DNA of 64,000 nt from the IMG/VR virus record IMGVR_UViG_3300022602_000025. The stretch is one strand, 5' to 3'. The translations under genes were made by a program, and so were the position numbers. The notes beneath the pieces were generated by a model. The model was given only the letters and a program-made list of their open reading frames with translations. It was not told the origin of the DNA and ran no database searches. Positions within the stretch are counted from its first letter, which is position 1, and every line of letters begins with the position of its first letter. This document shows, in pieces, positions 1-64,000 of this stretch. Source of the stretch: a virus. Lineage: Duplodnaviria; Caudoviricetes.

Positions 1-114
1 TTGAGCGCCAATTTACCTTTAAGCCACATTAGCTGTACTACGCAAAAACAGGGAAAGTTCGTAGTTAGGGGTCCTTGGATGCCCTGTTAACCACTCAACA
101 AACTATTTAACATT

Positions 115-669
115 ATGTATAACTTTATAAGACAAATAACTGAAGGTAGATTAGGAAAGACACTAGAGCGTGTTAAGCTAGAGTATCCTTTAGATGGGCT
201 GGGCCGAAGCCTGAGCAAGCAAACTATGAACTATCATTACGGCAAGTTATATAAAACCTACTGTGATCGATATAATGCAGGAGAAGGTGACTTAGATTTC
301 AATGAAGCAGGCGCATACTTACACGGAGTATACTTTAGCCAATTTAGATCACCAAAAGGTTCAAACAAACCAGATGGTGCTATATTAGAGCTTATTGAAC
401 AGCATTTTAAATCGTGGGATAAGTTTCAAAAAGAATTTGAAAAGACTGCGATGGCTATACAGGGTAGTGGTTGGGTATATCTGTCAAATGACGGTGAACT
501 TAAAACAATCAAAAATCACGAAATCAAAAAAGATATCTTACTATTAGTTGATTGGTGGGAACATGCGTGGGCATTAGATTATCAAGCAGACAAAGCAGGC
601 TACTTGAATAACTTATGGAAGATCATAGATTGGTCTGTGATCAATAACAGACTAGTAATAAAAACTTGA
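115..669 (+). CDS. sod: Fe/Mn superoxide dismutase
   Basis: Metal-ligand motifs YHYGK, AYLH, GSGW and DWWEHAW. Short N-terminal extension MYNFIRQITE. Confidence 0.93.
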   Translation: MYNFIRQITEGRLGKTLERVKLEYPLDGLGRSLSKQTMNYHYGKLYKTYCDRYNAGEGDLDFNEAGAYLHGVYFSQFRSPKGSNKPDGAILELIEQHFKSWDKFQKEFEKTAMAIQGSGWVYLSNDGELKTIKNHEIKKDILLLVDWWEHAWALDYQADKAGYLNNLWKIIDWSVINNRLVIKT

Positions 670-694
670 TTTAAACTATAAAATACAGTATACT
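666..694 (+). promoter_or_regulatory. sigma70-type early promoter upstream of sufC-like gene
   Basis: TTGATT-17nt-TATACT. Confidence 0.6.
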
Positions 695-700
695 TAATCT

Positions 701-1417
701 ATGCTTAAAATAAAAAAACTATCAGCAGCATCACAAAGCCAGTCAATGTTACAAGACATAAACTTAGAAGTTAAAGCAGGAGAAATCCACGCTGTCATGG
801 GACCTAAGTTTAGTGGAAAATCAGCACTACTACATTCAATACTAGGGCATCCAAATATACAACAAGTAGATGGATCCATTACATTTAACAAGAAAAAAAT
901 ACACGACTTAGAAACTGATGAGCGAGCAAAGCTAGGTATCTTTGTTGGTTGGCAATTTCCTCCAGAGTTTGATAACTTAACAAATTGGGAAATCGTTAGC
1001 AGGCTATACAGTGGAACAGAAAATTTAGATCTAGATTATACTACAGCATGTATGGTGCTAGACTTAGGGTTTGATCACGGAGCAAAACATCCTACCGGTT
1101 TTGAAATGAACATGGGCCAAGCCAAACGTGCTGAACTTGTACACATGTATCTATCAAAACCTTCGCTTGTGCTTATTGACGAAATTGATGTAAACGCAAG
1201 TGCAGAAGAAGTACAATTAATGGCTGCGTTTCTAAAAGATTATATCACACCAGAACGAGCAGGCATAATTACTACTAACAATCAAGAATTCCTAGATATT
1301 ATTCAACCAACACATGTTCATGTAATGAGTGAGGGAGAGATTAAATTATCAGGCGATGCAGAATTATATAAAAGGATCATTAAAGATGGGTATCCAGAGT
1401 TTTCTAAAAGCAACTAA
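701..1417 (+). CDS. sufC: SufC-like ABC ATPase, degenerate
   Basis: Collinear with SufC (GEIHAVMGP..SGKS, GIFVGWQFPPE, LIDEID, QPTHVHVM). Signature, D-loop and H-loop are altered. Confidence 0.8.
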   Translation: MLKIKKLSAASQSQSMLQDINLEVKAGEIHAVMGPKFSGKSALLHSILGHPNIQQVDGSITFNKKKIHDLETDERAKLGIFVGWQFPPEFDNLTNWEIVSRLYSGTENLDLDYTTACMVLDLGFDHGAKHPTGFEMNMGQAKRAELVHMYLSKPSLVLIDEIDVNASAEEVQLMAAFLKDYITPERAGIITTNNQEFLDIIQPTHVHVMSEGEIKLSGDAELYKRIIKDGYPEFSKSN

Positions 1418-2210
1418 AGGTGATCCGGATTGGGCGTTTACTCCAGAACAATATTTTGAGAAAGAATTTAAATTAATCGATGCTAACTTGATAGAATTAG
1501 GTCAAGATAAAACTGATAAGATTATTCTACGCCAAACACCTACAGAAAAAGAAATGCTGGCCAAGCACTTGCGTATTGATGTACGTGAGAACGCTAAACT
1601 AGACGTCACTATTATTAACGAAGCTAGCGATAAATTACAGCAAGTATTCCTTTACGACATCCGTGTACGTGAGGGCGGGCATATTAATCTTGGTGCATTT
1701 ATTAAGGGCGGAAAACTAAACAAACATATTTTCCAAGTAATCCTTGATGATGGTGCTAATTTTAATGCTTATGGATATGCTCATAATGATGTAGGTGGCG
1801 ACTCTGAATTTATTACTAAAATAGAGCATCAAGGTCCTTATAGTGTTAGCAATCAATATTTTGTATCAGAAGCTGGAAAGAATAGTCAAACAGTATTCCA
1901 ATCAATGATCAACATATTCCCTGACGCAAACTACTCGCAAGTTGGCATTGAAAACGAAAACTTAATCACAGGTGATGAAGGCCGTTGTCAAAGTGTCCCT
2001 GAAGTATACAATCATACATCAACATCAAATGTCAGCAACGCAACTGTTACTAACCCTTTGGAAGATGATAAAGTTTACTATCTACAGAGCCGCGGTATTT
2101 CAAAAGCAGATGCTAAAGCTCTACTAATTTCTGCCCACAGAAAAGCAGTGCTAAACATACTACAAAATTCAGAAATTAAAGAAGAAGTTGAGCAACTGTT
2201 AGTAGACTAA
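1386..2210 (+). CDS. SufD/SufB-like beta-helix protein, N-terminally shortened
   Basis: C-terminal YYLQSRGISKADAKALLI is typical of SufB/SufD, and the gene is adjacent to sufC. The ATG at 1386 is preferred over 1329. Confidence 0.75.
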   Translation: MGIQSFLKATKGDPDWAFTPEQYFEKEFKLIDANLIELGQDKTDKIILRQTPTEKEMLAKHLRIDVRENAKLDVTIINEASDKLQQVFLYDIRVREGGHINLGAFIKGGKLNKHIFQVILDDGANFNAYGYAHNDVGGDSEFITKIEHQGPYSVSNQYFVSEAGKNSQTVFQSMINIFPDANYSQVGIENENLITGDEGRCQSVPEVYNHTSTSNVSNATVTNPLEDDKVYYLQSRGISKADAKALLISAHRKAVLNILQNSEIKEEVEQLLVD

Positions 2211-2494
2211 AGTTTACTAATATCATCTGTACTACTTGCAGGTTTATCCCAGATAAATCTGCGCTCTACGCCCTTACGCTGGGCAAAACGCTTTGAATCG
2301 CACTTAGAGCAACAATGGAAATAGGCATTACTGCGCCTTTTAGTTTCCATCTTTGCTTGCGGTCTTTCAAACAGCTCATTACAGCTATCACAGCGAAATA
2401 CTACAATGGTCTTTACCCTTTTGTGGCTATGAACCTTACCTAGTTTGCTAGCTCGCTGATATTCAGTGGTTATTTTCTTTGTTGTGATGAACAT
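2207..2494 (-). CDS. small basic putative zinc-binding protein
   Basis: CDSC and CCSKC motifs. TAAATA lies 4 nt upstream of the ATG on the - strand. Confidence 0.65.
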   Translation of the reverse strand: MFITTKKITTEYQRASKLGKVHSHKRVKTIVVFRCDSCNELFERPQAKMETKRRSNAYFHCCSKCDSKRFAQRKGVERRFIWDKPASSTDDISKL

Positions 2495-2498
2495 TGAT

Positions 2499-2534
2499 TA
2501 TTTACATTGTGGTTACAAAAATCTTTGGTAAATA
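2499..2534. promoter_or_regulatory. back-to-back T4-type late promoters
   Basis: TAAATA on - at 2499-2504 and on + at 2529-2534, each just upstream of a gene start. Confidence 0.6.
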
Positions 2535-2563
2535 ACACAAAGTAACCCGCTCGGAGCGAATCA

Positions 2564-5500
2564 ATGGCAAATAAAGAATATATTAACGTAGGTAGTCAAT
2601 CAAACGACGGTACTGGTGACAGTATACGTGACGCATTTAGTAAAGTAAACACAAACTTCGATACCCTGTTTAACGTAGCAGGACTAGGAAATGGACTAAG
2701 AATCAAAGGTGGTTTTTCTGATGGTCCTACCGGATATAATACACAATCAGTCTTATTAACAGACGCATTAGGTACAACTGTAACCCAAGCTACAATCGTT
2801 GGTGGTACTGGAATTGGTATTAACTACGACTTTGCCGCTGGCACTATTACGTTAACTAACAATAGAAGTTCACTAAGTTCAGATCCAAATCCTACTTTAT
2901 CCGCAAATCTAAGCGGAAACTATACTTACAGAGCTGTAGATTTTGCCAATCCAGCTGCTGATCAAGACTTAGTTACAAGACGCTGGATATATGACAACTT
3001 CTTAAATCGCGATAGTAACTATGTTTACGAAAGCGGAATTCCTCCAACAACTAGCACAGTATTTGGCGGTAGCACACTTCGCCAAAATATTAGTTTATTA
3101 ACTACAGCAACAAGTTCAACACACTTAGTCAACAAAGCCTATGCTGATGGTAAAGTATCATTAGCTGGTATTAGTGCGATTGATCCTGCTACAGGATCTA
3201 CTAATACATCATTTGGACAAATGACTGGTGCATTACAATTATTTAGAAATCCAAATTCAGGTGACAGCTACTTAACAGCCGCTACCATGGGGTACGTTGA
3301 CAACAATACCTATTGGAGTGATAACAACATCTATGTTAACACTAAAGGTAGCGACTATCAGCCAACAGTACCAAGCGGACGACGTGGCCGTAATAGCCAA
3401 TATGCGTTTGCTACGATCAACAAAGCGGCACGTTATGCAGAAGCATTACAAAATGCAGCCAAAATTGAAGTTGGTGATTATGCACGTCTAATTACCTATG
3501 CCAACGGGCAGGCCGCTACTGTAAGTTCTACTGTAAACAACTACGGTGGAAGCAAACTAACACAATTAAATTTAAATGTAGGAACTGTTGGATCAGACCA
3601 ATTCGGTTCTGTGTCTCCAGGTAACTACACTATTTTCCCTGGACAATATATCCAAGGTGTCGAAAGCGGCGCTCTTGCACTTATTGAAAATATTGCTAAA
3701 TCATCATTTAGTGGCGCTCCAGAAGTATACACCATCCAATATGTTGATTACGCTATCGGCTTCAACACAGACATCATTGCCAGCAATCCACTAAACTCTG
3801 GTACTGTAGCATTTACATTCGTCAGTTTAGAAACTGCACCTATCCCTGATTTCTGGGTAGGCTATCAGTTCTATACTGATACAGGGGTTCCAAACGGTAC
3901 GATCGTAAGTGTACAATCAACAGCTGACTTCCAAGGTAACTATCACGATTCTTTTGTTGTAGAATTTACTTCAGGAGCACCTACTTCAGGAACTATTTCA
4001 AACGGCACATGGCACGTTTATTCAGGCGACCTACAGGCAAACGAACAAGTAGTTTATAATACCAACGTAAGTTCATATCAGATTAGTCTTATTTTAGAGT
4101 CAGGTGAATACTACGAACAGTATCCAATTAAACTTCCACCTAATACTTCTATCCGCGGTGATGAATTCCGCCGTTGTATTATTCGTCCTGCATACGGTGC
4201 ATCAGGAAGTAAGTGGGCTAACACATATTTCAAACGTGATACACAGATTGACGGACTACAGATTGCCGCACTTAACAGCGGAACTAACTATGCTAGCACA
4301 GGAAGCATAGCAAACGCATCAGTATCCTTAACTGGTAGTAATGGTAGCATCACTGTTGCTGTAAGTACAGGTACAGTATCATCTACACTAACAAACTTCA
4401 TGTTTGTTGGTAATGGCGGACAAGGTGTTATTACCGCTGTCAACGGAAGTAGTTTTTCTGTTACTGTTGATAACAACGGATTGACTAGTGCTAGTTCTAT
4501 TCCAGCAGGTAGCTGGGCAATTTACAAACCATATAACTTTGGTTATCACTATCTACGTGATCCAAGCCGTCCAATTAACGTTGGTAACACACAAACCAAC
4601 TACGGCGGATACGCAAGTGCGGCTGCATTGTTAACAGAAAATAGACAGTTTATTCAAGCACAGACTGTTGCGTATGTTAATGCGATTACTTCTGGAACTA
4701 ACTTCCAATACAATCAAGTGTTATGCTATCGTGACGCAGGATTAATTGTTGATAGTTTAGTATACGACTTAACCTACGGTGGTTATGGACAAAGTACAGT
4801 CGCAGGTGATTCATATGCTAACGTAACCGCTGTACAGTCTGGAGAGTTGACTACAACTACCGCTGCCATTGCGTTCATTGGCACACTTTCACAACAGATC
4901 ATACAGAATCAAAGCGTAACCTTATATCAGAATACAGTAACACAAACTATTGATACAACATACACAGCAGAGTCTGGCTCTGGTGTAGTGCTTGCTGATA
5001 TGGTTAATGTTATTAACAAGATCCTAAACAAGGAAGCAGATCTAAACTTACCAAAACTAAACAGCGAAATGGATGTGTTCTTAATGAACGATGCAACCAT
5101 GGTTCGTTATGTTAGCTGTCAAAACCATGGCGGCTTCATGGAAGTTCTCGATCCTGTTGGCCAGATTAAAAATAAATCACCTTACACACAGACCTGTTCG
5201 TCATTTAGTCAAAGTAATGCTAAACAACGTTTTGCAGGTGGTATGTACTGTGACGGCTTTGCTGGTAACGTACTAGCAACTCCAACAACTTCAACACTGA
5301 CAACTCCTATACTGTTCCCAGTTAACGGACTATTACGTAGACCACAGGTTCCAACATTCTTTAATGTAAATGGTATACGCTATGAAGTTGACTTCTTTAG
5401 CAACTATACTCCAGATGTTATTTTACCAACAGGTGAACAAACATACAAAGCTACATTAAATCTAAGTCCAATTAAACTTGGAGGTTTGACTTTAGGCGCA

Positions 5501-8500
5501 ACTGTTGTAACTGATTTGATCGGCGGCTTCCAACCTAACCAAACATACATACCTGTTACATTTAGTTCTCCAACTGCTGTAGGTGGATCAAAAGCCCAGG
5601 GTTATGTTCAAACAAATAGTGCTGGTAAGGTTTATAACTTTGTTATAACTTTCCCAGGTGTTGGATATTCAACCGCTCCAACAGTAACTATCGGTGGTGC
5701 GGTTATTAACAACCTTGTGATCAGCACAGGTGGTGCTATTACATCATTTAATATTGCATCAGGCGGACAAGGTTATTCAACAGGCACAACGATTACAATT
5801 AATCCTATCGGAACTACTACTGTTAATACAGCGACAGCTCAAGTAACAGCGGTTAATACAGTAACTGGTGCTATCACATCAGCTACAATTATTTCAGGTG
5901 GTACTAACTGGGCTAGCAATATCAGTTACAATGTAGTATATGGTAACGTTTCATTACCAGTACCAACTCCAGTTCCAGGCTTCTTAGATAATGTACCTGC
6001 ACAGATTGAATTACAAACAGCTGGTAACCGTAGTATGTTGGCCAATGACTTTACACAGGTCAACGATTTAGGTTATGGTATCTTTATTAATAACGGTGGC
6101 TTCGCTGAAAACGTTTCAATGTTTACATACTACAACCATGTATCGTATTACTCATTGAATGGTTCACAAATTCGTTCTACTACAGGTTCAAGCTGTTACG
6201 GTGACTACGGTCTACGTGCTGAAGGTTCAGATCCTAATGAAGTTCCGACAGCAGCTAACTTATCATATGCGTTGACACAAGCTGTTGGTGCTTATGTAAG
6301 TTCTCCATCATACACAGCACTTCTTGGTGCAACTACAATTTATGTCCTTGTTGATTTAGTAAACGGAGGCTTCCCTCCATACAGCAGTGGACAGATGGAA
6401 ATCAACCATCACGGTGTTATCCAGAACTACACAATTAATGCCGCAAGCCAAATATTAGATGGCAGTGGAAATCCATTAACATCAGGCGGTAAGTATGTTT
6501 ACCAAATAACATTCGGTCCAGTTGGGTTGATTGATAACGTTGATAGCACAACTCCAATCGTACTACGTGCCACTGACGTATTCAAGTTGAATGGATTTAA
6601 TCCAGCGGCATTTAGTCGTCCTGCAACTGTACTAACATTCAATGATGATCCTACAACAATCTATCACGTAACTGATTACAGTTCAGTACAAACTGACAAC
6701 GCTGTATTCTCATACACTAGCGAAAATTATAATTACATCACATTTAGTACACAGAATCAAGGTGTAAATTATATTCCAATCGCTAACTCAGGTACACTCT
6801 ATACTACCGCTACTGTAACAATTAGTACAACAACATTATCACAAAACGTTACTAAGACAGTTAACGGTACACAAGGTAGTGCATTGTCAGGTGTTCAATA
6901 CCTAGCATTGACTACTTCATCTGGTACTCCAGTTGTTGGACAAGTTGTTAGCGGAACTGGTATTACAACAGGAACTGTTGTAACATTCTTTAATACAACT
7001 ACTCAGATCGTTGGTCTAAGTGTATCAACCGCAGCTTCTGTTGCCGGTGGTACAACTTTAACATTTACAAGTGTAAGACCTTCTGCAAGCGTAAAAATTA
7101 ATGGTGCAGGTAATATTGCAGGCATTACAGTAACTCCTGGCGCCGGTTGGGTTGGTACCACTACTACTGTTGCACTAACAGGAACTACTACAGGCGTTGG
7201 TGCTATTATTCCAACTAACATCAATATCGCAGGTAATGTCGGATCTAAGACGCTCCAAATCAGTAACTTAGATGCCAAGAGTGCCGCAAGAATTGCAAAC
7301 GGTTTAGCCGCAAGCACTCCTTACTATTATGAGTTTGGTGTTAACGGACAAAAATTTAAGATCCTTGCATATCGTAGCACAAGCGTAACTGGCCAGACAT
7401 GGGCAGAAATTGATGTCGACCAAGCGATCGCTGTTGCTATCAAACCAGGAATGACTTTACAAGCTGGCTTACCTAGCAACGGTTCTGCGGCAATCACAGT
7501 TATTATTTCTCTATGCCGTGTAACAGGACATGACTTCGTTGACGTAGGTACAGGTGGTTATGCAACTACTCGTATTCCAAACGACTTATACGGACCTCCA
7601 ATTATTAGTCCTGATCAAACTAAGGAAGTAATTGAAGTAGGCAAAGGTCGTGTATTCTATGTGTCTACTGACCAAGACGGTAACTTCCGTGTTGGTAGTG
7701 CTTTCCGTGTTGATCAATCACAAGGTACAGTTACTATTAGTGCTCCGTTAGATTTGACAAACTTAACTAGTTTGAGTTTGAAGAAAGATCTTGGACCAGC
7801 TATTACACAATTTACTATTGATGATACATTAGACGGATCAAGTCCAACTAACCAATTTGTTCCAACTGAACTAGCTGTTGTTAACTATATCAGCAGACGT
7901 TTAGGTATTGACCAAAACGGTAACGTTTATGCTGGATCTCCATTAGGACCACAGTTCTTAGCACGTAGTGGTGTGTTGCCAATGACTGGCTCAATTGACA
8001 TGGGTACACATAATATTGTTAACCTTGCTGCGCCGCGCCTAAGTTATGGTACTGACGCTGTTAACAAGAACTATGCAGATACTAAGATTAGTAACGCAGG
8101 TACTGCCGCTCTTGATGTTGATGGTTCTACACACGTTCCTAACTGGGGTGTAATGACTGGATCACTACAATTATCTAATGATCCATTTGTAGTTACAACT
8201 AGTGCAACTACTCAAGCTGTTAGCGGATTGTTCACAATCACTTTAGCAACTGTAACTGGTGTTACATTAGAAAATCAAGTTAACGCACCTGGTATAACTC
8301 CAGGTAGCTATATCACTCAGATTGATTATGTAAACAAAGTTATCACGTTGAATCAAGCGATTGCAACAACTATCACTCCATCAACAACTATTACGATTGA
8401 TCCTGTAGTGCAGGCCGCAACAAAACGTTACGTTGATAAACAAAGTCAATTCAATCAGCTACGTGATGTTTCAGTAAGCACAGCGACTGATACTGATTTA

Positions 8501-9937
8501 GTAATGTTTGCAGGTCCTATCGCTGTTAGTACAACAACTAACCCTGCTGTATATAATACTGCAACTAGAGTTGTTAATGTAACAAACAATACAGCTGCTA
8601 TCACAAACACATCATCTGCAAATGGTGGCGGTAGTGATGTAACATTAGCACGTACTGGCAATCAAGTAACTATTAAACTAGTCGGTGGTCAAGGTAGTGC
8701 TAACCCAATTACAGACTACCATGTAAACAATAATGCGGCTATCCAACAAAGTAAGTTGGCTATGAATGCCGCAACTACTCGTGCTAGTTCATCAGGAATT
8801 ACACAAGCTAACTTAGGTCTATCAAGTTTTGATAGTTCATTGTTTGCCGCAACTAACGGATGGGTAACATTAAACCTAGCAAACAATCTTTCACCGACAA
8901 CTGATATTGCTTATAACTTAGGTTCGTCAGGATTCCGTTGGGGTAACTTATTTGTTAACACAGCAACTATCAGCAGTAATTTAAATGTTGCAGGTGGATT
9001 AGTAACTACTAATACTTCATTCAACTTGTTAAATGCTACAGCAACTACAATTAACTTTGGTGGTGCTGGTACAGCGATCCGCATTGGTGCAAATACAGGT
9101 TGGACAAATATCAACAACCTTACAACAATCACTAATACAGCTAATGCTACTACTGTAACTAATGGTGCATTAAATGTTGTCGGTGGTTTAGGTGTACAAA
9201 AAGATGCGTACTTTGGCGGCCAGTTATATGTAGGAGGTAGTCCAGTACTAACTTATGCTAACTATACTCCAGGTGGTGTACAACAATTACTTGCAGGTCC
9301 TAATATTGCATTGAACCCAACAAGCGGTACAGGAACTGTAACTATAAGTGTAACAGGACAGTTAGGTGTTCCAACTGTAATTGGCTCGGCTAATCAGATT
9401 TTAGTAAATGGTTCAAGCGGGTCAACTTCAACTACAGCAACATTTACACTATCGCCAACACTTGATATTACTGTACAAAACTTACGTTCAGTTAGTGGCG
9501 GTGCTACTGTATATGGTACATGGACGTTAGCTAGCGGTGCTACTTTCCAAGCAACATACGCTGACTTGGCAGAGTGGTACACATCAGATGATTTCTACGA
9601 ACCAGGTACTGTGTTAATATTTGGTGGTGTTGCTGAAGTAACTGTAACAGCAGTAAGTAACGATTCAAGAGTTGCAGGTGTTGTAACAACTGATCCAGCT
9701 TATGTAATGAACGCAGGTATATCTACAGGTACAGCAGCTTGTATAGCATTACAAGGTCGTGTACCAGTTAAGGTTATCGGTGTTGTACGTAAAGGAGATT
9801 TACTAACAACTTCACTTACACCAGGATATGCAACTAAGGCAATGAACCCAACAGTAGGTACTATCATTGGTAAGGCATTAGCAGATAAAACAGACCCAGG
9901 AATGGGAATTATTGAAGTAGCTATAGGAAGAATGTAA
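2564..9937 (+). CDS. giant tail fibre / baseplate protein (2457 aa)
   Basis: T4 gp9/gp10-like N-terminus INVGSQSNDGTGDSIRDAF. Pectin-lyase-like entry motif SGEYYEQYPIKLPPNTSIRGDEFRR. Thr/Gly/Ser-rich body. C-terminal YADLAE...GRVPVKV intramolecular-chaperone-like domain. Confidence 0.8.
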   Translation: MANKEYINVGSQSNDGTGDSIRDAFSKVNTNFDTLFNVAGLGNGLRIKGGFSDGPTGYNTQSVLLTDALGTTVTQATIVGGTGIGINYDFAAGTITLTNNRSSLSSDPNPTLSANLSGNYTYRAVDFANPAADQDLVTRRWIYDNFLNRDSNYVYESGIPPTTSTVFGGSTLRQNISLLTTATSSTHLVNKAYADGKVSLAGISAIDPATGSTNTSFGQMTGALQLFRNPNSGDSYLTAATMGYVDNNTYWSDNNIYVNTKGSDYQPTVPSGRRGRNSQYAFATINKAARYAEALQNAAKIEVGDYARLITYANGQAATVSSTVNNYGGSKLTQLNLNVGTVGSDQFGSVSPGNYTIFPGQYIQGVESGALALIENIAKSSFSGAPEVYTIQYVDYAIGFNTDIIASNPLNSGTVAFTFVSLETAPIPDFWVGYQFYTDTGVPNGTIVSVQSTADFQGNYHDSFVVEFTSGAPTSGTISNGTWHVYSGDLQANEQVVYNTNVSSYQISLILESGEYYEQYPIKLPPNTSIRGDEFRRCIIRPAYGASGSKWANTYFKRDTQIDGLQIAALNSGTNYASTGSIANASVSLTGSNGSITVAVSTGTVSSTLTNFMFVGNGGQGVITAVNGSSFSVTVDNNGLTSASSIPAGSWAIYKPYNFGYHYLRDPSRPINVGNTQTNYGGYASAAALLTENRQFIQAQTVAYVNAITSGTNFQYNQVLCYRDAGLIVDSLVYDLTYGGYGQSTVAGDSYANVTAVQSGELTTTTAAIAFIGTLSQQIIQNQSVTLYQNTVTQTIDTTYTAESGSGVVLADMVNVINKILNKEADLNLPKLNSEMDVFLMNDATMVRYVSCQNHGGFMEVLDPVGQIKNKSPYTQTCSSFSQSNAKQRFAGGMYCDGFAGNVLATPTTSTLTTPILFPVNGLLRRPQVPTFFNVNGIRYEVDFFSNYTPDVILPTGEQTYKATLNLSPIKLGGLTLGATVVTDLIGGFQPNQTYIPVTFSSPTAVGGSKAQGYVQTNSAGKVYNFVITFPGVGYSTAPTVTIGGAVINNLVISTGGAITSFNIASGGQGYSTGTTITINPIGTTTVNTATAQVTAVNTVTGAITSATIISGGTNWASNISYNVVYGNVSLPVPTPVPGFLDNVPAQIELQTAGNRSMLANDFTQVNDLGYGIFINNGGFAENVSMFTYYNHVSYYSLNGSQIRSTTGSSCYGDYGLRAEGSDPNEVPTAANLSYALTQAVGAYVSSPSYTALLGATTIYVLVDLVNGGFPPYSSGQMEINHHGVIQNYTINAASQILDGSGNPLTSGGKYVYQITFGPVGLIDNVDSTTPIVLRATDVFKLNGFNPAAFSRPATVLTFNDDPTTIYHVTDYSSVQTDNAVFSYTSENYNYITFSTQNQGVNYIPIANSGTLYTTATVTISTTTLSQNVTKTVNGTQGSALSGVQYLALTTSSGTPVVGQVVSGTGITTGTVVTFFNTTTQIVGLSVSTAASVAGGTTLTFTSVRPSASVKINGAGNIAGITVTPGAGWVGTTTTVALTGTTTGVGAIIPTNINIAGNVGSKTLQISNLDAKSAARIANGLAASTPYYYEFGVNGQKFKILAYRSTSVTGQTWAEIDVDQAIAVAIKPGMTLQAGLPSNGSAAITVIISLCRVTGHDFVDVGTGGYATTRIPNDLYGPPIISPDQTKEVIEVGKGRVFYVSTDQDGNFRVGSAFRVDQSQGTVTISAPLDLTNLTSLSLKKDLGPAITQFTIDDTLDGSSPTNQFVPTELAVVNYISRRLGIDQNGNVYAGSPLGPQFLARSGVLPMTGSIDMGTHNIVNLAAPRLSYGTDAVNKNYADTKISNAGTAALDVDGSTHVPNWGVMTGSLQLSNDPFVVTTSATTQAVSGLFTITLATVTGVTLENQVNAPGITPGSYITQIDYVNKVITLNQAIATTITPSTTITIDPVVQAATKRYVDKQSQFNQLRDVSVSTATDTDLVMFAGPIAVSTTTNPAVYNTATRVVNVTNNTAAITNTSSANGGGSDVTLARTGNQVTIKLVGGQGSANPITDYHVNNNAAIQQSKLAMNAATTRASSSGITQANLGLSSFDSSLFAATNGWVTLNLANNLSPTTDIAYNLGSSGFRWGNLFVNTATISSNLNVAGGLVTTNTSFNLLNATATTINFGGAGTAIRIGANTGWTNINNLTTITNTANATTVTNGALNVVGGLGVQKDAYFGGQLYVGGSPVLTYANYTPGGVQQLLAGPNIALNPTSGTGTVTISVTGQLGVPTVIGSANQILVNGSSGSTSTTATFTLSPTLDITVQNLRSVSGGATVYGTWTLASGATFQATYADLAEWYTSDDFYEPGTVLIFGGVAEVTVTAVSNDSRVAGVVTTDPAYVMNAGISTGTAACIALQGRVPVKVIGVVRKGDLLTTSLTPGYATKAMNPTVGTIIGKALADKTDPGMGIIEVAIGRM

Positions 9938-12432
9938 TGACAGCATTAACCTGGCGTTTTGCTCCAGGGTTTTTAGGAACCCTCACAGAAAGACAATTCT
10001 CATCGGTATCTGTTGAGGCACAGCCAGCTGGAAACATTACCTACTCTTTATTGAGTGGTAGTCTTCCTCCAGGGATGAATCTTAACTCATCAACTGGTAT
10101 TATTAATGGAACTCCTCTATCAGTTCCGGATGATGTTGATTCAACATTTGTTATTCGTGCTGTTAACACATCATCTGGAATAATAGACGGAACATTTAGT
10201 ATTGAAGTACAAGGACCAACACAGCCAATCTGGGCGACTTCATCTGGTTCACTTCCCGCAGGATTAAATGGCGAGTATTATACGTTTAATAAAGAATTCG
10301 TTGACTATACCGTTAGAGCGCAGACAGATGTATTAACAAACGGAAACACATTAAAGTATTTCATTGGTGATAATGATGGTAGTTTGCCTCCTGGTTTAAC
10401 ATTAACACAGTCGGGTCGCATCTATGGATTCGTAAATGACCTCCTAACATTAGATTACGGCGCAAGTAATACAGGCGGGTATGACAGCGAAAACTATGAC
10501 GGCTATCCATACGATCATGCGATCTACAATAGCCAAGGTGTTCTTCAGCAGGTTAAACCAACGTCCATTGATAAAATTTATCAATTTTATATTACAGTCA
10601 CAGATGGTATTGCGACCAGCAAGAGATTATTCAGTATCAAAGTTATTGACCCTAATAGTTTGCGTGTTGATAATACGTTTATCAAATCTGACGAAACAGA
10701 TTTTGACACCAGCGTAGGCTATCTATTAAGTCCACTATGGCAAGATAATCTTGGAAATAAATTAGCGGGTGTTTCAAATTTAGGATCTATAAGAGCAGGT
10801 AAAGAACAAGTGTTTTCTTTATATGAGTACGATCCTTATCCTTTAACTGGTCCAGTTACTTACAGTTGGGACATAGCAGTTAACCCAGAAATATCGTTAG
10901 TAACAGATAATAGAATTAATAATGCAGGTATTGATGCAGAAAACATTCCTGGAAAGACAGCAATATATTTTAAAAATGCAACTGTATTTCCTATAGCAGG
11001 AATGAAAGTTAGATTTAGTGATTACATCGGAACTGCAGGAACTACGGTATATACTATCACTGGAGTAGTTAAACTAGGGTCTACTCAAGGTTACCTAAAC
11101 ATTGATCAACCGTTAGCTGATCATTTGCCTGACTCAACTGTATTTTATGTTGGAACTCCAAGTGTCCATCCGCCAGGCTTGACTCTTGATGGAAGTACAG
11201 GAAAATTATACGGAAGAATACAATACCAACCTGCGTTTAGTAAGACATATAGATTTACGATCAAGACAATAAAGACAGACATCAACACAGGCGGTGTTGC
11301 AACTAACAGTCAAATCTTTAGCATGACTGTTCTTGGGGATATACAAAGTAGCATACAATTCATAACCACAGGTAGCCTTGGTACTTTAATACCTGGAGAA
11401 ATTAGCGAGTTAGCTGCTGTGGCGACTAATACCAATAGTACGTTTCCTTTAGAGTATTCTTTAGTAAGCGGACAGTTACCAGATGGATTAACTTTAAATA
11501 GCGATGGATCTATCCAAGGACAAATCGCATTTGATAGTCAGACACATATTGATCTATTACCTGGCGATGGCACTCCTTATGGCTATGGTGCGTTTACCTT
11601 AGACGGTGGTACAACTACTATTGACGAGAATTGGTATTTTACTGTACAAGCTAATGACGTTTATAAATTAGATGCTGTAACTCAACAGGTATATATCAAA
11701 GTCCTAGAAGACAATTTAAATCTATATACAAGAATATATATTAAACCGTTCTTAAGTATTGACAAGAGAACTGCTTACAAAAATTTCACTACAGACAAAA
11801 CAGTTTTTGATCCAGCATTACTATACAGACCTAATGATCCAAACTTTGGAGTTCAGAGTTCAATCAAATTAGTAATTGAATCAGGAATCCAGCAAGCTAC
11901 CGTAGATCAATATTTTGGTGCCCTACAAAACTTCCTAAGTAAAAAACGTTTTTACTTTGGTGATGTAGGATATATCACAGCAACTGATATCTATGGAAAA
12001 TCTTATTACGATATTGTGTATGTGAGTATTGTCGACTCTCAAATGTCTGGATCAGTAAGTGTAAGTCCTACAACATATTCCTACAACGGGCAATCATATA
12101 CTACCTATCCAGAATCAATTGGATATCTACAGACACAATTAGAATCTATTGATGTTGTTAGTGGCACAACAATCTTAGTAGATGATAGATTACAGCCAAA
12201 ATATCAAACAACATTAGATCAATCCACGGGTGTTCCTATTGGATTTATTAAAGCGGTGCCGCTGTGCTATACCTTACCTGGACAGTCAGCTAAGATCGTA
12301 TCACGAATTAATAACCTAATTACTACAGGACAGTTTAGTTTCCAACAGTTTGATTTTGATACTGATAGAATTGTAGTAGAAACTTTAGGGACTGGAACAA
12401 ATTGGGTAAATTTTCCACTAATAAATACATAA
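9937..12432 (+). CDS. baseplate/structural protein with putative Ig-like repeats
   Basis: Repeated YSL.SG.LP.GL.L...G.I.G units, within the late structural operon. Confidence 0.7.
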   Translation: MTALTWRFAPGFLGTLTERQFSSVSVEAQPAGNITYSLLSGSLPPGMNLNSSTGIINGTPLSVPDDVDSTFVIRAVNTSSGIIDGTFSIEVQGPTQPIWATSSGSLPAGLNGEYYTFNKEFVDYTVRAQTDVLTNGNTLKYFIGDNDGSLPPGLTLTQSGRIYGFVNDLLTLDYGASNTGGYDSENYDGYPYDHAIYNSQGVLQQVKPTSIDKIYQFYITVTDGIATSKRLFSIKVIDPNSLRVDNTFIKSDETDFDTSVGYLLSPLWQDNLGNKLAGVSNLGSIRAGKEQVFSLYEYDPYPLTGPVTYSWDIAVNPEISLVTDNRINNAGIDAENIPGKTAIYFKNATVFPIAGMKVRFSDYIGTAGTTVYTITGVVKLGSTQGYLNIDQPLADHLPDSTVFYVGTPSVHPPGLTLDGSTGKLYGRIQYQPAFSKTYRFTIKTIKTDINTGGVATNSQIFSMTVLGDIQSSIQFITTGSLGTLIPGEISELAAVATNTNSTFPLEYSLVSGQLPDGLTLNSDGSIQGQIAFDSQTHIDLLPGDGTPYGYGAFTLDGGTTTIDENWYFTVQANDVYKLDAVTQQVYIKVLEDNLNLYTRIYIKPFLSIDKRTAYKNFTTDKTVFDPALLYRPNDPNFGVQSSIKLVIESGIQQATVDQYFGALQNFLSKKRFYFGDVGYITATDIYGKSYYDIVYVSIVDSQMSGSVSVSPTTYSYNGQSYTTYPESIGYLQTQLESIDVVSGTTILVDDRLQPKYQTTLDQSTGVPIGFIKAVPLCYTLPGQSAKIVSRINNLITTGQFSFQQFDFDTDRIVVETLGTGTNWVNFPLINT

Positions 12433-12451
12433 TCAAAGGGCAACTGTAAAA

Positions 12452-13594
12452 ATGACAACACTAAGAAATCAGATTGTAAATTTAACGTCAAATATCGACG
12501 CTAACTTTCCTGTACAAGGACAGGACAATCCCAGCGCAGGTTTTAGAAATAACTTTGGTGCAATCCAAACAGTTTTTTATGAAGTTTCTAATGCGTTTAA
12601 TGACATTTACAATAACCCTTTACAAGCACCCTTAGCAACTACATCTAGTACGGGCGTAGTAATTATATCAACTGGATTACATGTTAGCACCACTACAGGT
12701 GCTGTTAGTGTTGTTTCTGCAACTACATCATCAATTGGCGGAGTGATTGTAGGATCTGGAATCAATGTAGACAATTCCGGAACTATTTCAGTTACACCGT
12801 ATAGCTTGGTAACAGCAACTAATTCTGTATTAGGTTGTGTGATCGTAGGATCCGGCATTGATGTTAACAATGGAATTATCAGTGTAACTCCATATACACT
12901 TAATACAGCAACTGCGCTGGCTCTAGGCGGAGTTAAAATTGGATCAAATATCAATGTTGCAGGTGATGGAACTATTAGTGTTACATTCCCGCAAGCATAT
13001 ACCTTAGCCACAGCAACCAATTCTGTATTGGGCGGAGTTAAGATCGGTGCAAACGTAACCATCGCAGGTGATGGAACTATTAGTGTTGCTACCCCATACT
13101 CATTGCCTGCCGCAACTAACGCTACATTAGGTGGTGTCATTGCAGGATCAAATGTAAACATCGCAGGTGATGGTACTATCAGTGTTGCAGCTCCTTACTC
13201 TTTAACAACCGCAACAGCAAGCTCGTTAGGTGGAATTAAACTTGGTTCTAACTTAACTGCAACTGCAGACGGAACAGTAAGTTCTAATTGGAATGGTGGC
13301 ACTATTGCTAACCCAACATCAATTACTAATACTACACAAAGCACAAGTACAAATACAGGTGCGTTGACTGTAACAGGCGGACTTGGAGTAGGTGGCAATG
13401 CCCACGTAGGCGGTACTATGACATTAGGTGCTCCACTGGTATTACCAATTTATTCAACATCAACATTAAAAACAATAGTTTCAACAGCTACAGCGGCAAT
13501 AGTTTATGTTACTGATGCTCCTTTTGGTGCTCAACCCTGTTACTATAATGGTAACACTTGGTATACTCTAAACGCTCAGGTGCGTGTAGTTTAA
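12452..13594 (+). CDS. tail fibre-like protein with ~33-aa tandem repeats
   Basis: Repeats of AT...LGGVKIG.N..IAGDGTISV. TAAATA at 12422-12427. N-terminus is paralogous to the next ORF. Confidence 0.7.
   Translation: MTTLRNQIVNLTSNIDANFPVQGQDNPSAGFRNNFGAIQTVFYEVSNAFNDIYNNPLQAPLATTSSTGVVIISTGLHVSTTTGAVSVVSATTSSIGGVIVGSGINVDNSGTISVTPYSLVTATNSVLGCVIVGSGIDVNNGIISVTPYTLNTATALALGGVKIGSNINVAGDGTISVTFPQAYTLATATNSVLGGVKIGANVTIAGDGTISVATPYSLPAATNATLGGVIAGSNVNIAGDGTISVAAPYSLTTATASSLGGIKLGSNLTATADGTVSSNWNGGTIANPTSITNTTQSTSTNTGALTVTGGLGVGGNAHVGGTMTLGAPLVLPIYSTSTLKTIVSTATAAIVYVTDAPFGAQPCYYNGNTWYTLNAQVRVV
12700..13290 (+). repeat. coding tandem repeats (~96-105 bp period)
   Basis: gcaggtgatggaactattagtgtt occurs identically at 12959 and 13064, with a variant at 13163. 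About six protein repeats in total. Confidence 0.8.
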
Positions 13595-13628
13595 CTATTA
13601 AATATAAACCTATAACGGATAAGAACAG

Positions 13629-15104
13629 ATGGCATCAAATATAAACCCAAACTCAATAGACGCAACATTTCCTGTCCCAGGGCAGGATAACGACACACAA
13701 GGATTTAGAGATAACTTCAGTGCTATCGTTACCGCCTTAACTACAGCAAATTTTGAAATCAGCCAGCTACAGATGAATGGTGCTAGTCTAGTTCAAAATA
13801 ACGATTTTAACACTAACGAAATCCGTAATGCTATTTTACATGATGTAGGTTGGCTAGTTGCAGACTATACAGGCCAAGCTGTTACAGGGTTTAACACAAT
13901 TAATTACCAAGCTGGTAACTATCAAAAGTTCTTAGTAGATCCAACAACTACAACTAACTTTACTGTTATCAATTGGCCAGCAAATAACATTAATGGCGCA
14001 CTACAAGTACAGGTACAATCTACTAATACACAAGGTATGGTTTACTTCCAAGCTGTAACAACAGGAACTACACTATATGTTGACAGCAGAATTAAAAATC
14101 CATACACAGTAAATTCACAAACAGCCGTTATATTTGAGATTTCTAGTCCCGACCAAGGCAAAACACAATTCCTAACAGCATATTCTGTTGGTACATCAAC
14201 AACTACAGGTGCTATCACATTTAGTGATATTACGGTTACTGACACAGCTAACAGCACATCAACTACTACAGGTGCGTTGATAGTCAATGGCGGTGTTGGT
14301 GTTGCTGCTGATGTTGTCGTTGGCGGCACTATTACGGCCAACAGCGGAAGTTATACTACATTTAATGTTGGCGGCTACGGTGTATCTACATCAACTGTGG
14401 TTAATACTGTTCTTAACAGTTCAACTTATATCGTAGGTGACGGTAGCTGGAATCAAAATATCACTTTCCCAGTTGATTATGGCTTAGGATCATACCAACG
14501 TTATACAGTAAACAATACTCAAACAAGCGTTGGGTTCTACTTTACTAACTGGCCACAAGACGGCGGTGTACATAAAGGTACTCTTGAAATCCAATACACT
14601 AAGAGAACACGAGTAGCGTTCCAACAAACAGGTATCTATATCAGTACTTGTACAACTAACGGTATGAGTGTTGATGTTTATTTGGGTTCAGGTACAGCAT
14701 TAAATCAATTTAAGATTGGTAGCGGTTGGTATGCTTGGACTGATACAACTCCGTCAAGCAGTTTAGGTCTATGGGATCCAACTAATCCTGCTACCTACAC
14801 AACTTTAACTACAGTTCAATCAGTTATTGGTTCACAGATTATTACAGTAAATCCTCCAATTAACTTGTCAACAGCAACAACCTTATACTTTGCACCAGGA
14901 CCAGGAGCGGCAGGTAGAGTTGGTTATGTGTCTAACGGAGCAACACTTGTAGTTAATAGACAGTATCCAAGTAACTACGCTGTAGGCAATACTGGAACTA
15001 CTATCGTATTAGAAGTTACAACTCCAGACGGTGGCAATACCATATTCGTAGATAGAGTAGATGCTTACGATGCTGGCTTTGCAGATATTAACTCAGCTAA
15101 CTAA
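13629..15104 (+). CDS. virion structural / tail protein
   Basis: N-terminus IDATFPVPGQDNDTQGFRDNF is paralogous to ORF 12452. Thr-rich. TAAATA at 13599-13604. Confidence 0.65.
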   Translation: MASNINPNSIDATFPVPGQDNDTQGFRDNFSAIVTALTTANFEISQLQMNGASLVQNNDFNTNEIRNAILHDVGWLVADYTGQAVTGFNTINYQAGNYQKFLVDPTTTTNFTVINWPANNINGALQVQVQSTNTQGMVYFQAVTTGTTLYVDSRIKNPYTVNSQTAVIFEISSPDQGKTQFLTAYSVGTSTTTGAITFSDITVTDTANSTSTTTGALIVNGGVGVAADVVVGGTITANSGSYTTFNVGGYGVSTSTVVNTVLNSSTYIVGDGSWNQNITFPVDYGLGSYQRYTVNNTQTSVGFYFTNWPQDGGVHKGTLEIQYTKRTRVAFQQTGIYISTCTTNGMSVDVYLGSGTALNQFKIGSGWYAWTDTTPSSSLGLWDPTNPATYTTLTTVQSVIGSQIITVNPPINLSTATTLYFAPGPGAAGRVGYVSNGATLVVNRQYPSNYAVGNTGTTIVLEVTTPDGGNTIFVDRVDAYDAGFADINSAN

Positions 15105-15346
15105 TGTTTAATCCATTACTAGACGACCTTACTCAATTAAAAGATCAGGACTTGGAAGCCAAGATGACTGATCTTAATAAAAAGTATACCATAGCACTTA
15201 GAACTGGTAACGGTTCTTTGGCTATGCAGGTCGCTATGATAATTGAAGCCGTGCGTGACGAAACACTAAGACGCCAATCAGAAGCTACCAAAAAAATGTT
15301 AGCAAAACAAAACAAAGACCTAGATGGTTTAATCAATATTGGTTGA
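15104..15346 (+). CDS. hypothetical helical protein
   Basis: ORF coupled to the upstream stop (taATG). Confidence 0.6.
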   Translation: MFNPLLDDLTQLKDQDLEAKMTDLNKKYTIALRTGNGSLAMQVAMIIEAVRDETLRRQSEATKKMLAKQNKDLDGLINIG

Positions 15347-15371
15347 CCTGCAACTGCAGATGTGTTATAAT
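15343..15371 (+). promoter_or_regulatory. sigma70-type early promoter
   Basis: TTGACC-17nt-TATAAT. Confidence 0.75.
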
Positions 15372-15377
15372 TAGCAC

Positions 15378-15899
15378 ATGAAAGTCACAGATTTTAGAGA
15401 AGTAATTTTAGATGAACAGGATATATTCCAAGGACTATATTCTGGCAAAATTACCAAACTAGATCAAGTCAACATTGACAATCAAACGCTTATTGAGCGA
15501 TTCAATACAGCTCGTAATCAAAACGCAGATCCATTTCCTGTATTACACAAATTTGAACAAACCGTTGATAGCATTAAAGATTTTGATGCTAAAAATCAAG
15601 ATCAATGGTTTATGCCAGAAGAATACAGATTATATGACATCGTAGACTGGTTATATTGCGAATGCCGTACTGAAGAAGAAAAGACCAGGGTAACTGAAGA
15701 ATTAAAGCTGTTCGCCCAACATAACATGATCACCCTCTTAAAATACCTTAAATACTTAGTCGACACTATGCGTACTAACAAGATTGTTTGGGGTGTAGGA
15801 CGTGGATCAAGCGTAGCAAGTTATTGTTTATTCTTAATAGGTGTCCATAAAGTTGACAGTATCAAGTATGATTTAGACATACATGAGTTTTTAAAATAG
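15378..15899 (+). CDS. DNA polymerase III alpha (DnaE)-like fragment lacking catalytic aspartates
   Basis: WGVGRGSSVASYCLFLIGVHKVDSIKYDLDIHEFLK matches DnaE [34 protein letters not shown]. The ORF stops before the PDxDxD motif. Confidence 0.8.
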   Translation: MKVTDFREVILDEQDIFQGLYSGKITKLDQVNIDNQTLIERFNTARNQNADPFPVLHKFEQTVDSIKDFDAKNQDQWFMPEEYRLYDIVDWLYCECRTEEEKTRVTEELKLFAQHNMITLLKYLKYLVDTMRTNKIVWGVGRGSSVASYCLFLIGVHKVDSIKYDLDIHEFLK

Positions 15900-15909
15900 G
15901 AGAGTCATT

Positions 15910-16110
15910 ATGACCCGTAAAGTATATAAGAGTATGCAGGGAAAAACTGTAGACATGGAATCATTAGCAGCTCGTAACGAAACAATGCCAGCCGTTGGAA
16001 ATGTTCGTATGAATGCTCGTGGTGATCAATTAGGCCCAGGCGGTCAAGTTGTTAAGAAACGTGAAGATATCGTTAACGATCACTACAAAAATCAATCACC
16101 AAAACAATAA
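15910..16110 (+). CDS. hypothetical protein
   Basis: GGAG RBS, clean ORF between the dnaE fragment and groES. Confidence 0.65.
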   Translation: MTRKVYKSMQGKTVDMESLAARNETMPAVGNVRMNARGDQLGPGGQVVKKREDIVNDHYKNQSPKQ

Positions 16111-16122
16111 TAAGGAGGCCCA

Positions 16123-16503
16123 ATGGCTGTTAAAGGAAACTTTATTCCATTAAAAGACAATGTACTTTTACACAATATGAACTTTGATGAAGAAGTTCTC
16201 GAATCAGGTATTATACTTCAAAGTGATAATGGTAAAGGTGAAGGTGTTCATCCTAGATGGGCGCAGGTTTGGGCTATTGGTCCAGAACAGACAGAAGTAA
16301 AAGTGGGCGAGTGGGTCCTTATGGAACACGGACGTTGGAGCCGTGCAATCAAGTATGAGTATGATGATGGTACAGAAATTGATATACATCTAGCAGATAA
16401 TAACGCTATAATGTTGTCATCAGATGAAAAGCCTTCTAATACAGGGTACCGTGCTGTTGCGGCAGGCGTTGGTGGTAATTTTAATTTTAACATTCCGGGA
16501 TAA
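16123..16503 (+). CDS. groES: GroES / gp31-like co-chaperonin
   Basis: FIPLKDNVLL, SGIIL, AIGP and VKVGEWVL pattern. AGGAGG RBS. Confidence 0.85.
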   Translation: MAVKGNFIPLKDNVLLHNMNFDEEVLESGIILQSDNGKGEGVHPRWAQVWAIGPEQTEVKVGEWVLMEHGRWSRAIKYEYDDGTEIDIHLADNNAIMLSSDEKPSNTGYRAVAAGVGGNFNFNIPG

Positions 16504-16537
16504 TTATGACGAATCCATTTCGGTGATAAATAGTTGT

Positions 16538-17140
16538 ATGATATACTTGTACATTAAAACTCACCGGAAAACAGGATTAAAATATTTAGGAAAAACTTCT
16601 TCTACAGATCCGCATTTATACCCTGGATCAGGAACAAGATGGCGGGCACATTTAGACAAGTACGGATACGACTTTGATACTGAAATATTGTTAGAAAGTA
16701 ATGATCCTGTTAAGATAAAAGAAGCAGGGTTGCATTATAGTAACATGTGGAATGTTGTAGAAGATATAACATGGGCAAATCTTAAACCAGAATCCGGAGA
16801 CGGAGGAACGTTTACTCACACTGAAGAAGCTAAGGAAAAGATAGGCAACGCATCAAGAGGAAGGCCGAGTCCGTATAAAGGTATGACATACGAAGAGATT
16901 CAGAAAGATCCAATAAAAGCGTTAGAAAGAAAACAGCAACATCAGCAGTGGATGGAAGAAAATAACCCGTATCGAGGAAAAACTCACTCTGATGAGAGCA
17001 GAGAAAAAATGAAAAGTTCTGCATCGAAAAGAGCATTACTAACAGAAGAAGAACGAAAACAAAGCTGGGGTCATCTGAAAGGAAAGCCCTGGTCAGAAGC
17101 AAGAAAATTAGCACAACAAAATAGAAAGAAGACAAAATGA
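16538..17140 (+). mobile_element. free-standing GIY-YIG (Seg-like) homing endonuclease
   Basis: IYLYIKTHRKTGLKYLGKT...YPGSG motif and NUMOD3-like HTEEAKEKIG / HSDESREKMK repeats. True start is 16538, just after TAAATA at 16527-16532. Confidence 0.88.
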
Positions 17141-17505
17141 ATCTATTTAGAGACCAAGAAAAATTTATGAAGGCTTGCGACCAAACGGTCGACGAGTTTA
17201 ACCAATCACAGTATAATCTATATATAGGGTTGATCGCAGAAGAGACCGCAGAATTAAACGGTGCTATAGCACAAGGTGATCGTGTTGAACAGTTAGACGC
17301 ACTAATAGATATCCTAGTTGTTACCATTGGTGCGATCCATTCAGCGGGTGCTGACGGTGAAGGAGCCTGGAAAGAAGTTATGCGTACCAACTTCGCTAAG
17401 ATTGATAAAGAAACAGGCAAGGTACGTAAACGTGAAGATGGAAAAGTGTTGAAGCCGCTAGGTTGGGAGCCACCTAACTTAAAAACATTTGTCCAAAAGG
17501 AGTAA
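17137..17505 (+). CDS. MazG-like nucleotide pyrophosphohydrolase
   Basis: LIAEETAEL...LDALIDILVV and EVMRTNFAK...REDGKVLKP. Confidence 0.8.
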   Translation: MNLFRDQEKFMKACDQTVDEFNQSQYNLYIGLIAEETAELNGAIAQGDRVEQLDALIDILVVTIGAIHSAGADGEGAWKEVMRTNFAKIDKETGKVRKREDGKVLKPLGWEPPNLKTFVQKE

Positions 17506-17507
17506 GT

Positions 17508-17825
17508 ATGAAAAAGCTATTGGCAATTTTTACATTATGTGCAGGGTTAGGTACATGTGCAACATCATATGCTGAACCGTGGCACCATGGTGGTGGGCAT
17601 TATGTTTACCGTCCAGGATTTGGTTGGGTAGTACCAGCTGTGGTTGGCGGGGTTATTGGATACGAGATCGCTCGTCCATATCAGCCAAACGTTGTTGTAG
17701 TTCAACCACAACCAGTATATCCTCCTCCAGCCGCTCCAGTATATCCTCAACCAGCAGGATATCATTGGGAAGCTATCCTAGATGCTAACTGTAATTGTTA
17801 TAAAACAGTTTTAGTTCCAAATTAA
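17508..17825 (+). CDS. exported Pro/Val-rich small protein
   Basis: Signal-peptide-like N-terminus and PQPVYPPPAAPVYP repeats. Confidence 0.65.
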   Translation: MKKLLAIFTLCAGLGTCATSYAEPWHHGGGHYVYRPGFGWVVPAVVGGVIGYEIARPYQPNVVVVQPQPVYPPPAAPVYPQPAGYHWEAILDANCNCYKTVLVPN

Positions 17826-17840
17826 TAAATCCAATAGGGC

Positions 17841-17870
17841 TTGACACGGCCCTGTTCTTCCCTGTATAAT
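17841..17870 (+). promoter_or_regulatory. sigma70-type early promoter
   Basis: TTGACA-18nt-TATAAT. Confidence 0.7.
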
Positions 17871-17876
17871 AAACAC

Positions 17877-18365
17877 ATGATATTCAACCGCGTAAAAGAA
17901 TTAAAAGAACAAGGACTAAGGATTGGTATAACCTTTAGTCAATTTGATATGCTCCATGCAGGACATATCGCTATGTTAAGCGAAGCAAAGAATCATTGCG
18001 ATTACTTAATTGCTGGATTACAAAACAATGCACAATGGGATCGTCCAGAAAAGAACGAACCTATCCAAAGTATTGTAGAAAGACAAATCCAATTGGCCGC
18101 TACTCGTTATGTAGACGAAATCGTAGTTTACAACACAGAACGAGACCTAGTTGACCTATTGCTTATTCTTCCAGTAGATGTTAGAATACTAGGTGTAGAA
18201 TACGAACATAAAGATTTCACAGGACGTAATGAGTGCATGGCCCGTGGTATTGAAATTATATACAACGGACGTGATCATTCATTTAGTTCTAGTAGTTTAC
18301 GTAAACGTGTAGTACAAGCAGAATCAAATAAAATTTTAAAGGGCGAACATGAAAGATCTAACTAG
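17877..18365 (+). CDS. TagD-like (glycerol-3-phosphate) cytidylyltransferase
   Basis: FDMLHAGH HxGH motif and RDHSFSSSSLRKR. ATG start at 17877. Confidence 0.85.
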   Translation: MIFNRVKELKEQGLRIGITFSQFDMLHAGHIAMLSEAKNHCDYLIAGLQNNAQWDRPEKNEPIQSIVERQIQLAATRYVDEIVVYNTERDLVDLLLILPVDVRILGVEYEHKDFTGRNECMARGIEIIYNGRDHSFSSSSLRKRVVQAESNKILKGEHERSN

Positions 18366-18540
18366 GATTCCTGATCCAAAAAAACATCAATATATTAGTT
18401 TTATCAAAAGCGGATTTAGAATCCTTGCAGGAATCGCATTAGCCGTTGCTGGATTAGACGGTGGCAATTATCTTATAGAAGTTACAGGATTACTTTTAGT
18501 GTTCGCTGAAGTGTTAGGAATAGCTGAGGAATTAGTATGA
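18349..18540 (+). CDS. small membrane protein
   Basis: Two hydrophobic segments; overlaps both neighbours. Confidence 0.6.
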   Translation: MKDLTRIPDPKKHQYISFIKSGFRILAGIALAVAGLDGGNYLIEVTGLLLVFAEVLGIAEELV

Positions 18541-19454
18541 AAGAACTATGGGTAGAAAAGTATCGTCCAAACCACATCACTGATTATGTGTTTAGAGACG
18601 GGCATCAACGTAAGCAAGTTGAAAATTGGATCAAAGAAGGTTCAATTCCGCACTTGCTGTTTAGTGGTGCGGCAGGTATTGGTAAGACTACCCTTGCTAA
18701 AGTTCTGTTCAACGAATTGTGTCTAGAAGAATACGACATCTTAGAAATCAATGCGTCACGTGAAAATAACGTTGACACAGTCCGCGATAAGATTATCAAC
18801 TTTGTACAGATGATGCCTTTTGGCCCATTTAAGGCGGTACTACTTGACGAGGCTGATTACTTGACTCCAAACGCACAGGCTATCTTGCGTGGTGTTATGG
18901 AAACTTATTCAAGCACTAGTAGATTTATTTTAACCTGTAACTATCCTAATCGTATCATTCCAGCACTACACAGTCGCTGTCAAGGATTCCACGTTGAGAA
19001 AACTGATCAAACAGAATTTACAGCTCGTGTTGCTACTATCCTAGTAACTGAAGAAGTTGACTTTGATCTAGATACTCTAGACACTTATGTAAAAGTCACT
19101 TATCCAGATATGCGTAAGTGTATTAATATGGTACAGCAAAATGTAGTAGATGGCAAGTTAGCAGGTGTTGATTCTAGCGACACAGGTCAAGCAGACTACA
19201 AAGTTGAAATGGTACAACTGTTTAAAGCTGGCAAGATTAAAGAAGCACGTAAACTTGTATGTGCATCAGCTCGCCCAGAAGAGATGGAAGATATCTATCG
19301 TTGGATGTATGACAACTTAGATTTGTTTGGAAAAGACGAAGAAACTAAAGATAGTGCGTTGTTGATTATTAAACAAGGCCTAGTTGATCATACCTTGATT
19401 GCAGATGCTGAAATTAACTTAGCCGCAACATTAACTAAACTAGCAAGACTCTAA
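18537..19454 (+). CDS. clamp loader AAA+ subunit (gp44 / RFC-like)
   Basis: LWVEKYRP, GAAGIGKT, LDEADYL and SRC motifs. Confidence 0.95.
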   Translation: MKELWVEKYRPNHITDYVFRDGHQRKQVENWIKEGSIPHLLFSGAAGIGKTTLAKVLFNELCLEEYDILEINASRENNVDTVRDKIINFVQMMPFGPFKAVLLDEADYLTPNAQAILRGVMETYSSTSRFILTCNYPNRIIPALHSRCQGFHVEKTDQTEFTARVATILVTEEVDFDLDTLDTYVKVTYPDMRKCINMVQQNVVDGKLAGVDSSDTGQADYKVEMVQLFKAGKIKEARKLVCASARPEEMEDIYRWMYDNLDLFGKDEETKDSALLIIKQGLVDHTLIADAEINLAATLTKLARL

Positions 19455-19458
19455 AAAG

Positions 19459-19503
19459 AAAACCACATAGTCTAACGTGCAGGTCGGGTTACTATGTGGT
19501 TTT
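19459..19503. terminator. putative bidirectional terminator
   Basis: 13-bp inverted repeat aaaaccacatagt/actatgtggtttt between convergent genes. Confidence 0.65.
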
Positions 19504-19525
19504 TGCTGAATAAAATTAGTGGTTC

Positions 19526-20275
19526 TTATTCGATATTATTTTCCTTATAGATTTTCAAAATTTCTTTTACAACAGGGTGTCTTTCAACATCTTTTGTCTC
19601 AAACGTAGCCATAGCAATCATACGATAGTCACCTCCTTCGCCGTATAGACTGCAAAATTCTAGTAGACCATTCTCCTTTGGACGGTCTGCTTGATTCAAA
19701 TCCCCTGTTACTACCATTCTTGAGTTTTCGCCCAATCTGGTTAATAACATTTTCATCTGACTTGGTGTTGCGTTTTGCATTTCGTCAGCGATCACAAACG
19801 CATTTTTAAATGTGCGTCCACGCATATACGCTAACGGTGATATTTCAATCACGCCATCCTCAAGCATTTCTGCAATTTCTTTTGGATGATAGTACTCCTC
19901 AAACACGTCAAATATTGGTCGGGTCCATGGTTCCATTTTCTGGTTTAATGTTCCAGGTAGGAATCCGTGATCCTCATCTACGCTAACAGCTGGCCTAGTA
20001 ACCACTATTTTACTAATCTCCCCCTCTTTGAATAGTTTGATAGCCATCTGCACCGCCAACATGGTTTTGCCCGTGCCCGCAGGCCCGATTGCAAAAACTA
20101 TGTATTTTCGTGGGTTTTTAAGCAGTTCCAAGTATGTTTCTTGTGCCACGTTACGTGGAACAATATTAACTTGATGCTTTTTACGCAGATATTGATTCAT
20201 TTGAATCAAATTTGAAGTGTCGTTGCTGTGAGTAGGATTAGTATTAACCCTTTCTCTTCGTTTTGCTCTAGACAA
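19526..20275 (-). CDS. phoH: PhoH family ATPase
   Basis: GPAGTGKT, GFLPG, AYMRGRTF, DEMQN and TGDLNQ.D motifs. TTG start with AGGAGG RBS. Confidence 0.95.
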   Translation of the reverse strand: MSRAKRRERVNTNPTHSNDTSNLIQMNQYLRKKHQVNIVPRNVAQETYLELLKNPRKYIVFAIGPAGTGKTMLAVQMAIKLFKEGEISKIVVTRPAVSVDEDHGFLPGTLNQKMEPWTRPIFDVFEEYYHPKEIAEMLEDGVIEISPLAYMRGRTFKNAFVIADEMQNATPSQMKMLLTRLGENSRMVVTGDLNQADRPKENGLLEFCSLYGEGGDYRMIAMATFETKDVERHPVVKEILKIYKENNIE

Positions 20276-20307
20276 ATTATGCCTCCTATAAGAGCGACCT
20301 GCATAGA

Positions 20308-20366
20308 TATTTACATCAAATCTCTAAAATCCATATCAAATGCTATTATTTTTTACAGCATAAATA
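20308..20366. promoter_or_regulatory. divergent late promoters
   Basis: TAAATA on - at 20308-20313 (phoH) and on + at 20361-20366. Confidence 0.55.
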
Positions 20367-20387
20367 TTATGTCAAAAGAGAGCTCTT

Positions 20388-20921
20388 ATGCACGATATTG
20401 TAGATATTATAAAAAACATAGAATCACTAACAACAAACGACTCAGCGTTTAAGATCCTTAAGGATTTTGAAAGAGTTCTAGACGACCTAGATTTGTACGT
20501 TTTTGAAAACTGGGAAGACGGCGAACTAGTTGAAGGTCCGGATATTCACAGACACGTTGTTAGCTGTAAATTTATGTGGCCATACAAAAATATGCCAGAC
20601 CCAGTTGGTGCCACTAGATTATTAGATTACGGATGCCAAGTTAAGTATCAAAAACATAACTTGCTAGTTCCACGTAAAGTATACAAGCCTAGCGATTTCC
20701 GCCCAGGTACAAAGAAAGGCAAAATTGATGCTCACCCAATTTGGGTAGTAGAAATCACAATGCCTAAGAAATTAATGCAAGATATCTATCAAGGCCAGAA
20801 ACGCCAAACAAGCGAATATGTTCGCGATCATATAGATATCAACCCTAACCAAGCTATGACCCCAGACGCAGCAGCAACAGAGGCGATGCCAGATGAACAA
20901 GCACCAATCCAAGGACAGTAA
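20388..20921 (+). CDS. hypothetical phage protein
   Basis: Long ORF with typical codon usage after a late promoter. Confidence 0.7.
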   Translation: MHDIVDIIKNIESLTTNDSAFKILKDFERVLDDLDLYVFENWEDGELVEGPDIHRHVVSCKFMWPYKNMPDPVGATRLLDYGCQVKYQKHNLLVPRKVYKPSDFRPGTKKGKIDAHPIWVVEITMPKKLMQDIYQGQKRQTSEYVRDHIDINPNQAMTPDAAATEAMPDEQAPIQGQ

Positions 20922-21654
20922 TCTAACTGAAGGTCTTCGTCATGCTGATTTAAAAAGCATGATCAATAACCTTTTTACGATAGATCAGTATAGTAGCAAA
21001 ATGGGCAATGACAAAGATATTATTGTCCTACGCTTCCGTGCCGCTGATAAAGAACCAGCAATAGATTTAATGGAATTTATTGAAAGAGGTTATCCTTTCG
21101 TACTAGATGCTGATATCAGTTCAGGCGAAGAAAAAGATGGCAACTACAGCATCTTTGTAGAAATTGAACGTAGTAAAAAAGCTCCAGAACAGATCGCAGA
21201 TCTAATGAATGGTATTAGTCGTTTATGCGGTGAAGAAAATTGGCGTTTCCGTTGGTACAAAGATATCGGCGGTAATGATTTTAGCGAAGAAACATTTGCA
21301 ACAGTAGTACCGCTAACTTCTGTAGAATACGAAGAAAGAGTATCAGCAGAAGATAAAGGTGAAGTAACAGACTTCTTTGATCAAGGCGCAACAGATGTAG
21401 AAATGGATGAAAGTAAAAATTTAACTTTCAAGAAACCATATTCAGAAACATTACATGCAAAATTAGTTGCGATTGGTGATTACGCTGTTTTAAAAGAAGC
21501 ACTAAAAGGTGCTCTACAATTAGATGAAGCAAGTCGCGGTCAAGTTGTATACCTAAACAAATTTCTTGGTAATTATGATATTAACAAAATCGAAGGACAT
21601 TTTTTAGTTAGAAATGGTGATCGTGCTGTAATATTAGCCAAGGAGAAATGGTAA
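20893..21654 (+). CDS. hypothetical acidic phage protein
   Basis: Long ORF overlapping both neighbours. Confidence 0.7.
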   Translation: MNKHQSKDSNLTEGLRHADLKSMINNLFTIDQYSSKMGNDKDIIVLRFRAADKEPAIDLMEFIERGYPFVLDADISSGEEKDGNYSIFVEIERSKKAPEQIADLMNGISRLCGEENWRFRWYKDIGGNDFSEETFATVVPLTSVEYEERVSAEDKGEVTDFFDQGATDVEMDESKNLTFKKPYSETLHAKLVAIGDYAVLKEALKGALQLDEASRGQVVYLNKFLGNYDINKIEGHFLVRNGDRAVILAKEKW

Positions 21655-22103
21655 TGTTTAGTTGGGTTGTCCAATTAGTTCTAGGTAATATTCCGTTAAT
21701 TATATGGCCTGCACTAGCAGGCGGCGGCACCGCAGTATTTTTCTTATTTCATTTCCTAAGCGCATTACCACAAGTTAGGCCTTGGGCGTACTTGATTCGC
21801 CCAGTTAGTTTGTTAGTTACAGCGTTTGGTATATTCATGTATGGTGGTGCTGGAGTAACAGCAATATATCAAAAACAAATAGAAGAAATGCAGGCAAACG
21901 TAGAAGCTGCAGAAGCTAAAGCAGATCAAGCAAATCAAGATCTACATAATGCAGTTCAAGGTAAAGTAAAAGTAGTTAAAGAAGTACAAACTGTTTTTAA
22001 AGATAGAATTAAAGAAGTTCAAGTTCAAGTAGATAAAGACTGTAAAGTAGATGCATCAGCAATTGATGCTCTAAATGAAGTCGCTAAAGGTGGCAAACAA
22101 TGA
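21648..22103 (+). CDS. putative inner-membrane spanin (Rz-like)
   Basis: N-terminal TM helices and a C-terminal coiled coil, followed by a lipoprotein gene. Confidence 0.55.
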   Translation: MVMFSWVVQLVLGNIPLIIWPALAGGGTAVFFLFHFLSALPQVRPWAYLIRPVSLLVTAFGIFMYGGAGVTAIYQKQIEEMQANVEAAEAKADQANQDLHNAVQGKVKVVKEVQTVFKDRIKEVQVQVDKDCKVDASAIDALNEVAKGGKQ

Positions 22104-22375
22104 AAAGACTAGCATTACTAATTCCTGTAATACTATTAAGCGGGTGCCTTGCTACTACAAGACCAGTTACAAAATTAGATTTTCCGGCTATACCAGACGA
22201 TTTAAAACAAGCATGTCCTGATCTAGTACTTGCAGATCGCGACAGTCAAAAACTAAGTGACTTAATATCAACAGTTGGCGATAATTACACACAGTATAAT
22301 TTGTGTAAAATTAAAGTAGATGCGTGGATTGAATGGTATAATACTCAAAAACAAATAAGTGATTCTGTGAAATGA
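22100..22375 (+). CDS. putative outer-membrane spanin lipoprotein (Rz1-like)
   Basis: Lipobox LLSGC; Pro-containing mature part with two further Cys. Confidence 0.6.
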   Translation: MKRLALLIPVILLSGCLATTRPVTKLDFPAIPDDLKQACPDLVLADRDSQKLSDLISTVGDNYTQYNLCKIKVDAWIEWYNTQKQISDSVK

Positions 22376-22752
22376 AAAAATTATTATTAGCGGTAGCATT
22401 ACTTTTATCAGGGTGTGCAGCAATACAAGAACAAATTCCTAGTTTTTGGGACCCTAATCAAAGTAAAATTGTAACAGATATTCAACAAACAACTAGACAT
22501 ATCGATTGTACAGCAGATTTAAAACCTCAACTAGTAACGCTTTATAATCAAGTTGAGTGGTACGACTTATATGCTCAAACTAAACCAACTTACGACATGC
22601 AAAAACTAGACAAGTTAATGGTTACTACTATTAAAGAGTTTCAAGATAAAGTAAATGCAGGTCCAGTAAGCCCGTTATATTGCGATCTTAAGAAAAAGAT
22701 CCTAATACAACAGGGTGATATTATTGCCAAAACTGTACAAGGAAGATTCTAA
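22372..22752 (+). CDS. lipoprotein
   Basis: Lipobox LLSGC. Confidence 0.7.
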   Translation: MKKLLLAVALLLSGCAAIQEQIPSFWDPNQSKIVTDIQQTTRHIDCTADLKPQLVTLYNQVEWYDLYAQTKPTYDMQKLDKLMVTTIKEFQDKVNAGPVSPLYCDLKKKILIQQGDIIAKTVQGRF

Positions 22753-22988
22753 TGAGCGATACATTAAACCAAGTAGCAACTAGCGGTGACCAATGGGCGG
22801 CAGAACGTGCCCAATACGCACTACAAGTTCAACAAGCAGTAAGCGCAGGACAAATGAGTACGAGTGAAGCTAAAGAAGTATTGCAAGATCTTATCAATAC
22901 TCAACAGTTACAAGAACAGGCCAATGCAGATCATGTTAAGGCTGCATTATTTTTTGGAATAACACAATTAATCAGTTTCTACGCATAA
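22752..22988 (+). CDS. hypothetical Gln/Ala-rich protein
   Basis: Translationally coupled ORF. Confidence 0.6.
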   Translation: MSDTLNQVATSGDQWAAERAQYALQVQQAVSAGQMSTSEAKEVLQDLINTQQLQEQANADHVKAALFFGITQLISFYA

Positions 22989-23057
22989 TATAATCTAACT
23001 TTAATCAGATTTATTAAGTATGTAGATAAATAGTTGCATTAAAGGGGCAACTAGCAA

Positions 23058-24140
23058 ATGGCGTCAACAAAAGTTTTATTCATTCTCAAGAGACGAGAAG
23101 ATTTCAATCCTGTGAAACACAGTCCACAGGGATTAAGCACAGGTCTATTCAATTCCGCAAATTTCATGAACGAAATGCTTCAAGAAGCAGGCATCGATTC
23201 TGCGATTGAAGTTGCTATCGATAATAATTGCATTGATAGACTAGTAACCCTACATAAACCTACCCATGTTATTATTGAAGCCCTGTGGGTAGTTCCAACT
23301 AAATTTGCTGTGCTAACTCCCCTACACCCAGATGTTAAATGGATAGTACGCTTACATAGCGAGATGCCATTCATAGCAGGTGAAGGTATGGCGATGGACT
23401 GGATCGGCGAATATATCAAATTCCCTCAAATTAGTATTGGTGTAAACGCACCTCGTATGCTCAACGAAGCTAGAGTGTATTTGTCCACTACTACAAAATT
23501 AACAGAGCAAGAAATAGACAAGCGTGTATTTTACATGCCTAATTTTTACCCTCAAACATACAATACTAAAGTAGGAAAACCTACTCACAAATATCGCGGT
23601 GATCAATATTGGATTGATGTTGCATGTTTTGGTGCAATCCGCCCATTAAAGAATCACATGATACAAGCTGTAGCCGCCCTAAAATATGCCAATCAACACG
23701 GTAAACAATTACGGTTCCATATTAATGCAGGCCGTGTAGAAATGCAGGGTAGCCCTGTACTAAACAATCTAAAAAATATGTTCGAACATCTAGCAGATTA
23801 CGGACACAAACTAGTAATGCACGAATGGCGTCCAAGAGAAGAATTCCTAGAATTATGTGCAGAAATGGATGTCGGACTACAATGTAACTTCTCAGAAACA
23901 TTTAATATTGTAAGTTCTGATCTAATGAGCCAAGGTGTACCAATCGTAAGCTCACGAGAAATCCCATGGAGTGCTTCTTTCTTTAACGCTAACCCAACAG
24001 AAAGTGATGAGATTTTCCATGCTATGACCCGCGCCCTAGTTTTTAAACAAGCTAACGTGTGGTTACATCAGCGAAAATTAACTAAATACACTGACAAAAC
24101 AAGAAAGATTTGGGTTAACTACTTCAAATCTCAAGAATAA
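23058..24140 (+). CDS. GT-B fold glycosyltransferase (GT4-like)
   Basis: FGAIRPLKNH and NFSETFNIVSSD...GVPIVSS (E-x7-E/D-like). TAAATA at 23027-23032. Confidence 0.75.
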   Translation: MASTKVLFILKRREDFNPVKHSPQGLSTGLFNSANFMNEMLQEAGIDSAIEVAIDNNCIDRLVTLHKPTHVIIEALWVVPTKFAVLTPLHPDVKWIVRLHSEMPFIAGEGMAMDWIGEYIKFPQISIGVNAPRMLNEARVYLSTTTKLTEQEIDKRVFYMPNFYPQTYNTKVGKPTHKYRGDQYWIDVACFGAIRPLKNHMIQAVAALKYANQHGKQLRFHINAGRVEMQGSPVLNNLKNMFEHLADYGHKLVMHEWRPREEFLELCAEMDVGLQCNFSETFNIVSSDLMSQGVPIVSSREIPWSASFFNANPTESDEIFHAMTRALVFKQANVWLHQRKLTKYTDKTRKIWVNYFKSQE

Positions 24141-24403
24141 TGTTTAACTGGATTAGACAGTTAATAAAAAAGCAGAACACTACTGCAATTTTTAAGGAAA
24201 AAGAAATGTCAAAAAAACATCGTGTAAGATTACATAATTGGGTTGATGGTCTACTTTTGTGGACGGAGCAAGCATTTGAGTCAATTGAAGAAGCTGTAGA
24301 ATTTGCTAACAATTCCGGTGCAAGCAGCGCCAAAGTATTCAATGAAGATAACGTCATTGTTCATCATGTAAAAACTACAGAGACTGGTAGTACATACGCT
24401 TAA
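24140..24403 (+). CDS. hypothetical protein
   Basis: Coupled ORF; an alternative start at MSKKHRV (24206) is possible. Confidence 0.55.
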   Translation: MFNWIRQLIKKQNTTAIFKEKEMSKKHRVRLHNWVDGLLLWTEQAFESIEEAVEFANNSGASSAKVFNEDNVIVHHVKTTETGSTYA

Positions 24404-24419
24404 TTAGGAGAAACTGCAA

Positions 24420-25010
24420 ATGGCATTATTAGATTCAATGTTGAACCTAATTAATAAGCAACCAAAAGATCCAGACGCACCTAAACCACCAGTCGGCTCA
24501 CGTTCAGAACGTGAAGCTAAAATCAAAGATAAAGCAGGTATGGTTATTAATGTGTTTGCGTTGCTATTAGCAGTTAACGTGTGGTACGGTGGCAAGTTGT
24601 CTAGTACCATTATGAACAACACAATCAAAGCCAGCGACATATATAACTTTTATCAAGCAAAAAGTCTAAAACAAGGCCTAGCAGAACAAAATCTTTATGA
24701 AGCACAAAAGAGTGGTGATAAAGCTCGTGCTGCAGAAATGGCTGAAAAGATTGAAAAGTACGAAAGCGATCCTAAATCGGGAGAAGGCAAGAAAGAGCTA
24801 CTAGCAAAAGCAAATAAACTAGAAGCAGAACGTGACGAAGCTAAAGCACGTAGCCCGTGGATTGGATATGCGTCAACCGCTTACCAAATGGCAATCGTTA
24901 TTCTTTCAGCAAGTATCCTTGCTGTTAGTATGGGACTGTTCTGGAGTAGTTTTGTAGTAGCAGGTTTAGGTTTAATATTAAGCCTAAACGGTTTGTTTCT
25001 TTGGTTTTAA
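24420..25010 (+). CDS. membrane protein, DUF4337-like
   Basis: TM - coiled coil (ASDIYNFYQAKSLK) - two TM architecture; family name from memory. Confidence 0.6.
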   Translation: MALLDSMLNLINKQPKDPDAPKPPVGSRSEREAKIKDKAGMVINVFALLLAVNVWYGGKLSSTIMNNTIKASDIYNFYQAKSLKQGLAEQNLYEAQKSGDKARAAEMAEKIEKYESDPKSGEGKKELLAKANKLEAERDEAKARSPWIGYASTAYQMAIVILSASILAVSMGLFWSSFVVAGLGLILSLNGLFLWF

Positions 25011-25028
25011 ACTTTTAGGAGAAGTAAA

Positions 25029-25397
25029 ATGGGATTTTTTTCAAACACAGTTAGTAAGGCAAAAGATATTGAAGGTACTATCGTAAAAGATTTTCAAAAA
25101 TTTGAAAATTTAATTGTATCAGATGTTAAAAAAGATTTTGAATCTGCACGTGCCGATGCACTGGCAGCAAATGAGTTGGTTAACAAATTAAAAGCAGACT
25201 TACAGGCTGCGTTAACTAAAGCACGTGATTTACACCAAGTCGCTGTAGATGCCGCAACAGCAGCCGCTCAGGCCGCAGATGCTGATTCTGCAAAATTTAA
25301 AGCGTTAGCAGCTGCACACGCCGCTGACTTAGCTACACAAGCAAGCCAAATCATTGCACCTCCAGCGCCAGTAGTAGACACTCCCGCAGCACAATAA
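25029..25397 (+). CDS. Ala-rich coiled-coil protein
   Basis: AGGAG RBS and heptad-like Ala-rich ORF. Confidence 0.6.
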   Translation: MGFFSNTVSKAKDIEGTIVKDFQKFENLIVSDVKKDFESARADALAANELVNKLKADLQAALTKARDLHQVAVDAATAAAQAADADSAKFKALAAAHAADLATQASQIIAPPAPVVDTPAAQ

Positions 25398-25419
25398 CAC
25401 CAAACAGCAAGGAGCGACA

Positions 25420-26052
25420 ATGTCAAAGAAAAACGATAACTGGATGCAAACACTATGGCGTCCAATGATGGGTTGGATGTACATGTTAATATGTCTGTTA
25501 GACATGGCGGTATTCCCAGTCCTATGGGCATTATGGCAAGGTTATAATCATGTACCTATCACACAGTGGAATCCACTAACACTTCAAGGTGCTGGCTTAT
25601 TCCATATCGCCATGGGTGCTGTGTTAGGTATCTCAGCATTTGGTCGTACACAAGAAAAATTAGCAGGTACAGCGGCCAATCCAACTGCTACAAGCCAAAC
25701 TATTACTAATAATCAAAACATGTCAGGCAACGTAGCTGGCGGCTTTGGTAGCAACTCAGGTGGTATGGGTGGCGGAATGGGCGGCATGAACTCAGGAATG
25801 GGCGGTGGTATGGGCGGTGGCTTTGGTGGCTCAAGTATGGGTGGCGGCTTTAGTGCTCCTGCATCAAGCGGATTCGGTGGATCTAGTAGTTTTGGATCAC
25901 CGTCAACACCTGCACCAACAAGTAGTTTTGGTGCAGCGACAACTCCATCAAGTAGCCCAATTCCTCCAGCAAGTAACCCTACAATCAAACCGCCTCCAAT
26001 AACTAGCGGTCCTCCACCATCACCAGCAGGTGGATTTGGTAGCGGATTCTAA
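25420..26052 (+). CDS. holin-like (3TM/GTA-holin type) protein with Gly/Ser/Pro-rich tail
   Basis: WRPMMGW...LGISAFGRTQEK resembles the WRP..GW...LG....R..EK holin pattern. Confidence 0.6.
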   Translation: MSKKNDNWMQTLWRPMMGWMYMLICLLDMAVFPVLWALWQGYNHVPITQWNPLTLQGAGLFHIAMGAVLGISAFGRTQEKLAGTAANPTATSQTITNNQNMSGNVAGGFGSNSGGMGGGMGGMNSGMGGGMGGGFGGSSMGGGFSAPASSGFGGSSSFGSPSTPAPTSSFGAATTPSSSPIPPASNPTIKPPPITSGPPPSPAGGFGSGF

Positions 26053-26054
26053 TC

Positions 26055-26083
26055 TTGACATCGTTGAGCAAAGGTAGTATAAT
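26055..26083 (+). promoter_or_regulatory. sigma70-type early promoter of dnaJ-def-clpA
   Basis: TTGACA-17nt-TATAAT. An imperfect inverted repeat (agcaaaggtagtata/tatattacttttgct) spans the -10. Confidence 0.75.
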
Positions 26084-26109
26084 TACTATATTACTTTTGC
26101 TTAAACGAT

Positions 26110-26943
26110 ATGACTGACTTTTACCAAACACTCGGAGTTCCAAAAAACGCTAGCGAAGAGGACATTAAAAAGGCCTATAGATCGTTAGCTATGAAACATC
26201 ATCCTGACCGCGGGGGCGATCAGGCTAAATTCCAACAAATTCAAGAAGCCTACGCTACACTTAGCGATCCACAGGCTCGTGCTGAATACGATAATCCTCA
26301 ACCACAATTTGGCCCAGGCGGCCCAGGCGGATTCCAATTTCACTTTGGTCCAGGTGGTGGCGGATTTGAACAGTTCTTTGAACGTAGTCCGTTTGGAGAT
26401 ATATTTGGATTTAGACAACCAATGGGCAATCGCCCAATACAATTACAAACCTCTATTACATTAGAAGATGCTTTTTACGGTAAAGAAATAGTCGCACAGA
26501 TTACTTTACCTAGTGGACGTGATCGTACTATCAATATCAGTATACCAAAAGGTATACATGAAGGCACTACATTACGATTAGCAGGTATGGGGGACGACTC
26601 TATACAAACAGCACCAAAAGGTGATATTCTTCTTAATGTTCATATACAAGATCATCCTACATTTAAACGCCAGGGCGATGACCTTGTTCGTGATTTAGAA
26701 ATTAGTGCCATTGATGCATTGTTAGGTGCTAAAGTAGTTGTAAGTAGTTTAGATGGTAAACAACTTGAAACAGTTATTGATGCAGGTATCCAGCACGATG
26801 CTGTGTTGAGTTTAGGGGGTTATGGTATGCCAAACTTTAACGATCCAACAAGACGTGGACGGCTGTTGGTTAAGATTAAATTGCGTGTACCAAAACTAGA
26901 CGATAATCAAAAACAACAATTAAGAAACCTCAACCTTAAATGA
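26110..26943 (+). CDS. dnaJ: DnaJ/CbpA-type co-chaperone
   Basis: J domain with HPD, G/F-rich linker and DnaJ C-terminal domain; no Zn finger. Confidence 0.92.
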
Positions 26944-27431
26944 ATATTGTAAAATTTCCAGCAGAGATTTTGCGGACAAGGATGCCAGAGTTTGACTTTG
27001 ACAATCCTACTACAGATCCTGTACAATTAGAAAAAGACATGATTGAAGCCATGCTAACATATGATGGGATTGGGCTTGCTGCTAATCAAGTAGGCATCAA
27101 TGCTAGAATGTTTGTTATGGGTCATAGAGATAACCCAGAAAATGCAACAGCATTTTTTAATCCCGTAGTTGTTGCTAATACGGAAGATGTTAAAGATTTA
27201 GAAGAAGGCTGTTTAAGTTTTCCGGGTGTGTTTGTTAATGTTAAACGACCTACCGCTATTAAAGCACGTTGGCAAAACTCTAAAGGTGAAACACTAGAAG
27301 GAGAATTTAGTGGATATGAATGTAAGTGTTTTTTACATGAATTAGACCATTTAGAGGGTATTGTTTTTCAAGATAGAGTAAGTACATTAAAGTGGGCCAT
27401 GGCCGTTAAGAAATCAAAGAAAAGGAAATAA
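26940..27431 (+). CDS. def: peptide deformylase
   Basis: [13 protein letters not shown] and HELDH motifs. Confidence 0.95.
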
Positions 27432-27432
27432 G

Positions 27433-29712
27433 ATGTTAGAACCAAATAGCGATTTAGAAGCTGTATTTGATCGTGCTGTTAAAATTGCCGCAAAAAACAA
27501 ACACGAGTATATTACGTTAGAACACTTCTTATACAGTTTAATCATTGATTCAAAATTTGAACAGTTGCTGGGCGACTTTGGTGCAGATCTTGAATCTCTT
27601 AAAACTAACCTAGAAACATATATTGCAACAAAGCTAACTGAAATTGTTGTAGAAGATTTAAATCAGCGTCCTAAGAAAACACACTCAATGGAACGTATGT
27701 TAAATCGTGCGTTTACACAAGTGTTGTTTAGCGGTCGTTCAACTATCAGTCCTGTTGATTGCTTCATCAGTATGTTTGCTGAAAAGAAAAGTCATGCCGC
27801 ACATTTTATGCGTCAGGCAAAAATTGACAAAGATGCGTTCATTGACTATATTGGACAAGAAAAGACATCTTCAGAAAATCTTCCAGAAGATGTAAATTCT
27901 ACCCAACTTGAACGTATGTTGGTTCAATTCTGTACTAACCTTAATAACAAAGTTAAGCAGAAGAAAATTGATCCAGTTATTGGTCGTGAAAAAGAAATTG
28001 AAGAAATGCAATTGGTTCTTGCACGTAGAAACAAATGCAACGTCATGATGATTGGCGATCCTGGTGTAGGTAAGACAGCGATTGCTGAAGGTCTTGCACG
28101 TAACATCGTTGAAGGCAAGGTTCCTAAATTTATTGCTGACCATACCGTGTACGCATTAGATATCTCAGCTATGCTTGCTGGCAGTAAGTATCGCGGAGAT
28201 TTTGAAGAACGCTTGAAGATGGTTATCAACGCTCTTGAAAAGAAAAAGAATTGCATCTTGTTTATTGACGAAGCACACATGATTAACGGTGCAGGTGCTG
28301 TAAGCGGTAGTTCAAACGATATGGCTAATATGCTGAAACCTGCACTAGGCAAAGGCACTATTAAAGTTGTTGCGTCGACTACATGGGACGAATATCGTAA
28401 GCACTTTGAAAAGGATCGTGCATTGATGCGCCGTTTCCAACGTGTTGTGATTGACGAGCCAAGCGAAGCAACAGCTATTAAGATCCTTAAAGGTCTTAAG
28501 AAGTATTACGAAAAACATCATAATGTTAAGATCACTAATCAAGCGATCATTGATGCTGTCAAATATAGTATCAAGTATATGCCAGATAAGCACTTACCAG
28601 ACAAAGCTATTGATTTGATTGATTGTGCATCTGCTCGTTTTAAAGTACGTGACGAGGAAGGTGGCATTGTTGATCATGATGAAATCGTTTTTGAAGTATC
28701 TAAGATCGCAAATCTTCCAACAGAACAAGTTGCATCAAAAGAAAATAAAAACCTGCGTGACCTTGATAAGAACATGCGTGGTAAAGTGTTTGGCCAAGAA
28801 AAAGCGATTGATATTTTGTTAGACAAAATTTATATCGCACAAGCAGGATTAAAATCTATCAACAAGCCAGTTGGAAACTTCTTGTTCGTAGGTCCTACGG
28901 GCTGTGGTAAGACTGAGACAGCAAAAGTATTGGCAGAATCAATGGGAGTACAACTTGTACGATTTGATATGAGTGAGTTCCAAGAACAACACTCTGTTGC
29001 CAAGTTCATTGGTGCTCCTCCGGGCTATGTTGGCTTTGAGGATAATGCAGGTCAACTTGTTACTAAACTACAAGAACACCCAAACTGTATCTTGTTATTA
29101 GACGAAATTGAAAAAGCACATCCAAGTGTAAGCAACGTATTGTTAGGATTGATGGACAATGGCTTTGTAACAGGATCTAATGGTAAGAAAGCAGATGCTC
29201 GTAACGCTATCGTTATCCTAACTTCAAACTTAGGTGCAAGTGATGCTGAAAAGAACGGTATTGGATTTGGTAGCATTGATAAAGACGGCGAAATTAACAA
29301 TGCTGTTAATTCGTTCTTCAAACCAGAGTTCCGCAATCGTTTAGACGGTGTTATCCAGTTTGGTAAATTAGATCATGTTGTAATGATTAGGATCGTTAAG
29401 AAATTCGTTGACGAACTTAATGTGCAGATCAAAGATAAGAATGTGTTTGTTAAACCAGATACAGACGCTGTTGAATTGCTAATCAAGAAAGGCTTTAACA
29501 AGAAGATGGGTGCTCGTCCATTAGCTCGTGCTATTGATGAACATATCAAGAAACCGTTAAGTAAAGAAATTCTATTTGGAAGGTTAGTCAACGGCGGAGT
29601 TGTTGAAATCACTGCCGAGGACGATAAATTTAGTTTCAAGTTTGCTGACATATTGCCAGTTGAAAAAGCTAACATCGAAGAAGTTGAAGATGAAAGTTTA
29701 TCAAACGAATAA
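27433..29712 (+). CDS. clpA: ClpA-like Hsp100 ATPase
   Basis: HEYITLEH N-domain, two AAA modules (GDPGVGKT, GPTGCGKT) and an IGF ClpP-binding loop. Confidence 0.92.
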   Translation: MLEPNSDLEAVFDRAVKIAAKNKHEYITLEHFLYSLIIDSKFEQLLGDFGADLESLKTNLETYIATKLTEIVVEDLNQRPKKTHSMERMLNRAFTQVLFSGRSTISPVDCFISMFAEKKSHAAHFMRQAKIDKDAFIDYIGQEKTSSENLPEDVNSTQLERMLVQFCTNLNNKVKQKKIDPVIGREKEIEEMQLVLARRNKCNVMMIGDPGVGKTAIAEGLARNIVEGKVPKFIADHTVYALDISAMLAGSKYRGDFEERLKMVINALEKKKNCILFIDEAHMINGAGAVSGSSNDMANMLKPALGKGTIKVVASTTWDEYRKHFEKDRALMRRFQRVVIDEPSEATAIKILKGLKKYYEKHHNVKITNQAIIDAVKYSIKYMPDKHLPDKAIDLIDCASARFKVRDEEGGIVDHDEIVFEVSKIANLPTEQVASKENKNLRDLDKNMRGKVFGQEKAIDILLDKIYIAQAGLKSINKPVGNFLFVGPTGCGKTETAKVLAESMGVQLVRFDMSEFQEQHSVAKFIGAPPGYVGFEDNAGQLVTKLQEHPNCILLLDEIEKAHPSVSNVLLGLMDNGFVTGSNGKKADARNAIVILTSNLGASDAEKNGIGFGSIDKDGEINNAVNSFFKPEFRNRLDGVIQFGKLDHVVMIRIVKKFVDELNVQIKDKNVFVKPDTDAVELLIKKGFNKKMGARPLARAIDEHIKKPLSKEILFGRLVNGGVVEITAEDDKFSFKFADILPVEKANIEEVEDESLSNE

Positions 29713-30352
29713 ACTATTTTTTAAAAAATGGCCTTATAAAGTAGAAACTAATGCCCCAAAAGCTCATTTAATCAAAGAGTGGGGCATTAGCCGTACTATT
29801 GATATTTGCACGAATACATGGCAACCATTATGGGTCCGTAAGCAACTATCTGAAGATCAAAAATTAAAACTACACAAATATATCTATGATTCTACAGAAT
29901 TCTTAAATTCTGCAGGACAACTTAGATTTGAAGGCGATACTTGTAGTTTCTATACTGACGACTACGAGTTATACAAAAAAATGTGTACAGAAATGTCACC
30001 GTGGGTTGTAAGTATAACCGAACCTGCTAGCGAAGAAGATTTAAAGATACTTCAAGAAAAAAGTAGGTACCGTCTTTGTGATCGATTGCCTTATAACAAA
30101 TACAAGTACAAGGTATACCTCCGTGAACGTATGCCCCAAAATGTTAGATCTAACTTTGCTACATGGTTAGAACACTATTCTGAACAAGTTAAAATGGCTA
30201 AGAATACACATTTTTGGTTGGCTGGAAAAAGAAATTGGATACAAGACCCGTTCCTTTATGTGGTAGATGGCCCTAACCTAAGCATGATTACTATGTTTTT
30301 AGGTGAATATGTTAAAAAAACACAAGAATTTGTCCTAAGAGATATACAATAA
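29690..30352 (+). CDS. hypothetical protein
   Basis: ATG at 29690 overlaps the end of clpA. Confidence 0.65.
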   Translation: MKVYQTNKLFFKKWPYKVETNAPKAHLIKEWGISRTIDICTNTWQPLWVRKQLSEDQKLKLHKYIYDSTEFLNSAGQLRFEGDTCSFYTDDYELYKKMCTEMSPWVVSITEPASEEDLKILQEKSRYRLCDRLPYNKYKYKVYLRERMPQNVRSNFATWLEHYSEQVKMAKNTHFWLAGKRNWIQDPFLYVVDGPNLSMITMFLGEYVKKTQEFVLRDIQ

Positions 30353-30373
30353 ATAGTATATCTAGGACAAATT
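30327..30373 (+). promoter_or_regulatory. late promoter within an RBS-sequestering hairpin
   Basis: 11-bp plus 7-bp stems with TAAATA (30350-30355) in the loop and AGGA in the 3' arm. Confidence 0.7.
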
Positions 30374-30841
30374 ATGCCAGCAACTAGTACGACACTACAA
30401 TTTTACAATCCATACATAACTCGTAATCAGCACGTTTCACAGCCTAGCTTTACGATGCCACAAATGGTCAACGGACAACAAGTTCCGCCTGTGCTAACTG
30501 TGTACAGCGATCGCATAAATGCCGCTGGCTATTACAGTTTAGGCTCTGTACAACACACAATTAGCTATACTATAGAAGGTTCATTTAGAGGAACCATTAC
30601 AATACAATACTCTAATTTTCCTAATCCGCAAGATACTGACTGGACAGATATTCCAGAAACACAAAAATACTACTATGGCCTAGAAACTACGGGTAGTGCA
30701 GGCATTAGCGGCGGGTTTAGTGGTGCGATTAGCCACCCTACACAAACTGATCTCTTTAATTTTGTAGGCAATTACGCTTATCTCCGTGCAAGATTAGACA
30801 TTAGCCAAGGTACTGTAAACACAGTCAGGTACAATTTCTAA
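30374..30841 (+). CDS. late hypothetical (possibly structural) protein
   Basis: Beta-rich composition; late promoter. Confidence 0.65.
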   Translation: MPATSTTLQFYNPYITRNQHVSQPSFTMPQMVNGQQVPPVLTVYSDRINAAGYYSLGSVQHTISYTIEGSFRGTITIQYSNFPNPQDTDWTDIPETQKYYYGLETTGSAGISGGFSGAISHPTQTDLFNFVGNYAYLRARLDISQGTVNTVRYNF

Positions 30842-30892
30842 AAGCTAAAATGCACTAAATATAGCATATTACCTTAACCCTAGCAGACTATT

Positions 30893-31291
30893 ATGAAACT
30901 ATACGAATTTTTTGGCAAAATTGATCGAAGTGTTAATCCAGAGGATAAAGATAAAGATCCTTCTACATTAAATCAAGAAGAAGAACAGCATCTTGCAGAT
31001 GACCTTTTTTGGTTTATAATCGATCACGATGATCTACATAAACAGCACTTTATGCCTAAGGCTAAAGAGCTTAAGGCTGCACACAGCGCAGACAAATCCG
31101 ATAGTACTAAAGATTGGAAACACTGGCTACCAATGGTTAAGGAAGGCTGTATTAGGTACTTTGAACAACATCATGTACCTGGTGATCCTAAAGAAACATT
31201 TAATCAAGAATTTATGAAAACGTTATGCAGACGTTGTGCAGAACACTATCATAAAGATATCATTAAAGGCGAATATAAGTTAGGCCACTAA
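30893..31291 (+). CDS. hypothetical, putative internal head protein
   Basis: MKLYEFF leader; TAAATA at 30856-30861. Confidence 0.6.
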   Translation: MKLYEFFGKIDRSVNPEDKDKDPSTLNQEEEQHLADDLFWFIIDHDDLHKQHFMPKAKELKAAHSADKSDSTKDWKHWLPMVKEGCIRYFEQHHVPGDPKETFNQEFMKTLCRRCAEHYHKDIIKGEYKLGH

Positions 31292-31292
31292 T

Positions 31293-34200
31293 ATGCTTTT
31301 GAATAGTTTATTCCAACCTAAAGAACAAATTAATGAAGCCATCACTGTTGATGAATTCAAAGATATATTAAAGAAGTTCTTGCCCCTTGCTAAAAAGATA
31401 ATTGGTCTAGAAAAACTTCCCACTATCGTTCTTAAAAAAACACTAGCACACGGCGATCAACCAACTATGGGTCGTTTTTATAACGACACTTATACTTTAG
31501 AACTAGCAGTTGCTAATCGTCAACCTGTTGATGCACTGAGAACATTAGCTCACGAGCTAACACATGCCCTACAAGATAGCGAGCATATCGAAATCAGTCC
31601 AGAAACAGGTAGCCCAGAAGAAAACAAAGCGAATGAAATGGCTGGTATTGTTATGCGCCACTTCAATAAGCAATACCCAGAATACTTAAAATACCAATCC
31701 ATTATGGAAGGTGGTAATTTAGAAGTACCTGATGTTGATCAACCAGGTCAATCTCATCAAGCAGATACTATAGAATTAAAAGTACACAACCGTAGTTTCA
31801 TGGTCGGTGTATTAAACAAGTTACTACAAGACATCAATGCGTCTTTCCAAGCACAGTATAATCAACCATTATGGAGTCCTCAGCTGATAAAAGCTGGTAC
31901 ATTCCTAAGTGGTAGCTCATTACACTTCTTCAATGTTAAAGGCATTCCAGACGAACAGTTTGTTGCTAAGAAACCTAAAGTAGGTGACATTGATACACAA
32001 TGCGATAAAGAATTAGAACCACAAGTACAGCAATACTTAACATCTATTGTTGGCAAACAAGTAGGTACAGCCAAGTTCTTAGGATTCAAACCAGGTAATA
32101 ATCAGTTCTCTGGACTGTTCCAACTACAAGATCCACCTGTTAAAGTACAGATTGACTTTGAGTTTGGTCGTTATGATCCTAAGACTAATGCTCCAGACGA
32201 GTGGTATTCATACAGTCATAGTTCAGACTGGTCGGACGTTGAAGCAGGTGTTAAGGGTGTATTCCACAAATACATAGACCGTGCATTACCATACGCTAAG
32301 ACTAGTGAAAAATACGTTGCTCGTGTACTTAAGAAGAGTACAAAGATTAGCGATCAGCCTGTTGTAGATGCTGATTATAGTTTTGCTGTAGCAGGTGGTC
32401 AAGGTGGTGGTGTAAGTGCCAAGTATAAGCCTTATATCGATCCTACAACAGGTGAGCCAATGATGAAAGATGGCATTCCTGTTATGCAGGAGCTACCTCC
32501 TAACCAAAGAGATTACATACAAAATCTAGCACAACAGTTTGAGATCTACTTTGATCGTAAACCAAAAGGCAATGACCTTGAATTACTAAACAGTTTCCAA
32601 GGTACTATACAATTAGCAAACAAATATCTTGATGATCAACAACGTCAAGAAGTTGCTAATCGTTTCTTAGACATTTGTTTTGAGCCGGGCTCACAGATGA
32701 TTACTAAAAACGATCCTGCAAGTGATCGTGAAGCAAAGTTCGCAGCTATTGATCTTATGGTTGAAAGACTAAAGATGACTGATCCTCAAGGATTTAGAAA
32801 ACACGCTGTTGAAATGAGCAAAGCATATGAAGATGCTTTTAGAGTTAAAAAACAACCAATGGCAGAATCTATTTTAAACGAAGCAGATCCTGAACAACCA
32901 CAAGTTAAAGCACAACTACGTAAAGGCATGCCGCATTTACGTGATTTAAAGTCAGCAGACTTTTTAGATTTATTAGATGAACTACATCAAGGTAATGGTA
33001 AGTTTGAATTAAAGAATATTCCACTTAATGTTAAAGTAGACGGCTTTGGTGGACGCTTTGGTAAAAATGCAGAAGGCAAACCTTTCATGGGTACTAGCCG
33101 CACAGAGCCGCGCTATGAAGCAAGTTTTGTAAAATATCATCAACAAAAAGGAACCACTGATCCAGATATACTAGGTCGTGCTCAAATGTTTGATGACTTG
33201 TTTAATGAAATGATGGATGCTATTAAATTAGTAGATAGCAAACTAGGTAAAGATTTCTTAATCAACAAACAAGTAACTTGCGAAGTATTATATCTTCCAT
33301 TCGCTACAGAAACTCCAGAAGGCAAATTAAAGTTTGTTGGCATACACTATGACAAACTACCAGATGGTGTGCAACTAGCCCTAGTTCCTTTCCGTGTAGT
33401 AGAAGGCGACACAGGCGAAGATCTACCTGATTCAGATAAGTTTATTAAACAATTAACTAAAGTAGGTAAAGCAGGTAGTGTAATGTTTATTGACAACAGC
33501 CTAACACAGAATGAAGCGTTAGATGTTACAGCACTTGTACCTCCTATGGAAAACATAGCACAGTTTAAGGCTATGTTAGCAAGCAAGAAACGTGATCAAG
33601 CCGCAGAAGTTAAGGCCGCACTTGAGCCAGTTAAACTTGCTCTTGAAAAAGCAATCATTGAAGATCCAAATATTGTTGGTAAAGATTTATTAGGTAAGAA
33701 TTACGAAGGTATTGTTATTAACAGTCGCCTTGGTCCTATTAAAGTTACTAGTCAAGAACAACGTGATGTTATACAGGCTAAGAAAGATGCTATGGCTAAT
33801 GCTCGTACAGAACGTCCACGCGGTGAATCGAAGACCGCTGTAGTTGCTATTGGTAGTTTTGTTGGCCATAAAGGTCACGAAGAACTGTTTAACTATACAA
33901 TTAACAAAGCAAAACAATTAGGTGGTGATCCTTATTTGTTTATTGGTAATGCTGTAGGTAAAAATGATCCAATTCCTCCAGCTACTAAAGTAGAAACATG
34001 GCACAAGATGTATCCTGAATATGCCGATAACATCAGCACAGTTCAAGAAGGTGGTACACTACTACAAAAGATCAAACACGAATTAATCAATCCGTTACCA
34101 GGCAAACCTCCACGTTACGATAATATTGTTATTATGGTAGGTGAGGATCAAAAAGATATGCCTATCGCTGGCGCACTGATGAAAGCTGTTAACAAGTTCC

Positions 34201-35558
34201 CAGGATATGAACATGTTAATGTTAAATTAGAAGCGACACCGCGTGGCACCGGAATGAGCTTTACTAAGTTGCGTAATATTTTAAAAGATGTTAATGCGAC
34301 TCCAGAAGAACAATTAAAAGTTTGGGAACAAGGGTTCGATGTTAAAAAATTAGGTGCTGAATGGATTAAGCATCTAATGGATTTAACACGTAAAGGAATG
34401 GGCCTAGGTGAACCACACACTAGTCCAAGCGGAGTAAAAACAAATATGCCAAAGAATGACGATGACTATGCAATTAATTACGGTCCTAAAGGTCTTGCTA
34501 AACCAAAACCAGGTCGTGTTTTAAATGCACTAGTAGCACCTAAAGAACCGCAAGCAGAAAGCGTAGATGGTGGTACAGCAGAAATTAAAAAAGAGCCAGT
34601 AGGTGGCGGTAGTTATGTATCAATGAGTCACATGCCTTGGGAAGCGATTGGACCTAATCCACACGATCCTGATCCAATGAATCCGATGATCCATCATAAA
34701 TCAAATCCTGCTGCATTAAAAGATCGTATGTTAAGAGCAAGCGGACAGTTAAAAGATCTAGCGACTCGAGCACAAACAGCAAGTCCAATGGAATGGCAAA
34801 GCATCACTCGTCATTTTAAAGAACTACAAATGAACATTGACGAGATTGAACACGCACTAGCAGAGTTAGCCAAACAAAGACGTAGAGGCGGTGTTCGTAG
34901 TCGTGGCATTGATAAAAACATTGACGAAAAAATGTTGCCAGCTAGTGCATTTGCTGGTAGCAAGAAAAACAAGTTAGGTACAGCAGGTCAACTACGCAAT
35001 CAAAAGCGTGGCGCTCGTGCAGGTGACCTAGTCGGTGGCTCTGCAGAAAGTGTAGAAACAGAATGTGCAGGAGTCGGTACTGTTACAGCACAGAATACAA
35101 CTGTTGATGTTAAGCCAAATACATTAAACAAAGAATTGAAAGCATTTTTCCCTAAACAGAAAAAAGCAAAAACAGAAGCCGCCAATGCTGCACAACAGGC
35201 TGCTATCGCTATCGCTAAAAAGAAAGAAAAAGGTGTTGACGAAGATCAGCGACTAGATCCTAAATGTTGGAAAGGTTATCGCAAGCAAGGCACCAAAATG
35301 AAAGGTGGGACAAGAGTTAATAATTGTGTTAAAATAGGTGAAGCGTGGGAAGATGAGATTTCCAATGCTGTTAGCAAATTACTTGAAAACTTTGCAGATG
35401 GTAAAAATCCTGGACGTAAAGGTTTGGCAAAACGTAGTGGTGTTAATACCAAAGCAAGTGTTAGTGATTTAAGAAAGACAGCTAAACATAGCACAGGCGA
35501 AAAGGCTCGCATGGCACATTGGTTAGCTAATATGAAAGCAGGCAAGGCAAAGAAATGA
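31293..35558 (+). CDS. 1421-aa multidomain polyprotein: HExxH peptidase + Pol-beta-type nucleotidyltransferase + KxDG ligase-like domain + HxGH nucleotidyltransferase + basic peptide modules
   Basis: Motifs HELTH...ENKANEMAG; SGSS..GDID..VQID; VKVDG..EGIV..IKV; GHKGH..SFTKLR. Confidence 0.7.
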   Translation: MLLNSLFQPKEQINEAITVDEFKDILKKFLPLAKKIIGLEKLPTIVLKKTLAHGDQPTMGRFYNDTYTLELAVANRQPVDALRTLAHELTHALQDSEHIEISPETGSPEENKANEMAGIVMRHFNKQYPEYLKYQSIMEGGNLEVPDVDQPGQSHQADTIELKVHNRSFMVGVLNKLLQDINASFQAQYNQPLWSPQLIKAGTFLSGSSLHFFNVKGIPDEQFVAKKPKVGDIDTQCDKELEPQVQQYLTSIVGKQVGTAKFLGFKPGNNQFSGLFQLQDPPVKVQIDFEFGRYDPKTNAPDEWYSYSHSSDWSDVEAGVKGVFHKYIDRALPYAKTSEKYVARVLKKSTKISDQPVVDADYSFAVAGGQGGGVSAKYKPYIDPTTGEPMMKDGIPVMQELPPNQRDYIQNLAQQFEIYFDRKPKGNDLELLNSFQGTIQLANKYLDDQQRQEVANRFLDICFEPGSQMITKNDPASDREAKFAAIDLMVERLKMTDPQGFRKHAVEMSKAYEDAFRVKKQPMAESILNEADPEQPQVKAQLRKGMPHLRDLKSADFLDLLDELHQGNGKFELKNIPLNVKVDGFGGRFGKNAEGKPFMGTSRTEPRYEASFVKYHQQKGTTDPDILGRAQMFDDLFNEMMDAIKLVDSKLGKDFLINKQVTCEVLYLPFATETPEGKLKFVGIHYDKLPDGVQLALVPFRVVEGDTGEDLPDSDKFIKQLTKVGKAGSVMFIDNSLTQNEALDVTALVPPMENIAQFKAMLASKKRDQAAEVKAALEPVKLALEKAIIEDPNIVGKDLLGKNYEGIVINSRLGPIKVTSQEQRDVIQAKKDAMANARTERPRGESKTAVVAIGSFVGHKGHEELFNYTINKAKQLGGDPYLFIGNAVGKNDPIPPATKVETWHKMYPEYADNISTVQEGGTLLQKIKHELINPLPGKPPRYDNIVIMVGEDQKDMPIAGALMKAVNKFPGYEHVNVKLEATPRGTGMSFTKLRNILKDVNATPEEQLKVWEQGFDVKKLGAEWIKHLMDLTRKGMGLGEPHTSPSGVKTNMPKNDDDYAINYGPKGLAKPKPGRVLNALVAPKEPQAESVDGGTAEIKKEPVGGGSYVSMSHMPWEAIGPNPHDPDPMNPMIHHKSNPAALKDRMLRASGQLKDLATRAQTASPMEWQSITRHFKELQMNIDEIEHALAELAKQRRRGGVRSRGIDKNIDEKMLPASAFAGSKKNKLGTAGQLRNQKRGARAGDLVGGSAESVETECAGVGTVTAQNTTVDVKPNTLNKELKAFFPKQKKAKTEAANAAQQAAIAIAKKKEKGVDEDQRLDPKCWKGYRKQGTKMKGGTRVNNCVKIGEAWEDEISNAVSKLLENFADGKNPGRKGLAKRSGVNTKASVSDLRKTAKHSTGEKARMAHWLANMKAGKAKK

Positions 35559-35926
35559 GAGCGAGTGAATTTATAACTGAATCAGCTGCTTGGCAAAAAT
35601 CTAGCGGTAAGAATAAGAACGGCGGCTTAAACAAAAAAGGTGTCGCTAGTTATCGCAGAGAACATCCAGGTAGCCATTTACAAACAGCCGTAACTACTAA
35701 ACCTAGTAAGTTAAAGAAAGGTAGCAAGGCCAGCAAGCGCCGTAAGAGCTTTTGTGCTCGTATGAAAGGTATGAAGAAACACCGCACTGGAGCAAAAACT
35801 AAACGAGATCCAAATAGCCGTATTAATAAATCTCTGCGTAAATGGAACTGTGAAAGTATTGAACAAATGCAACAAATGATCATTGAAGGTGAACAAATGA
35901 TCAATAAGTTAAAACAAATTTTATGA
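35555..35926 (+). CDS. highly basic putative internal protein (DUF6321-like)
   Basis: MRASEFITE leader; K/R-rich with RRKSFCARM and SLRKWNC; family name from memory. Confidence 0.6.
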   Translation: MRASEFITESAAWQKSSGKNKNGGLNKKGVASYRREHPGSHLQTAVTTKPSKLKKGSKASKRRKSFCARMKGMKKHRTGAKTKRDPNSRINKSLRKWNCESIEQMQQMIIEGEQMINKLKQIL

Positions 35927-36243
35927 AACAATACTATATAACATCTGATCATCTTCCGCAGGATAGCGATAATGACGCATATCTTGCACCAGACGATCCT
36001 ATACACGAGCTAAAGGTAGTGCAATACCTAGCAGGGCTTGGTGGTGAAGCACGATTACAGGAATATCGCGCCAAAACCGCACAGCACAACAAGGAAATAA
36101 ATAAAGGTAGTAATGTTTCAACAACAGCGGCTGAAAAAGTTCAGCTGATGAAAGATAATAATATTAAACCAGGATCTCCTGAATATATTAAACTATGGTT
36201 TAGTAAACCATTTTTAACTGGCGAAAAGCCTGTGGGAAAGTAA
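35923..36243 (+). CDS. hypothetical protein
   Basis: Coupled ORF within the late cluster. Confidence 0.6.
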   Translation: MKQYYITSDHLPQDSDNDAYLAPDDPIHELKVVQYLAGLGGEARLQEYRAKTAQHNKEINKGSNVSTTAAEKVQLMKDNNIKPGSPEYIKLWFSKPFLTGEKPVGK

Positions 36244-36636
36244 ATGAGAGCTAGAGAATTCATAAGTGAAAAAGTAAACAAGATTCCTGCGAATCAGCAA
36301 TCTGCTACTCCTGGCATGCGTAGTCATCCAAATCTAGATAACTCTAGTCCATATCACCCATGGCGTTTTTCCGCACACTTTTTAGCTGGCGCAAATGGTG
36401 TCGACGATTATGAACACCAACCAGACCGTGATGGTCCTGCAGGTCAAGCGTTAGTTACAGTTGCATATTCAAAAGGCGATGCTGCTATTATTGATCAAGC
36501 TGAAAAAGCATTCGGCAAAGAAGCAAGGCATACAAAATTATCTCCTCCTGGTTCTAGTGAGGAAAGCGATGTAGGTACAACTAGTCCAGTAGCAAACTGG
36601 ATGAAACCAACGAAAGAAAAGAAAAGTAAAAAATGA
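36244..36636 (+). CDS. hypothetical, putative internal protein
   Basis: MRAREFISE leader. Confidence 0.6.
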   Translation: MRAREFISEKVNKIPANQQSATPGMRSHPNLDNSSPYHPWRFSAHFLAGANGVDDYEHQPDRDGPAGQALVTVAYSKGDAAIIDQAEKAFGKEARHTKLSPPGSSEESDVGTTSPVANWMKPTKEKKSKK

Positions 36637-37751
36637 GTAAACCAGAAGTATACTTAGACCTAGACGGAGTAGTAGCAGACTTTTTTACAGAGTATGCTAA
36701 ACTTGCCGGCGTTGAAAACGGCAACTACAGAGATATCCCCCCAGCAAAAACAGATCCTACACTAGACAAAATGGTAGGTACTGATTTCTTTAATCGTCTG
36801 CCTAAGTGTCCTAACGCTGATCAACTAGTACACATGATCGTAAAACTATACGGAAAATATCATGTGTGCTCAAGTCCCCTACGTGGCGATCATGAAAACT
36901 CAGAAAAATGGAAAAAGGTTTGGATTCAACGTGAATTGAAACCAGGTCCTGTTGATGTAATCATTACACCAAACAAAGCCAAATATGCAAAACAAGCAGA
37001 TGGTACACCTAACATCTTAATTGATGATAGAGGTAGTAATATCTCTGCTTGGGAAGCCGCAGGTGGTATTGGTATTAAGTATCAGGCAGATGAAGATAGT
37101 CTAAGTAAAGTAGTAGACGGATTTACTCGCGCTCGCAAGATTCTTAAAGGTGAAGAAGAACATAAACCACAACAATTAAAAAGCAAAGATCGTAGCTCAG
37201 GAAAACTAATTGCCAAGAGCGGCGACAGCGATGAAGAACCTAGTTCAGCAGCAGATGTACAAGAGAACGATGAGATAAATCCTCGTTTCCAATCTAGACC
37301 AATGATGGCTAAAGAAACTACAAGATATACTGGATCTGGAATACATCCAAAACTAGTCGATGTACTAAAACAAAGAGGTTATAAAGGACCATATCAGCTC
37401 GGTAAATTAAAAAAATGGTTTGTTCATCTTAAAGATGATGTCGGTGCAGAAGCCGATGATGAAATTATGGTTACAGGCAATGACGTCGAGTACGATGAAT
37501 GGGTTTTGAAACCAAAATACGGAATGTATGCGTTTGGTTCAGAAGGCGGATACATGGAAGGTGACGCTAATAAAGTTATCAAAAATACCGCACCATTAGG
37601 CGAGTCAGCAAGCAGTGGAGCTAGCGGAGTAAGCGGAGGAGCGTCTAATTCAGGAACTGGCCCTTACGGTAACGGTTTTGCATTTGGTGGTCCTGGGGCG
37701 GAATCAGTTAGTTCCAAAAAAAAGAAAAAGCCAAAACTTATTAAGAGATAA
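36633..37751 (+). CDS. HAD-family 5'(3')-nucleotidase-like phosphatase with C-terminal extensions
   Basis: YLDLDGVVADF, SSPL and ILIDD motifs; low-complexity and extra domain after aa ~170. Confidence 0.8.
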   Translation: MSKPEVYLDLDGVVADFFTEYAKLAGVENGNYRDIPPAKTDPTLDKMVGTDFFNRLPKCPNADQLVHMIVKLYGKYHVCSSPLRGDHENSEKWKKVWIQRELKPGPVDVIITPNKAKYAKQADGTPNILIDDRGSNISAWEAAGGIGIKYQADEDSLSKVVDGFTRARKILKGEEEHKPQQLKSKDRSSGKLIAKSGDSDEEPSSAADVQENDEINPRFQSRPMMAKETTRYTGSGIHPKLVDVLKQRGYKGPYQLGKLKKWFVHLKDDVGAEADDEIMVTGNDVEYDEWVLKPKYGMYAFGSEGGYMEGDANKVIKNTAPLGESASSGASGVSGGASNSGTGPYGNGFAFGGPGAESVSSKKKKKPKLIKR

Positions 37752-37753
37752 TC

Positions 37754-38398
37754 ATGAACGAAGCTAAAAAAGATCGTAAACGTCCAATATATACAATTAA
37801 ACCTCGTACAGGACACGCACCTACACAAACAGGTGCAGGTGCTCACAAGGATAAAAAGAAAGCTGATAAACAAGGCGATGTAAAGCATAAGAAAAAAGAC
37901 TATGCTGAAGGTCTTGAAGAATTATTATCTAAAATAGTTAAAGAAAATCGCGACATGAATGATCGCGAAGTCAATGGTAACATTATGCCTGCAGAAGGTA
38001 TGGACGAACCAGAAGGCGAAACTCTTAAAAATAGCCTACATACAATTATCCGTGTGGCAACACATCTAGACAAAAGGTTAGATGTTAATGACGATTTCCC
38101 AGAATGGGTAAGCGAAAAGATGGGTGCTATTAAAGGTATGATGGTTAGTGTTATGGATTACTTAATAAGTGATCAAGAAATGTCACAGGACCCAGATGCG
38201 ATGGAAGGTTACGGTTTCGGTGATACACCAAAGCCACAACAAAAGAATACTAAAAATACTTTTACTAAAAAAGTACCACACGGCGGACTACCTGAATCAA
38301 AAGGATGGACACACGATAGTCTAGCAGATAGACTATTTGAACATGAACGCACTTATGAAGAAAAGTTAGCGAACATGCTTAGAAAAATATCAAAGTAA
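37754..38398 (+). CDS. hypothetical modular protein
   Basis: Basic peptide, then acidic helical modules separated by Glu sites. Confidence 0.55.
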   Translation: MNEAKKDRKRPIYTIKPRTGHAPTQTGAGAHKDKKKADKQGDVKHKKKDYAEGLEELLSKIVKENRDMNDREVNGNIMPAEGMDEPEGETLKNSLHTIIRVATHLDKRLDVNDDFPEWVSEKMGAIKGMMVSVMDYLISDQEMSQDPDAMEGYGFGDTPKPQQKNTKNTFTKKVPHGGLPESKGWTHDSLADRLFEHERTYEEKLANMLRKISK

Positions 38399-38901
38399 TG
38401 CACATTTTTGAAGTTGTTTCCTCGGACTACGAAATCCGTAACTATCATAAGTTAGATCGTATCCTTACCAAACTATGTGAAATGGTTGTCGAAGGTAAGA
38501 AAAGCGATAAAGATTATGGTATGGTTGCTGCAGCCGTTTTAGATCCAGATAACAATATAGTAGCCGGACTTAACTATCCTGGTGAAGATGGTAAACGCAT
38601 ACATGCAGAACATGCTGCGATTGAAGCGTATCATAAAGAGTACGGCGACATTCCAGAAGGCAGTATCATCCTAACTACACTAAGTCCATGTAATACTCAT
38701 ATGGATGAGCGTGATGGACCACCATGCGCCGATCTTATTGAACAAGCAGGCGTACTCAAAGTTTATTGCGGTTACATGGACCCTTCTCAAAACCATGGCA
38801 GTAAGGATCACAGACATTTTAATTTGATGGAAACTGAAAATCTCCAAATTAGAGAACTGTGCCAATCTTTCGCTGATACATTCCTAAAAGATTCAAAATA
38901 A
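38398..38901 (+). CDS. zinc-dependent deaminase (RibD/CMP-dCMP deaminase fold)
   Basis: HAE...TTLSPC...PPCADLIEQAGV..VYCGYMDP. Confidence 0.85.
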   Translation: MHIFEVVSSDYEIRNYHKLDRILTKLCEMVVEGKKSDKDYGMVAAAVLDPDNNIVAGLNYPGEDGKRIHAEHAAIEAYHKEYGDIPEGSIILTTLSPCNTHMDERDGPPCADLIEQAGVLKVYCGYMDPSQNHGSKDHRHFNLMETENLQIRELCQSFADTFLKDSK

Positions 38902-38904
38902 TAG

Positions 38905-38933
38905 TTGACACTTGTAGTAAAGTGCTATATAAT
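38905..38933 (+). promoter_or_regulatory. sigma70-type early promoter
   Basis: TTGACA-17nt-TATAAT. Confidence 0.8.
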
Positions 38934-38953
38934 TAGCATACAGGAGAATAATT

Positions 38954-39259
38954 ATGAGCAAAGTATTTGGCGCACCAGAGCAAGCAAAAATCAAACAACT
39001 TATTTCTGAAGGCGTTACAGTCTTACAAGAAATTGAAGATTTGAATGAAGGTCTAAGCGACACTATCAAAGCTGTTGCAGAAGAACTAGAAGTAAAACCA
39101 AGCATTATCCGTAAGGCAATTAAAATTGCACAAAAGGGTGATTGGGATCGTGTATTCACAGAGTTTGATGATCTAGAAACTATTGTTGAAGTTAGCGGCC
39201 ACGCTATTCGTCAAAGTGACTATGACGCAGAAAATCCAAATCGTAGCAACAATGATTGA
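38954..39259 (+). CDS. small dsDNA-binding protein, DsbA/GapR (DUF2312)-like
   Basis: EIEDLNEGLSDTIKAVAEELEVKPSIIRKAIK helical pattern; position next to the polymerase. Confidence 0.5.
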   Translation: MSKVFGAPEQAKIKQLISEGVTVLQEIEDLNEGLSDTIKAVAEELEVKPSIIRKAIKIAQKGDWDRVFTEFDDLETIVEVSGHAIRQSDYDAENPNRSNND

Positions 39260-39551
39260 TGCTATATTTGGACCAACCTTAAAATGGATCAAAGATGATT
39301 TTAGAAGTCATCCTTTTCGCTTCTGTATCGAGCTTCTTGCTTGGGCTATTAGTGTTGGCTGTAGTATCACGATGGCCCTTACAGTCCCAAACCCACCTCT
39401 TCTGGTTCTTTACCCTATTTGGATCAGTGGGTGTGCTATGTACGCTTGGGCTAGTTATACTAGGAAATCATTTGGCATGTTGGCTAACTACATCTTGCTA
39501 GTAAGCATAGATTCTGTTGGTCTGATTAGGATGCTAACTAAATATTTGTGA
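39252..39551 (+). CDS. small membrane protein
   Basis: Three hydrophobic segments; ATG at 39252. Confidence 0.6.
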   Translation: MIDAIFGPTLKWIKDDFRSHPFRFCIELLAWAISVGCSITMALTVPNPPLLVLYPIWISGCAMYAWASYTRKSFGMLANYILLVSIDSVGLIRMLTKYL

Positions 39552-39617
39552 GAAAGGTCCAGCGAGCCATAAGTCGCAATATTGGTATTTGTCAGCCGCA
39601 AATGACATGGAGAAGAT

Positions 39618-42287
39618 ATGAGTTATGTAGATGCCATCTGGAACCGCGATGATGACGTGGTTCGTGTTGTAGAACGTGACCCTAAGAAAGGTCGCATATT
39701 CCAAGAATTCCCCGCACGTTATACTTTCTATTACCCAGACCAACGAGGTAAGTACACATCAATTTATGGTGAGCAACTTTCCAAAGTTACCTGCAAGAAT
39801 TGGAAAGAGTTTATCAAAGAACAAAAGATTCATAGCGGTCACAAGTTATATGAGTCGGACATCAATGCTGTTTTCCGTACACTAGAAGAAAACTATCTAA
39901 ACAAAGATGCTCCAAAACTAAACGTAGCCTTTTTCGATATTGAGGTGGACTTTGATCCAGAGCGTGGATATGCAAGTCCAGAAGATGCGTTCATGCCAAT
40001 TACAGCGATCGCTGTAAAACTACAATGGTTAGATACTATGGTATGTTTGGCACTTCCACCAAAGACTTTAACAATGGCACAGGCCACAGAACTTGTTAAA
40101 GATTTTCCTAATACACATTTGTTTGAAACTGAAGCAGAACTGTTAGAAACATTCTTACAGTTGATCGATGACGCAGATGTTATTAGTGGTTGGAACTCAG
40201 AGGGCTTTGATATCCCGTACACCGTTAATCGTGTAACTAAGGTTCTCTCTAAAGAAGATACTAGACGTTTTTGTTTATGGGATCAATTTCCTAAGAAACG
40301 TGAATACGAAAAGTTTGGTAAGAACGCTGTTACTTACGATTTAGTAGGTCGTGTACACTTAGATAGTCTTGAACTGTATCGCAAGTATACCTATGAAGAA
40401 AGACACAGTTATCGTTTGGATGCTATCGCAGAATATGAATTAGGTCAACGCAAGACACAATATGAAGGTACACTAGATCAGTTATACAACAATGACTTTA
40501 AAAAGTTTATTGAATATAACATCAATGACTGTCAACTTCTTGATGATCTAGATAAGAAATTAAAATTTATTGATCTAGCAAACACACTGGCTCATGAATG
40601 TACAGTATTGCTACAAACAACGATGGGTGCTGTTGCGGTAACTGAGCAGGCTATTATTAATGAAGCCCATAGTAAAGGCTTTATTGTTCCAAGTCGTCCA
40701 CGCAGAGATGACACCGCAGATAACCAAGCGGCTGGTGCGTATGTTGCGTCTCCTAAGAAAGGATTACATGACTGGATTGGTTCAATGGATATTAATTCAC
40801 TGTATCCATCAGCGATTCGTGCCCTTAACATGGGTCCAGAAACTATCGTTGGTCAGTTACGTCCAGATTATACCAAAGAAGAAATTGAAGCCAAGATGGC
40901 TAAAGGTGCCAGCTTCGCAGCTGCTTGGGAAGGTAAGTTCGGAACTAATGAATACGAATTTGTGATGAACAAAGACATTAGTCATGACATTATTGTTGAT
41001 TGGGAAGATGGATCAACTGATGTGTTAAGTGGTGCCCAGATCAATGATGTAATATTTGAAAGTAATCAACCTTGGATGTTATCGGCCAACGGTACAATTT
41101 TCACTTATGAAAAAGAAGGTATTATTCCTGGTTTACTAAAACGTTGGTATGCTGAACGTAAAGAAATGCAGGCCAAATTAAAAGAAGCAATTAAAGCGGA
41201 GAATAAAATTGAAGAAGAATATTGGGATAAGCGACAGCTTGTTAAGAAAATTAATCTTAACAGTCTATACGGTGCTATTCTTAACCCTGGTTGTAGGTTC
41301 TTTGATAAGCGTATTGGCCAATCCACAACTCTTACAGGGCGCAGAATTGCTCGCCATATGGCCGCAAAAGTAAATGAGTATGTAGCAGGTGAATACGACT
41401 ATATTGGTAAGAGCATTATCTATGGTGACACTGACTCTGTATATTTCAGTGCGTGGCCTGTACTAAAGAATGATATCCAAAAAGGACTCATTCCTTGGAA
41501 TAAAGATACTGTTATCCAACTGTATGATCAAATTAGCGATGAAGTAAATGCTACATTCCCTCAGTTCATGTTAGATAGTTTCCACTGTCCAAAGACACGT
41601 GGCGAAGTTATCAAAGCAGGTCGTGAGATTGTTGCTATCAAAGGCTTGTTCATTACTAAGAAACGTTATGCTGTTCTTTATTACGATAAAGAAGGCAAGC
41701 GCCAGGACGTAGAAGGTAAGCCAGGTAAGATCAAAGCTATGGGCTTAGATTTGAAACGTTCAGATACTCCAGAATTTATGCAGAACTTTTTAAGTGAAAT
41801 CTTAGAAAAGGTTTTGAACGGTAGCCAAGAAGAAGAAATTCTAGATCGTATTAGTGAGTTCCGCACTGAATTTAAATCTCGACCAGGTTGGGAAAAAGGT
41901 TCACCAAAACGTGCTAACAACATCACTGACTACGAAGCCAAAGAAAAGAAATTTGGCAAAGCTAACATGCCTGGACATGTTCGTGCAAGTATCAATTGGA
42001 ATACCTTGAAACGTATGCACGGCGACAAATACAGCCAACAGATTGTTGACGGTATGAAAGTTATCGTATGTAAGGTAAAAGACAATCCTTTAGGTTATAC
42101 CAGCGTTGCGTATCCAGTAGACGAAATGCGTTTACCTAAATGGTTCCAGGAATTACCATTTGATCATTCTGAAATGGAAACAACTATTATTAACAATAAG
42201 TTGGAAAACCTAATCGGAGTGCTTGAGTGGGATTTGGAATCAACTACACAAGAAAATACTTTTGGTAGTTTATTCAGTTTCGAGTAA
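39618..42287 (+). CDS. family B DNA polymerase (gp43-like)
   Basis: Exo DIEVD, DINSLYPS, KINLNSLYG, YGDTDS and KKRY motifs. Confidence 0.97.
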   Translation: MSYVDAIWNRDDDVVRVVERDPKKGRIFQEFPARYTFYYPDQRGKYTSIYGEQLSKVTCKNWKEFIKEQKIHSGHKLYESDINAVFRTLEENYLNKDAPKLNVAFFDIEVDFDPERGYASPEDAFMPITAIAVKLQWLDTMVCLALPPKTLTMAQATELVKDFPNTHLFETEAELLETFLQLIDDADVISGWNSEGFDIPYTVNRVTKVLSKEDTRRFCLWDQFPKKREYEKFGKNAVTYDLVGRVHLDSLELYRKYTYEERHSYRLDAIAEYELGQRKTQYEGTLDQLYNNDFKKFIEYNINDCQLLDDLDKKLKFIDLANTLAHECTVLLQTTMGAVAVTEQAIINEAHSKGFIVPSRPRRDDTADNQAAGAYVASPKKGLHDWIGSMDINSLYPSAIRALNMGPETIVGQLRPDYTKEEIEAKMAKGASFAAAWEGKFGTNEYEFVMNKDISHDIIVDWEDGSTDVLSGAQINDVIFESNQPWMLSANGTIFTYEKEGIIPGLLKRWYAERKEMQAKLKEAIKAENKIEEEYWDKRQLVKKINLNSLYGAILNPGCRFFDKRIGQSTTLTGRRIARHMAAKVNEYVAGEYDYIGKSIIYGDTDSVYFSAWPVLKNDIQKGLIPWNKDTVIQLYDQISDEVNATFPQFMLDSFHCPKTRGEVIKAGREIVAIKGLFITKKRYAVLYYDKEGKRQDVEGKPGKIKAMGLDLKRSDTPEFMQNFLSEILEKVLNGSQEEEILDRISEFRTEFKSRPGWEKGSPKRANNITDYEAKEKKFGKANMPGHVRASINWNTLKRMHGDKYSQQIVDGMKVIVCKVKDNPLGYTSVAYPVDEMRLPKWFQELPFDHSEMETTIINNKLENLIGVLEWDLESTTQENTFGSLFSFE

Positions 42288-42297
42288 AGAAATTTCA

Positions 42298-42326
42298 TTG
42301 ACTTTCTTTCATTTTCTAAATATAAT
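42298..42326 (+). promoter_or_regulatory. overlapping early and late promoter of the clamp gene
   Basis: TTGACT-17nt-TATAAT with TAAATA at 42317-42322. Confidence 0.7.
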
Positions 42327-42344
42327 AATACAAAGGAGATCTAA

Positions 42345-43079
42345 ATGCTAGACCTATTAAAAGACGTAGTAACACATACCCATAACTTGGGTTTCTTAAA
42401 CATTGTAAAAGTCACAGGCGACGAAACATCAACTAAACTTGACTCAATGGCTGATGACCGTTCAGTGATCCTATACGGTGAAGTAAGCGGACCAGTTCCA
42501 GAAATGATTGGTGTATTTGGTATGCCACAACTTAACAAGTTGAAAATTCATTTAGACTGTCCAGAGTATAAAGAGAATGCTTCAATTGATGTTGTTACAG
42601 CACAGCGTAACGGCGATACAATTCCAGTAGGCTTACACTTTGAGAATGCCGCAGGTGACTTCAAGAACGACTATCGTTTCATGAACACAGAAATCATCAA
42701 CGAAAAGTTAAAGACTGTTAAGTTCCGTGGAGTTAATTGGCAGGTTGAGGTTGATCCAACTGTTGCCGCAATCCAACGTTTTAACTATCAAGCACAAGCA
42801 AACGCAGAACACACAACATTTTTAACTAAAACTGAAAATGGTAATCTAAAGTTTGTATTTGGTGATCAAAGCACACACGGCGGCGAGTTCGTATTTGCTA
42901 CAGGTGTTGCTGGTACATTGAACAAAGCGTGGACATGGCCAGTTCAGCAAGTGTTGAGCATCTTGAAAATCGCAGATGCTAATAATTGCAAATTAAGTAT
43001 CAGTAATGACGGTGCCATGCAGATCGCTTTAGACAGCGGCTTGGCAACTTACAAATATATCATTCCAGCTCAGGCTTAA
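42345..43079 (+). CDS. sliding clamp (gp45-like)
   Basis: 244 aa, beta/alpha clamp pattern ending ISNDGAMQI...YKYIIPA, directly after the polymerase. Confidence 0.75.
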   Translation: MLDLLKDVVTHTHNLGFLNIVKVTGDETSTKLDSMADDRSVILYGEVSGPVPEMIGVFGMPQLNKLKIHLDCPEYKENASIDVVTAQRNGDTIPVGLHFENAAGDFKNDYRFMNTEIINEKLKTVKFRGVNWQVEVDPTVAAIQRFNYQAQANAEHTTFLTKTENGNLKFVFGDQSTHGGEFVFATGVAGTLNKAWTWPVQQVLSILKIADANNCKLSISNDGAMQIALDSGLATYKYIIPAQA

Positions 43080-43081
43080 TA

Positions 43082-43471
43082 ATGATTAAAGGTATTAACG
43101 CTCAAGGTAGTTTTATAACAGTATCAGGCGGAACAGTAAGTAGTACTTACATATCCCCTGGTTCTGCAGGTGCCGGCATGTTGAGATGGAATCCTAATAT
43201 GAACTGTATGGAAGTTAATGACGGTTCTGTTTGGAAAACCCTAGAATCAAGTTATGCAAGCGTTAGTTTGACTCCAGAAGCTGAATCTATTTTACTGTGG
43301 GCTAGACGTAAAATGGAAGAAGATAGGATGATCGAATCTTTACAAGACGACCATCCTGCTGTTAAAATAGCTAAAGAAAACCTAAATAAAGCCAAAGAAG
43401 CCGCATTACGAGCAGAACAACAACTAAAAGCTACAGTAACACTGAGCAAGGAACATGAACAACAAAATTAA
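43082..43471 (+). CDS. hypothetical protein
   Basis: Clean ORF. Confidence 0.6.
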   Translation: MIKGINAQGSFITVSGGTVSSTYISPGSAGAGMLRWNPNMNCMEVNDGSVWKTLESSYASVSLTPEAESILLWARRKMEEDRMIESLQDDHPAVKIAKENLNKAKEAALRAEQQLKATVTLSKEHEQQN

Positions 43472-43706
43472 AGAACTTGCTAAACAGGCCACAATCAGAA
43501 AATTTGACGGAACTGGAACCGATATAGGAAAACTAGTTCTTGATGAACAAAAGTTCGCCGAGTTGATTGTTCGGGAATGTATTGATACTGCCTTTCATAG
43601 AGGACATCCTGATTTAGAATTTTTGTTGAAACATTTCGGAGTTGAAGAATCCGGTATTAATCAACAACTGAGAAACCGTAGCACTTATTTTGGGAATAAT
43701 CCATGA
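43455..43706 (+). CDS. hypothetical protein
   Basis: FAELIVRECI motif, common in small phage ORFs. Confidence 0.6.
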   Translation: MNNKIKELAKQATIRKFDGTGTDIGKLVLDEQKFAELIVRECIDTAFHRGHPDLEFLLKHFGVEESGINQQLRNRSTYFGNNP

Positions 43707-43855
43707 ACGAACGAGATATGCCTTGGTGGATGGTCGTTATTGGTTTATTAGTTTTGCCAATTATTTTTGTATTTGTTGGCATTAGTAATATACTTAAAAG
43801 AAAAATGTCAGAGGCAAGAAAAAAATTATGGGAACAAAAACGAAATGAAAAGTAG
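43703..43855 (+). CDS. 50-aa single-TM protein (absent from ORF track)
   Basis: MNERDMPWWMVVIGLLVLPIIFVFVGISNILKRK...; fills the gap and overlaps both neighbours. Confidence 0.55.
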   Translation: MNERDMPWWMVVIGLLVLPIIFVFVGISNILKRKMSEARKKLWEQKRNEK

Positions 43856-45473
43856 ACCACCAGTAGATTTAAGTGTATTGAATAAGGATTATGCCTGCTA
43901 TTTGCCAGCTATCAGTAGTTTTTATAGCACATATATAGCAAAACAAAGATTAGAAGAGTTTGTGCCTAAGGATCGTATTCCAGCAGGATTTGATCGCGGT
44001 ATTGAAGGTATGAACTTTTTAAATCCAGAAGAAGGCTATTTTACCTACAAGTATGGTTTGTATTCAGCAGGTCACGCACAGTTAGATCTTAATAAGAGTC
44101 TAACACAAGAGTCTATGATCCAACAACGTGATCGTGCTAACACAATGATCTTAGGTGACTCAGGTGGTTATCAGATTGGTAAGGGTGTTCTAAAATTTGA
44201 TTGGTTAGACTTTGAAGGTAAGAGTGCTAACAAGACTCGTCAAAGCATCTTAGAGTGGCTTGAACTTACAGCAGATTGGTCAATGATGCTGGACGTTCCA
44301 ACATGGGCATGTGACCATGTACACTCTCCAAAGACTGGTTTAAAATCATTTGATGATTGTTTAGAAAAGACAGCATTCAATAACAAATACTTCTTAGAAA
44401 ATCGTTTAGGACAAACTAAGTTCTTAAATGTTCTGCAAGGTAGTGATTGGGATACCGCTGAGAAATGGTACGATAGAGTTAAAGAATTTAGCGACCCTGC
44501 TGTTTGGGGTGATAAAGCTGCAGAAGGTTGGGCATTTGGTGGCGCCAACATGTGTAAAATGGACATTACTCTTAAACGTCTAATGACTATGAGAGAAGAT
44601 GGAATGTTAGTAGGCAAGAATTGGATTCACTTCTTGGGTACAGCACAATTAGATTGGTCATGCTACTTAACACAAATTCAACGTCAGATAAGGAAACACA
44701 TCAATGAAGAAATTACCATCTCTTTTGACTGCGCCTCACCGTTCATCGCAACAGCACACGGCCTCGTCTACACCAACGCAGTCCACACGCCAAAACGGTG
44801 GAGTGTTATTATGGACAAAGCACCAGATAACAAAGCACTTTCAGGATCAGACATCCCGTTCCCCTTTGAATCAACAATCGGCCGCAGATTAACAATGGCA
44901 GATATTGCCTATTACAACTTAGGCAAACGCAAGACAGATGCTGAATTAAATGGTGAAAAATTTGATCACTTAAACCCAGATCACTATCACGAAGTACCAA
45001 GACTTAACAAGTTAGGTAAGATTCCTAACAAAACAAGTTGGGATAGTTTTGCTTATGCACTAATGATGGGTCATAACGTAGAATGTCATATTGTTGCTGT
45101 ACAACGTGCTCAACAATTAATGGATATTGAAATCGCTAAGACTAAAGATAAACTTCATTGGAGTCATTGGAAGAAAGTAAAATCTAACGACATGAGTGAT
45201 GAATATTCAGATTGGGTTCCACGTAATATTCTTTATTTTAATAGTTTTGTTGAAGATTTGTTTAATACAAAGACAAAAGCAGAAGCATTTGAAATGATTG
45301 AACAAGCTACTCCATTCTTGAAAACATTGGAAGGTGCTCGTTTACAAGGCGGACCTGCTGCAAATACATTTGGTTCATTGTTTACAATTGAAACTGTAAC
45401 TAGCCCAGATGAAATTGATCTAGCAAATCCAGACGATGATGAATTGCGAGCATTAGAGGAAAGCGTAGCATGA
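43845..45473 (+). CDS. dpdA: TGT-fold guanine transglycosylase (DpdA-like)
   Basis: GDSGGYQ, MLDVP, VLQG, WAFGG, HFLG and SFDCASP TGT motifs with both catalytic Asp; start at 43845. Confidence 0.8.
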   Translation: MKSRPPVDLSVLNKDYACYLPAISSFYSTYIAKQRLEEFVPKDRIPAGFDRGIEGMNFLNPEEGYFTYKYGLYSAGHAQLDLNKSLTQESMIQQRDRANTMILGDSGGYQIGKGVLKFDWLDFEGKSANKTRQSILEWLELTADWSMMLDVPTWACDHVHSPKTGLKSFDDCLEKTAFNNKYFLENRLGQTKFLNVLQGSDWDTAEKWYDRVKEFSDPAVWGDKAAEGWAFGGANMCKMDITLKRLMTMREDGMLVGKNWIHFLGTAQLDWSCYLTQIQRQIRKHINEEITISFDCASPFIATAHGLVYTNAVHTPKRWSVIMDKAPDNKALSGSDIPFPFESTIGRRLTMADIAYYNLGKRKTDAELNGEKFDHLNPDHYHEVPRLNKLGKIPNKTSWDSFAYALMMGHNVECHIVAVQRAQQLMDIEIAKTKDKLHWSHWKKVKSNDMSDEYSDWVPRNILYFNSFVEDLFNTKTKAEAFEMIEQATPFLKTLEGARLQGGPAANTFGSLFTIETVTSPDEIDLANPDDDELRALEESVA

Positions 45474-45997
45474 AGCGAGAATACGAAACAGGTACGGCAA
45501 GTGATGTAACGTTCTTTATTGGAACTGAGATCGAACGTACTCCTGCATTTGGTATGCGTACTCTTTTTGTAGTAGGTACTCATGACGAACAGGTTATTAC
45601 TAGTCTTGCTAAAAATAATGATTGCACACATATCTATTTTGGTGCTAATCAGAGTTTTCCAAGCCTTAGTGTAAACGATGCAGAAGGATGGCGTCCTTGG
45701 GAAGATATGATTGAAGGTTGTTTGAAGGAAGGCTTTTGGTGTACTTTAGATTTTGACGTAGCACAAGCTGAAGGCCTTTTGGAAAGTGCATTAGTTGAGC
45801 ATCGTAGATTTATTCCGCAGATCAGTGTAAAATTACCTTATCTGCAACAGCTAGGATATAATGCTACGATTAAAATTGACGACAAAGGTTTTGAAGCGTC
45901 TAATCCAGGTGTATGGTGTGTACCGATTGGGGCCATTACACAGCGTAAGTATTTCACCAATTGGGATGAGTATGGTAAAGATGAAATCATATCATGA
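45470..45997 (+). CDS. hypothetical protein coupled to dpdA
   Basis: ATGA overlap; HIYFGAN motif. Confidence 0.65.
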   Translation: MKREYETGTASDVTFFIGTEIERTPAFGMRTLFVVGTHDEQVITSLAKNNDCTHIYFGANQSFPSLSVNDAEGWRPWEDMIEGCLKEGFWCTLDFDVAQAEGLLESALVEHRRFIPQISVKLPYLQQLGYNATIKIDDKGFEASNPGVWCVPIGAITQRKYFTNWDEYGKDEIIS

Positions 45998-46644
45998 ATA
46001 CAGTAATAGCCAAGCCGATAAAATTTCCTAATCACGGAGTTTTAACAGCACAAATCCCAGACAATATTTTGTTAGAGATAAAAAAAGAAATTGATATTAT
46101 CTCAAAAAATCGTGCCGGGTCTAAACCATTCAATGACGAATTAGTAGGACAGATTGCAGACGAGTACGATCTATCTAACTGTAAGCAATTACTAAAAGAT
46201 TATGTAAATGAATTAGCAGCGGCATATAGCGAACAGTTTACACCACTGTATCTTAAAAGTAGAGCCAATGTTGTGCAAGGGTCTTATATACTTGAACTAG
46301 ATAAACTATGGGTCAACTTTCAAAAGAAACACGAATTTAATCCTCCCCATAATCATTCTGGAGCATTTAGTTTTGTAATATGGATCAAGATCCCGTATAA
46401 TTTAGCTAATGAGTTTAAATTAGCTAATTCTAAAAATTCCAATCAACCTTTGAATAGTGTATTCTTTATGCAGTATTCAGATGTGTTAGGAAAGATACAT
46501 AGCTTTCCATTGCCCATAGATAGTGAATACGAAGGTACAATATTATTTTTTCCATCCGAATTGCTTCACGGTGTAAATCCGTTTTATACTAGTGACGAAG
46601 AGAGGATTTCAGTAAGTGGTAATTTATTTGTGAGACAAATATGA
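45994..46644 (+). CDS. 2OG-Fe(II) oxygenase-like protein
   Basis: WVNFQ...FNPPHNHSG..SFVIW, FPSELLHGV and RISVSGN. Confidence 0.75.
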   Translation: MNTVIAKPIKFPNHGVLTAQIPDNILLEIKKEIDIISKNRAGSKPFNDELVGQIADEYDLSNCKQLLKDYVNELAAAYSEQFTPLYLKSRANVVQGSYILELDKLWVNFQKKHEFNPPHNHSGAFSFVIWIKIPYNLANEFKLANSKNSNQPLNSVFFMQYSDVLGKIHSFPLPIDSEYEGTILFFPSELLHGVNPFYTSDEERISVSGNLFVRQI

Positions 46645-47045
46645 CAGGTTCAACATTAAGACAAGATTTTCGCCCAAACAAAATGATCTGGGTCACGTTC
46701 CAGAAGGAAGGCATCCATTGCTATCCTGCGGCGGCTACAGATCCAGCACTAGCTACAGGAGATGAGTATGACGTATCGTTTTTGGCTAGTCCTCATCGCC
46801 ACATCTTTCATTTCAGGGTGTGGATCAATGTGCAACATAATGACAGGGACATCGAGTTCATCCAATTCAAACGATGGCTCGAGTCGCTGTATAATGGTCA
46901 AGGTTCCATTTTGAAACTTGACTATAAAAGTTGTGAAATGATGTCAGACGATTTGTTTGAAGTCATTAGCAAGAAGTATCCAGGCCGCGAGGTTTGGATT
47001 GAGGTCTCCGAAGATGGAGAAAACGGTTCATTTATCAAGTACTAA
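46641..47045 (+). CDS. QueD-like T-fold protein (DpdL-type motif)
   Basis: LASPHRHIF matches LxxxHRHxF; RDIEFIQFK; SCEM; VSEDGENG. Confidence 0.7.
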   Translation: MTGSTLRQDFRPNKMIWVTFQKEGIHCYPAAATDPALATGDEYDVSFLASPHRHIFHFRVWINVQHNDRDIEFIQFKRWLESLYNGQGSILKLDYKSCEMMSDDLFEVISKKYPGREVWIEVSEDGENGSFIKY

Positions 47046-47065
47046 CTAGAAATAAGGAAATAGAA

Positions 47066-47296
47066 ATGGCACAGCCAAAGTGGTTGAATAAGTATCTTAC
47101 TATGAAACCAGAAGTTACTAAGATCTTCAACGATCTTGACACATGGCACGATCACTGTCGTATTGAGTTGATCGATTTTAATCCAGCTGATTTATATAAG
47201 TCAAAATCTTATAAAGATTGGCAACGTACTCAAGAGTACTTACAACGTAAGGCTCGAAGAGAAGCTAAGGCTAAACATGACCGTTTTTCTAATTGA
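47066..47296 (+). CDS. hypothetical protein
   Basis: AGGA RBS, clean ORF. Confidence 0.6.
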   Translation: MAQPKWLNKYLTMKPEVTKIFNDLDTWHDHCRIELIDFNPADLYKSKSYKDWQRTQEYLQRKARREAKAKHDRFSN

Positions 47297-48377
47297 TTTA
47301 GAAGCAGTCGAAACCAGGTACACGGGTCAATGGAAGACTCATGTACCTGCGTTACTTAAAAAGGCAGGACACGATGTTCAAGTTATATCTGGGCCTACGG
47401 ATATTCCTACAGCCACTACTCCTGGTGCTTTTCTTAATTTTGGTGGTACCAATATATACAAGTCTAGTCAAGTTGAACAAATGGGCAGGCTATTTTGCTC
47501 CGGATCAGTTCAGCCTGGCGATCATTTCCTGTTTACCGATGCTTGGCATCCTGGCATCATAAACCTTAAATATATGAGTGAGCTGTTACAGATTCCTGTA
47601 ACAACACATGGCTTATGGCATGCTGGTAGTTATGATCCTCAAGACTTCTTAGGACGTCTTGTAGGTAAAAAGCCCTGGGTTAGAAATGCTGAGTTAAGTT
47701 TTTATAATGCGTTTGATCATAATTACTTTGCTACAGAATTTCATATCAAGCTATTTTTTGACGAGTTACTAATGGGCGGTTTGAAATCTGAAAACCCATG
47801 GTACGAAGATGATATAGCAGAAGTACTAGGCGGAGCAAATCCTAAAATTGTCCGCACTGGTTGGCCAATGGAGTATATGGATGGTACATTGACTATGTAT
47901 AAGAACATGGATAAACGTGATCTTATACTGTTCCCTCATCGCATAGCGCCAGAGAAACAAGTCGAAATCTTTAGAGATCTAAAAGAACACTTACCACAAT
48001 ATGAATTTATTGTGTGTCAGGATCAACAATTAACTAAGAATGAATATCATAACTTGTTAGGTGAGGCTAAACTTGTGTTTAGTGCTAACTTACAAGAAAC
48101 ACTAGGCATCAGTTGTTATGAAGGTGCTATTGTAGATGCTATTCCAATGGTTCCAGATAGACTAAGTTATACAGAAATGTATTACGACACATTTAAGTAT
48201 CCTAGTGAATGGACAGAATCATTTGAAGCATACACCGTCCATCGCCCAGAACTGTGTGGAAAGATAATCCAGTACATGGATAATTATGAAAAGTTCTTAC
48301 CCCAACTTAGAAAACAAACATTAGACCTAACTAATCAATTCTTCAGTGCTGATGTTTTACTAGATAGGATCAAGTAA
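47277..48377 (+). CDS. GT-B glycosyltransferase
   Basis: FPHRIAPEKQ and ANLQETLGISCYEG (E-x7-E). Confidence 0.8.
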   Translation: MTVFLIDLEAVETRYTGQWKTHVPALLKKAGHDVQVISGPTDIPTATTPGAFLNFGGTNIYKSSQVEQMGRLFCSGSVQPGDHFLFTDAWHPGIINLKYMSELLQIPVTTHGLWHAGSYDPQDFLGRLVGKKPWVRNAELSFYNAFDHNYFATEFHIKLFFDELLMGGLKSENPWYEDDIAEVLGGANPKIVRTGWPMEYMDGTLTMYKNMDKRDLILFPHRIAPEKQVEIFRDLKEHLPQYEFIVCQDQQLTKNEYHNLLGEAKLVFSANLQETLGISCYEGAIVDAIPMVPDRLSYTEMYYDTFKYPSEWTESFEAYTVHRPELCGKIIQYMDNYEKFLPQLRKQTLDLTNQFFSADVLLDRIK

Positions 48378-49180
48378 TGTATTTTAGCAGTATAGGTATC
48401 ATAGGAGTAGGTTTTGTAGGTAATGCAATTAGAGATTCTTTTTCAGGAAGTGGTGTAACACGCCTAGTATTGATAGATCAAGATCCTAATAAAACTACAG
48501 GAACTTATGACGACATTATGAACTGCGAGGGCGTATTTGTGTGCGTCCCCAGTCCTATGTCAGATGACGGAAGTTGCGATACTAGCATCTTAGAAAGCGT
48601 TTTAGAACGTTTAAAAGATTACGATGGTGTAATTATCAGTAAATGTACAGCACCACCAGATGTATATGAAAGATTGAACAAGCAGTATAAAAATCTTGTG
48701 CATGTTCCAGAGTTTTTAACAGCGGCCAATGCTGTACAAGATTATGCTAGACAACAATTCTCTATTATTGGCGGAAGTGTACAAGCATACAGATACGAAG
48801 CAGAACGTATTATTAAATCATCATTACCAGATTTACAAGGCGTACAACATTGTTCAATTGGTGAAGCCGCGATGGCCAAATATCTAATCAATACATTTTT
48901 GGCTACCAAGGTGATTTACATGAACGAATTTAAACAACTAGCAGATGCCGCAGGGTTGGACTATGATCGCATTGTTAGGATGACGTCATTTGATGAGCGA
49001 ATTGGACGTAGCCATATGAAAGTTCCAGGCCCAGATGGTGCATACGGATTTGGCGGTGCGTGTTTTCCAAAAGACACTGCGGCATTATTAAAATATGCAG
49101 AAAAACTTAGTGTACCAATGAATGTTTTGGACACAGCCGTCAAGAAAAATACTCTGTTAAGATTGACAGAGCCTAAATAA
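48377..49180 (+). CDS. UDP-glucose/GDP-mannose dehydrogenase family protein lacking the C-terminal domain
   Basis: GVGFVG, VCVPSP, PEFL and GFGGACFPKD. Confidence 0.85.
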   Translation: MYFSSIGIIGVGFVGNAIRDSFSGSGVTRLVLIDQDPNKTTGTYDDIMNCEGVFVCVPSPMSDDGSCDTSILESVLERLKDYDGVIISKCTAPPDVYERLNKQYKNLVHVPEFLTAANAVQDYARQQFSIIGGSVQAYRYEAERIIKSSLPDLQGVQHCSIGEAAMAKYLINTFLATKVIYMNEFKQLADAAGLDYDRIVRMTSFDERIGRSHMKVPGPDGAYGFGGACFPKDTAALLKYAEKLSVPMNVLDTAVKKNTLLRLTEPK

Positions 49181-49191
49181 TCAAGTAAAAT
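49163..49191 (+). promoter_or_regulatory. overlapping early and late promoter of folE
   Basis: TTGACA-17nt-TAAAAT with TAAATA at 49174-49179. Confidence 0.6.
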
Positions 49192-49231
49192 AACTTAAAG
49201 ACATCCACGTCATTAACTCGGAGAATAATAA

Positions 49232-49996
49232 TTGACAACATTTACAACAGAAGATCTACAGAACGTGATCAACGGCGCTGACAATATGAGCGATAAAGGC
49301 TACAAAGAATCGAATCTAGCAGATGTCATTCGTGCTAGAATGAAACGTGAAGGTAAGCGTTTTTGGGCAGGCGACAACATTAGCGATTATGTTTCAGAAG
49401 AAGACAAAACAATCCTAATCAAAGAAGCAACTGAAGCATTTGAAAAAGTATTAGATACTTTGCTTATTGATAGAAACACTGATCCTAATAGCCAAGGTAC
49501 CGCTAAACGTTTGGCTAAAATGTATTTTAACGAGATAATGGCAGGCAGATATGACCCAGCACCAGATGCAACAAGTTTCCCAAATGAAGTCGAAGATGGC
49601 TACAAAGGTATGCTCGTGGTTCGTAGTGAGTTGCGTAGCATGTGTAGTCATCATCATCAGCCCGTTGCTGGTGTTGCTTACATTGGTATCATTGCCGCTG
49701 ATAGGCTTATTGGCTTATCAAAATACACTAGAATCGCCCAGTGGTGTGCTAGAAGAGGAACTCTCCAGGAGGAACTTTGTAATGATATTGCTAGGGAGAT
49801 TTCCGCAGCAACAGGATCAAAAAACGTAGCCGTTTATATTCAAGCTGTTCATGGTTGCTGTGAGAACAGAGGTATTATGGCTAAGAGTTCATTAACTCAA
49901 ACTACCGTATTAACAGGTGCATTTAAAGATGACCCAGATACTAAGAAAGAGTTTTTTGACAACATCAAACTACAACAGGAGTTTGCTACAAAATGA
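49232..49996 (+). CDS. folE: GTP cyclohydrolase I
   Basis: SMCSHHHQP, GLSKYTRI, LQEEL and HGCCENRG; TTG start. Confidence 0.95.
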   Translation: MTTFTTEDLQNVINGADNMSDKGYKESNLADVIRARMKREGKRFWAGDNISDYVSEEDKTILIKEATEAFEKVLDTLLIDRNTDPNSQGTAKRLAKMYFNEIMAGRYDPAPDATSFPNEVEDGYKGMLVVRSELRSMCSHHHQPVAGVAYIGIIAADRLIGLSKYTRIAQWCARRGTLQEELCNDIAREISAATGSKNVAVYIQAVHGCCENRGIMAKSSLTQTTVLTGAFKDDPDTKKEFFDNIKLQQEFATK

Positions 49997-50220
49997 CAGG
50001 TGACGTAATTCTTTTATTTGTTGTGCTAGGACTCGGCATGCTGATTGGACACAATTGGCACTGGGAAAGTGAACGCAAATACAAAGCACGACTATTAAAA
50101 GAATTAGACAGCGAACTCAAAGATGAATTGCTCGTAGAAAAAAATCTAAACGAAAGTCTCAAACAAGATTTAGCAGATATAAAATCTCAACTACGTAAAT
50201 TACAGATAGGAAAAAAATAA
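49993..50220 (+). CDS. TM + coiled-coil small protein
   Basis: N-terminal TM and heptads. Confidence 0.55.
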   Translation: MTGDVILLFVVLGLGMLIGHNWHWESERKYKARLLKELDSELKDELLVEKNLNESLKQDLADIKSQLRKLQIGKK

Positions 50221-50582
50221 TGTCAAACGGTTATGCAGTGGCAGTAGATGAAAGCGCATACATGCCATCAAGAAAATCTAAAAAGAAATCAAACTTTGTA
50301 AAACGTTGGCTTTACAAATGGGTATCAGAGGAAGTTGATAATCAACGATTAGAGGAAAAAATGTCAGCAGGAAGTATATCAATTGGTCCGTCAAATCGCA
50401 TAGACAGCGATAAAGGAATCCGTTTCCAAGTATATAAAGCCACTGGCGGATTTGTTGTAGAAACATCACTTTATGATCGTCAACGTGATCGTCATCATAA
50501 TAGCTTACATATTATTACCGATGACCAAGACCTTGGTGCACAAATTGGCAAAATTATCACGATGGAAACATTAAAGGCATAA
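50220..50582 (+). CDS. hypothetical protein
   Basis: Coupled ORF. Confidence 0.6.
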   Translation: MSNGYAVAVDESAYMPSRKSKKKSNFVKRWLYKWVSEEVDNQRLEEKMSAGSISIGPSNRIDSDKGIRFQVYKATGGFVVETSLYDRQRDRHHNSLHIITDDQDLGAQIGKIITMETLKA

Positions 50583-50815
50583 TGGCTATTTTTGATCCAA
50601 GAGATACACATGTTATCCAGAACGGCGGTTCAGCGGTTACTTACATAACTTCAATAGATCAACAGAATGTTTGGCTTAATGAATTTAAAGTAGATCCAAT
50701 CCGTTTAGGACGCATGTGTGACAAATTTCCAGCTTTACAAAAGTCTTGGGAACAGTTTAAAATAACTTATGAACTTTGCAGGAGCCAAGATGACATTGAC
50801 AGACAAATTCCTTAA
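50582..50815 (+). CDS. hypothetical protein
   Basis: Coupled ORF. Confidence 0.55.
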   Translation: MAIFDPRDTHVIQNGGSAVTYITSIDQQNVWLNEFKVDPIRLGRMCDKFPALQKSWEQFKITYELCRSQDDIDRQIP

Positions 50816-51272
50816 TTGGTTAGATAGTATAGGACGCAAGCGTATCATTCTAGATCGACTATGCAACGAGCCTTATCTAGAACGCTACTATCTATTTTTA
50901 AAAGACCGTGAAAATTTTCCCTTTAACGTATTCCTACACAAATTCCTAAAAGGCGACCCAGACGATGTTCATGATCATCCTTGGGGCTATTGCACTTTTA
51001 TTTTGAAGGGCGGTTATTACGAATGGGTTCCTGTCTTTAACACGATAGGTGAAAAAATTAATGAAATACGATATTGGCGTGGTCCAGGTCACTTCCGTAT
51101 TTGTAAGCCTAATAGCTATCACCGTATTGAATTAAAGCCAGGTGTTACAGCATGGACTTTGTTTATGCCTTTGAAGAAAGTGCGTGAATGGGGATTTTTA
51201 GTCAGCAACAAATGGATTCATAACGAAAAATATTTAAAGGATCGCCGTGAACAAGCAAGTAATAGCATATAG
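50790..51272 (+). CDS. cupin-fold metal-binding protein
   Basis: DVHDHPW...GGYYE...YHRIE; GGAG RBS before ATG 50790. Confidence 0.65.
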   Translation: MTLTDKFLNWLDSIGRKRIILDRLCNEPYLERYYLFLKDRENFPFNVFLHKFLKGDPDDVHDHPWGYCTFILKGGYYEWVPVFNTIGEKINEIRYWRGPGHFRICKPNSYHRIELKPGVTAWTLFMPLKKVREWGFLVSNKWIHNEKYLKDRREQASNSI

Positions 51273-51744
51273 TGATTATGAAAATTTAATTAGCAATATT
51301 TGTAGAGAAATACATCATAGCGGATGGACTCCAGACTATGTTGTAGGACTTACTCGCGGTGGGTTAATTCCTGCCGTTTTCCTTAGCCATTGGCTAGATG
51401 TTAAAATGAACAGTTTAGACATCAGTTTGCGAGATGGCGGTGATTGCGTTAGTAATCTAGGTATGGCTAGTGATGCGTTTGATGGAGTTAATATCTTAGT
51501 AGTCGATGACATCAACGACACAGGTGCTACATTTAATTGGTTGATGAACGATTGGCAAAATAGTGCTCATCCGTCTAGTGAAGTATGGGAAAAGGTTTGG
51601 AACGGAAATGTTAAATTTGCAGTCGTTGTGGATAACTTATCAAGTAAGTCTAAGGTTAGTATGGACTTTGTTGGTATGGAAATTAACAAAGCAGACGAAG
51701 ATGTCTGGATTGAATTCCCTTACGAGAATTGGTGGAAGAAATGA
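51247..51744 (+). CDS. type I phosphoribosyltransferase (Gpt/Hpt-like)
   Basis: VVGLTRGG, LVVDDINDTGATF and WIEFPYE. Confidence 0.9.
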   Translation: MNKQVIAYSDYENLISNICREIHHSGWTPDYVVGLTRGGLIPAVFLSHWLDVKMNSLDISLRDGGDCVSNLGMASDAFDGVNILVVDDINDTGATFNWLMNDWQNSAHPSSEVWEKVWNGNVKFAVVVDNLSSKSKVSMDFVGMEINKADEDVWIEFPYENWWKK

Positions 51745-52103
51745 CAAGATTAGAAGGTTTTGTTCCTAAGGGGTGGGGCTCAGAATTTATCTGGGCTAGC
51801 ACTGATCAATACTGTGGCAAGTTAATGAACTTTAACAAAGGTGCAAAGTTTAGTATGCACTTCCATAAAGACAAAGATGAAACTTGGTATGTACAATCTG
51901 GCAGATTTATTGTCCGCTGGATCGATACCAAGACTGCCGAAACACATGATTGGGAAATAGGTGTTGGCACAGTGTGGCACATTCCGCCATGTATGCCACA
52001 TCAACTTATCTGTGTTGAAGCAGGAACAGTTATCGAAGTTAGTACCCCTGATAGTGTAGAAGACAATTATCGTGTAATTCCAGGCGATAGCCAGAAAGGG
52101 TAG
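51741..52103 (+). CDS. cupin (sugar-isomerase-like)
   Basis: KGWGSE, SMHFH.DKDETW, PHQL and EVSTPD. Confidence 0.75.
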   Translation: MTRLEGFVPKGWGSEFIWASTDQYCGKLMNFNKGAKFSMHFHKDKDETWYVQSGRFIVRWIDTKTAETHDWEIGVGTVWHIPPCMPHQLICVEAGTVIEVSTPDSVEDNYRVIPGDSQKG

Positions 52104-52104
52104 T

Positions 52105-52326
52105 ATGTATAAAACAATTTACACAGAAGTCGAAGTTGATGTTGACTTAGCAGATTTTGACACAGACGATCTAATTGAAGAATTAGAGTCACGTGGCTCG
52201 GGTGTTATGGACTATGGTGATGGCAAAGAAGTGCTAGAATCCATTTACCAAAAACGTAGACTGGGCAAAGATTACCAAGCTGAACTGGAAACCCTAATCT
52301 ATCTAGGACTTGGTCGCATCATATGA
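52105..52326 (+). CDS. hypothetical acidic protein
   Basis: Clean ORF. Confidence 0.6.
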   Translation: MYKTIYTEVEVDVDLADFDTDDLIEELESRGSGVMDYGDGKEVLESIYQKRRLGKDYQAELETLIYLGLGRII

Positions 52327-52724
52327 AGAAGATAATTGTCAACGGCACATTTGATATCCTACATCAAGGACATATCAGAATGCTAAACACAGCACGTAGC
52401 CTAGGAGACTATCTACTTGTGTGTATTGACACAGACCGTAGGGTTAAAGAACTTAAAGGCGAAAATCGTCCTATCGTAAATCAATACGATCGCAAATATC
52501 ATTTAGAACAGTTACGATCAGTAGATCAAGTTTTGATGTTTGATAGCCAAGAAGAACTTATAGAAATTATTCAAATCTTTAAACCAGACATTATGGTCAA
52601 AGGTAGCGACTACAAAGGTCGTAGTGTAATTGGTGAAACTTATGTACCAGAAGTAATTTATTATGAACGACTCGGTGAATACTCAACAACGAAAACACTT
52701 CAAACTATTATTGATCGGAGATGA
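52323..52724 (+). CDS. HldE/RfaE domain II-like nucleotidyltransferase
   Basis: NGTFDILHQGH, LKGENRPI, VKGSDY and YSTT. Confidence 0.88.
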   Translation: MKKIIVNGTFDILHQGHIRMLNTARSLGDYLLVCIDTDRRVKELKGENRPIVNQYDRKYHLEQLRSVDQVLMFDSQEELIEIIQIFKPDIMVKGSDYKGRSVIGETYVPEVIYYERLGEYSTTKTLQTIIDRR

Positions 52725-53445
52725 TTGTGTAGATGTTTATCGTTTTGGAACGGTAGACCGCATATCACCCGAAGCACCTGTACCTGTGTTTAAATTTTCA
52801 CATGATGAAGAAAAACCAGGAATGGCTGCTAATGTACAACTCAATTTAGAAGCGTTAGGCTGTGCTGTCGTTCCTATGCTAGGAAAAGAAAGCGTTAAGA
52901 CTCGTTATATTGACTTGCGATCAAAACAACATATTATGAGATCTGATGTTGACTCTACTTCTACTCCGTTACCATTTGATCATATTCCTTATGATTTAAA
53001 CAACGGTAATGTAGATGCTATTGTTATTAGCGATTATAACAAAGGATATGTTAGTTACGATCTAATAAAAAATCTTCGTAAGGCCTATCATGGTCCTATA
53101 TTTGTCGACACTAAAAAGCATGACCTAGCACAATTAGAAGGGTGCATTATTAAAATTAATATGCACGAATACAGCCAGCTTACTAGCCACCCTAGCGATT
53201 ACACTGACATGATTGTTACCTATGGCGATAAAGGAGTTGTATGGGGTGATTTTGCGTTTAATGCAAAAACTGTCGAAGTAGCTGATGTATGCGGAGCAGG
53301 CGATACATTTTTATCTGCATTGGTCTACGGCTACCTAACTACTAACAGTATGCAAGATGCTATTAATTTTGCGATTAATGCTAGTGCTGTCACAGTACAG
53401 CATTTAGGAAACTATGCACCAACGTTAGAGGAAATAAATGGATAA
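52663..53445 (+). CDS. HldE/RfaE domain I-like PfkB sugar kinase
   Basis: RISPEAPVPV, GMAANV, ISDYNKG and DVCGAGDTF. Confidence 0.88.
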   Translation: MNDSVNTQQRKHFKLLLIGDDCVDVYRFGTVDRISPEAPVPVFKFSHDEEKPGMAANVQLNLEALGCAVVPMLGKESVKTRYIDLRSKQHIMRSDVDSTSTPLPFDHIPYDLNNGNVDAIVISDYNKGYVSYDLIKNLRKAYHGPIFVDTKKHDLAQLEGCIIKINMHEYSQLTSHPSDYTDMIVTYGDKGVVWGDFAFNAKTVEVADVCGAGDTFLSALVYGYLTTNSMQDAINFAINASAVTVQHLGNYAPTLEEING

Positions 53446-53839
53446 TCATATTTTTAAAGGTATCCCAGATGATATCGATGATAGCGAAGCACCGTGGACT
53501 GAATTAGTAAACGAAGACTATCATGTAAAAGTTTTTGCGGACAAGTATCCTTGTACGCCAGGGCATTTATTGTATGTGCCTAAATATAACACCTTAGGAG
53601 TTTTAAGTGATGCGTTTGAAGATGCAGTTAGATATGGTAAAGGAATGGTGGAAGCCGGAGAATGGGACGGTTTCAATGTGGGACTTAACTATGGCAAAGC
53701 TGCAGGTCAAACTGTCAACTGGCCTCATATACATCTTATCCCACGCAGAACGGGCGATGTCGAAGATCCGGTTGGCGGTGTTAGGAACACAATGCCAGGC
53801 AAAGGCAACTATCGCTCGCCGAACTTTCGAGCAGATTAA
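53438..53839 (+). CDS. HIT family nucleotide hydrolase
   Basis: GQTVNWPHIHLIPR. Confidence 0.9.
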   Translation: MDNHIFKGIPDDIDDSEAPWTELVNEDYHVKVFADKYPCTPGHLLYVPKYNTLGVLSDAFEDAVRYGKGMVEAGEWDGFNVGLNYGKAAGQTVNWPHIHLIPRRTGDVEDPVGGVRNTMPGKGNYRSPNFRAD

Positions 53840-54257
53840 ACCAACGTTTTCTTTGCCTTTGCTAACAGTCGGTCAACCTGGGCAGGTATTGACAGCAGGA
53901 ACAGGACTGTACTCTACTGTACCACAATGGGCGTTTCCAAACAACTCTATCACATTTCACAATAAAGATAGTAAACCTACATTAATCATTACTAACGATG
54001 GTGATGTGGAATGGCACGGTAAACCTAGCGAAGCCGCTGATGCATTAGTGCGTACTTTCCAATTCAAAGTGGAAGATATGAAAGGTGTTACCAAAGCTGC
54101 TAGACGTAGATATTATTTGCGGGCCTGCCAAAATATTCTAAATAAAGCTGAAACTATGGAACATAATGAATTTCTTGACTTTCTACGCAAACATGTGTAT
54201 AATAAAGAAAGACGTGTCATTATGAGTGCATTAAAAGGAGAAGATGATGTTTCATGA
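53757..54257 (+). CDS. hypothetical protein (start uncertain)
   Basis: Open frame 53607-54257; no ATG near the HIT stop. Confidence 0.45.
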   Translation: MSKIRLAVLGTQCQAKATIARRTFEQIKPTFSLPLLTVGQPGQVLTAGTGLYSTVPQWAFPNNSITFHNKDSKPTLIITNDGDVEWHGKPSEAADALVRTFQFKVEDMKGVTKAARRRYYLRACQNILNKAETMEHNEFLDFLRKHVYNKERRVIMSALKGEDDVS

Positions 54258-54483
54258 ATCGATTAAAGTAAATGAATTTTTAGTTAAAGATAATCCTGGT
54301 TTCCGTATGCGTGTACAGGCTTGGGAAGTAGCCAGTCCAAAAGGATTATACAGTTTAGATTTTATCCAAGAATCTAAAGACTCAGATGGCGAAATTATAG
54401 GTACTCAAACTTATAATTTCTTCATGACAGCAGATGAAATTTCTAAATTATGTGAGGGTTTACAAAATGCAAGTAAGAGCTAA
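54244..54483 (+). CDS. hypothetical protein
   Basis: GGAG RBS. Confidence 0.6.
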   Translation: MMFHESIKVNEFLVKDNPGFRMRVQAWEVASPKGLYSLDFIQESKDSDGEIIGTQTYNFFMTADEISKLCEGLQNASKS

Positions 54484-54637
54484 TCCAAACGGTAAAATTG
54501 GTACCTGTGGGTGTGGTCGTAGTCCGACTGGTAATTGTTGCGGATGGCATGGCCTAAGTGAAGAACAGTATCAAGAAGCCCATGCCAAATGGTTGCAAGA
54601 AAACAGCGTTGAAAGCGAAGGCGGAGAAATTGAGTAA
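54467..54637 (+). CDS. CDGSH-like small Fe-S/Zn protein
   Basis: CGCGRSPTGNCCGWH resembles CxCxxSxxxPxCDGSH. Confidence 0.65.
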   Translation: MQVRANPNGKIGTCGCGRSPTGNCCGWHGLSEEQYQEAHAKWLQENSVESEGGEIE

Positions 54638-55490
54638 GATTAAAATCGCAGAGTTGTTTTACAGCATACAAGGTGAAGGCCGCTATATGGGCGTGCCAAG
54701 TGTCTTTTTACGTACATTTGGTTGTAACTTTAAATGTGCGGGTTTTGGCATGCCACGTGGTGAGCTGAGTACAGAAGCAGATGAAATTGCGGAAGTAAAA
54801 CAGCATTTTACAAAATACGAAGAACTACCGTTAGTATCAACTGGTTGTGATAGTTATGCATCATGGCATCCTGATTTTAAAGATCTAAGTCCCATGCTAA
54901 CAAGTGATGCAATCGCAGATCGCATTATGGAAATCCTTCCGCATAATGAATGGCTAGATGAACATTTAGTCATCACAGGTGGTGAACCCCTGTTAGGTTG
55001 GCAACGTGCTTATCCAGATTTACTTGACAATCCTAAAATGTCTGGATTGAAAGAAATTACTTTTGAAACAAATGGTACTCAGAAACTTACACAAGAGTTT
55101 AAAGAATATTTAAAAACCTGGAATCAACGACAATTTCCACATGGTGATTGTGGGGAGATTACATTTAGTGTAAGTGCTAAACTTCCTTGCAGTGGCGAAA
55201 AGTGGGAAGATGCTATCAAGCCAGAAGTCGTATGCGAATATGAAGAAGTTGGTACAGCATACTTGAAATTTGTCATTGCTACAGAACAAGACTTTGCTGA
55301 TGCAGAATGTGCTATTGGTGCATATCGCGCCGCTGGATTTAAAGGACATGTTTACTTAATGCCAGTTGGTGGCGTTGAAAGTGTATATGCTTTGAATAAT
55401 AAATCAGTGGCACTAATGGCTATGAAACATGGTTTACGCTATAGCGATCGTTTACAAGTTCCGCTATTTAAAAACGAGTGGGGTACTTAA
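54630..55490 (+). CDS. queE: 7-carboxy-7-deazaguanine synthase, radical SAM
   Basis: ELFYSIQGEG...VFLRTFGCNFKC, ITGGEP, FETNG and RYSDRLQ; TTG start at 54630 after GGAG. Confidence 0.9.
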   Translation: MSKIKIAELFYSIQGEGRYMGVPSVFLRTFGCNFKCAGFGMPRGELSTEADEIAEVKQHFTKYEELPLVSTGCDSYASWHPDFKDLSPMLTSDAIADRIMEILPHNEWLDEHLVITGGEPLLGWQRAYPDLLDNPKMSGLKEITFETNGTQKLTQEFKEYLKTWNQRQFPHGDCGEITFSVSAKLPCSGEKWEDAIKPEVVCEYEEVGTAYLKFVIATEQDFADAECAIGAYRAAGFKGHVYLMPVGGVESVYALNNKSVALMAMKHGLRYSDRLQVPLFKNEWGT

Positions 55491-55663
55491 TGGCCGAACT
55501 ACATAAAAGAACTGTAATCCGTGCGTTAACATATCGTATCATTGCTTTGCTTATTACAGCTCTGTGGACTGGGTTAAGCGATGCTGTTATTATTCATATC
55601 ATTTTAACAGCCGTGCATTATATACACGAACGCATTTGGCTAAAGATCAAGTGGGGTAACTAA
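55490..55663 (+). CDS. small membrane protein (DUF2061-like)
   Basis: RTVIRALTYR...HYIHERIW..IKWG. Confidence 0.6.
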   Translation: MAELHKRTVIRALTYRIIALLITALWTGLSDAVIIHIILTAVHYIHERIWLKIKWGN

Positions 55664-55908
55664 TGGAATCAATTGCCGCACCTAAAACTATAGAAGTGTT
55701 TGTACTAGTAAAACAAACAGGGCTAGCGTTCTGTACGATTGGAACAAATAGTGCGGCACTTGGTTCTGGATTCTTTTATACTCTTAAAGAAGCAGAACAT
55801 CAACGTACTATGGAAGTGCTTAGAGAAGAAAGCACACCTAGTTCGTCAAAATCATTATATCATATTTTTGAATTAACCGTACCTAATCCAGGATATAAGG
55901 AAGTATGA
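55663..55908 (+). CDS. hypothetical protein
   Basis: Coupled ORF. Confidence 0.55.
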   Translation: MESIAAPKTIEVFVLVKQTGLAFCTIGTNSAALGSGFFYTLKEAEHQRTMEVLREESTPSSSKSLYHIFELTVPNPGYKEV

Positions 55909-56192
55909 TGGGTCACGGATACTACGGAAAGAAAGCTATGGCAAATAGTCGTTGGGACGATAGTGAAGTACAAGCAAGTCCACCTTCTGAAGATTACGGA
56001 CTAGGTAGGGCACAATATTGGAAAGTTAAACTATGCTGGACTCCAAGAAAATGCTATATATCAGGTAAACCGTTATGGGGTAAACGTGCATATCATGGTG
56101 AGCGTTGGATCACTGGTCCAGGCGAGCCTATAGTAGAACATTATTGGATTGATAAGTACGAATTCATTAAGTGGCAATTAACAAGGACATAA
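55905..56192 (+). CDS. hypothetical protein
   Basis: Coupled ORF. Confidence 0.55.
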   Translation: MMGHGYYGKKAMANSRWDDSEVQASPPSEDYGLGRAQYWKVKLCWTPRKCYISGKPLWGKRAYHGERWITGPGEPIVEHYWIDKYEFIKWQLTRT

Positions 56193-56193
56193 T

Positions 56194-56571
56194 ATGTTTG
56201 ATAAAATTAAAAAGTTTTTTGATGAAAGAAAAGTCAAAAAGGAAGCGAAGAAATACTTAGTTAAAAATGAGCCCGCAGATGCAAAAACAGCGGCTACTCT
56301 TAAAAAAGAACCCTGGGTATCTGTATTAGATACTCACGTCAATCCAGAGAATCCACGTAATGGATTTTTTGAACTTGACTGGAACGAGTACTTTGTGTTA
56401 ATGTTAACTAAGAACGGTTACAGAGGTACTACTGAAGAAGAAATTGTAGACCAATGGTTCCAAGACCTGTGCCGTGAAATTGGTGCAGAAGATGATATTA
56501 ATATGGAACGTAGAGGTAGCGGATTTGTTACTCGTGCGTTACGTGAAGATGGAAAGGTTGAGATAAGTTAA
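56194..56571 (+). CDS. hypothetical protein
   Basis: Clean ORF directly before the RNase H gene. Confidence 0.65.
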   Translation: MFDKIKKFFDERKVKKEAKKYLVKNEPADAKTAATLKKEPWVSVLDTHVNPENPRNGFFELDWNEYFVLMLTKNGYRGTTEEEIVDQWFQDLCREIGAEDDINMERRGSGFVTRALREDGKVEIS

Positions 56572-57557
56572 TGACATATATTTTGGTAGACACGGCAAAT
56601 ACATTTTTCCGTGCAAGACATGTAGTACGTGGAGACATTTCTGAAAAAGTAGGAATGAGCTTGCACGTCATTTTAAACTCTGTGCGTAAAGCGTGGAAAG
56701 ACTTTGATGGGAAACATGTCATATTCTGCCTAGAAGGTCGTAGCTGGCGTAAGGACCACTATGCGCCGTACAAGCGTAATAGACAAGAAACACGTGATGC
56801 GATGAGTCCAAAAGATGCAGAAGAAGATAAAGTATTCTGGGAAACTTTTGATGACTTCAAAACATTTGTTACTGAAAAAACTAACTGTACTGTATTACAG
56901 CATCCTCAGTTAGAAGCAGATGATTTGATCGCAGGTTGGATTGCCGCACATCCAAATGACAATCATGTTATTATTTCAACAGACGGCGACTTCGCACAAC
57001 TTATTGCTCCCAACGTAAAACAGTATAACGGTGTTACGCAGGTTACAATAACACACGAAGGATACTTTGACGAAAAAGGTAAACCTGTTAAAGATAAGAA
57101 AACTGGAGAAGTAAAACCTGCTCCAGATCCAGAATGGTTGCTGTTTGAAAAATGTATGCGTGGCGACACTAGCGATAACGTGTTTAGTGCATATCCAGGT
57201 GTGCGTACTAAAGGCACTAAAAACAAAGTTGGTCTTTTAGAAGCATTTGGTGATCGTAACTCAAAAGGTTATAGTTGGAACAATCTCATGCTGCAGCGTT
57301 GGACTGATCACGAAGGTGTAGAACATCGTGTGCTAGATGATTACAACCGTAATGTCACTTTGTGTGACCTAACAGCACAGCCTGATAATATTAAACAACT
57401 TATCAGCCAAACAATTAATGAAGCTGTCGAAGCAGATAAAAATATTCCGCAAGTTGGAATTAGACTTATGAAGTTTTGCGGAGCATACGATTTAGCAAAA
57501 GTGGGCGAGCAGATTACAAGTTATGTAGATCCGTTTAACATGAGGTATAATCAATGA
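56571..57557 (+). CDS. rnh: RNase H / 5'-3' exonuclease (T4 rnh-like)
   Basis: LVDTAN, YKRNR, EADD, ISTDGDF and GDTSDNV. Confidence 0.92.
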   Translation: MTYILVDTANTFFRARHVVRGDISEKVGMSLHVILNSVRKAWKDFDGKHVIFCLEGRSWRKDHYAPYKRNRQETRDAMSPKDAEEDKVFWETFDDFKTFVTEKTNCTVLQHPQLEADDLIAGWIAAHPNDNHVIISTDGDFAQLIAPNVKQYNGVTQVTITHEGYFDEKGKPVKDKKTGEVKPAPDPEWLLFEKCMRGDTSDNVFSAYPGVRTKGTKNKVGLLEAFGDRNSKGYSWNNLMLQRWTDHEGVEHRVLDDYNRNVTLCDLTAQPDNIKQLISQTINEAVEADKNIPQVGIRLMKFCGAYDLAKVGEQITSYVDPFNMRYNQ

Positions 57558-58030
57558 TCACAGTCGCAAAAGTTTTAGTACCAAATAAGTTTTGGATTTT
57601 AGAAGCAGATGGTGAGAAAGTCGCTACCTTAACTAAAGAGAAGAAAGGATATTCTGTTCTTTGCAAAGGGCAGAAAATGGAATTTCACGACCTTGCTGAA
57701 ATTAAAGAACGATTTGGAATTACACTAGATGCTGCCATAATCAAAAAAGAAAAGACAGCAGAAAAGCCGGATGAAATTTATGGATATCCAGTTAATGGTC
57801 GTGCGTTTGGTCCACTGTGGAATGTCCAAAAGAAACTGCCTATCTATGCTAAAAGCAATAAAAGTAAAAGTCTGTATTGTGCAGGCTACTATGTGATCCG
57901 TTTCCGCAAAGGTTGGGTTAAAAGTTTCTGTCCAAAACTAATTACTTTAGAACGTTATCCGTTTAAGGGTCCTTTTAAAACTGAATTAGAAATGCGTACA
58001 ATTTTAAATACAGTATCCAAGGACACATAA
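57554..58030 (+). CDS. hypothetical protein
   Basis: Coupled ORF. Confidence 0.65.
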   Translation: MITVAKVLVPNKFWILEADGEKVATLTKEKKGYSVLCKGQKMEFHDLAEIKERFGITLDAAIIKKEKTAEKPDEIYGYPVNGRAFGPLWNVQKKLPIYAKSNKSKSLYCAGYYVIRFRKGWVKSFCPKLITLERYPFKGPFKTELEMRTILNTVSKDT

Positions 58031-58254
58031 TGAAAGCACTCAACACAATACCTATTGAAAACTTCTTAGAACGTGCTAGAATCGCACGAAAAAGCGGTCA
58101 AAAGACTGTGAATTTGCCTATAGATGATGCTGATATGTTAGCTGATAGTCTAGCCACTGTTATGACACGTTTAGCAGGTGAATTAGACGCTATTGCTATG
58201 AATTCACAGCAATCTGCAGCTATTACAGTACAAATGGACGGTGGAAGTTTGTAA
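58030..58254 (+). CDS. hypothetical protein
   Basis: Coupled ORF. Confidence 0.6.
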   Translation: MKALNTIPIENFLERARIARKSGQKTVNLPIDDADMLADSLATVMTRLAGELDAIAMNSQQSAAITVQMDGGSL

Positions 58255-58263
58255 TATATCAAC

Positions 58264-58298
58264 TAAATATGCGTATATATTTGTAGGATATACGCATA
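58264..58298 (+). promoter_or_regulatory. late promoter overlapping an 11-bp RBS hairpin
   Basis: TAAATA at 58264-58269; tatgcgtatat/atatacgcata stem ends at the ATG. Confidence 0.65.
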
Positions 58299-58583
58299 AT
58301 GAGTCGACCAAAGCCAAACGTACTGTTAGAATTAACAAATAAAAAGACCTATAAAACTGAACAAGTTTTAGAAGCCGAAGCCATCTGGGCGGTGTTTTAT
58401 AAAGACAAGCCCGTGAACCTAAAAACTACCAGTATAATTGCCCAACAGCTAGGACCAAAATATAAAAAAGTTAGTTTTTCTAATAGCGGTCATGCCATTA
58501 ATTTAGCAGAAAAATTAAACAAATTGTTCAATAGCACCGACTTTTCAGTATATAAACTTACAACAGGCGAACGCTTAGAGTAA
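58299..58583 (+). CDS. hypothetical protein
   Basis: AGGA RBS. Confidence 0.7.
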   Translation: MSRPKPNVLLELTNKKTYKTEQVLEAEAIWAVFYKDKPVNLKTTSIIAQQLGPKYKKVSFSNSGHAINLAEKLNKLFNSTDFSVYKLTTGERLE

Positions 58584-58993
58584 TGGATGTTAAGCGACAT
58601 TTAACCAAAATTATCAGTAATCATCTAGGTTGGCCTACAGACGCTACTACCCTAGAAAAAAATCATGTACTGATATGGCAAAACCCAAGGAAGAAAGAAA
58701 TAGGTGGTAATCGTTTGACTGACGAAGGGCTGTCCATATTCACAGAAAAAATGGATATGAAAAGTTATGAGATTGACTTTCCAAAAGAAATGACCCTTAC
58801 AAATAAAGTTACAATTTGGTTAGATCGCTTTATAGATGGTCCATATTATATAACCAAAACGTCCATAATTGTTTTTAAAGAAAAAACGGCCGTACAACTA
58901 GTACTGTTTAGCGGCGATGTCCAAAAATTTGGCCTTGCAAAGGTCATGTCTCAAGAAGCCCAAAAAGAAGATTCTGGGCAAACCAGTGCTTGA
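58583..58993 (+). CDS. hypothetical protein
   Basis: Coupled ORF. Confidence 0.65.
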   Translation: MDVKRHLTKIISNHLGWPTDATTLEKNHVLIWQNPRKKEIGGNRLTDEGLSIFTEKMDMKSYEIDFPKEMTLTNKVTIWLDRFIDGPYYITKTSIIVFKEKTAVQLVLFSGDVQKFGLAKVMSQEAQKEDSGQTSA

Positions 58994-59018
58994 CCTTTTA
59001 GATTAATGACGCTATAAT
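58990..59018 (+). promoter_or_regulatory. sigma70-type early promoter
   Basis: TTGACC-17nt-TATAAT. Confidence 0.75.
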
Positions 59019-59072
59019 ATATACATAGAGCGTTACAAACCCACCATAGTTTTACATAGAAAGGTAAGTTAA

Positions 59073-60155
59073 ATGGCAAAAGACATTAGTGTCAATCGTG
59101 TACAGACACCCAACGAGGCCAAAGCAGCTATTCGTAAGTGTATGAAAGTTGGACGTCCTGTATTCATGTGGGGTCCTCCAGGTATTGGTAAATCAGATAT
59201 CGTCAAACAACTTGGCGATGAGCAAGGACGTGAAGTTATCGACGTTCGTTTGAGTTTGTGGGAACCTACTGACATTAAGGGTATTCCATATTACAACTCA
59301 GATTCAAAGACAATGACTTGGGCACCTCCAGCAGAGTTGCCTACAGATCCAAACAGTACTGCAGTTCTATTCCTAGACGAACTTAATTCAGCAGCTCCTG
59401 CTACACAAGCAGCGGCCTTCCAATTGGTGTTGAATCGTCGTGTAGGTACATACACTTTGCCCAAAGGTGTTAGCATTGTAGCCGCTGGTAACCGTGAAGG
59501 TGATAAAGGTGTTACATATCGTATGCCTGCTCCGTTGGCTAACCGCTTCTTGCACTTGGAATTGCATCACGATCATGCAGATTGGCAAGAATGGGCTGTT
59601 GCTAACAAGATCCATGAACAGGTTGTAGGCTATTTGGGTTTTGCTAAACAAGACTTGTATGACTTTGATCCAAAGAGCTCAAGCCGTGCATTTGCTACTC
59701 CACGTAGCTGGTCATTTGTTTCTGACTTGTTGGGCGATGACGACTTGCCAGAATCTACATTGACTGATTTGGTTGCAGGTGCTATCGGTGACGGGTTGGC
59801 TGTTAAGTTTATGGCACACCGCAAGGTTGCTAAACAGATGCCTAAGCCAGAATCAATCCTCAAAGGCGAAATTAAGAAATTGGAAATTAAAGAAATTTCC
59901 GCTATGTATTCTTTGACAATCAGTATGTGCTACGAACTTCAAACAGCGCATGAGAAGAAAGTTAAAGAATGGAACGAAATGGCAGATTGTTTCTTCCGCT
60001 TTATGATGGATAATTTCCCAACTGAGTTGGTAGTTATGGGTGCTAAGGTTGCTCTTACACAGTATCAATTACCGTTTGACGCTAGCAAGCTCAAGAGCTT
60101 TGATGAGTTCCATGAGAAGTTTGGCAAGTACATTATCTCAGCAATGGAGAGTTAA
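59073..60155 (+). CDS. MoxR-like AAA+ ATPase
   Basis: GPPGIGKS, LFLDELN, AAGNR, LANRF and TPRSW. Confidence 0.9.
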   Translation: MAKDISVNRVQTPNEAKAAIRKCMKVGRPVFMWGPPGIGKSDIVKQLGDEQGREVIDVRLSLWEPTDIKGIPYYNSDSKTMTWAPPAELPTDPNSTAVLFLDELNSAAPATQAAAFQLVLNRRVGTYTLPKGVSIVAAGNREGDKGVTYRMPAPLANRFLHLELHHDHADWQEWAVANKIHEQVVGYLGFAKQDLYDFDPKSSSRAFATPRSWSFVSDLLGDDDLPESTLTDLVAGAIGDGLAVKFMAHRKVAKQMPKPESILKGEIKKLEIKEISAMYSLTISMCYELQTAHEKKVKEWNEMADCFFRFMMDNFPTELVVMGAKVALTQYQLPFDASKLKSFDEFHEKFGKYIISAMES

Positions 60156-60156
60156 G

Positions 60157-60178
60157 AAAAGGGCCTTAGGGCCCTTTT
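60157..60178 (+). terminator. Rho-independent terminator
   Basis: aaaagggcc-ttag-ggccctttt. Confidence 0.75.
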
Positions 60179-60202
60179 CCAATTTTAAAAAAGGAAAAAG
60201 AA

Positions 60203-60370
60203 ATGGCTGTAAAATCTTGGTATTTGAGCATTATCGATTCGTCGACACACAAACCCGTATTACATAAAATGTTTTTTACAGCACCAGTAATGAATGCGTT
60301 TATTAAAGAACAAGAAATTTTAGAGAAATATCCAAAACCCCAATACTATATTGTCAAAGAAAATTATTAG
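60203..60370 (+). CDS. 55-aa hypothetical protein (absent from ORF track)
   Basis: MAVKSWYLSII...KENY; AAGGA RBS; abuts the next ATG. Confidence 0.55.
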   Translation: MAVKSWYLSIIDSSTHKPVLHKMFFTAPVMNAFIKEQEILEKYPKPQYYIVKENY

Positions 60371-60664
60371 ATGAGTAGATTTACCATAACCAAATTAGAC
60401 CGTAGACACGCTGGCTATAAGCAATTCAGCCATTATATTACTCCACGTTATAAAACCAAATTAGAAGATAAATTGGATTTTTTAAAATGGCGTAAGTGGT
60501 GTTGGGAAACTTTTGGGCCCGGAATGGAAAGAGATTACGCTATAGAATTGGGTAGCGATCACTATCATATGGGCAGATGGGCATGGCATACTCCGCTAGA
60601 AACCAAACGATTATACTTTGCCAGCGAGAAAGATTTGAGTCAATTTTGTCTATTTTGGAGTTGA
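60371..60664 (+). CDS. hypothetical protein
   Basis: WRKWCWETFGP aromatic-rich small phage ORF. Confidence 0.6.
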   Translation: MSRFTITKLDRRHAGYKQFSHYITPRYKTKLEDKLDFLKWRKWCWETFGPGMERDYAIELGSDHYHMGRWAWHTPLETKRLYFASEKDLSQFCLFWS

Positions 60665-60689
60665 CAAACTGGTAAAAATGTTATATAAT
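60661..60689 (+). promoter_or_regulatory. sigma70-type early promoter
   Basis: TTGACA-17nt-TATAAT. Confidence 0.8.
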
Positions 60690-60719
60690 ATATACATACA
60701 CTGAAACAAAGGAATTCAA

Positions 60720-61985
60720 ATGGCATCTACCGTAATGAAACAAGAGCGTACTAAAAAGTCTAAAGAACGTGTTTTTACCAATGACGAAAAAAACAAAGTT
60801 GTTGAGAAACTAATTACAGCTCGTGTTGGACTTTTATTGCGTCATCCGTTCTTTGGTAATTTGGCTACCCGAATGAAATTAGTAGATGCATCAGATTGGT
60901 GTGCCACACTTGCTACAGACGGACGTACATTTTATTACAATGTAGGATTCGTATATGAGCTCACTCCAAAAGAATGTGAGTTCGGATTCGCTCACGAAGT
61001 ATTGCATAATGTATTTGATCACATGGGACGCCGTGAAGGTCGTGATCCTCAGCTTTCAAATATTGCTGCAGACTATGCCGTTAATCAAATCTTAAAAGAT
61101 GAACGCATTGGCGAAGTGCCAAGCATGATTAAGATTTTCCAAGATAACAAATATCGCGGCTGGTCATATGAACAAATTTACGCAGACGTTGAAGAGCGGG
61201 CAATTAAGATTGACCTAAATCAACTTGGCGAATTGCTCGACGATCACTTAGATGACGGAGATGACGAAGGTCAAGGCGGCGGTGGCGATCAAGAAGGCCC
61301 AGAAGGCAAAGGCAAAGGTCGTCCAAAACTTACTGCTGAAGAAAAGAAAAAAATCCGCGATGAGATCAAAGAAGCCATGGTCAGTGCCGCACAGGCTGCA
61401 GGAGCAGGTCGTGTACCAGCAGGAGTTGCACGTCTTATCAAAGATTATACTGAGCCAAAAATGGACTGGCGTCAGTTGTTACGCATGAACATCCAAAGTA
61501 TTGTTAAGTCTAACTTTAGTTTTAGCCGTCCAAATCGTAAGTCACAACACAGCGGTGCTGTATTACCAGGACTTATGAACGAAGAAACTATTGATATCTG
61601 TGCTAGTATTGACATGTCAGGTAGTATTAGTGATGCTATGGCCAAAGACTTCATTAGCGAAGTCAAAGGAATCATGGAAGAATACACTGATTTCAAAATT
61701 AGACTATGGTGCTTTGATACTGAGGTTTATAATCTCGCAGAATACACAGCTGATAACGGTGATGAACTGTTGGACTATGAAGTCAAAGGTGGTGGTGGAA
61801 CAGACTTTGAGGCCAACTATAACTTTATGAAAAATGAAGATATTGTGCCTAAAAAGTTTATCATGTTTACAGACGGTTACCCATGTGGTAGCTGGGGTGA
61901 CGAGGACTACTGTGATACCTTGTTTATTATCCACGGAACTGAATCCATAATTCCTCCATTCGGCCAAGTCGCATATTATAAATAA
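60720..61985 (+). CDS. HExxH metallopeptidase-like + VWA domain protein (DUF2201-like), MoxR partner
   Basis: TLATDG, AHEVLH, IDMSGS MIDAS, GGGTDF and FTDG. Confidence 0.85.
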   Translation: MASTVMKQERTKKSKERVFTNDEKNKVVEKLITARVGLLLRHPFFGNLATRMKLVDASDWCATLATDGRTFYYNVGFVYELTPKECEFGFAHEVLHNVFDHMGRREGRDPQLSNIAADYAVNQILKDERIGEVPSMIKIFQDNKYRGWSYEQIYADVEERAIKIDLNQLGELLDDHLDDGDDEGQGGGGDQEGPEGKGKGRPKLTAEEKKKIRDEIKEAMVSAAQAAGAGRVPAGVARLIKDYTEPKMDWRQLLRMNIQSIVKSNFSFSRPNRKSQHSGAVLPGLMNEETIDICASIDMSGSISDAMAKDFISEVKGIMEEYTDFKIRLWCFDTEVYNLAEYTADNGDELLDYEVKGGGGTDFEANYNFMKNEDIVPKKFIMFTDGYPCGSWGDEDYCDTLFIIHGTESIIPPFGQVAYYK

Positions 61986-61997
61986 AGTAGGTACATT

Positions 61998-62282
61998 ATG
62001 GCTTTGATAAAAGGTACGATAAATGCACTCAATATTTTGGGTGCTAGAAAATTATCATATATTCCTAAACACTTTGCTGTAATGCGAATCGGTCAAACTT
62101 ATAAGATGTCTGATATAGACAATTGGATTTACCATAATTTAGATAGCAGATATGCTATCGCCAAAAGTCTAAAATTAGATAATAACAATAAGATGATTGA
62201 GATCCAAGAGATAGGGGTCGAGGACGCAAAAGAGCTAACTATGTTAAGCCTTTCGTGTCCTTTCTTAGACAGAAACATATAA
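61998..62282 (+). CDS. hypothetical protein
   Basis: TATAAATA at 61977-61984 upstream. Confidence 0.6.
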   Translation: MALIKGTINALNILGARKLSYIPKHFAVMRIGQTYKMSDIDNWIYHNLDSRYAIAKSLKLDNNNKMIEIQEIGVEDAKELTMLSLSCPFLDRNI

Positions 62283-62296
62283 TATAGGAGATATAA

Positions 62297-62578
62297 ATGT
62301 CTGAACAATTAGATCAAGGTCAAGCAACAACTACTGAACCAGTAGGCGGTGCAGATCAACAACCAGCAGCTCAACCTGCTCCAGAATTAACAGTACAAGA
62401 TTTGAGCAATCTACGTGCTATCATCGATGTATCAGCTCAGCGTGGTGCATTCCGTGCATCAGAAATGGAAGCTGTAGGTGCCGCTTTTAACAAGTTATCT
62501 AAGTTTTTAGATGCTGTAGCACCACAACAAGCACCAGCAGATCAACAACAGGCACCAGCTGATCAACCAGCAGCCTAA
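62297..62578 (+). CDS. hypothetical protein with QQPA low-complexity ends
   Basis: GGAG RBS; core LTVQDL...RGAFRASE. Confidence 0.65.
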   Translation: MSEQLDQGQATTTEPVGGADQQPAAQPAPELTVQDLSNLRAIIDVSAQRGAFRASEMEAVGAAFNKLSKFLDAVAPQQAPADQQQAPADQPAA

Positions 62579-62590
62579 TAGGAGACTAAA

Positions 62591-63178
62591 ATGAAACACG
62601 TTGGTAAAATGAAAAACAACGGAGCGAGAATTGTAATTGCTTACCGCACTATTCCAGGAGATCCGCATTCTGCATTAGTAATCGGAACCCAGGCACTTAT
62701 GGATTCATATCATGACTCACTTATGAGTCTTGTGGATTCAGAAGCAGGTCAGCAAGCAGATGAATTAGCCGATATCATGGCTGTTCGTAGATTCCCGGAC
62801 GGTTCAAATATGCTACATTGGGTTCATACCAACGGTCATTTGAAGAAAGTCCCTACAAGTGGTGTTCTTGTTACTCCAGATAATAAAACATCAGTTGCGT
62901 TGGATGAGCTAAACAACATCATCGCTCAACAAAAAGGTATTAAGTTAGAACAACTTGCACTAAAGGATGGCTCTAATGCAACCATTCCAACTATTGCAGA
63001 TAAGTCTACACAAACTGAATCCGTTGATACAAGCATTGATGATACATCAAAACTTGAGTTAACTCCTGCAGAAATGCGTTCACGTGCAGATGCTTTATAT
63101 AAAGAAGCTGCTAGATTGCGTAAAGAAGCAGATACAATGGATCCACCAAAAAAGAAAGCCGTTAAAGAGACAGCTTAA
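62591..63178 (+). CDS. hypothetical protein
   Basis: GGAG RBS, long ORF. Confidence 0.7.
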   Translation: MKHVGKMKNNGARIVIAYRTIPGDPHSALVIGTQALMDSYHDSLMSLVDSEAGQQADELADIMAVRRFPDGSNMLHWVHTNGHLKKVPTSGVLVTPDNKTSVALDELNNIIAQQKGIKLEQLALKDGSNATIPTIADKSTQTESVDTSIDDTSKLELTPAEMRSRADALYKEAARLRKEADTMDPPKKKAVKETA

Positions 63179-63192
63179 TTTAAATCTCCAAT

Positions 63193-63219
63193 AAAAAGCC
63201 CGCTTAAAGCGGGCTTTTT
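63193..63219. terminator. bidirectional Rho-independent terminator
   Basis: aaaaagcccgct-taa-agcgggcttttt between convergent genes. Confidence 0.85.
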
Positions 63220-63236
63220 GTTTATGTAGTATATTG

Positions 63237-64000
63237 TTATATAACTATTACTTCAATTATTCCAGACTCGCCTGTAAAATCTTGTAAGGCTTTAGCAAAA
63301 GCTGCGTTTGGACTATCAGTAGGTTGCATAGATTCCCCAAATCCTGATGTAGCACTTGTAACTAGCAAGTCACCTTTCTTAACAGGACCAATTACTTTGC
63401 AAGGCACACGTCCTTTCAATGCAATATATGGATGTGTATCATCTGTTCCTGCTGCAGAATTCAATTTAAATGCAGGCGCACTAGATACAATTCCTGCCAC
63501 TGAAACATCTGCACGATTAGTTGTAAATGTAACTTCTTGACTTCCGCCAACTATTAATACTGTACCTGCTGGATATACTTCATCAGATGCGTATCTTTCT
63601 GCGATATCAGCGTATGTTGCTTGGAAACTTGCACCATTTGCTAGTTGCCATGTGCCATAAACAGTACTTACTGACGAAGTTGTAGTTGTTTTTAGTACGT
63701 CAATAGATAAACTTTGGAATTTAACGTTAGCACGTAAGTCGATATTCTGTGGTAAACTTAATACTGCATCGCCTGTAGGTTGGCTTGTAGCGATCTGATT
63801 TACTGTTCCTGCAATACTTGTTATACCGCCGTTGTTAATTGTAACAGAGCCGCCCAATGCTACACTAGGAACACTTACTGAAATTCCTGTACCGCCTGTA
63901 ATAGCAACTGTATCTGTAGTTAAACTACCAACTGGAATAGTACGAGATGTAATTCCTGCACCTGAGCCGTTTAATAGTGTAGCTGATAAGGTATTAACAA
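63237..64000 (-). CDS. 3' part of a tail fibre with intramolecular-chaperone-like C-terminal domain (runs off the window)
   Basis: The frame stays open to the window edge; YADIAE...LKGRVPCKV domain like that of ORF 2564. Confidence 0.8.
   Translation of the reverse strand, partial: VNTLSATLLNGSGAGITSRTIPVGSLTTDTVAITGGTGISVSVPSVALGGSVTINNGGITSIAGTVNQIATSQPTGDAVLSLPQNIDLRANVKFQSLSIDVLKTTTTSSVSTVYGTWQLANGASFQATYADIAERYASDEVYPAGTVLIVGGSQEVTFTTNRADVSVAGIVSSAPAFKLNSAAGTDDTHPYIALKGRVPCKVIGPVKKGDLLVTSATSGFGESMQPTDSPNAAFAKALQDFTGESGIIEVIVI

What the first reader, a model, noticed from the sequence alone, without database searches (positions are those of the whole stretch)
34400..35926. String of short basic peptide modules delimited by Glu sites
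Seen: after the enzymes the polyprotein breaks into 20-80 aa units: IDE|KMLPASAFAGSKKNKLG..., KTE|AANAAQQAAIAIAKKK, VDE|DQRLDPKCWKGYRKQGTKMKGGTRVNNCVK, LLE|NFADGKNPGRKGLAKRSG.... The next ORF is a very K/R-rich protein with paired Cys. Inference: these are released as small DNA-condensing or effector peptides, like a viral polyprotein hormone precursor. Single units could be anti-defence or ribosome/RNAP-binding peptides that are gained and lost as cassettes.
Basis: partly seen in the sequence, partly recalled or inferred. Interest (0 to 1): 0.6.

Follow-up and report, generated by a model that had tools for sequence, protein, structure and literature searches.

The report
Shuffled basic head-cargo modules, Glu-jointed
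The tail of a 1421-residue protein of a freshwater giant phage, together with the next small gene, is a string of small, positively charged mini-domains that many phages carry in different orders, each starting right after the motif that the T4-type head protease cuts, so they are probably loaded into the capsid and cut apart there, though no cut has been measured.

Summary
Residues 1213-1421 of the ORF at 31293-35558, plus the ORF at 35555-35926 (Pfam DUF6321), form six small basic units of 22-90 aa (pI 8.5-11.8).

- **Shuffling:** the units recur in over 3,000 protein clusters, in more than 40 orders.
- **Glu junctions:** the Glu sites are not chance. Glu directly precedes unit M5 in 199/199 unique junctions, M3 in 41/42, M1b in 22/23 and DUF6321 in 134/178. 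A hydrophobic residue usually lies two positions before it.
- **Leader:** free-standing copies in large phages begin with a leader like the T4 capsid-targeting sequence.
- **Natural control:** phages of 39-68 kb, which lack the T4-type (S77) head protease where complete, carry bare DUF6321 with no leader and no Glu.
- **Relatives:** a close relative (DNA polymerase 83% identical) has the protease and a different module set.
- **Virions:** two cyanophage homologue families (T4-GC119, T4-GC190) were detected in S-SM1 virions.

The best reading is a polyprotein version of T4 internal proteins. Cleavage, packaging and DNA binding are all untested, and this phage's own protease gene could not be checked.

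This scan has reported the same system before on other DNA, in freshwater jumbo phages and marine cyanophages.

The parts
31293..35558 (+). 1421-aa multi-domain ORF (P0001). It has an HExxH peptidase-like N-terminus, two uncharacterised PHROG domains and a cytidylyltransferase-like HxGH domain, followed by the basic tail.
34413..34928 (+). Residues 1041-1212: a Pro/Gly-rich linker plus a conserved helical segment. It ends in IDE (34920-34928), the first putative cut site.
34929..35057 (+). Unit M1b (residues 1213-1255, pI 10.5). Glu precedes it in 22/23 unique junctions.
35064..35177 (+). Unit M2 (residues 1258-1295, pI 9.7). It has few homologues. It ends in KTE (35169-35177).
35178..35243 (+). 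Unit M3 (residues 1296-1317), a single Ala/Gln-rich helix. Glu precedes it in 41/42 junctions. It ends in VDE (35235-35243), inside a low-confidence linker of the model.
35244..35387 (+). Unit M4 (residues 1318-1365): a beta-hairpin flanked by two conserved Cys, plus a helix. It is also present in marine cyanomyoviruses. It ends in LLE (35379-35387).
35388..35555 (+). Unit M5 (residues 1366-1421, pI 11.2), three short helices. Glu precedes it in 199/199 junctions, with a hydrophobic residue at P3 in 166/199. It was not found in 50,697 cultured-phage records.
35555..35581 (+). Nine-residue leader of the 123-aa ORF (MRASEFITE). It resembles the T4 capsid-targeting sequence, ends in ITE, and is disordered in the model.
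35582..35851 (+). Unit M6 = DUF6321 (PF19846, 65.5 bits). It has pI 11.8, 36 invariant positions and two invariant Cys.
35852..35923 (+). Acidic C-terminal helix of the 123-aa ORF (pI 4.5). It contains IIE. In relatives it acts as a spacer before the next unit.
36244..36636 (+). Neighbouring 130-aa ORF with the same kind of leader (MRAREFISE). It is conserved, with its leader, in the close relative G002.

Best explanation
The basic tail of the 1421-aa protein and the following DUF6321 gene are passengers of a T4-style head-cargo system. A short N-terminal leader of the T4 capsid-targeting type brings a precursor into the assembling prohead. The S77 (gp21-type) prohead protease then cuts after Glu in hydrophobic-x-Glu motifs. 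This removes the leader and separates the chained units, and probably the enzyme domains too. The released 2-10 kDa basic mini-proteins stay with the packaged DNA and enter the next host with it. Chaining lets units that have no leader of their own ride behind one that has. Shown here: the modular anatomy, the shuffling, the conserved Glu junctions, the leader, its link with large genomes that carry the protease, and literature detection of homologues in virions. Inferred: packaging and cutting in this phage, and any DNA-binding or host-directed role.
For: - **Shuffling.** The units occur in 3,060 clusters and in more than 40 orders among 271 proteins.
- **Glu junctions.** Glu at P1: M5 199/199, M3 41/42, M1b 22/23, M6 134/178. 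Hydrophobic P3: M5 166/199, M6 130/178. P2 varies and the sequence further upstream is unrelated. Background is 6.6% Glu and 2.1% for the triplet.
- **Leader.** 67-69 of 157 module ORFs start with the T4-like leader, against 55-75 of 1,850 other ORFs. Some leaders nearly match the T4 sequence MKTYQEFIAE.
- **Natural control.** Bare DUF6321, with no leader and no Glu, occurs in contigs with a CheckV-estimated genome size of 39-68 kb. Leader or fused forms occur at 110-401 kb, with no overlap (p = 8e-9).
- **Protease.** S77 is absent from 5/5 complete small phages and 2/2 complete IMG/VR records of the bare class. It is present in 3/3 cyanomyoviruses and in 3 of 5 large IMG/VR records searched (the complete 352-kb one included; the two without a match are 29-32% fragments).
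- **Close relative.** G002 (polymerase 83% identical, syntenic) has S77. It carries DUF6321 inside the polyprotein behind a Glu, rather than as a separate gene with a leader.
- **Virions.** T4-GC119, which in S-SM1 contains M4 and DUF6321, and T4-GC190, which starts with a T4-like leader, were both detected in S-SM1 virions (PMC3037559 Table S8).
- **T4 precedent.** T4 internal proteins are highly basic and lose their leader to gp21. T4 Alt is cut at ITE-6 and LTE-619 (PMC8442874, PMC5694885).
- **Structure.** The models show separate small folded units. Two junctions lie in low-confidence stretches: the leader (mean pLDDT 55) and the M3-M4 linker holding VDE (pLDDT under 50); the M4-M5 junction LLE lies at the end of a predicted helix.
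Against: - No cut or virion peptide has been measured for any of these units.
- The genome of this phage is not held, so its own S77 gene could not be checked.
- The big ORF starts with only a degenerate leader.
- About half of the non-bare module ORFs lack a recognisable leader.
- The cyanophage T4-GC119 proteins have no canonical leader.
- P3 is weakly hydrophobic at M1b and at this window's KTE site, and the M4 junction is loosely placed (58/91).
- A Glu that travels with a module could instead be part of its fold.
- Bare DUF6321 in pelagiphages lies among early or replication genes, so the domain has a function that does not need a capsid.
Confidence: 0.6

Rival explanations
1. Uncleaved nucleic-acid anchor. 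The basic units stay attached to the enzymes and tether them to DNA or RNA, either in the cell or in the capsid. On this reading the hydrophobic-x-Glu is only the structural N-terminal edge of each mini-domain.
For: The units sit at the C-terminus of many different enzymes: deaminase, HAD phosphatase, ParB nuclease and nucleotidyltransferase. Their strong positive charge fits nucleic-acid binding. The Glu moves together with the module, as a fold element would.
Against: The same P3/P1 pattern recurs in front of at least five unrelated units and also in front of enzyme domains. Bare DUF6321 in protease-less phages lacks the Glu entirely, so the fold does not need it. Stand-alone copies carry a T4-like removable leader that ends in the same motif.
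Confidence: 0.2
2. Cytoplasmic small effectors that are not packaged. On this reading the shared N-terminus is a translation-start or stability signal of late genes, and the units act inside the infected cell.
For: Small phages express bare DUF6321 from early or replication regions. No expression or virion data exist for this phage.
Against: The leader matches the experimentally defined T4 capsid-targeting sequence. It heads T4-GC190, a protein detected in S-SM1 virions. It occurs only in large genomes of the kind that carry S77.
Confidence: 0.1
3. Chance: a lysine-rich, low-complexity tail in which Glu triplets fall at random.
For: The total number of hydrophobic-x-Glu triplets in the protein is at expectation.
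Against: Each unit is conserved at 60-95% identity across thousands of proteins, with invariant junction Glu. The units are predicted to fold.
Confidence: 0.01

Closest known systems
Phage T4 internal proteins IPI, IPII, IPIII and Alt, with the capsid-targeting sequence and gp21 processing
   Same: Both have a short N-terminal leader ending in hydrophobic-x-Glu, a basic cargo and a Glu-specific S77 head protease in the lineage. Cargo genes are hypervariable and exchangeable (PMC3012670, PMC8442874, PMC5694885).
   Different: T4 internal proteins are single proteins cut once. Here several unrelated mini-domains and enzymes are chained behind one leader with a junction motif before each. The units are extremely conserved rather than hypervariable. 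Nothing has been shown biochemically.
T4 core proteins gp22, gp67 and gp68, which gp21 cuts into short fragments
   Same: One precursor is cut at many Glu sites into small pieces inside the prohead (PMC5694885).
   Different: Those are scaffold proteins whose fragments mostly leave the head. The units here are basic, folded, conserved modules that look like retained cargo.
Cyanomyovirus virion proteins T4-GC119 and T4-GC190 (Sullivan et al. 2010, PMC3037559)
   Same: T4-GC119 of S-SM1 contains M4 and DUF6321. T4-GC190 is the cytidylyltransferase-like family also present inside the 1421-aa ORF, and it starts with a T4-like leader. Both were detected in S-SM1 virions.
   Different: In cyanophages these are separate genes next to g16, or elsewhere in the genome. 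Here enzyme and modules are fused in one ORF beside the replication genes. M5 is absent from cultured phages.
Head proteins of giant phages phiKZ, 201phi2-1 and SPN3US, processed at (A/S/G)-x-Glu
   Same: These are giant phages with a gp21-related protease that trims many head and ejection proteins after Glu, sometimes at several sites (PMC5694885).
   Different: They use a different protease family (S80), a different P3 preference and different cargo. They have no shared shuffling mini-domain repertoire.
Polyvalent proteins of phages and conjugative elements (Iyer et al. 2017, PMC5512222)
   Same: Both are large phage proteins that join several enzymatic domains, often with a zincin-like peptidase, and are thought to be delivered with the DNA.
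   Different: That paper does not mention these units, cyanophages or Cys-pair basic modules. The processing proposed here is by the head protease, not by an in-built peptidase.

Membership tests
Pfam DUF6321 (PF19846) | Match to the family HMM above the curated cut-off | tested here: met
   The ORF 35555-35926 scores 65.5 bits against a cut-off of 28.5, E 6.9e-18, over residues 18-97.
T4-type capsid-targeted internal proteins | N-terminal leader of about 10 residues resembling the T4 capsid-targeting sequence and ending in hydrophobic-x-Glu | tested here: met
   This is met for the ORFs at 35555 and 36244, compared with the T4 leader quoted in PMC8442874. The 1421-aa ORF has only a degenerate version.
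T4-type capsid-targeted internal proteins | The phage encodes a gp21-type (Peptidase S77) prohead protease | tested here: inconclusive
   This phage's genome is not held. S77 is present in the close relative G002 (polymerase 83% identical), in G001 and G004, and in 3/3 cyanomyoviruses.
T4-type capsid-targeted internal proteins | The protein is found inside the virion or prohead | not testable with these tools
   Only homologue families have been detected: T4-GC119 and T4-GC190 in S-SM1 virions (PMC3037559 Table S8).
T4-type capsid-targeted internal proteins | The leader or junction is cut after Glu during head maturation | not testable with these tools
   No proteomic data are available. The only support is sequence conservation of the junction.
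T4-type capsid-targeted internal proteins | Basic protein associated with packaged DNA | tested here: inconclusive
   The units are basic (pI 8.5-11.8). DNA binding was not tested. No known DNA-binding fold was found.
Polyvalent proteins (Iyer et al. 2017) | Several effector or enzyme domains in one phage polypeptide, often with a zincin-like peptidase | tested here: inconclusive
   There is an HExxH region with only weak Pfam hits (E 0.003-0.05), plus PHROG domains and a cytidylyltransferase-like domain. None of the paper's signature domains was tested, and the paper does not mention these modules.

The most novel reading that the evidence does not exclude
Large aquatic T4-related phages, both freshwater jumbo phages and marine cyanomyoviruses, share a common pool of very highly conserved basic mini-proteins. 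These are delivered on a 'one leader, many passengers' principle: chained into polyproteins, loaded into the head, cut apart at Glu junctions and injected. DUF6321 has 36 invariant positions, which would mean that at least some units bind a conserved target in the host or on the DNA rather than acting as plain counter-ions. On this reading the same domains, expressed bare by small phages, are general host-takeover or genome-protection factors.
Probability: 0.25. Interest if true: 0.75.

Novelty: new variant of a known kind. Interest (0 to 1): 0.55.

Why it matters
If the reading holds, sequence alone (leader plus Glu junctions) would predict which proteins uncultured giant phages and abundant ocean cyanophages pack into the capsid and inject. 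It would also define a family of small, very highly conserved basic proteins of unknown function that are among the commonest phage modules in lakes and oceans. Finally, it would extend the T4 internal-protein idea from single proteins to shuffled polyproteins that combine enzymes with mini-domains.

Tried and rejected
- **Pfam on the tail.** Scanning the tail in pieces gave no family.
- **PADLOC.** No match.
- **PDB by profile.** The DUF6321 alignment found nothing up to E = 10.
- **Fold searches.** DUF6321 model: no Foldseek PDB match with E <= 0.001 (single row at E 9.7), best VIA Z 4.1. Tail model: best VIA Z 2.9. These are not meaningful. BFVD returned only other DUF6321 proteins.
- **ESM Atlas.** Only unnamed viral clusters, score 0.81 or lower.
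- **Window's own genome.** No genome is held. The phage's own protease could therefore not be sought.
- **Whole 1421-aa protein in relatives.** Only pieces match in G002 and nothing matches in G001 or G004, so the fusion architecture is not conserved.
- **M5 in cultured phages.** No match in 50,697 records.
- **Literature.** No paper holds 'DUF6321' or six junction or module motifs. The polyvalent-protein paper does not mention these units.
- **Count of triplets.** The simple count of hydrophobic-x-Glu triplets as evidence was rejected, because it is at chance.
- **Protease in short contigs.** S77 in 50 IMG/VR contigs was uninformative because the records are 2-44% complete, except for two complete bare-class records.
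- **Expression.** No RNA holder is listed among the sequencing runs.
- **Late promoter.** Only a TAAATA-like word lies upstream of 30893, and no canonical T4 late promoter lies near the ORFs. Timing of expression was not established.
Full report
**What is there.** The window comes from an uncultured freshwater giant phage of the T4 kind. It has a T4-type DNA polymerase at 39618-42287 and a ClpA-like ATPase at 27433-29712. Its DNA is held by lake-water metagenomes. The finding covers two things: the C-terminal quarter of a 1421-aa ORF (31293-35558) and the next ORF of 123 aa (35555-35926), which overlaps the first by ATGA.

The sites are IDE 1210-1212, KTE 1293-1295, VDE 1315-1317 and LLE 1363-1365. 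The enzyme part of the protein has pI 6.3. The tail has 21% K+R. The six units I delimit have pI 8.5-11.8 and sizes of 22-90 aa. The 123-aa protein is Pfam DUF6321 (65.5 bits) and has two Cys.

**Are the units real modules?** A full HMMER search with residues 1181-1421 found 3,060 clusters at E <= 0.001. Hits often cover only one unit, in proteins of 74 to 1,313 aa. A word-based search with the DUF6321 protein found more than 7,900 longer proteins. In these the domain, at 75-95% identity, is joined to a deaminase, a ParB nuclease, DUF5661, a HAD phosphatase or an M78 peptidase.

I mapped six unit queries onto the 271 fetched proteins and found more than 40 different orders. Examples are M5 alone (95 proteins), M6-M5 (28), M6-M4-M3-M5 (20), M1-M4 (14) and M4-M6 (10), as well as M5-M4 and M5-M1. 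The units do shuffle.

AlphaFold models agree with this picture:
- DUF6321 is a small helical domain (mean pLDDT 82) with a disordered leader.
- M3 is a single helix.
- M4 is a hairpin flanked by two Cys, plus a helix.
- M5 is three short helices.
- A linker of pLDDT below 50 contains VDE.

**Are the Glu sites more than chance?** The raw number of hydrophobic-x-Glu triplets in the protein (22) is what its composition predicts (about 24), so the count means nothing. The positions do.

| Unit | Glu at P1 (unique junctions) | Hydrophobic residue at P3 |
|---|---|---|
| M5 | 199/199 | 166/199 |
| M3 | 41/42 | 30/42 |
| M1b | 22/23 | 9/23 |
| DUF6321 (M6) | 134/178 | 130/178 |

P2 is variable and everything further upstream is unrelated. 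The background in the same proteins is 6.6% Glu and 2.1% for the triplet. The M4 junction is looser, with Glu two or three residues before the conserved core in 58/91. The same pattern also precedes enzyme domains. One P3/P1 signature in front of at least five unrelated folds is hard to explain as a structural feature of any single fold.

**The leader.** When DUF6321 or M5 stands at the start of a protein in a large phage, it is preceded by eight to ten residues of the form M-[KR]-x-x-E-[FIL]-[ILV]-x-E. Here that is MRASEFITE, and the ORF at 36244 starts MRAREFISE. Some relatives read MKTYQFITE or similar. The T4 capsid-targeting sequence is MKTYQEFIAE. It loads the highly basic internal proteins into the prohead and is then cut off by gp21 (PMC8442874). 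T4 Alt is cut at ITE-6 and LTE-619 (PMC5694885).

In 160 IMG/VR loci, 67-69 of 157 module-bearing ORFs start with such a leader, against 55-75 of 1,850 other ORFs. The control set includes spurious ORFs. It also includes other likely cargo, among them cytidylyltransferase-like proteins with the leader.

**A natural control.** DUF6321 genes fall into two classes.
- **Bare genes.** These start directly at the domain and stop directly after it. They occur in the pelagiphages Greip, HTVC035P and HTVC203P, in the T7-like Prochlorococcus phage P-SCSP1d and in Planktothrix phage Pra-JY27. None of these five complete genomes has the S77 protease, and neither do two complete IMG/VR records of this class.
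- **Leader-bearing or fused genes.** These always have the Glu junction. They occur in cyanomyoviruses (S77 in 3/3) and in large IMG/VR records. S77 is present in the 352-kb complete record, the 230-kb record and the 114-kb record. The two negatives are 29-32% fragments.

Genome sizes estimated from CheckV completeness do not overlap: 39-68 kb for the bare class (n = 16) and 110-401 kb for the other (n = 39), p = 8e-9. The domain therefore does not need the Glu or the leader to fold. They appear in the genome class in which the T4-type head protease is found.

**Close relative and population data.** The IMG/VR record G002 has a DNA polymerase 83% identical to this phage's, a ClpA-like protein 71% identical, and the same gene order. 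It encodes S77. In the syntenic place its cargo is built differently.
- The domain that follows IME|GGN inside our polyprotein is a separate ORF in G002, behind a leader that ends LIE|GGN.
- DUF6321 lies inside a 983-aa polyprotein behind a Glu. It is followed by the acidic helix, another Cys module and M4.
- M1b, M2, M3 and M5 are absent.

This is cassette turnover between near relatives. It also shows that leader and internal junction are interchangeable.

I laid contigs of four freshwater metagenomes on 31000-37000. Identical pieces of this phage were present. Summed depth was highest over 35020-36024 (in three of the four runs the DUF6321 bin is the top bin or nearly so). Contigs diverge at 35174 (M3 starts at 35178), at 35539-35548 (M5 ends at 35555) and at 35853-35870 (DUF6321 ends at 35851). 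Other phages in the same waters therefore share only the modules. The joints in that output have short sides and are weak evidence.

**Experimental anchor.** Sullivan et al. 2010 (PMC3037559, Table S8) detected two relevant proteins in purified S-SM1 virions: T4-GC119 (13 peptide counts) and the cytidylyltransferase-like T4-GC190 (25 counts). The T4-GC119 gene is 276-2985 bp long in 15 of 16 cyanophages.

I checked that the S-SM1 T4-GC119 protein contains M4 (E 5e-10) and DUF6321 (E 2e-25). I also checked that S-SM1 T4-GC190 starts MKKFSAFLNE, which is a T4-like leader. The 1421-aa ORF here contains a domain of that same cytidylyltransferase-like family. This shows that homologues are virion proteins. 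It does not show which peptides were seen, or whether they were cut.

**Mechanism proposed.** A leader brings the precursor into the prohead core. The S77 protease removes the leader and cuts the hydrophobic-x-Glu junctions. The small basic units stay with the DNA and are injected with it.

The steps that are shown are anatomy, shuffling, junction conservation, the leader, its co-occurrence with the protease across genome classes, and homologues in virions. The steps that are inferred are loading and cutting in this phage, retention in the head, and function.

T4 internal proteins contact DNA phosphates through lysines (PMC3012670), so a counter-ion or DNA-coating role is the simplest guess. 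However, DUF6321 has 36 invariant positions, and small phages express it bare among early genes. Both points hint at a more specific, conserved partner. No known fold or family gave a lead.

**Weak points.**
- This phage's own protease could not be checked.
- The big ORF has only a degenerate leader.
- Roughly half of the non-bare module ORFs have no recognisable leader.
- Cyanophage T4-GC119 has none.
- P3 is not hydrophobic at this window's KTE site.

The main rival is that the units are uncut nucleic-acid anchors on enzymes. I give it about 0.2.

**Novelty.** The principle, T4 capsid targeting plus gp21 processing, is textbook. DUF6321 is a named Pfam family and T4-GC119 is a listed virion protein. 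I found no paper that describes the chained, shuffled mini-domain form or the junction rule. This scan has already reported the same system on other DNA, in freshwater jumbo phages and marine cyanophages. For the scan, therefore, this is a further instance. It adds the bare-versus-leader control, the virion link through the T4-GC190 leader, and a close-relative comparison.

Noticed in passing
window 31293-34412: The enzyme part of the 1421-aa ORF joins four regions: an HExxH peptidase-like region (about residues 60-115), a PHROG 19290 domain (137-498), a PHROG 12709 domain (547-743) and an HxGH cytidylyltransferase-like domain (830-1055). The last belongs to the family detected in S-SM1 virions as T4-GC190. 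In the close relative G002 these domains are split over other ORFs, and the domain boundary at IME|GGN is kept.
   Followed up: partly
L014:3658-6609 (IMG/VR record G002): The syntenic 983-aa polyprotein carries a further small Cys-pair module between DUF6321 and M4. This window lacks it, so it is another member of the shuffling repertoire.
   Followed up: no
L090:1351-1769 (Prochlorococcus phage P-SCSP1d): In this T7-like podovirus, a bare DUF6321 gene and a second 58-aa very basic gene lie between the major capsid and tail-tube genes. Small basic proteins may therefore be virion-linked there too, without a T4-type protease.
   Followed up: no
window 35923-36243 and 36244-36636: Two small ORFs downstream are conserved in order in G002. 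The second keeps its T4-like leader in both phages. Neither matches any Pfam, PHROG or PADLOC family.
   Followed up: partly
window 36633-37751 and 38398-38901: The HAD nucleotidase and the RibD-like deaminase next to the finding are stand-alone here. In other phages the same enzyme families are fused to DUF6321 (for example hits carrying PF00383 or a HAD domain).
   Followed up: partly
window 35264-35356: The M4 core is 75-83% identical at the DNA level to marine Synechococcus phage genes over 70-90 bases. That is unusually high for phages that share almost no other DNA.
   Followed up: no

Follow-up and report, generated by a model that had tools for sequence, protein, structure and literature searches.

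The stretch of DNA analyzed here (the window, 64,000 nucleotides) carries a group of genes that we read, with moderate confidence, as a 7-deazaguanine DNA-modification module set among replication genes, in which a DpdA-type enzyme would be held by the sliding clamp and the base or its precursor processed further, most likely with a sugar. The window belongs to a jumbo-phage lineage that is abundant in fresh water and to which Pseudomonas phage PA5oct is distantly related. The initial annotation had described a deazaguanine island, and FolE, QueE, a DpdL-type protein and a TGT fold bear it out; all eight genes that it named are confirmed and lie close-packed on the + strand with ATGA-type overlaps. 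It had placed them immediately after the polymerase and clamp; the order holds, but three small ORFs separate the clamp gene from the TGT-like gene. The island also contains two cupins, a type I phosphoribosyltransferase, a split HldE-like nucleotidyltransferase and PfkB kinase, and a HIT protein. Conservation of the module was counted over 48 related loci and that of QueE in the subset of 26 loci with at least 8 kb of downstream sequence; the 2OG oxygenase was sought in 80.

A DpdA-like protein with a polymerase-like tail

39618–42287, + strand: family B DNA polymerase, at 52% identity to its PA5oct counterpart and 81–88% to those of relatives
42345–43079, + strand: sliding-clamp-like protein, 244 aa, matching phrog_12062
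43845–45473, + strand: putative long DpdA-like TGT-fold transglycosylase, 542 aa, assigned from an AF2 model, Foldseek and VIA-align

The AF2 model of the DpdA-like protein (pLDDT 88.9) has only TGT enzymes as its top Foldseek matches in the PDB (5e-7), and its VIA-align Z scores are 17.4 for ArcTGT, 16.2 for TGT, 15.6 for QTRT2, 15.2 for DpdA (7ui4) and 13.8 for Cap10, with generic TIM barrels at 11.7 or below. The protein carries DSGGYQ and FDCASP motifs, and the catalytic residues D105 (of DSGGxQ) and D295 are invariant across 52 diverse family members. None of these 52 matches Pfam TGT (PF01702) or DUF6610, and they share no conserved cysteine able to form a zinc site. The family profile matches ACP17 DpdA at 29 bits, in an alignment that runs from DSGG through to SYDS, and scores only 9.5 bits against phiST DpdA3. 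We found no published description of this family of about 880 clusters, which its sequences suggest is a previously unclassified group of DpdA-type transglycosylases; distant members lie next to QueE or a methyltransferase gene, and neither a glycosyltransferase nor DpdL accompanies them. Because PF01702 has no match in five contigs from relatives, one of them 93% complete, the DpdA-like protein is the only transglycosylase candidate.

The transglycosylase gene comes after the polymerase and clamp genes in every lineage, and PF00136 lies at the matching position in related contigs. The clamp is a probable identification, drawn from language-model look-alikes with gp45 or PCNA domains (scores 0.93–0.94) and from one annotation, the sliding clamp label of the Phosso homolog. 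The disordered tail of the DpdA-like protein includes NTFGSLF at residues 507–513, and in three lineages this tail copies the C-terminal peptide of the polymerase: ANTFGSLFTIE versus ENTFGSLFSFE, the presumed clamp-binding peptide, in this phage; SNSFNSLFDVD versus AAHFDSLFGW in PA5oct; and TLDELFE versus SLDDLFE in ACP17. A predicted complex of clamp and tail, with an interface spanning tail residues 506–517, scored 0.75 against 0.00 for the best control; 51 of 78 solved complexes attained this level, as did 2 of 108 mismatched pairs. The tail is accordingly a predicted clamp binder and, as a copy of the polymerase peptide, argues for DNA rather than tRNA as the substrate.

Synthesis of the deazaguanine base

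46641–47045, + strand: DpdL-type T-fold QueD paralog with the motif LASPHRHIF
49232–49996, + strand: GTP cyclohydrolase I (FolE), PF01227 at 7e-40
54558–55490, + strand: QueE-type radical-SAM synthase of 7-carboxy-7-deazaguanine (CDG), phrog_2076 at 6e-49

The LxxxHRHxF motif, which the initial annotation had given correctly, defines DpdL (PMC10516641), and homology links the protein to the DpdL proteins of ACP17 (55% identity, 165 bits by profile) and phiST (CGPG_00067; 32% identity, 70 bits). Its sequence identifies it as a true DpdL homolog and a predicted CDG decarboxylase, an activity that is itself only a prediction for DpdL, heterologous expression having failed (PMC10516641). FolE, which may in fact start at ATG 49286, and QueE, whose cluster motif is split (C56-x3-C60, then C97), both match their NCBIfam models below cut-off; QueE is present in 25 of the 26 loci with at least 8 kb downstream.

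A six-frame motif scan found neither CxxxHGH nor an SGGxDS PP-loop anywhere in the window, and the QueD and QueC-like proteins of relatives had no tblastn match in it, in agreement with the earlier observation that the window holds no QueC or canonical QueD. A search for queC, queD and queF in relatives showed that their genomes encode a canonical QueD with CxxxHGH away from the module; in the 93%-complete relative QueF is missing and nothing scores above cut-off as QueC.

A glycosyltransferase fixed in the module

45470–45997, + strand: conserved 175-aa protein, in 48 of 48 related loci
47066–47296, + strand: conserved 76-aa protein, in 48 of 48 related loci
47277–48377, + strand: putative GT4-like GT-B glycosyltransferase, 366 aa, assigned from predicted fold, EX7E motif and synteny

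The glycosyltransferase has an invariant EX7E motif (E274...E282) together with R222/K227. Its model, of moderate confidence (pLDDT 74), finds generic GT4 enzymes in Foldseek (glycogen synthase, BshA, MshA and BGluT, 1e-8 to 1e-6) and also matches UDP-glucose:tetrahydrobiopterin glucosyltransferase. The gene adjoins DpdL in four phages (PA5oct, ACP17, Phosso, BUDD), and in X1 and BCSR5 the two are no more than 3 kb apart, whereas RHph_I1_18 and Ahp1 have no glycosyltransferase near DpdL. Homologs occur in 22 of 50,697 phage records, all of which also have DpdL or a TGT-like gene: in 17 no more than 4 kb separates the glycosyltransferase from DpdL, and the remaining five have a distant TGT-like match. 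This linkage spans at least five unrelated phage lineages and, with the presence of the gene in all 48 related loci, upholds the connection to deazaguanine genes drawn in the initial annotation.

The start of the 175-aa gene overlaps the stop codon of the DpdA-like gene. Its product has no match in Pfam, PHROG, NCBIfam or the PDB, and its profile matches ACP17 gp122 at 46–82 bits; the 76-aa protein has no family match in Pfam or PHROG. The core of the module includes both the glycosyltransferase and the 175-aa protein, whose fixed presence suggests that the base or its precursor is most likely processed further. Conservation of the neighborhood is evidence of linkage and says nothing of the acceptor.

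Accessory genes and a variable slot

45994–46644, + strand: 2OG-Fe(II) oxygenase, PF13759 at 1e-11 and phrog_81 at 7e-33
48377–49180, + strand: truncated UGDH-family dehydrogenase, 267 aa, PF03721 and PF00984 only
50769–51272, + strand: cupin-fold metalloprotein, 167 aa, phrog_4786 at 7e-35, with HDHPW and YHR motifs
51247–51744, + strand: type I phosphoribosyltransferase, PF00156 at 2e-12
51729–52103, + strand: second cupin, 124 aa, accessory, PF07883 and phrog_7851 at 1e-40
52323–53445, + strand: split HldE-like pair, nucleotidyltransferase at 52323–52724 and PfkB sugar kinase at 52663–53445
53438–53839, + strand: HIT-family nucleotide hydrolase or transferase, accessory, PF01230 at 1.5e-9

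The stretch from the glycosyltransferase to QueE is a hypervariable slot of optional genes, none of which is required. The product of one of them had been called a UDP-sugar dehydrogenase, and it does keep a Rossmann motif and the catalytic cysteine (GGACFPKD), aligning to residues 11–302 of a 446-aa UGDH, but it has no C-terminal UDP-binding domain. Because of this truncation, and because just 17 of the 48 loci carry the gene, full copies of which encode 263–271 aa, the proposed UDP-uronate supply is doubtful. A role in modification had likewise been suggested for the 2OG oxygenase; we reject it as a module part and regard it as an accessory insertion, since it was found in none of 80 related loci and none of five large contigs from relatives, and was seen in this phage only.

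The 167-aa cupin is common in the lineage (39 of 48 loci), whereas the second cupin is found in two related loci and the HIT gene in seven. The phosphoribosyltransferase, weakly XPRT/HGPRT-like (NCBIfam XPRT at 6e-9, below cut-off), has a profile match to PA5oct gp163 (45 bits), which adjoins QueE; it occurs in 10 of 48 loci, including 6 of the 26 whose downstream sequence extends 8 kb or more, and the ACP17, Phosso and BUDD clusters yielded none. The two HldE-like genes overlap by 62 nt, match TIGR02199 (121 bits) and TIGR02198 (131 bits), both below cut-off, as well as phrog_7878 and phrog_8133, and are about 43% identical to cyanomyophage genes; they are found together in one related locus only, L076. 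They probably form an accessory NDP-sugar cassette that, lying in the variable slot and being shared with cyanomyophages, may equally serve cell-surface chemistry. Genes of the slot may diversify the sugar or recover the guanine that is released.

Comparison with known systems

The DpdA-like protein shares with phage DpdA1–4 and bacterial DpdA (7ui4) a TGT-type TIM barrel, the general-base Asp of DSGGxQ, the nucleophile Asp and gene linkage to FolE, QueD and QueE; its nearest named viral folds in BFVD are the TGT of Achromobacter phage Motura and a Vibrio nt-1 protein. Unlike DpdA1–4, its family is about 500–540 aa long, with a helical C-terminal extension and the predicted clamp-binding tail, and its gene keeps a fixed place just after those for polymerase and clamp. 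The dDG system of Cellulophaga phage phiST consists of FolE, QueD, QueE, DpdL and DpdA3 (PMC10516641). It resembles the present module in having DpdL with LxxxHRHxF, no QueC or QueF and a cluster adjoining the polymerase, and the expected product of the common steps is 7-deazaguanine, but it lacks the GT4 glycosyltransferase and a 175-aa homolog, its DpdA3 is only 259 aa, and its DpdL is as divergent as noted above.

Module and gene order are common to this phage, PA5oct (gp168–gp162: polymerase, clamp, DpdA-like, glycosyltransferase, DpdL, phosphoribosyltransferase-like, QueE) and ACP17 (gp122–gp126: 175-aa homolog, DpdA, glycosyltransferase, DpdL, QueE). Identity to PA5oct is 42% for the DpdA-like protein, 41% for the glycosyltransferase and 57% for DpdL; unlike this phage, PA5oct and ACP17 are without the UGDH-like, HldE-like, cupin, HIT and 2OG genes. 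The records of both annotate the glycosyltransferase, DpdL and DpdA-like proteins as hypothetical.

The DNA glycosyltransferases of T-even phages, RB69 and DLP3 are GT-B enzymes acting on 5hmC or 5hoC. They share the fold and generic GT4 neighbors (BshA, sucrose-phosphate synthase and BGluT), and there, too, NDP-sugar genes adjoin the transferase and differ among close relatives. In contrast to those systems, no thymidylate-synthase homolog able to supply a hydroxylated pyrimidine acceptor is linked to the module or present in the 93%-complete relative; with deazaguanine genes as partners, the acceptor here would be a purine analog. By enzyme type, the glycosyltransferase can be likened to HuiG of huimycin biosynthesis, a GT4 enzyme that glycosylates a 7-deazapurine base made via FolE, QueD and QueE (bioRxiv 10.64898/2026.04.15.718813); HuiG differs in that its substrate is O-methylated preQ0 as the free base, and its gene cluster, for an actinomycete secondary metabolite, has no transglycosylase.

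Alternative explanations

Plain dDG or dCDG could replace G, as in phiST, while the glycosyltransferase and the 175-aa protein, like the sugar genes, merely co-travel and act elsewhere, whether on the host envelope, on a protein of virion or host, on a small molecule or on a different base. We consider this rather unlikely, although phiST has dDG with DpdL and no glycosyltransferase, the slot before QueE is hypervariable, and HldE-like, cupin and 2OG oxygenase families are typical of cyanomyophage auxiliary genes, where they adjoin phosphoheptose isomerase. 7-Deazaguanine, moreover, offers no obvious acceptor oxygen, which counts against the sugar step. Against co-travel, no phage genome has the glycosyltransferase family without DpdL or a DpdA-like gene, in nearly all cases no more than 4 kb away and across unrelated lineages, and the family stays in every locus whereas cargo genes come and go. 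In E. coli, ACP17 DpdA and DpdL alone gave no dDG (PMC10516641), which suggests a missing partner.

It is improbable that the base enters before replication, with the phosphoribosyltransferase making a deazaguanine nucleotide for the polymerase to incorporate and the TGT-like protein serving proofreading or salvage. ToyH (toyocamycin) and TubE (tubercidin), phosphoribosyltransferases that convert a free deazapurine base to its nucleotide, set a precedent, and the module does hold such a type I enzyme, with its PA5oct homolog next to QueE; yet most loci lack it, the TGT-like enzyme retains both catalytic Asp residues and the predicted clamp-binding tail, and salvage of guanine freed by base exchange would account for the phosphoribosyltransferase equally well. 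Still more improbable is that DNA is not modified at all and that the genes instead alter queuosine in tRNA or yield a pterin or deazapurine metabolite bearing a sugar, akin to cyanobacterial biopterin glucoside synthesis. FolE and the T-fold protein are pterin enzymes, the glycosyltransferase resembles the tetrahydrobiopterin enzyme, and free deazapurine glycosides exist (bioRxiv 10.64898/2026.04.15.718813). However, the PDB matches of the glycosyltransferase are generic, because proven DNA arabinosyltransferases give identical ones (PMC13326640); the place of the transglycosylase after polymerase and clamp, with a tail copying the polymerase clamp peptide, also speaks for DNA, and PA5oct DNA resists enzymes with G in their recognition sites and is G-modified as judged by these restriction tests (PMC12191111).

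Proposed pathway

In the clamp-held transglycosylase pathway that we favor, FolE, QueE and a canonical QueD from another part of the genome would produce CDG, which the DpdL-type protein is predicted to convert to 7-deazaguanine. The DpdA-type transglycosylase would then swap guanine in DNA for the deazaguanine base, held at the replisome via the clamp by a tail peptide that mimics the polymerase C terminus. The inserted base or its precursor would be processed further, the likeliest step being sugar transfer from an NDP-sugar; glycosylated 7-deazaguanine as the final base is plausible, if somewhat short of probable. If this is true, the sugar-bearing 7-deazaguanine-type base in the DNA of these phages would be one not yet described.

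Gene content of the replication-linked stretch

The genes from the tRNA-guanine transglycosylase (TGT)-like gene to QueE all lie on the + strand and are tightly packed in the gene calls of the window. They follow a family B DNA polymerase that heads the stretch and a clamp-like gene, and a 5'-3' exonuclease lies downstream.

Features of the stretch from the polymerase to the exonuclease
39618-42287, +, family B DNA polymerase, heading the stretch
42345-43079, +, clamp-like gene after the polymerase; three small ORFs then precede the TGT-like gene
43845-45473, +, TGT-like gene (542 aa)
45470-45997, +, 175-aa gene, its start overlapping the stop of the TGT-like gene
45994-46644, +, 2OG-Fe(II) oxygenase
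46641-47045, +, QueD-like (DpdL) gene; a 76-aa gene comes next
47277-48377, +, 366-aa glycosyltransferase (GT) gene
48377-49180, +, UGDH-like gene
49232-49996, +, FolE, with several small ORFs after it
50769-51272, +, first cupin
51247-51744, +, type I phosphoribosyltransferase
51729-52103, +, second cupin
52323-52724, +, HldE-domain-II-like nucleotidyltransferase, overlapping an HldE-domain-I-like PfkB kinase (52663-53445)
53438-53839, +, HIT protein
54558-55490, +, QueE
56571-57557, 5'-3' exonuclease, downstream of QueE

The initial annotation had read this region as a 7-deazaguanine DNA-modification island lacking a canonical CxxxHGH QueD. Family matches bear out its gene inventory, and a six-frame motif scan of the whole 64 kb found neither CxxxHGH nor SGGxDS in any frame, so that observation stands. 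The list needed two amendments, one to mark the dehydrogenase as truncated and the other to count the sugar and nucleotide genes that lie between FolE and QueE as members of this stretch. A promoter and terminator scan of the window gave overall no excess over chance; the three best promoter-like sites lie directly upstream of the clamp gene, FolE and an ORF at 54244-54483, and two of them fall partly inside the preceding reading frame. An ORF at 53607-54257 shares 233 nt with the HIT gene in a different frame, an overlap that recurs in relatives.

Elsewhere in the window, genes for a complete DnaJ (J domain and C-terminal domain, 26110-26943) and a ClpB/Hsp104-type double-AAA chaperone (27433-29712) adjoin, a MoxR-like AAA ATPase (59073-60155) and a DUF2201 metallopeptidase/VWA protein (60720-61985) come in succession, 565 nt apart, and two giant ORFs encode 2457 aa (2564-9937) and 1421 aa (31293-35558). 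The polymerase gene is intact in the window; its copy in phage PA5oct (L001 7605-12831) is split by a homing endonuclease, and that of a metagenomic contig (L094 2934-6384) consists of two ORFs with a weak intein match.

A near-identity DNA search with the island gave no match in 50,697 phage records. By protein comparison, the closest isolates are PA5oct-like Pseudomonas jumbo phages (TGT-like protein 42% and polymerase 52% identical, gene order identical). IMG/VR has 589 loci with a relative of the TGT-like protein; identity is 79–88% for the best 80, whose contigs measure up to 331 kb. The genome beyond the window was judged through five large relative contigs from this database, one of them 93% complete. 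The sequencing runs that contain the window sequence are lake and other freshwater metagenomes. Both key families are very abundant in lake metagenomes, with 880 clusters at 50% identity in an exhaustive search for the DpdA-like (TGT-like) family and, for the GT family, over 8,000 at 90% identity.

A DpdA-like transglycosylase probably outside the described subfamilies

By single-sequence search, the 542-aa TGT-like protein has no Pfam, PHROG, NCBIfam or PDB match, and its profile gave only sub-threshold TGT matches in the PDB (E about 1). Its AlphaFold (AF2) model is confident (pLDDT 88.9, pTM 0.89): the top 50 Foldseek matches in the PDB are all TGT enzymes (5e-7), and the Foldseek-independent method VIA-align returned Z scores of 17.4 for ArcTGT, 16.2 for bacterial TGT, 15.6 for QTRT2, 15.2 for the DNA preQ0 insertase DpdA (7ui4) and 13.8 for Cap10, against at most 11.7 for unrelated TIM barrels. 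In an alignment of 52 diverse DpdA-like members, 26–50% identical to the query, both catalytic aspartates are invariant, namely D105 (DSGGxQ) and D295 (SxDxSSP, the general nucleophile motif being xDxxSP). The motifs LDVPT, NVLQG, GWAFGG and HFLG presumably correspond to the substrate-binding DECTP, GIQQG, GYAVGG and YLMG of Zymomonas mobilis TGT. tRNA-guanine transglycosylases carry a structural Zn site of the form CxCxxC...H, as in the Z. mobilis enzyme; in the 52-member alignment no Cys is invariant and none is at least 90% conserved.

None of the 52 members matches PF01702 (TGT) or DUF6610 (PF20314, DpdA4) at E ≤ 0.01. Of the named viral models, the Motura TGT (Achromobacter phage; 8e-12) and a Vibrio nt-1 protein (9e-9) come nearest, with DpdA3 of the Cellulophaga phage phiST much weaker at 8e-4. 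The DpdA-like family profile scored 29 bits with DpdA of phage ACP17 (gp123), aligned from DSGG to SYDS, and 9.5 bits with phiST DpdA3; the Vibrio nt-1, phi-ST2 and VH7D proteins form one group with gp123. A tblastn search with the TGT-like protein matched neither ACP17 gp123, nor the nt-1-type proteins, nor phiST DpdA3. On the basis of the profile, Pfam and fold results, we treat the protein as a TGT/DpdA superfamily member that probably belongs to no described subfamily, the sequence comparison having covered the ACP17 gp123 type and phiST DpdA3. The DpdA subfamilies have diverged too far to be aligned reliably. Because the five large relative contigs, including the 93%-complete one, contain no PF01702-type gene, the TGT-like protein is the sole insertase candidate, and we consider it highly probable that this DpdA-like enzyme inserts a 7-deazaguanine modification into DNA. 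At the loci of two distant family members, a methyltransferase gene (L094 8878-9534 and L097 2986-3459; Methyltransf_24 or weak N6_Mtase match) lies directly downstream in place of the 175-aa gene, DpdL and GT.

A predicted clamp-binding tail may link the enzyme to the replisome

The C-terminus of the polymerase, ENTFGSLFSFE, recurs as ANTFGSLFTIE within a low-confidence tail of the TGT-like protein (residues 500–524). PA5oct has its own such pair (AAHFDSLFGW in the polymerase, SNSFNSLFDVD in the DpdA-like protein), as does ACP17 (SLDDLFE in the polymerase, TLDELFE in DpdA). Matching pairs in three lineages indicate that the DpdA-like tail follows each phage's own polymerase C-terminus, which in T4 and RB69 is the clamp-binding peptide. 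A complex prediction for the clamp-like protein with tail residues 488–542 scored 0.75, against 0.00 for the best control; 51 of 78 solved complexes and 2 of 108 mismatched pairs scored at least as high. The predicted interface sets tail residues 506–517 against the interdomain region and C-terminus of the clamp, whose identity was assigned from language-model look-alikes with gp45 or PCNA domains and from the annotation of its homolog in the phage Phosso. At the level of these models, the enzyme would act on DNA, rather than on tRNA, at the replisome. If this reading is right, the predicted clamp-binding tail suggests a way for a post-replicative base exchanger to reach near-complete replacement by riding with the replisome.

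Synthesis of the deazaguanine precursor

DpdL is defined by the motif LxxxHRHxF (Cui et al. 2023, PMC10516641), and the QueD-like protein carries LASPHRHIF, which fits this motif in place of CxxxHGH. The identification of such a QueD paralog as DpdL, made in the initial annotation, agrees with the published definition. By tblastn the protein is 55% identical to ACP17 DpdL (3e-34) and 32% identical to phiST CGPG_00067 (2e-8), at a locus that we inspected; the profile scores were 165 and 70 bits, respectively. Expression of ACP17 DpdA and DpdL in Escherichia coli gave no 7-deazaguanine deoxynucleoside (dDG), and the decarboxylase activity of DpdL is a prediction (PMC10516641).

Run on the relatives, a search of the rest of the genome for queC, queD and queF succeeded for queD and gave neither QueF nor, in the 93%-complete contig, QueC above the cut-off. 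Canonical QueD (CxxxHGH) lies 30–40 kb away in two relatives, and a CxxxHGY PTPS form occurs in one relative, at a distance of about 50 kb, and also in a fourth; no QueF was found in the relative contigs. Two other contigs (L082 and L083, relatives G004 and G002) encode a PP-loop protein of 210 aa whose match to QueC is confined to the C-terminal half (31 bits). A further relative, G001 (L084), has a weaker PP-loop protein beside a SPASM-type radical-SAM gene, and the window contains no such proteins. The QueE of the window retains an intact QGEG motif and matches phrog_2076 (6e-49), and NCBIfam QueE models match it below their cut-offs. Its cluster motif is split, with C56-x3-C60 followed by a 36-residue insert before the third Cys, C97, unlike the canonical CxxxCxxC. 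Taken with DpdL, the gene content of the relatives (QueD, no QueF and, in the 93%-complete contig, no QueC above the cut-off) points to an encoded route from GTP to 7-carboxy-7-deazaguanine (CDG), followed by a predicted DpdL step to 7-deazaguanine.

A glycosyltransferase that travels with the deazaguanine genes

The 366-aa GT has no Pfam (including PF00534, Glycos_transf_1), PHROG or NCBIfam match and no PDB match by single sequence, and its profile gave only noise against the PDB; PF00534 is carried by 29–92% of members in its look-alike viral clusters. The model (pLDDT 74) is a two-Rossmann-domain GT-B fold whose best Foldseek matches are glycogen synthase, BshA, a GT4 enzyme (2jjm) and MshA (1e-8 to 1e-5, TM up to 0.63), with tetrahydrobiopterin glucosyltransferase also among them. 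GT4 enzymes carry an EX7E motif and a basic pair that binds the NDP phosphates. In 29 GT sequences, including PA5oct gp167, E274-x7-E282 and R222/K227 are invariant. A pterin-glucoside reading of the BGluT structural match was rejected as generic, because proven DNA arabinosyltransferases yield the same matches.

The 175-aa gene, DpdL, the 76-aa gene and GT are each present in all 48 lineage loci with at least 3 kb of sequence downstream of the TGT-like gene; for the 26 loci in which this sequence extends to 8 kb or more, QueE was found in 25. Outside the lineage, the gene orders are DpdA-like, GT, DpdL, PRT-like, QueE in PA5oct; the 175-aa homolog (81 bits), DpdA, GT, DpdL, QueE in ACP17; clamp, an unrelated gene, DpdL, GT, FolE, QueE in Phosso; and GT, DpdA, DpdL, QueE in BUDD and X1, with GT within 3 kb of DpdL in BCSR5. 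A GT homolog occurs in just 22 of the 50,697 phage records, all of which also have a DpdL or TGT-like homolog, within 4 kb in 17. These counts uphold the earlier placing of GT with the deazaguanine genes. DpdL occurs without GT in phiST, RHph_I1_18 and Ahp1, and distant DpdA-like members adjoin QueE or a methyltransferase, again without GT. The pattern is that of an optional but strictly deazaguanine-linked add-on, and on balance we favor a role for GT in the deazaguanine pathway. The paper of Cui et al. makes no mention of a glycosyltransferase (0 occurrences; PMC10516641). The 175-aa protein has no Pfam, PHROG, NCBIfam or PDB profile match, and its language-model look-alikes are weak (at most 0.85). 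No match was obtained between it and the Phosso 'glycosylase' at the corresponding position.

Accessory genes occupy a variable slot

Relatives have 3.7–8.7 kb between the TGT-like gene and QueE, and the window, where the accessory load is largest, has 9.1 kb. Among the 48 lineage loci, the first cupin occurs in 39, FolE in 20, the UGDH-like gene in 17, the phosphoribosyltransferase in 10 and HIT in 7, and the second cupin and the HldE-like genes in just one or two each. The 2OG oxygenase is absent from the best 80 of the 589 loci and from all five large relative contigs. We therefore rejected it as a part of the pathway, a role that the initial annotation had suggested for it.

The label of UDP-sugar dehydrogenase was likewise abandoned. 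The UGDH-like protein consists of PF03721 (N-terminal NAD domain) and PF00984 (central domain), with GVGFVG and GGACFPKD including the catalytic Cys; it aligns with residues 11–302 of a 446-aa UGDH and stops after the central domain, without the C-terminal UDP-binding domain. Its full-length relatives are 263–271 aa, like the window copy. Judged by this domain content, the protein should not be filed as a UDP-sugar dehydrogenase, and UGDH-style UDP binding is excluded. One idea, which we offer purely as inference, is that it would oxidize the sugar after transfer. Possible roles of the phosphoribosyltransferase are salvage of guanine freed by base exchange and synthesis of a deazapurine nucleotide.

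The HldE-like genes are split, reversed in order and overlap by 62 nt, and they match TIGR02198 at 131 bits (cut-off 345) and TIGR02199 at 121 bits (cut-off 181). T4-like cyanophages (S-CAM1, P-SSM2 and S-SSM7) have genes about 43% identical to the pair, adjoined there by a phosphoheptose isomerase; no isomerase or phosphatase was seen beside the pair in the window (52323-53445).

The modified base and its implications

Among the known purine modifications of phage DNA, 7-deazaguanines are the chief ones; we know of eight described derivatives, all of them small. We tentatively suggest that the final DNA base carries a sugar. The main rival, in which the DNA contains plain dDG and GT acts elsewhere, seems to us rather unlikely. 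In its favor, phiST, a phage with a dDG system, has DpdL and no GT; against it, every phage record with a GT homolog also carries a DpdL or TGT-like homolog. A hydroxylated pyrimidine as sugar acceptor is made unlikely by the 93%-complete relative, which has no thymidylate-synthase homolog.

There is a biochemical precedent for the sugar-bearing base in HuiG, a GT4 enzyme that glycosylates a 7-deazapurine base in huimycin biosynthesis (bioRxiv 10.64898/2026.04.15.718813). Candidate acceptors here include the C7 carboxylate of CDG, the exocyclic amine, C7 itself (by C-glycosylation) or an oxygen added by the conserved cupin. In huimycin, HuiG reportedly attaches the sugar at the 2-amino group. 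We propose, with some reservation, that the module phages (the freshwater lineage, PA5oct-like phages, ACP17, Phosso and BUDD/X1) replace G with a glycosylated 7-deazaguanine, made by the clamp-tethered DpdA-type enzyme, the GT4 enzyme, DpdL and the 175-aa protein, and that swappable NDP-sugar genes vary the sugar. Such sugar diversification on deazaguanine would have its parallel in T-even-like phages, which glycosylate 5hmC and 5hoC.

The pathway type is already known. In the literature that we searched, we found no papers that treat glycosylated deazaguanine in DNA, a fifth subfamily of DpdA or the base chemistry of PA5oct, and no account of the long DpdA-like subfamily with its proposed clamp tether, of the constant set formed by GT, the 175-aa protein and DpdL, or of the variable sugar slot. 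A G modification is known to exist in PA5oct, whose DNA resists restriction enzymes with G in their sites, and is sensed by END nucleases; mass spectrometry in that restriction study covered only other phages (PMC12191111). If the proposal is true, sugar-bearing purine analogs would form a new class of DNA hypermodification, and the negative ACP17 reconstitution would point to a 'missing enzyme' for which GT is an evident candidate. Since PA5oct, ACP17, Phosso and BUDD can be cultivated, their base chemistry is within direct reach of mass spectrometry. PA5oct is also a therapy candidate and, because END nucleases sense its modification, the chemistry of this base bears on the specificity of phage defense.
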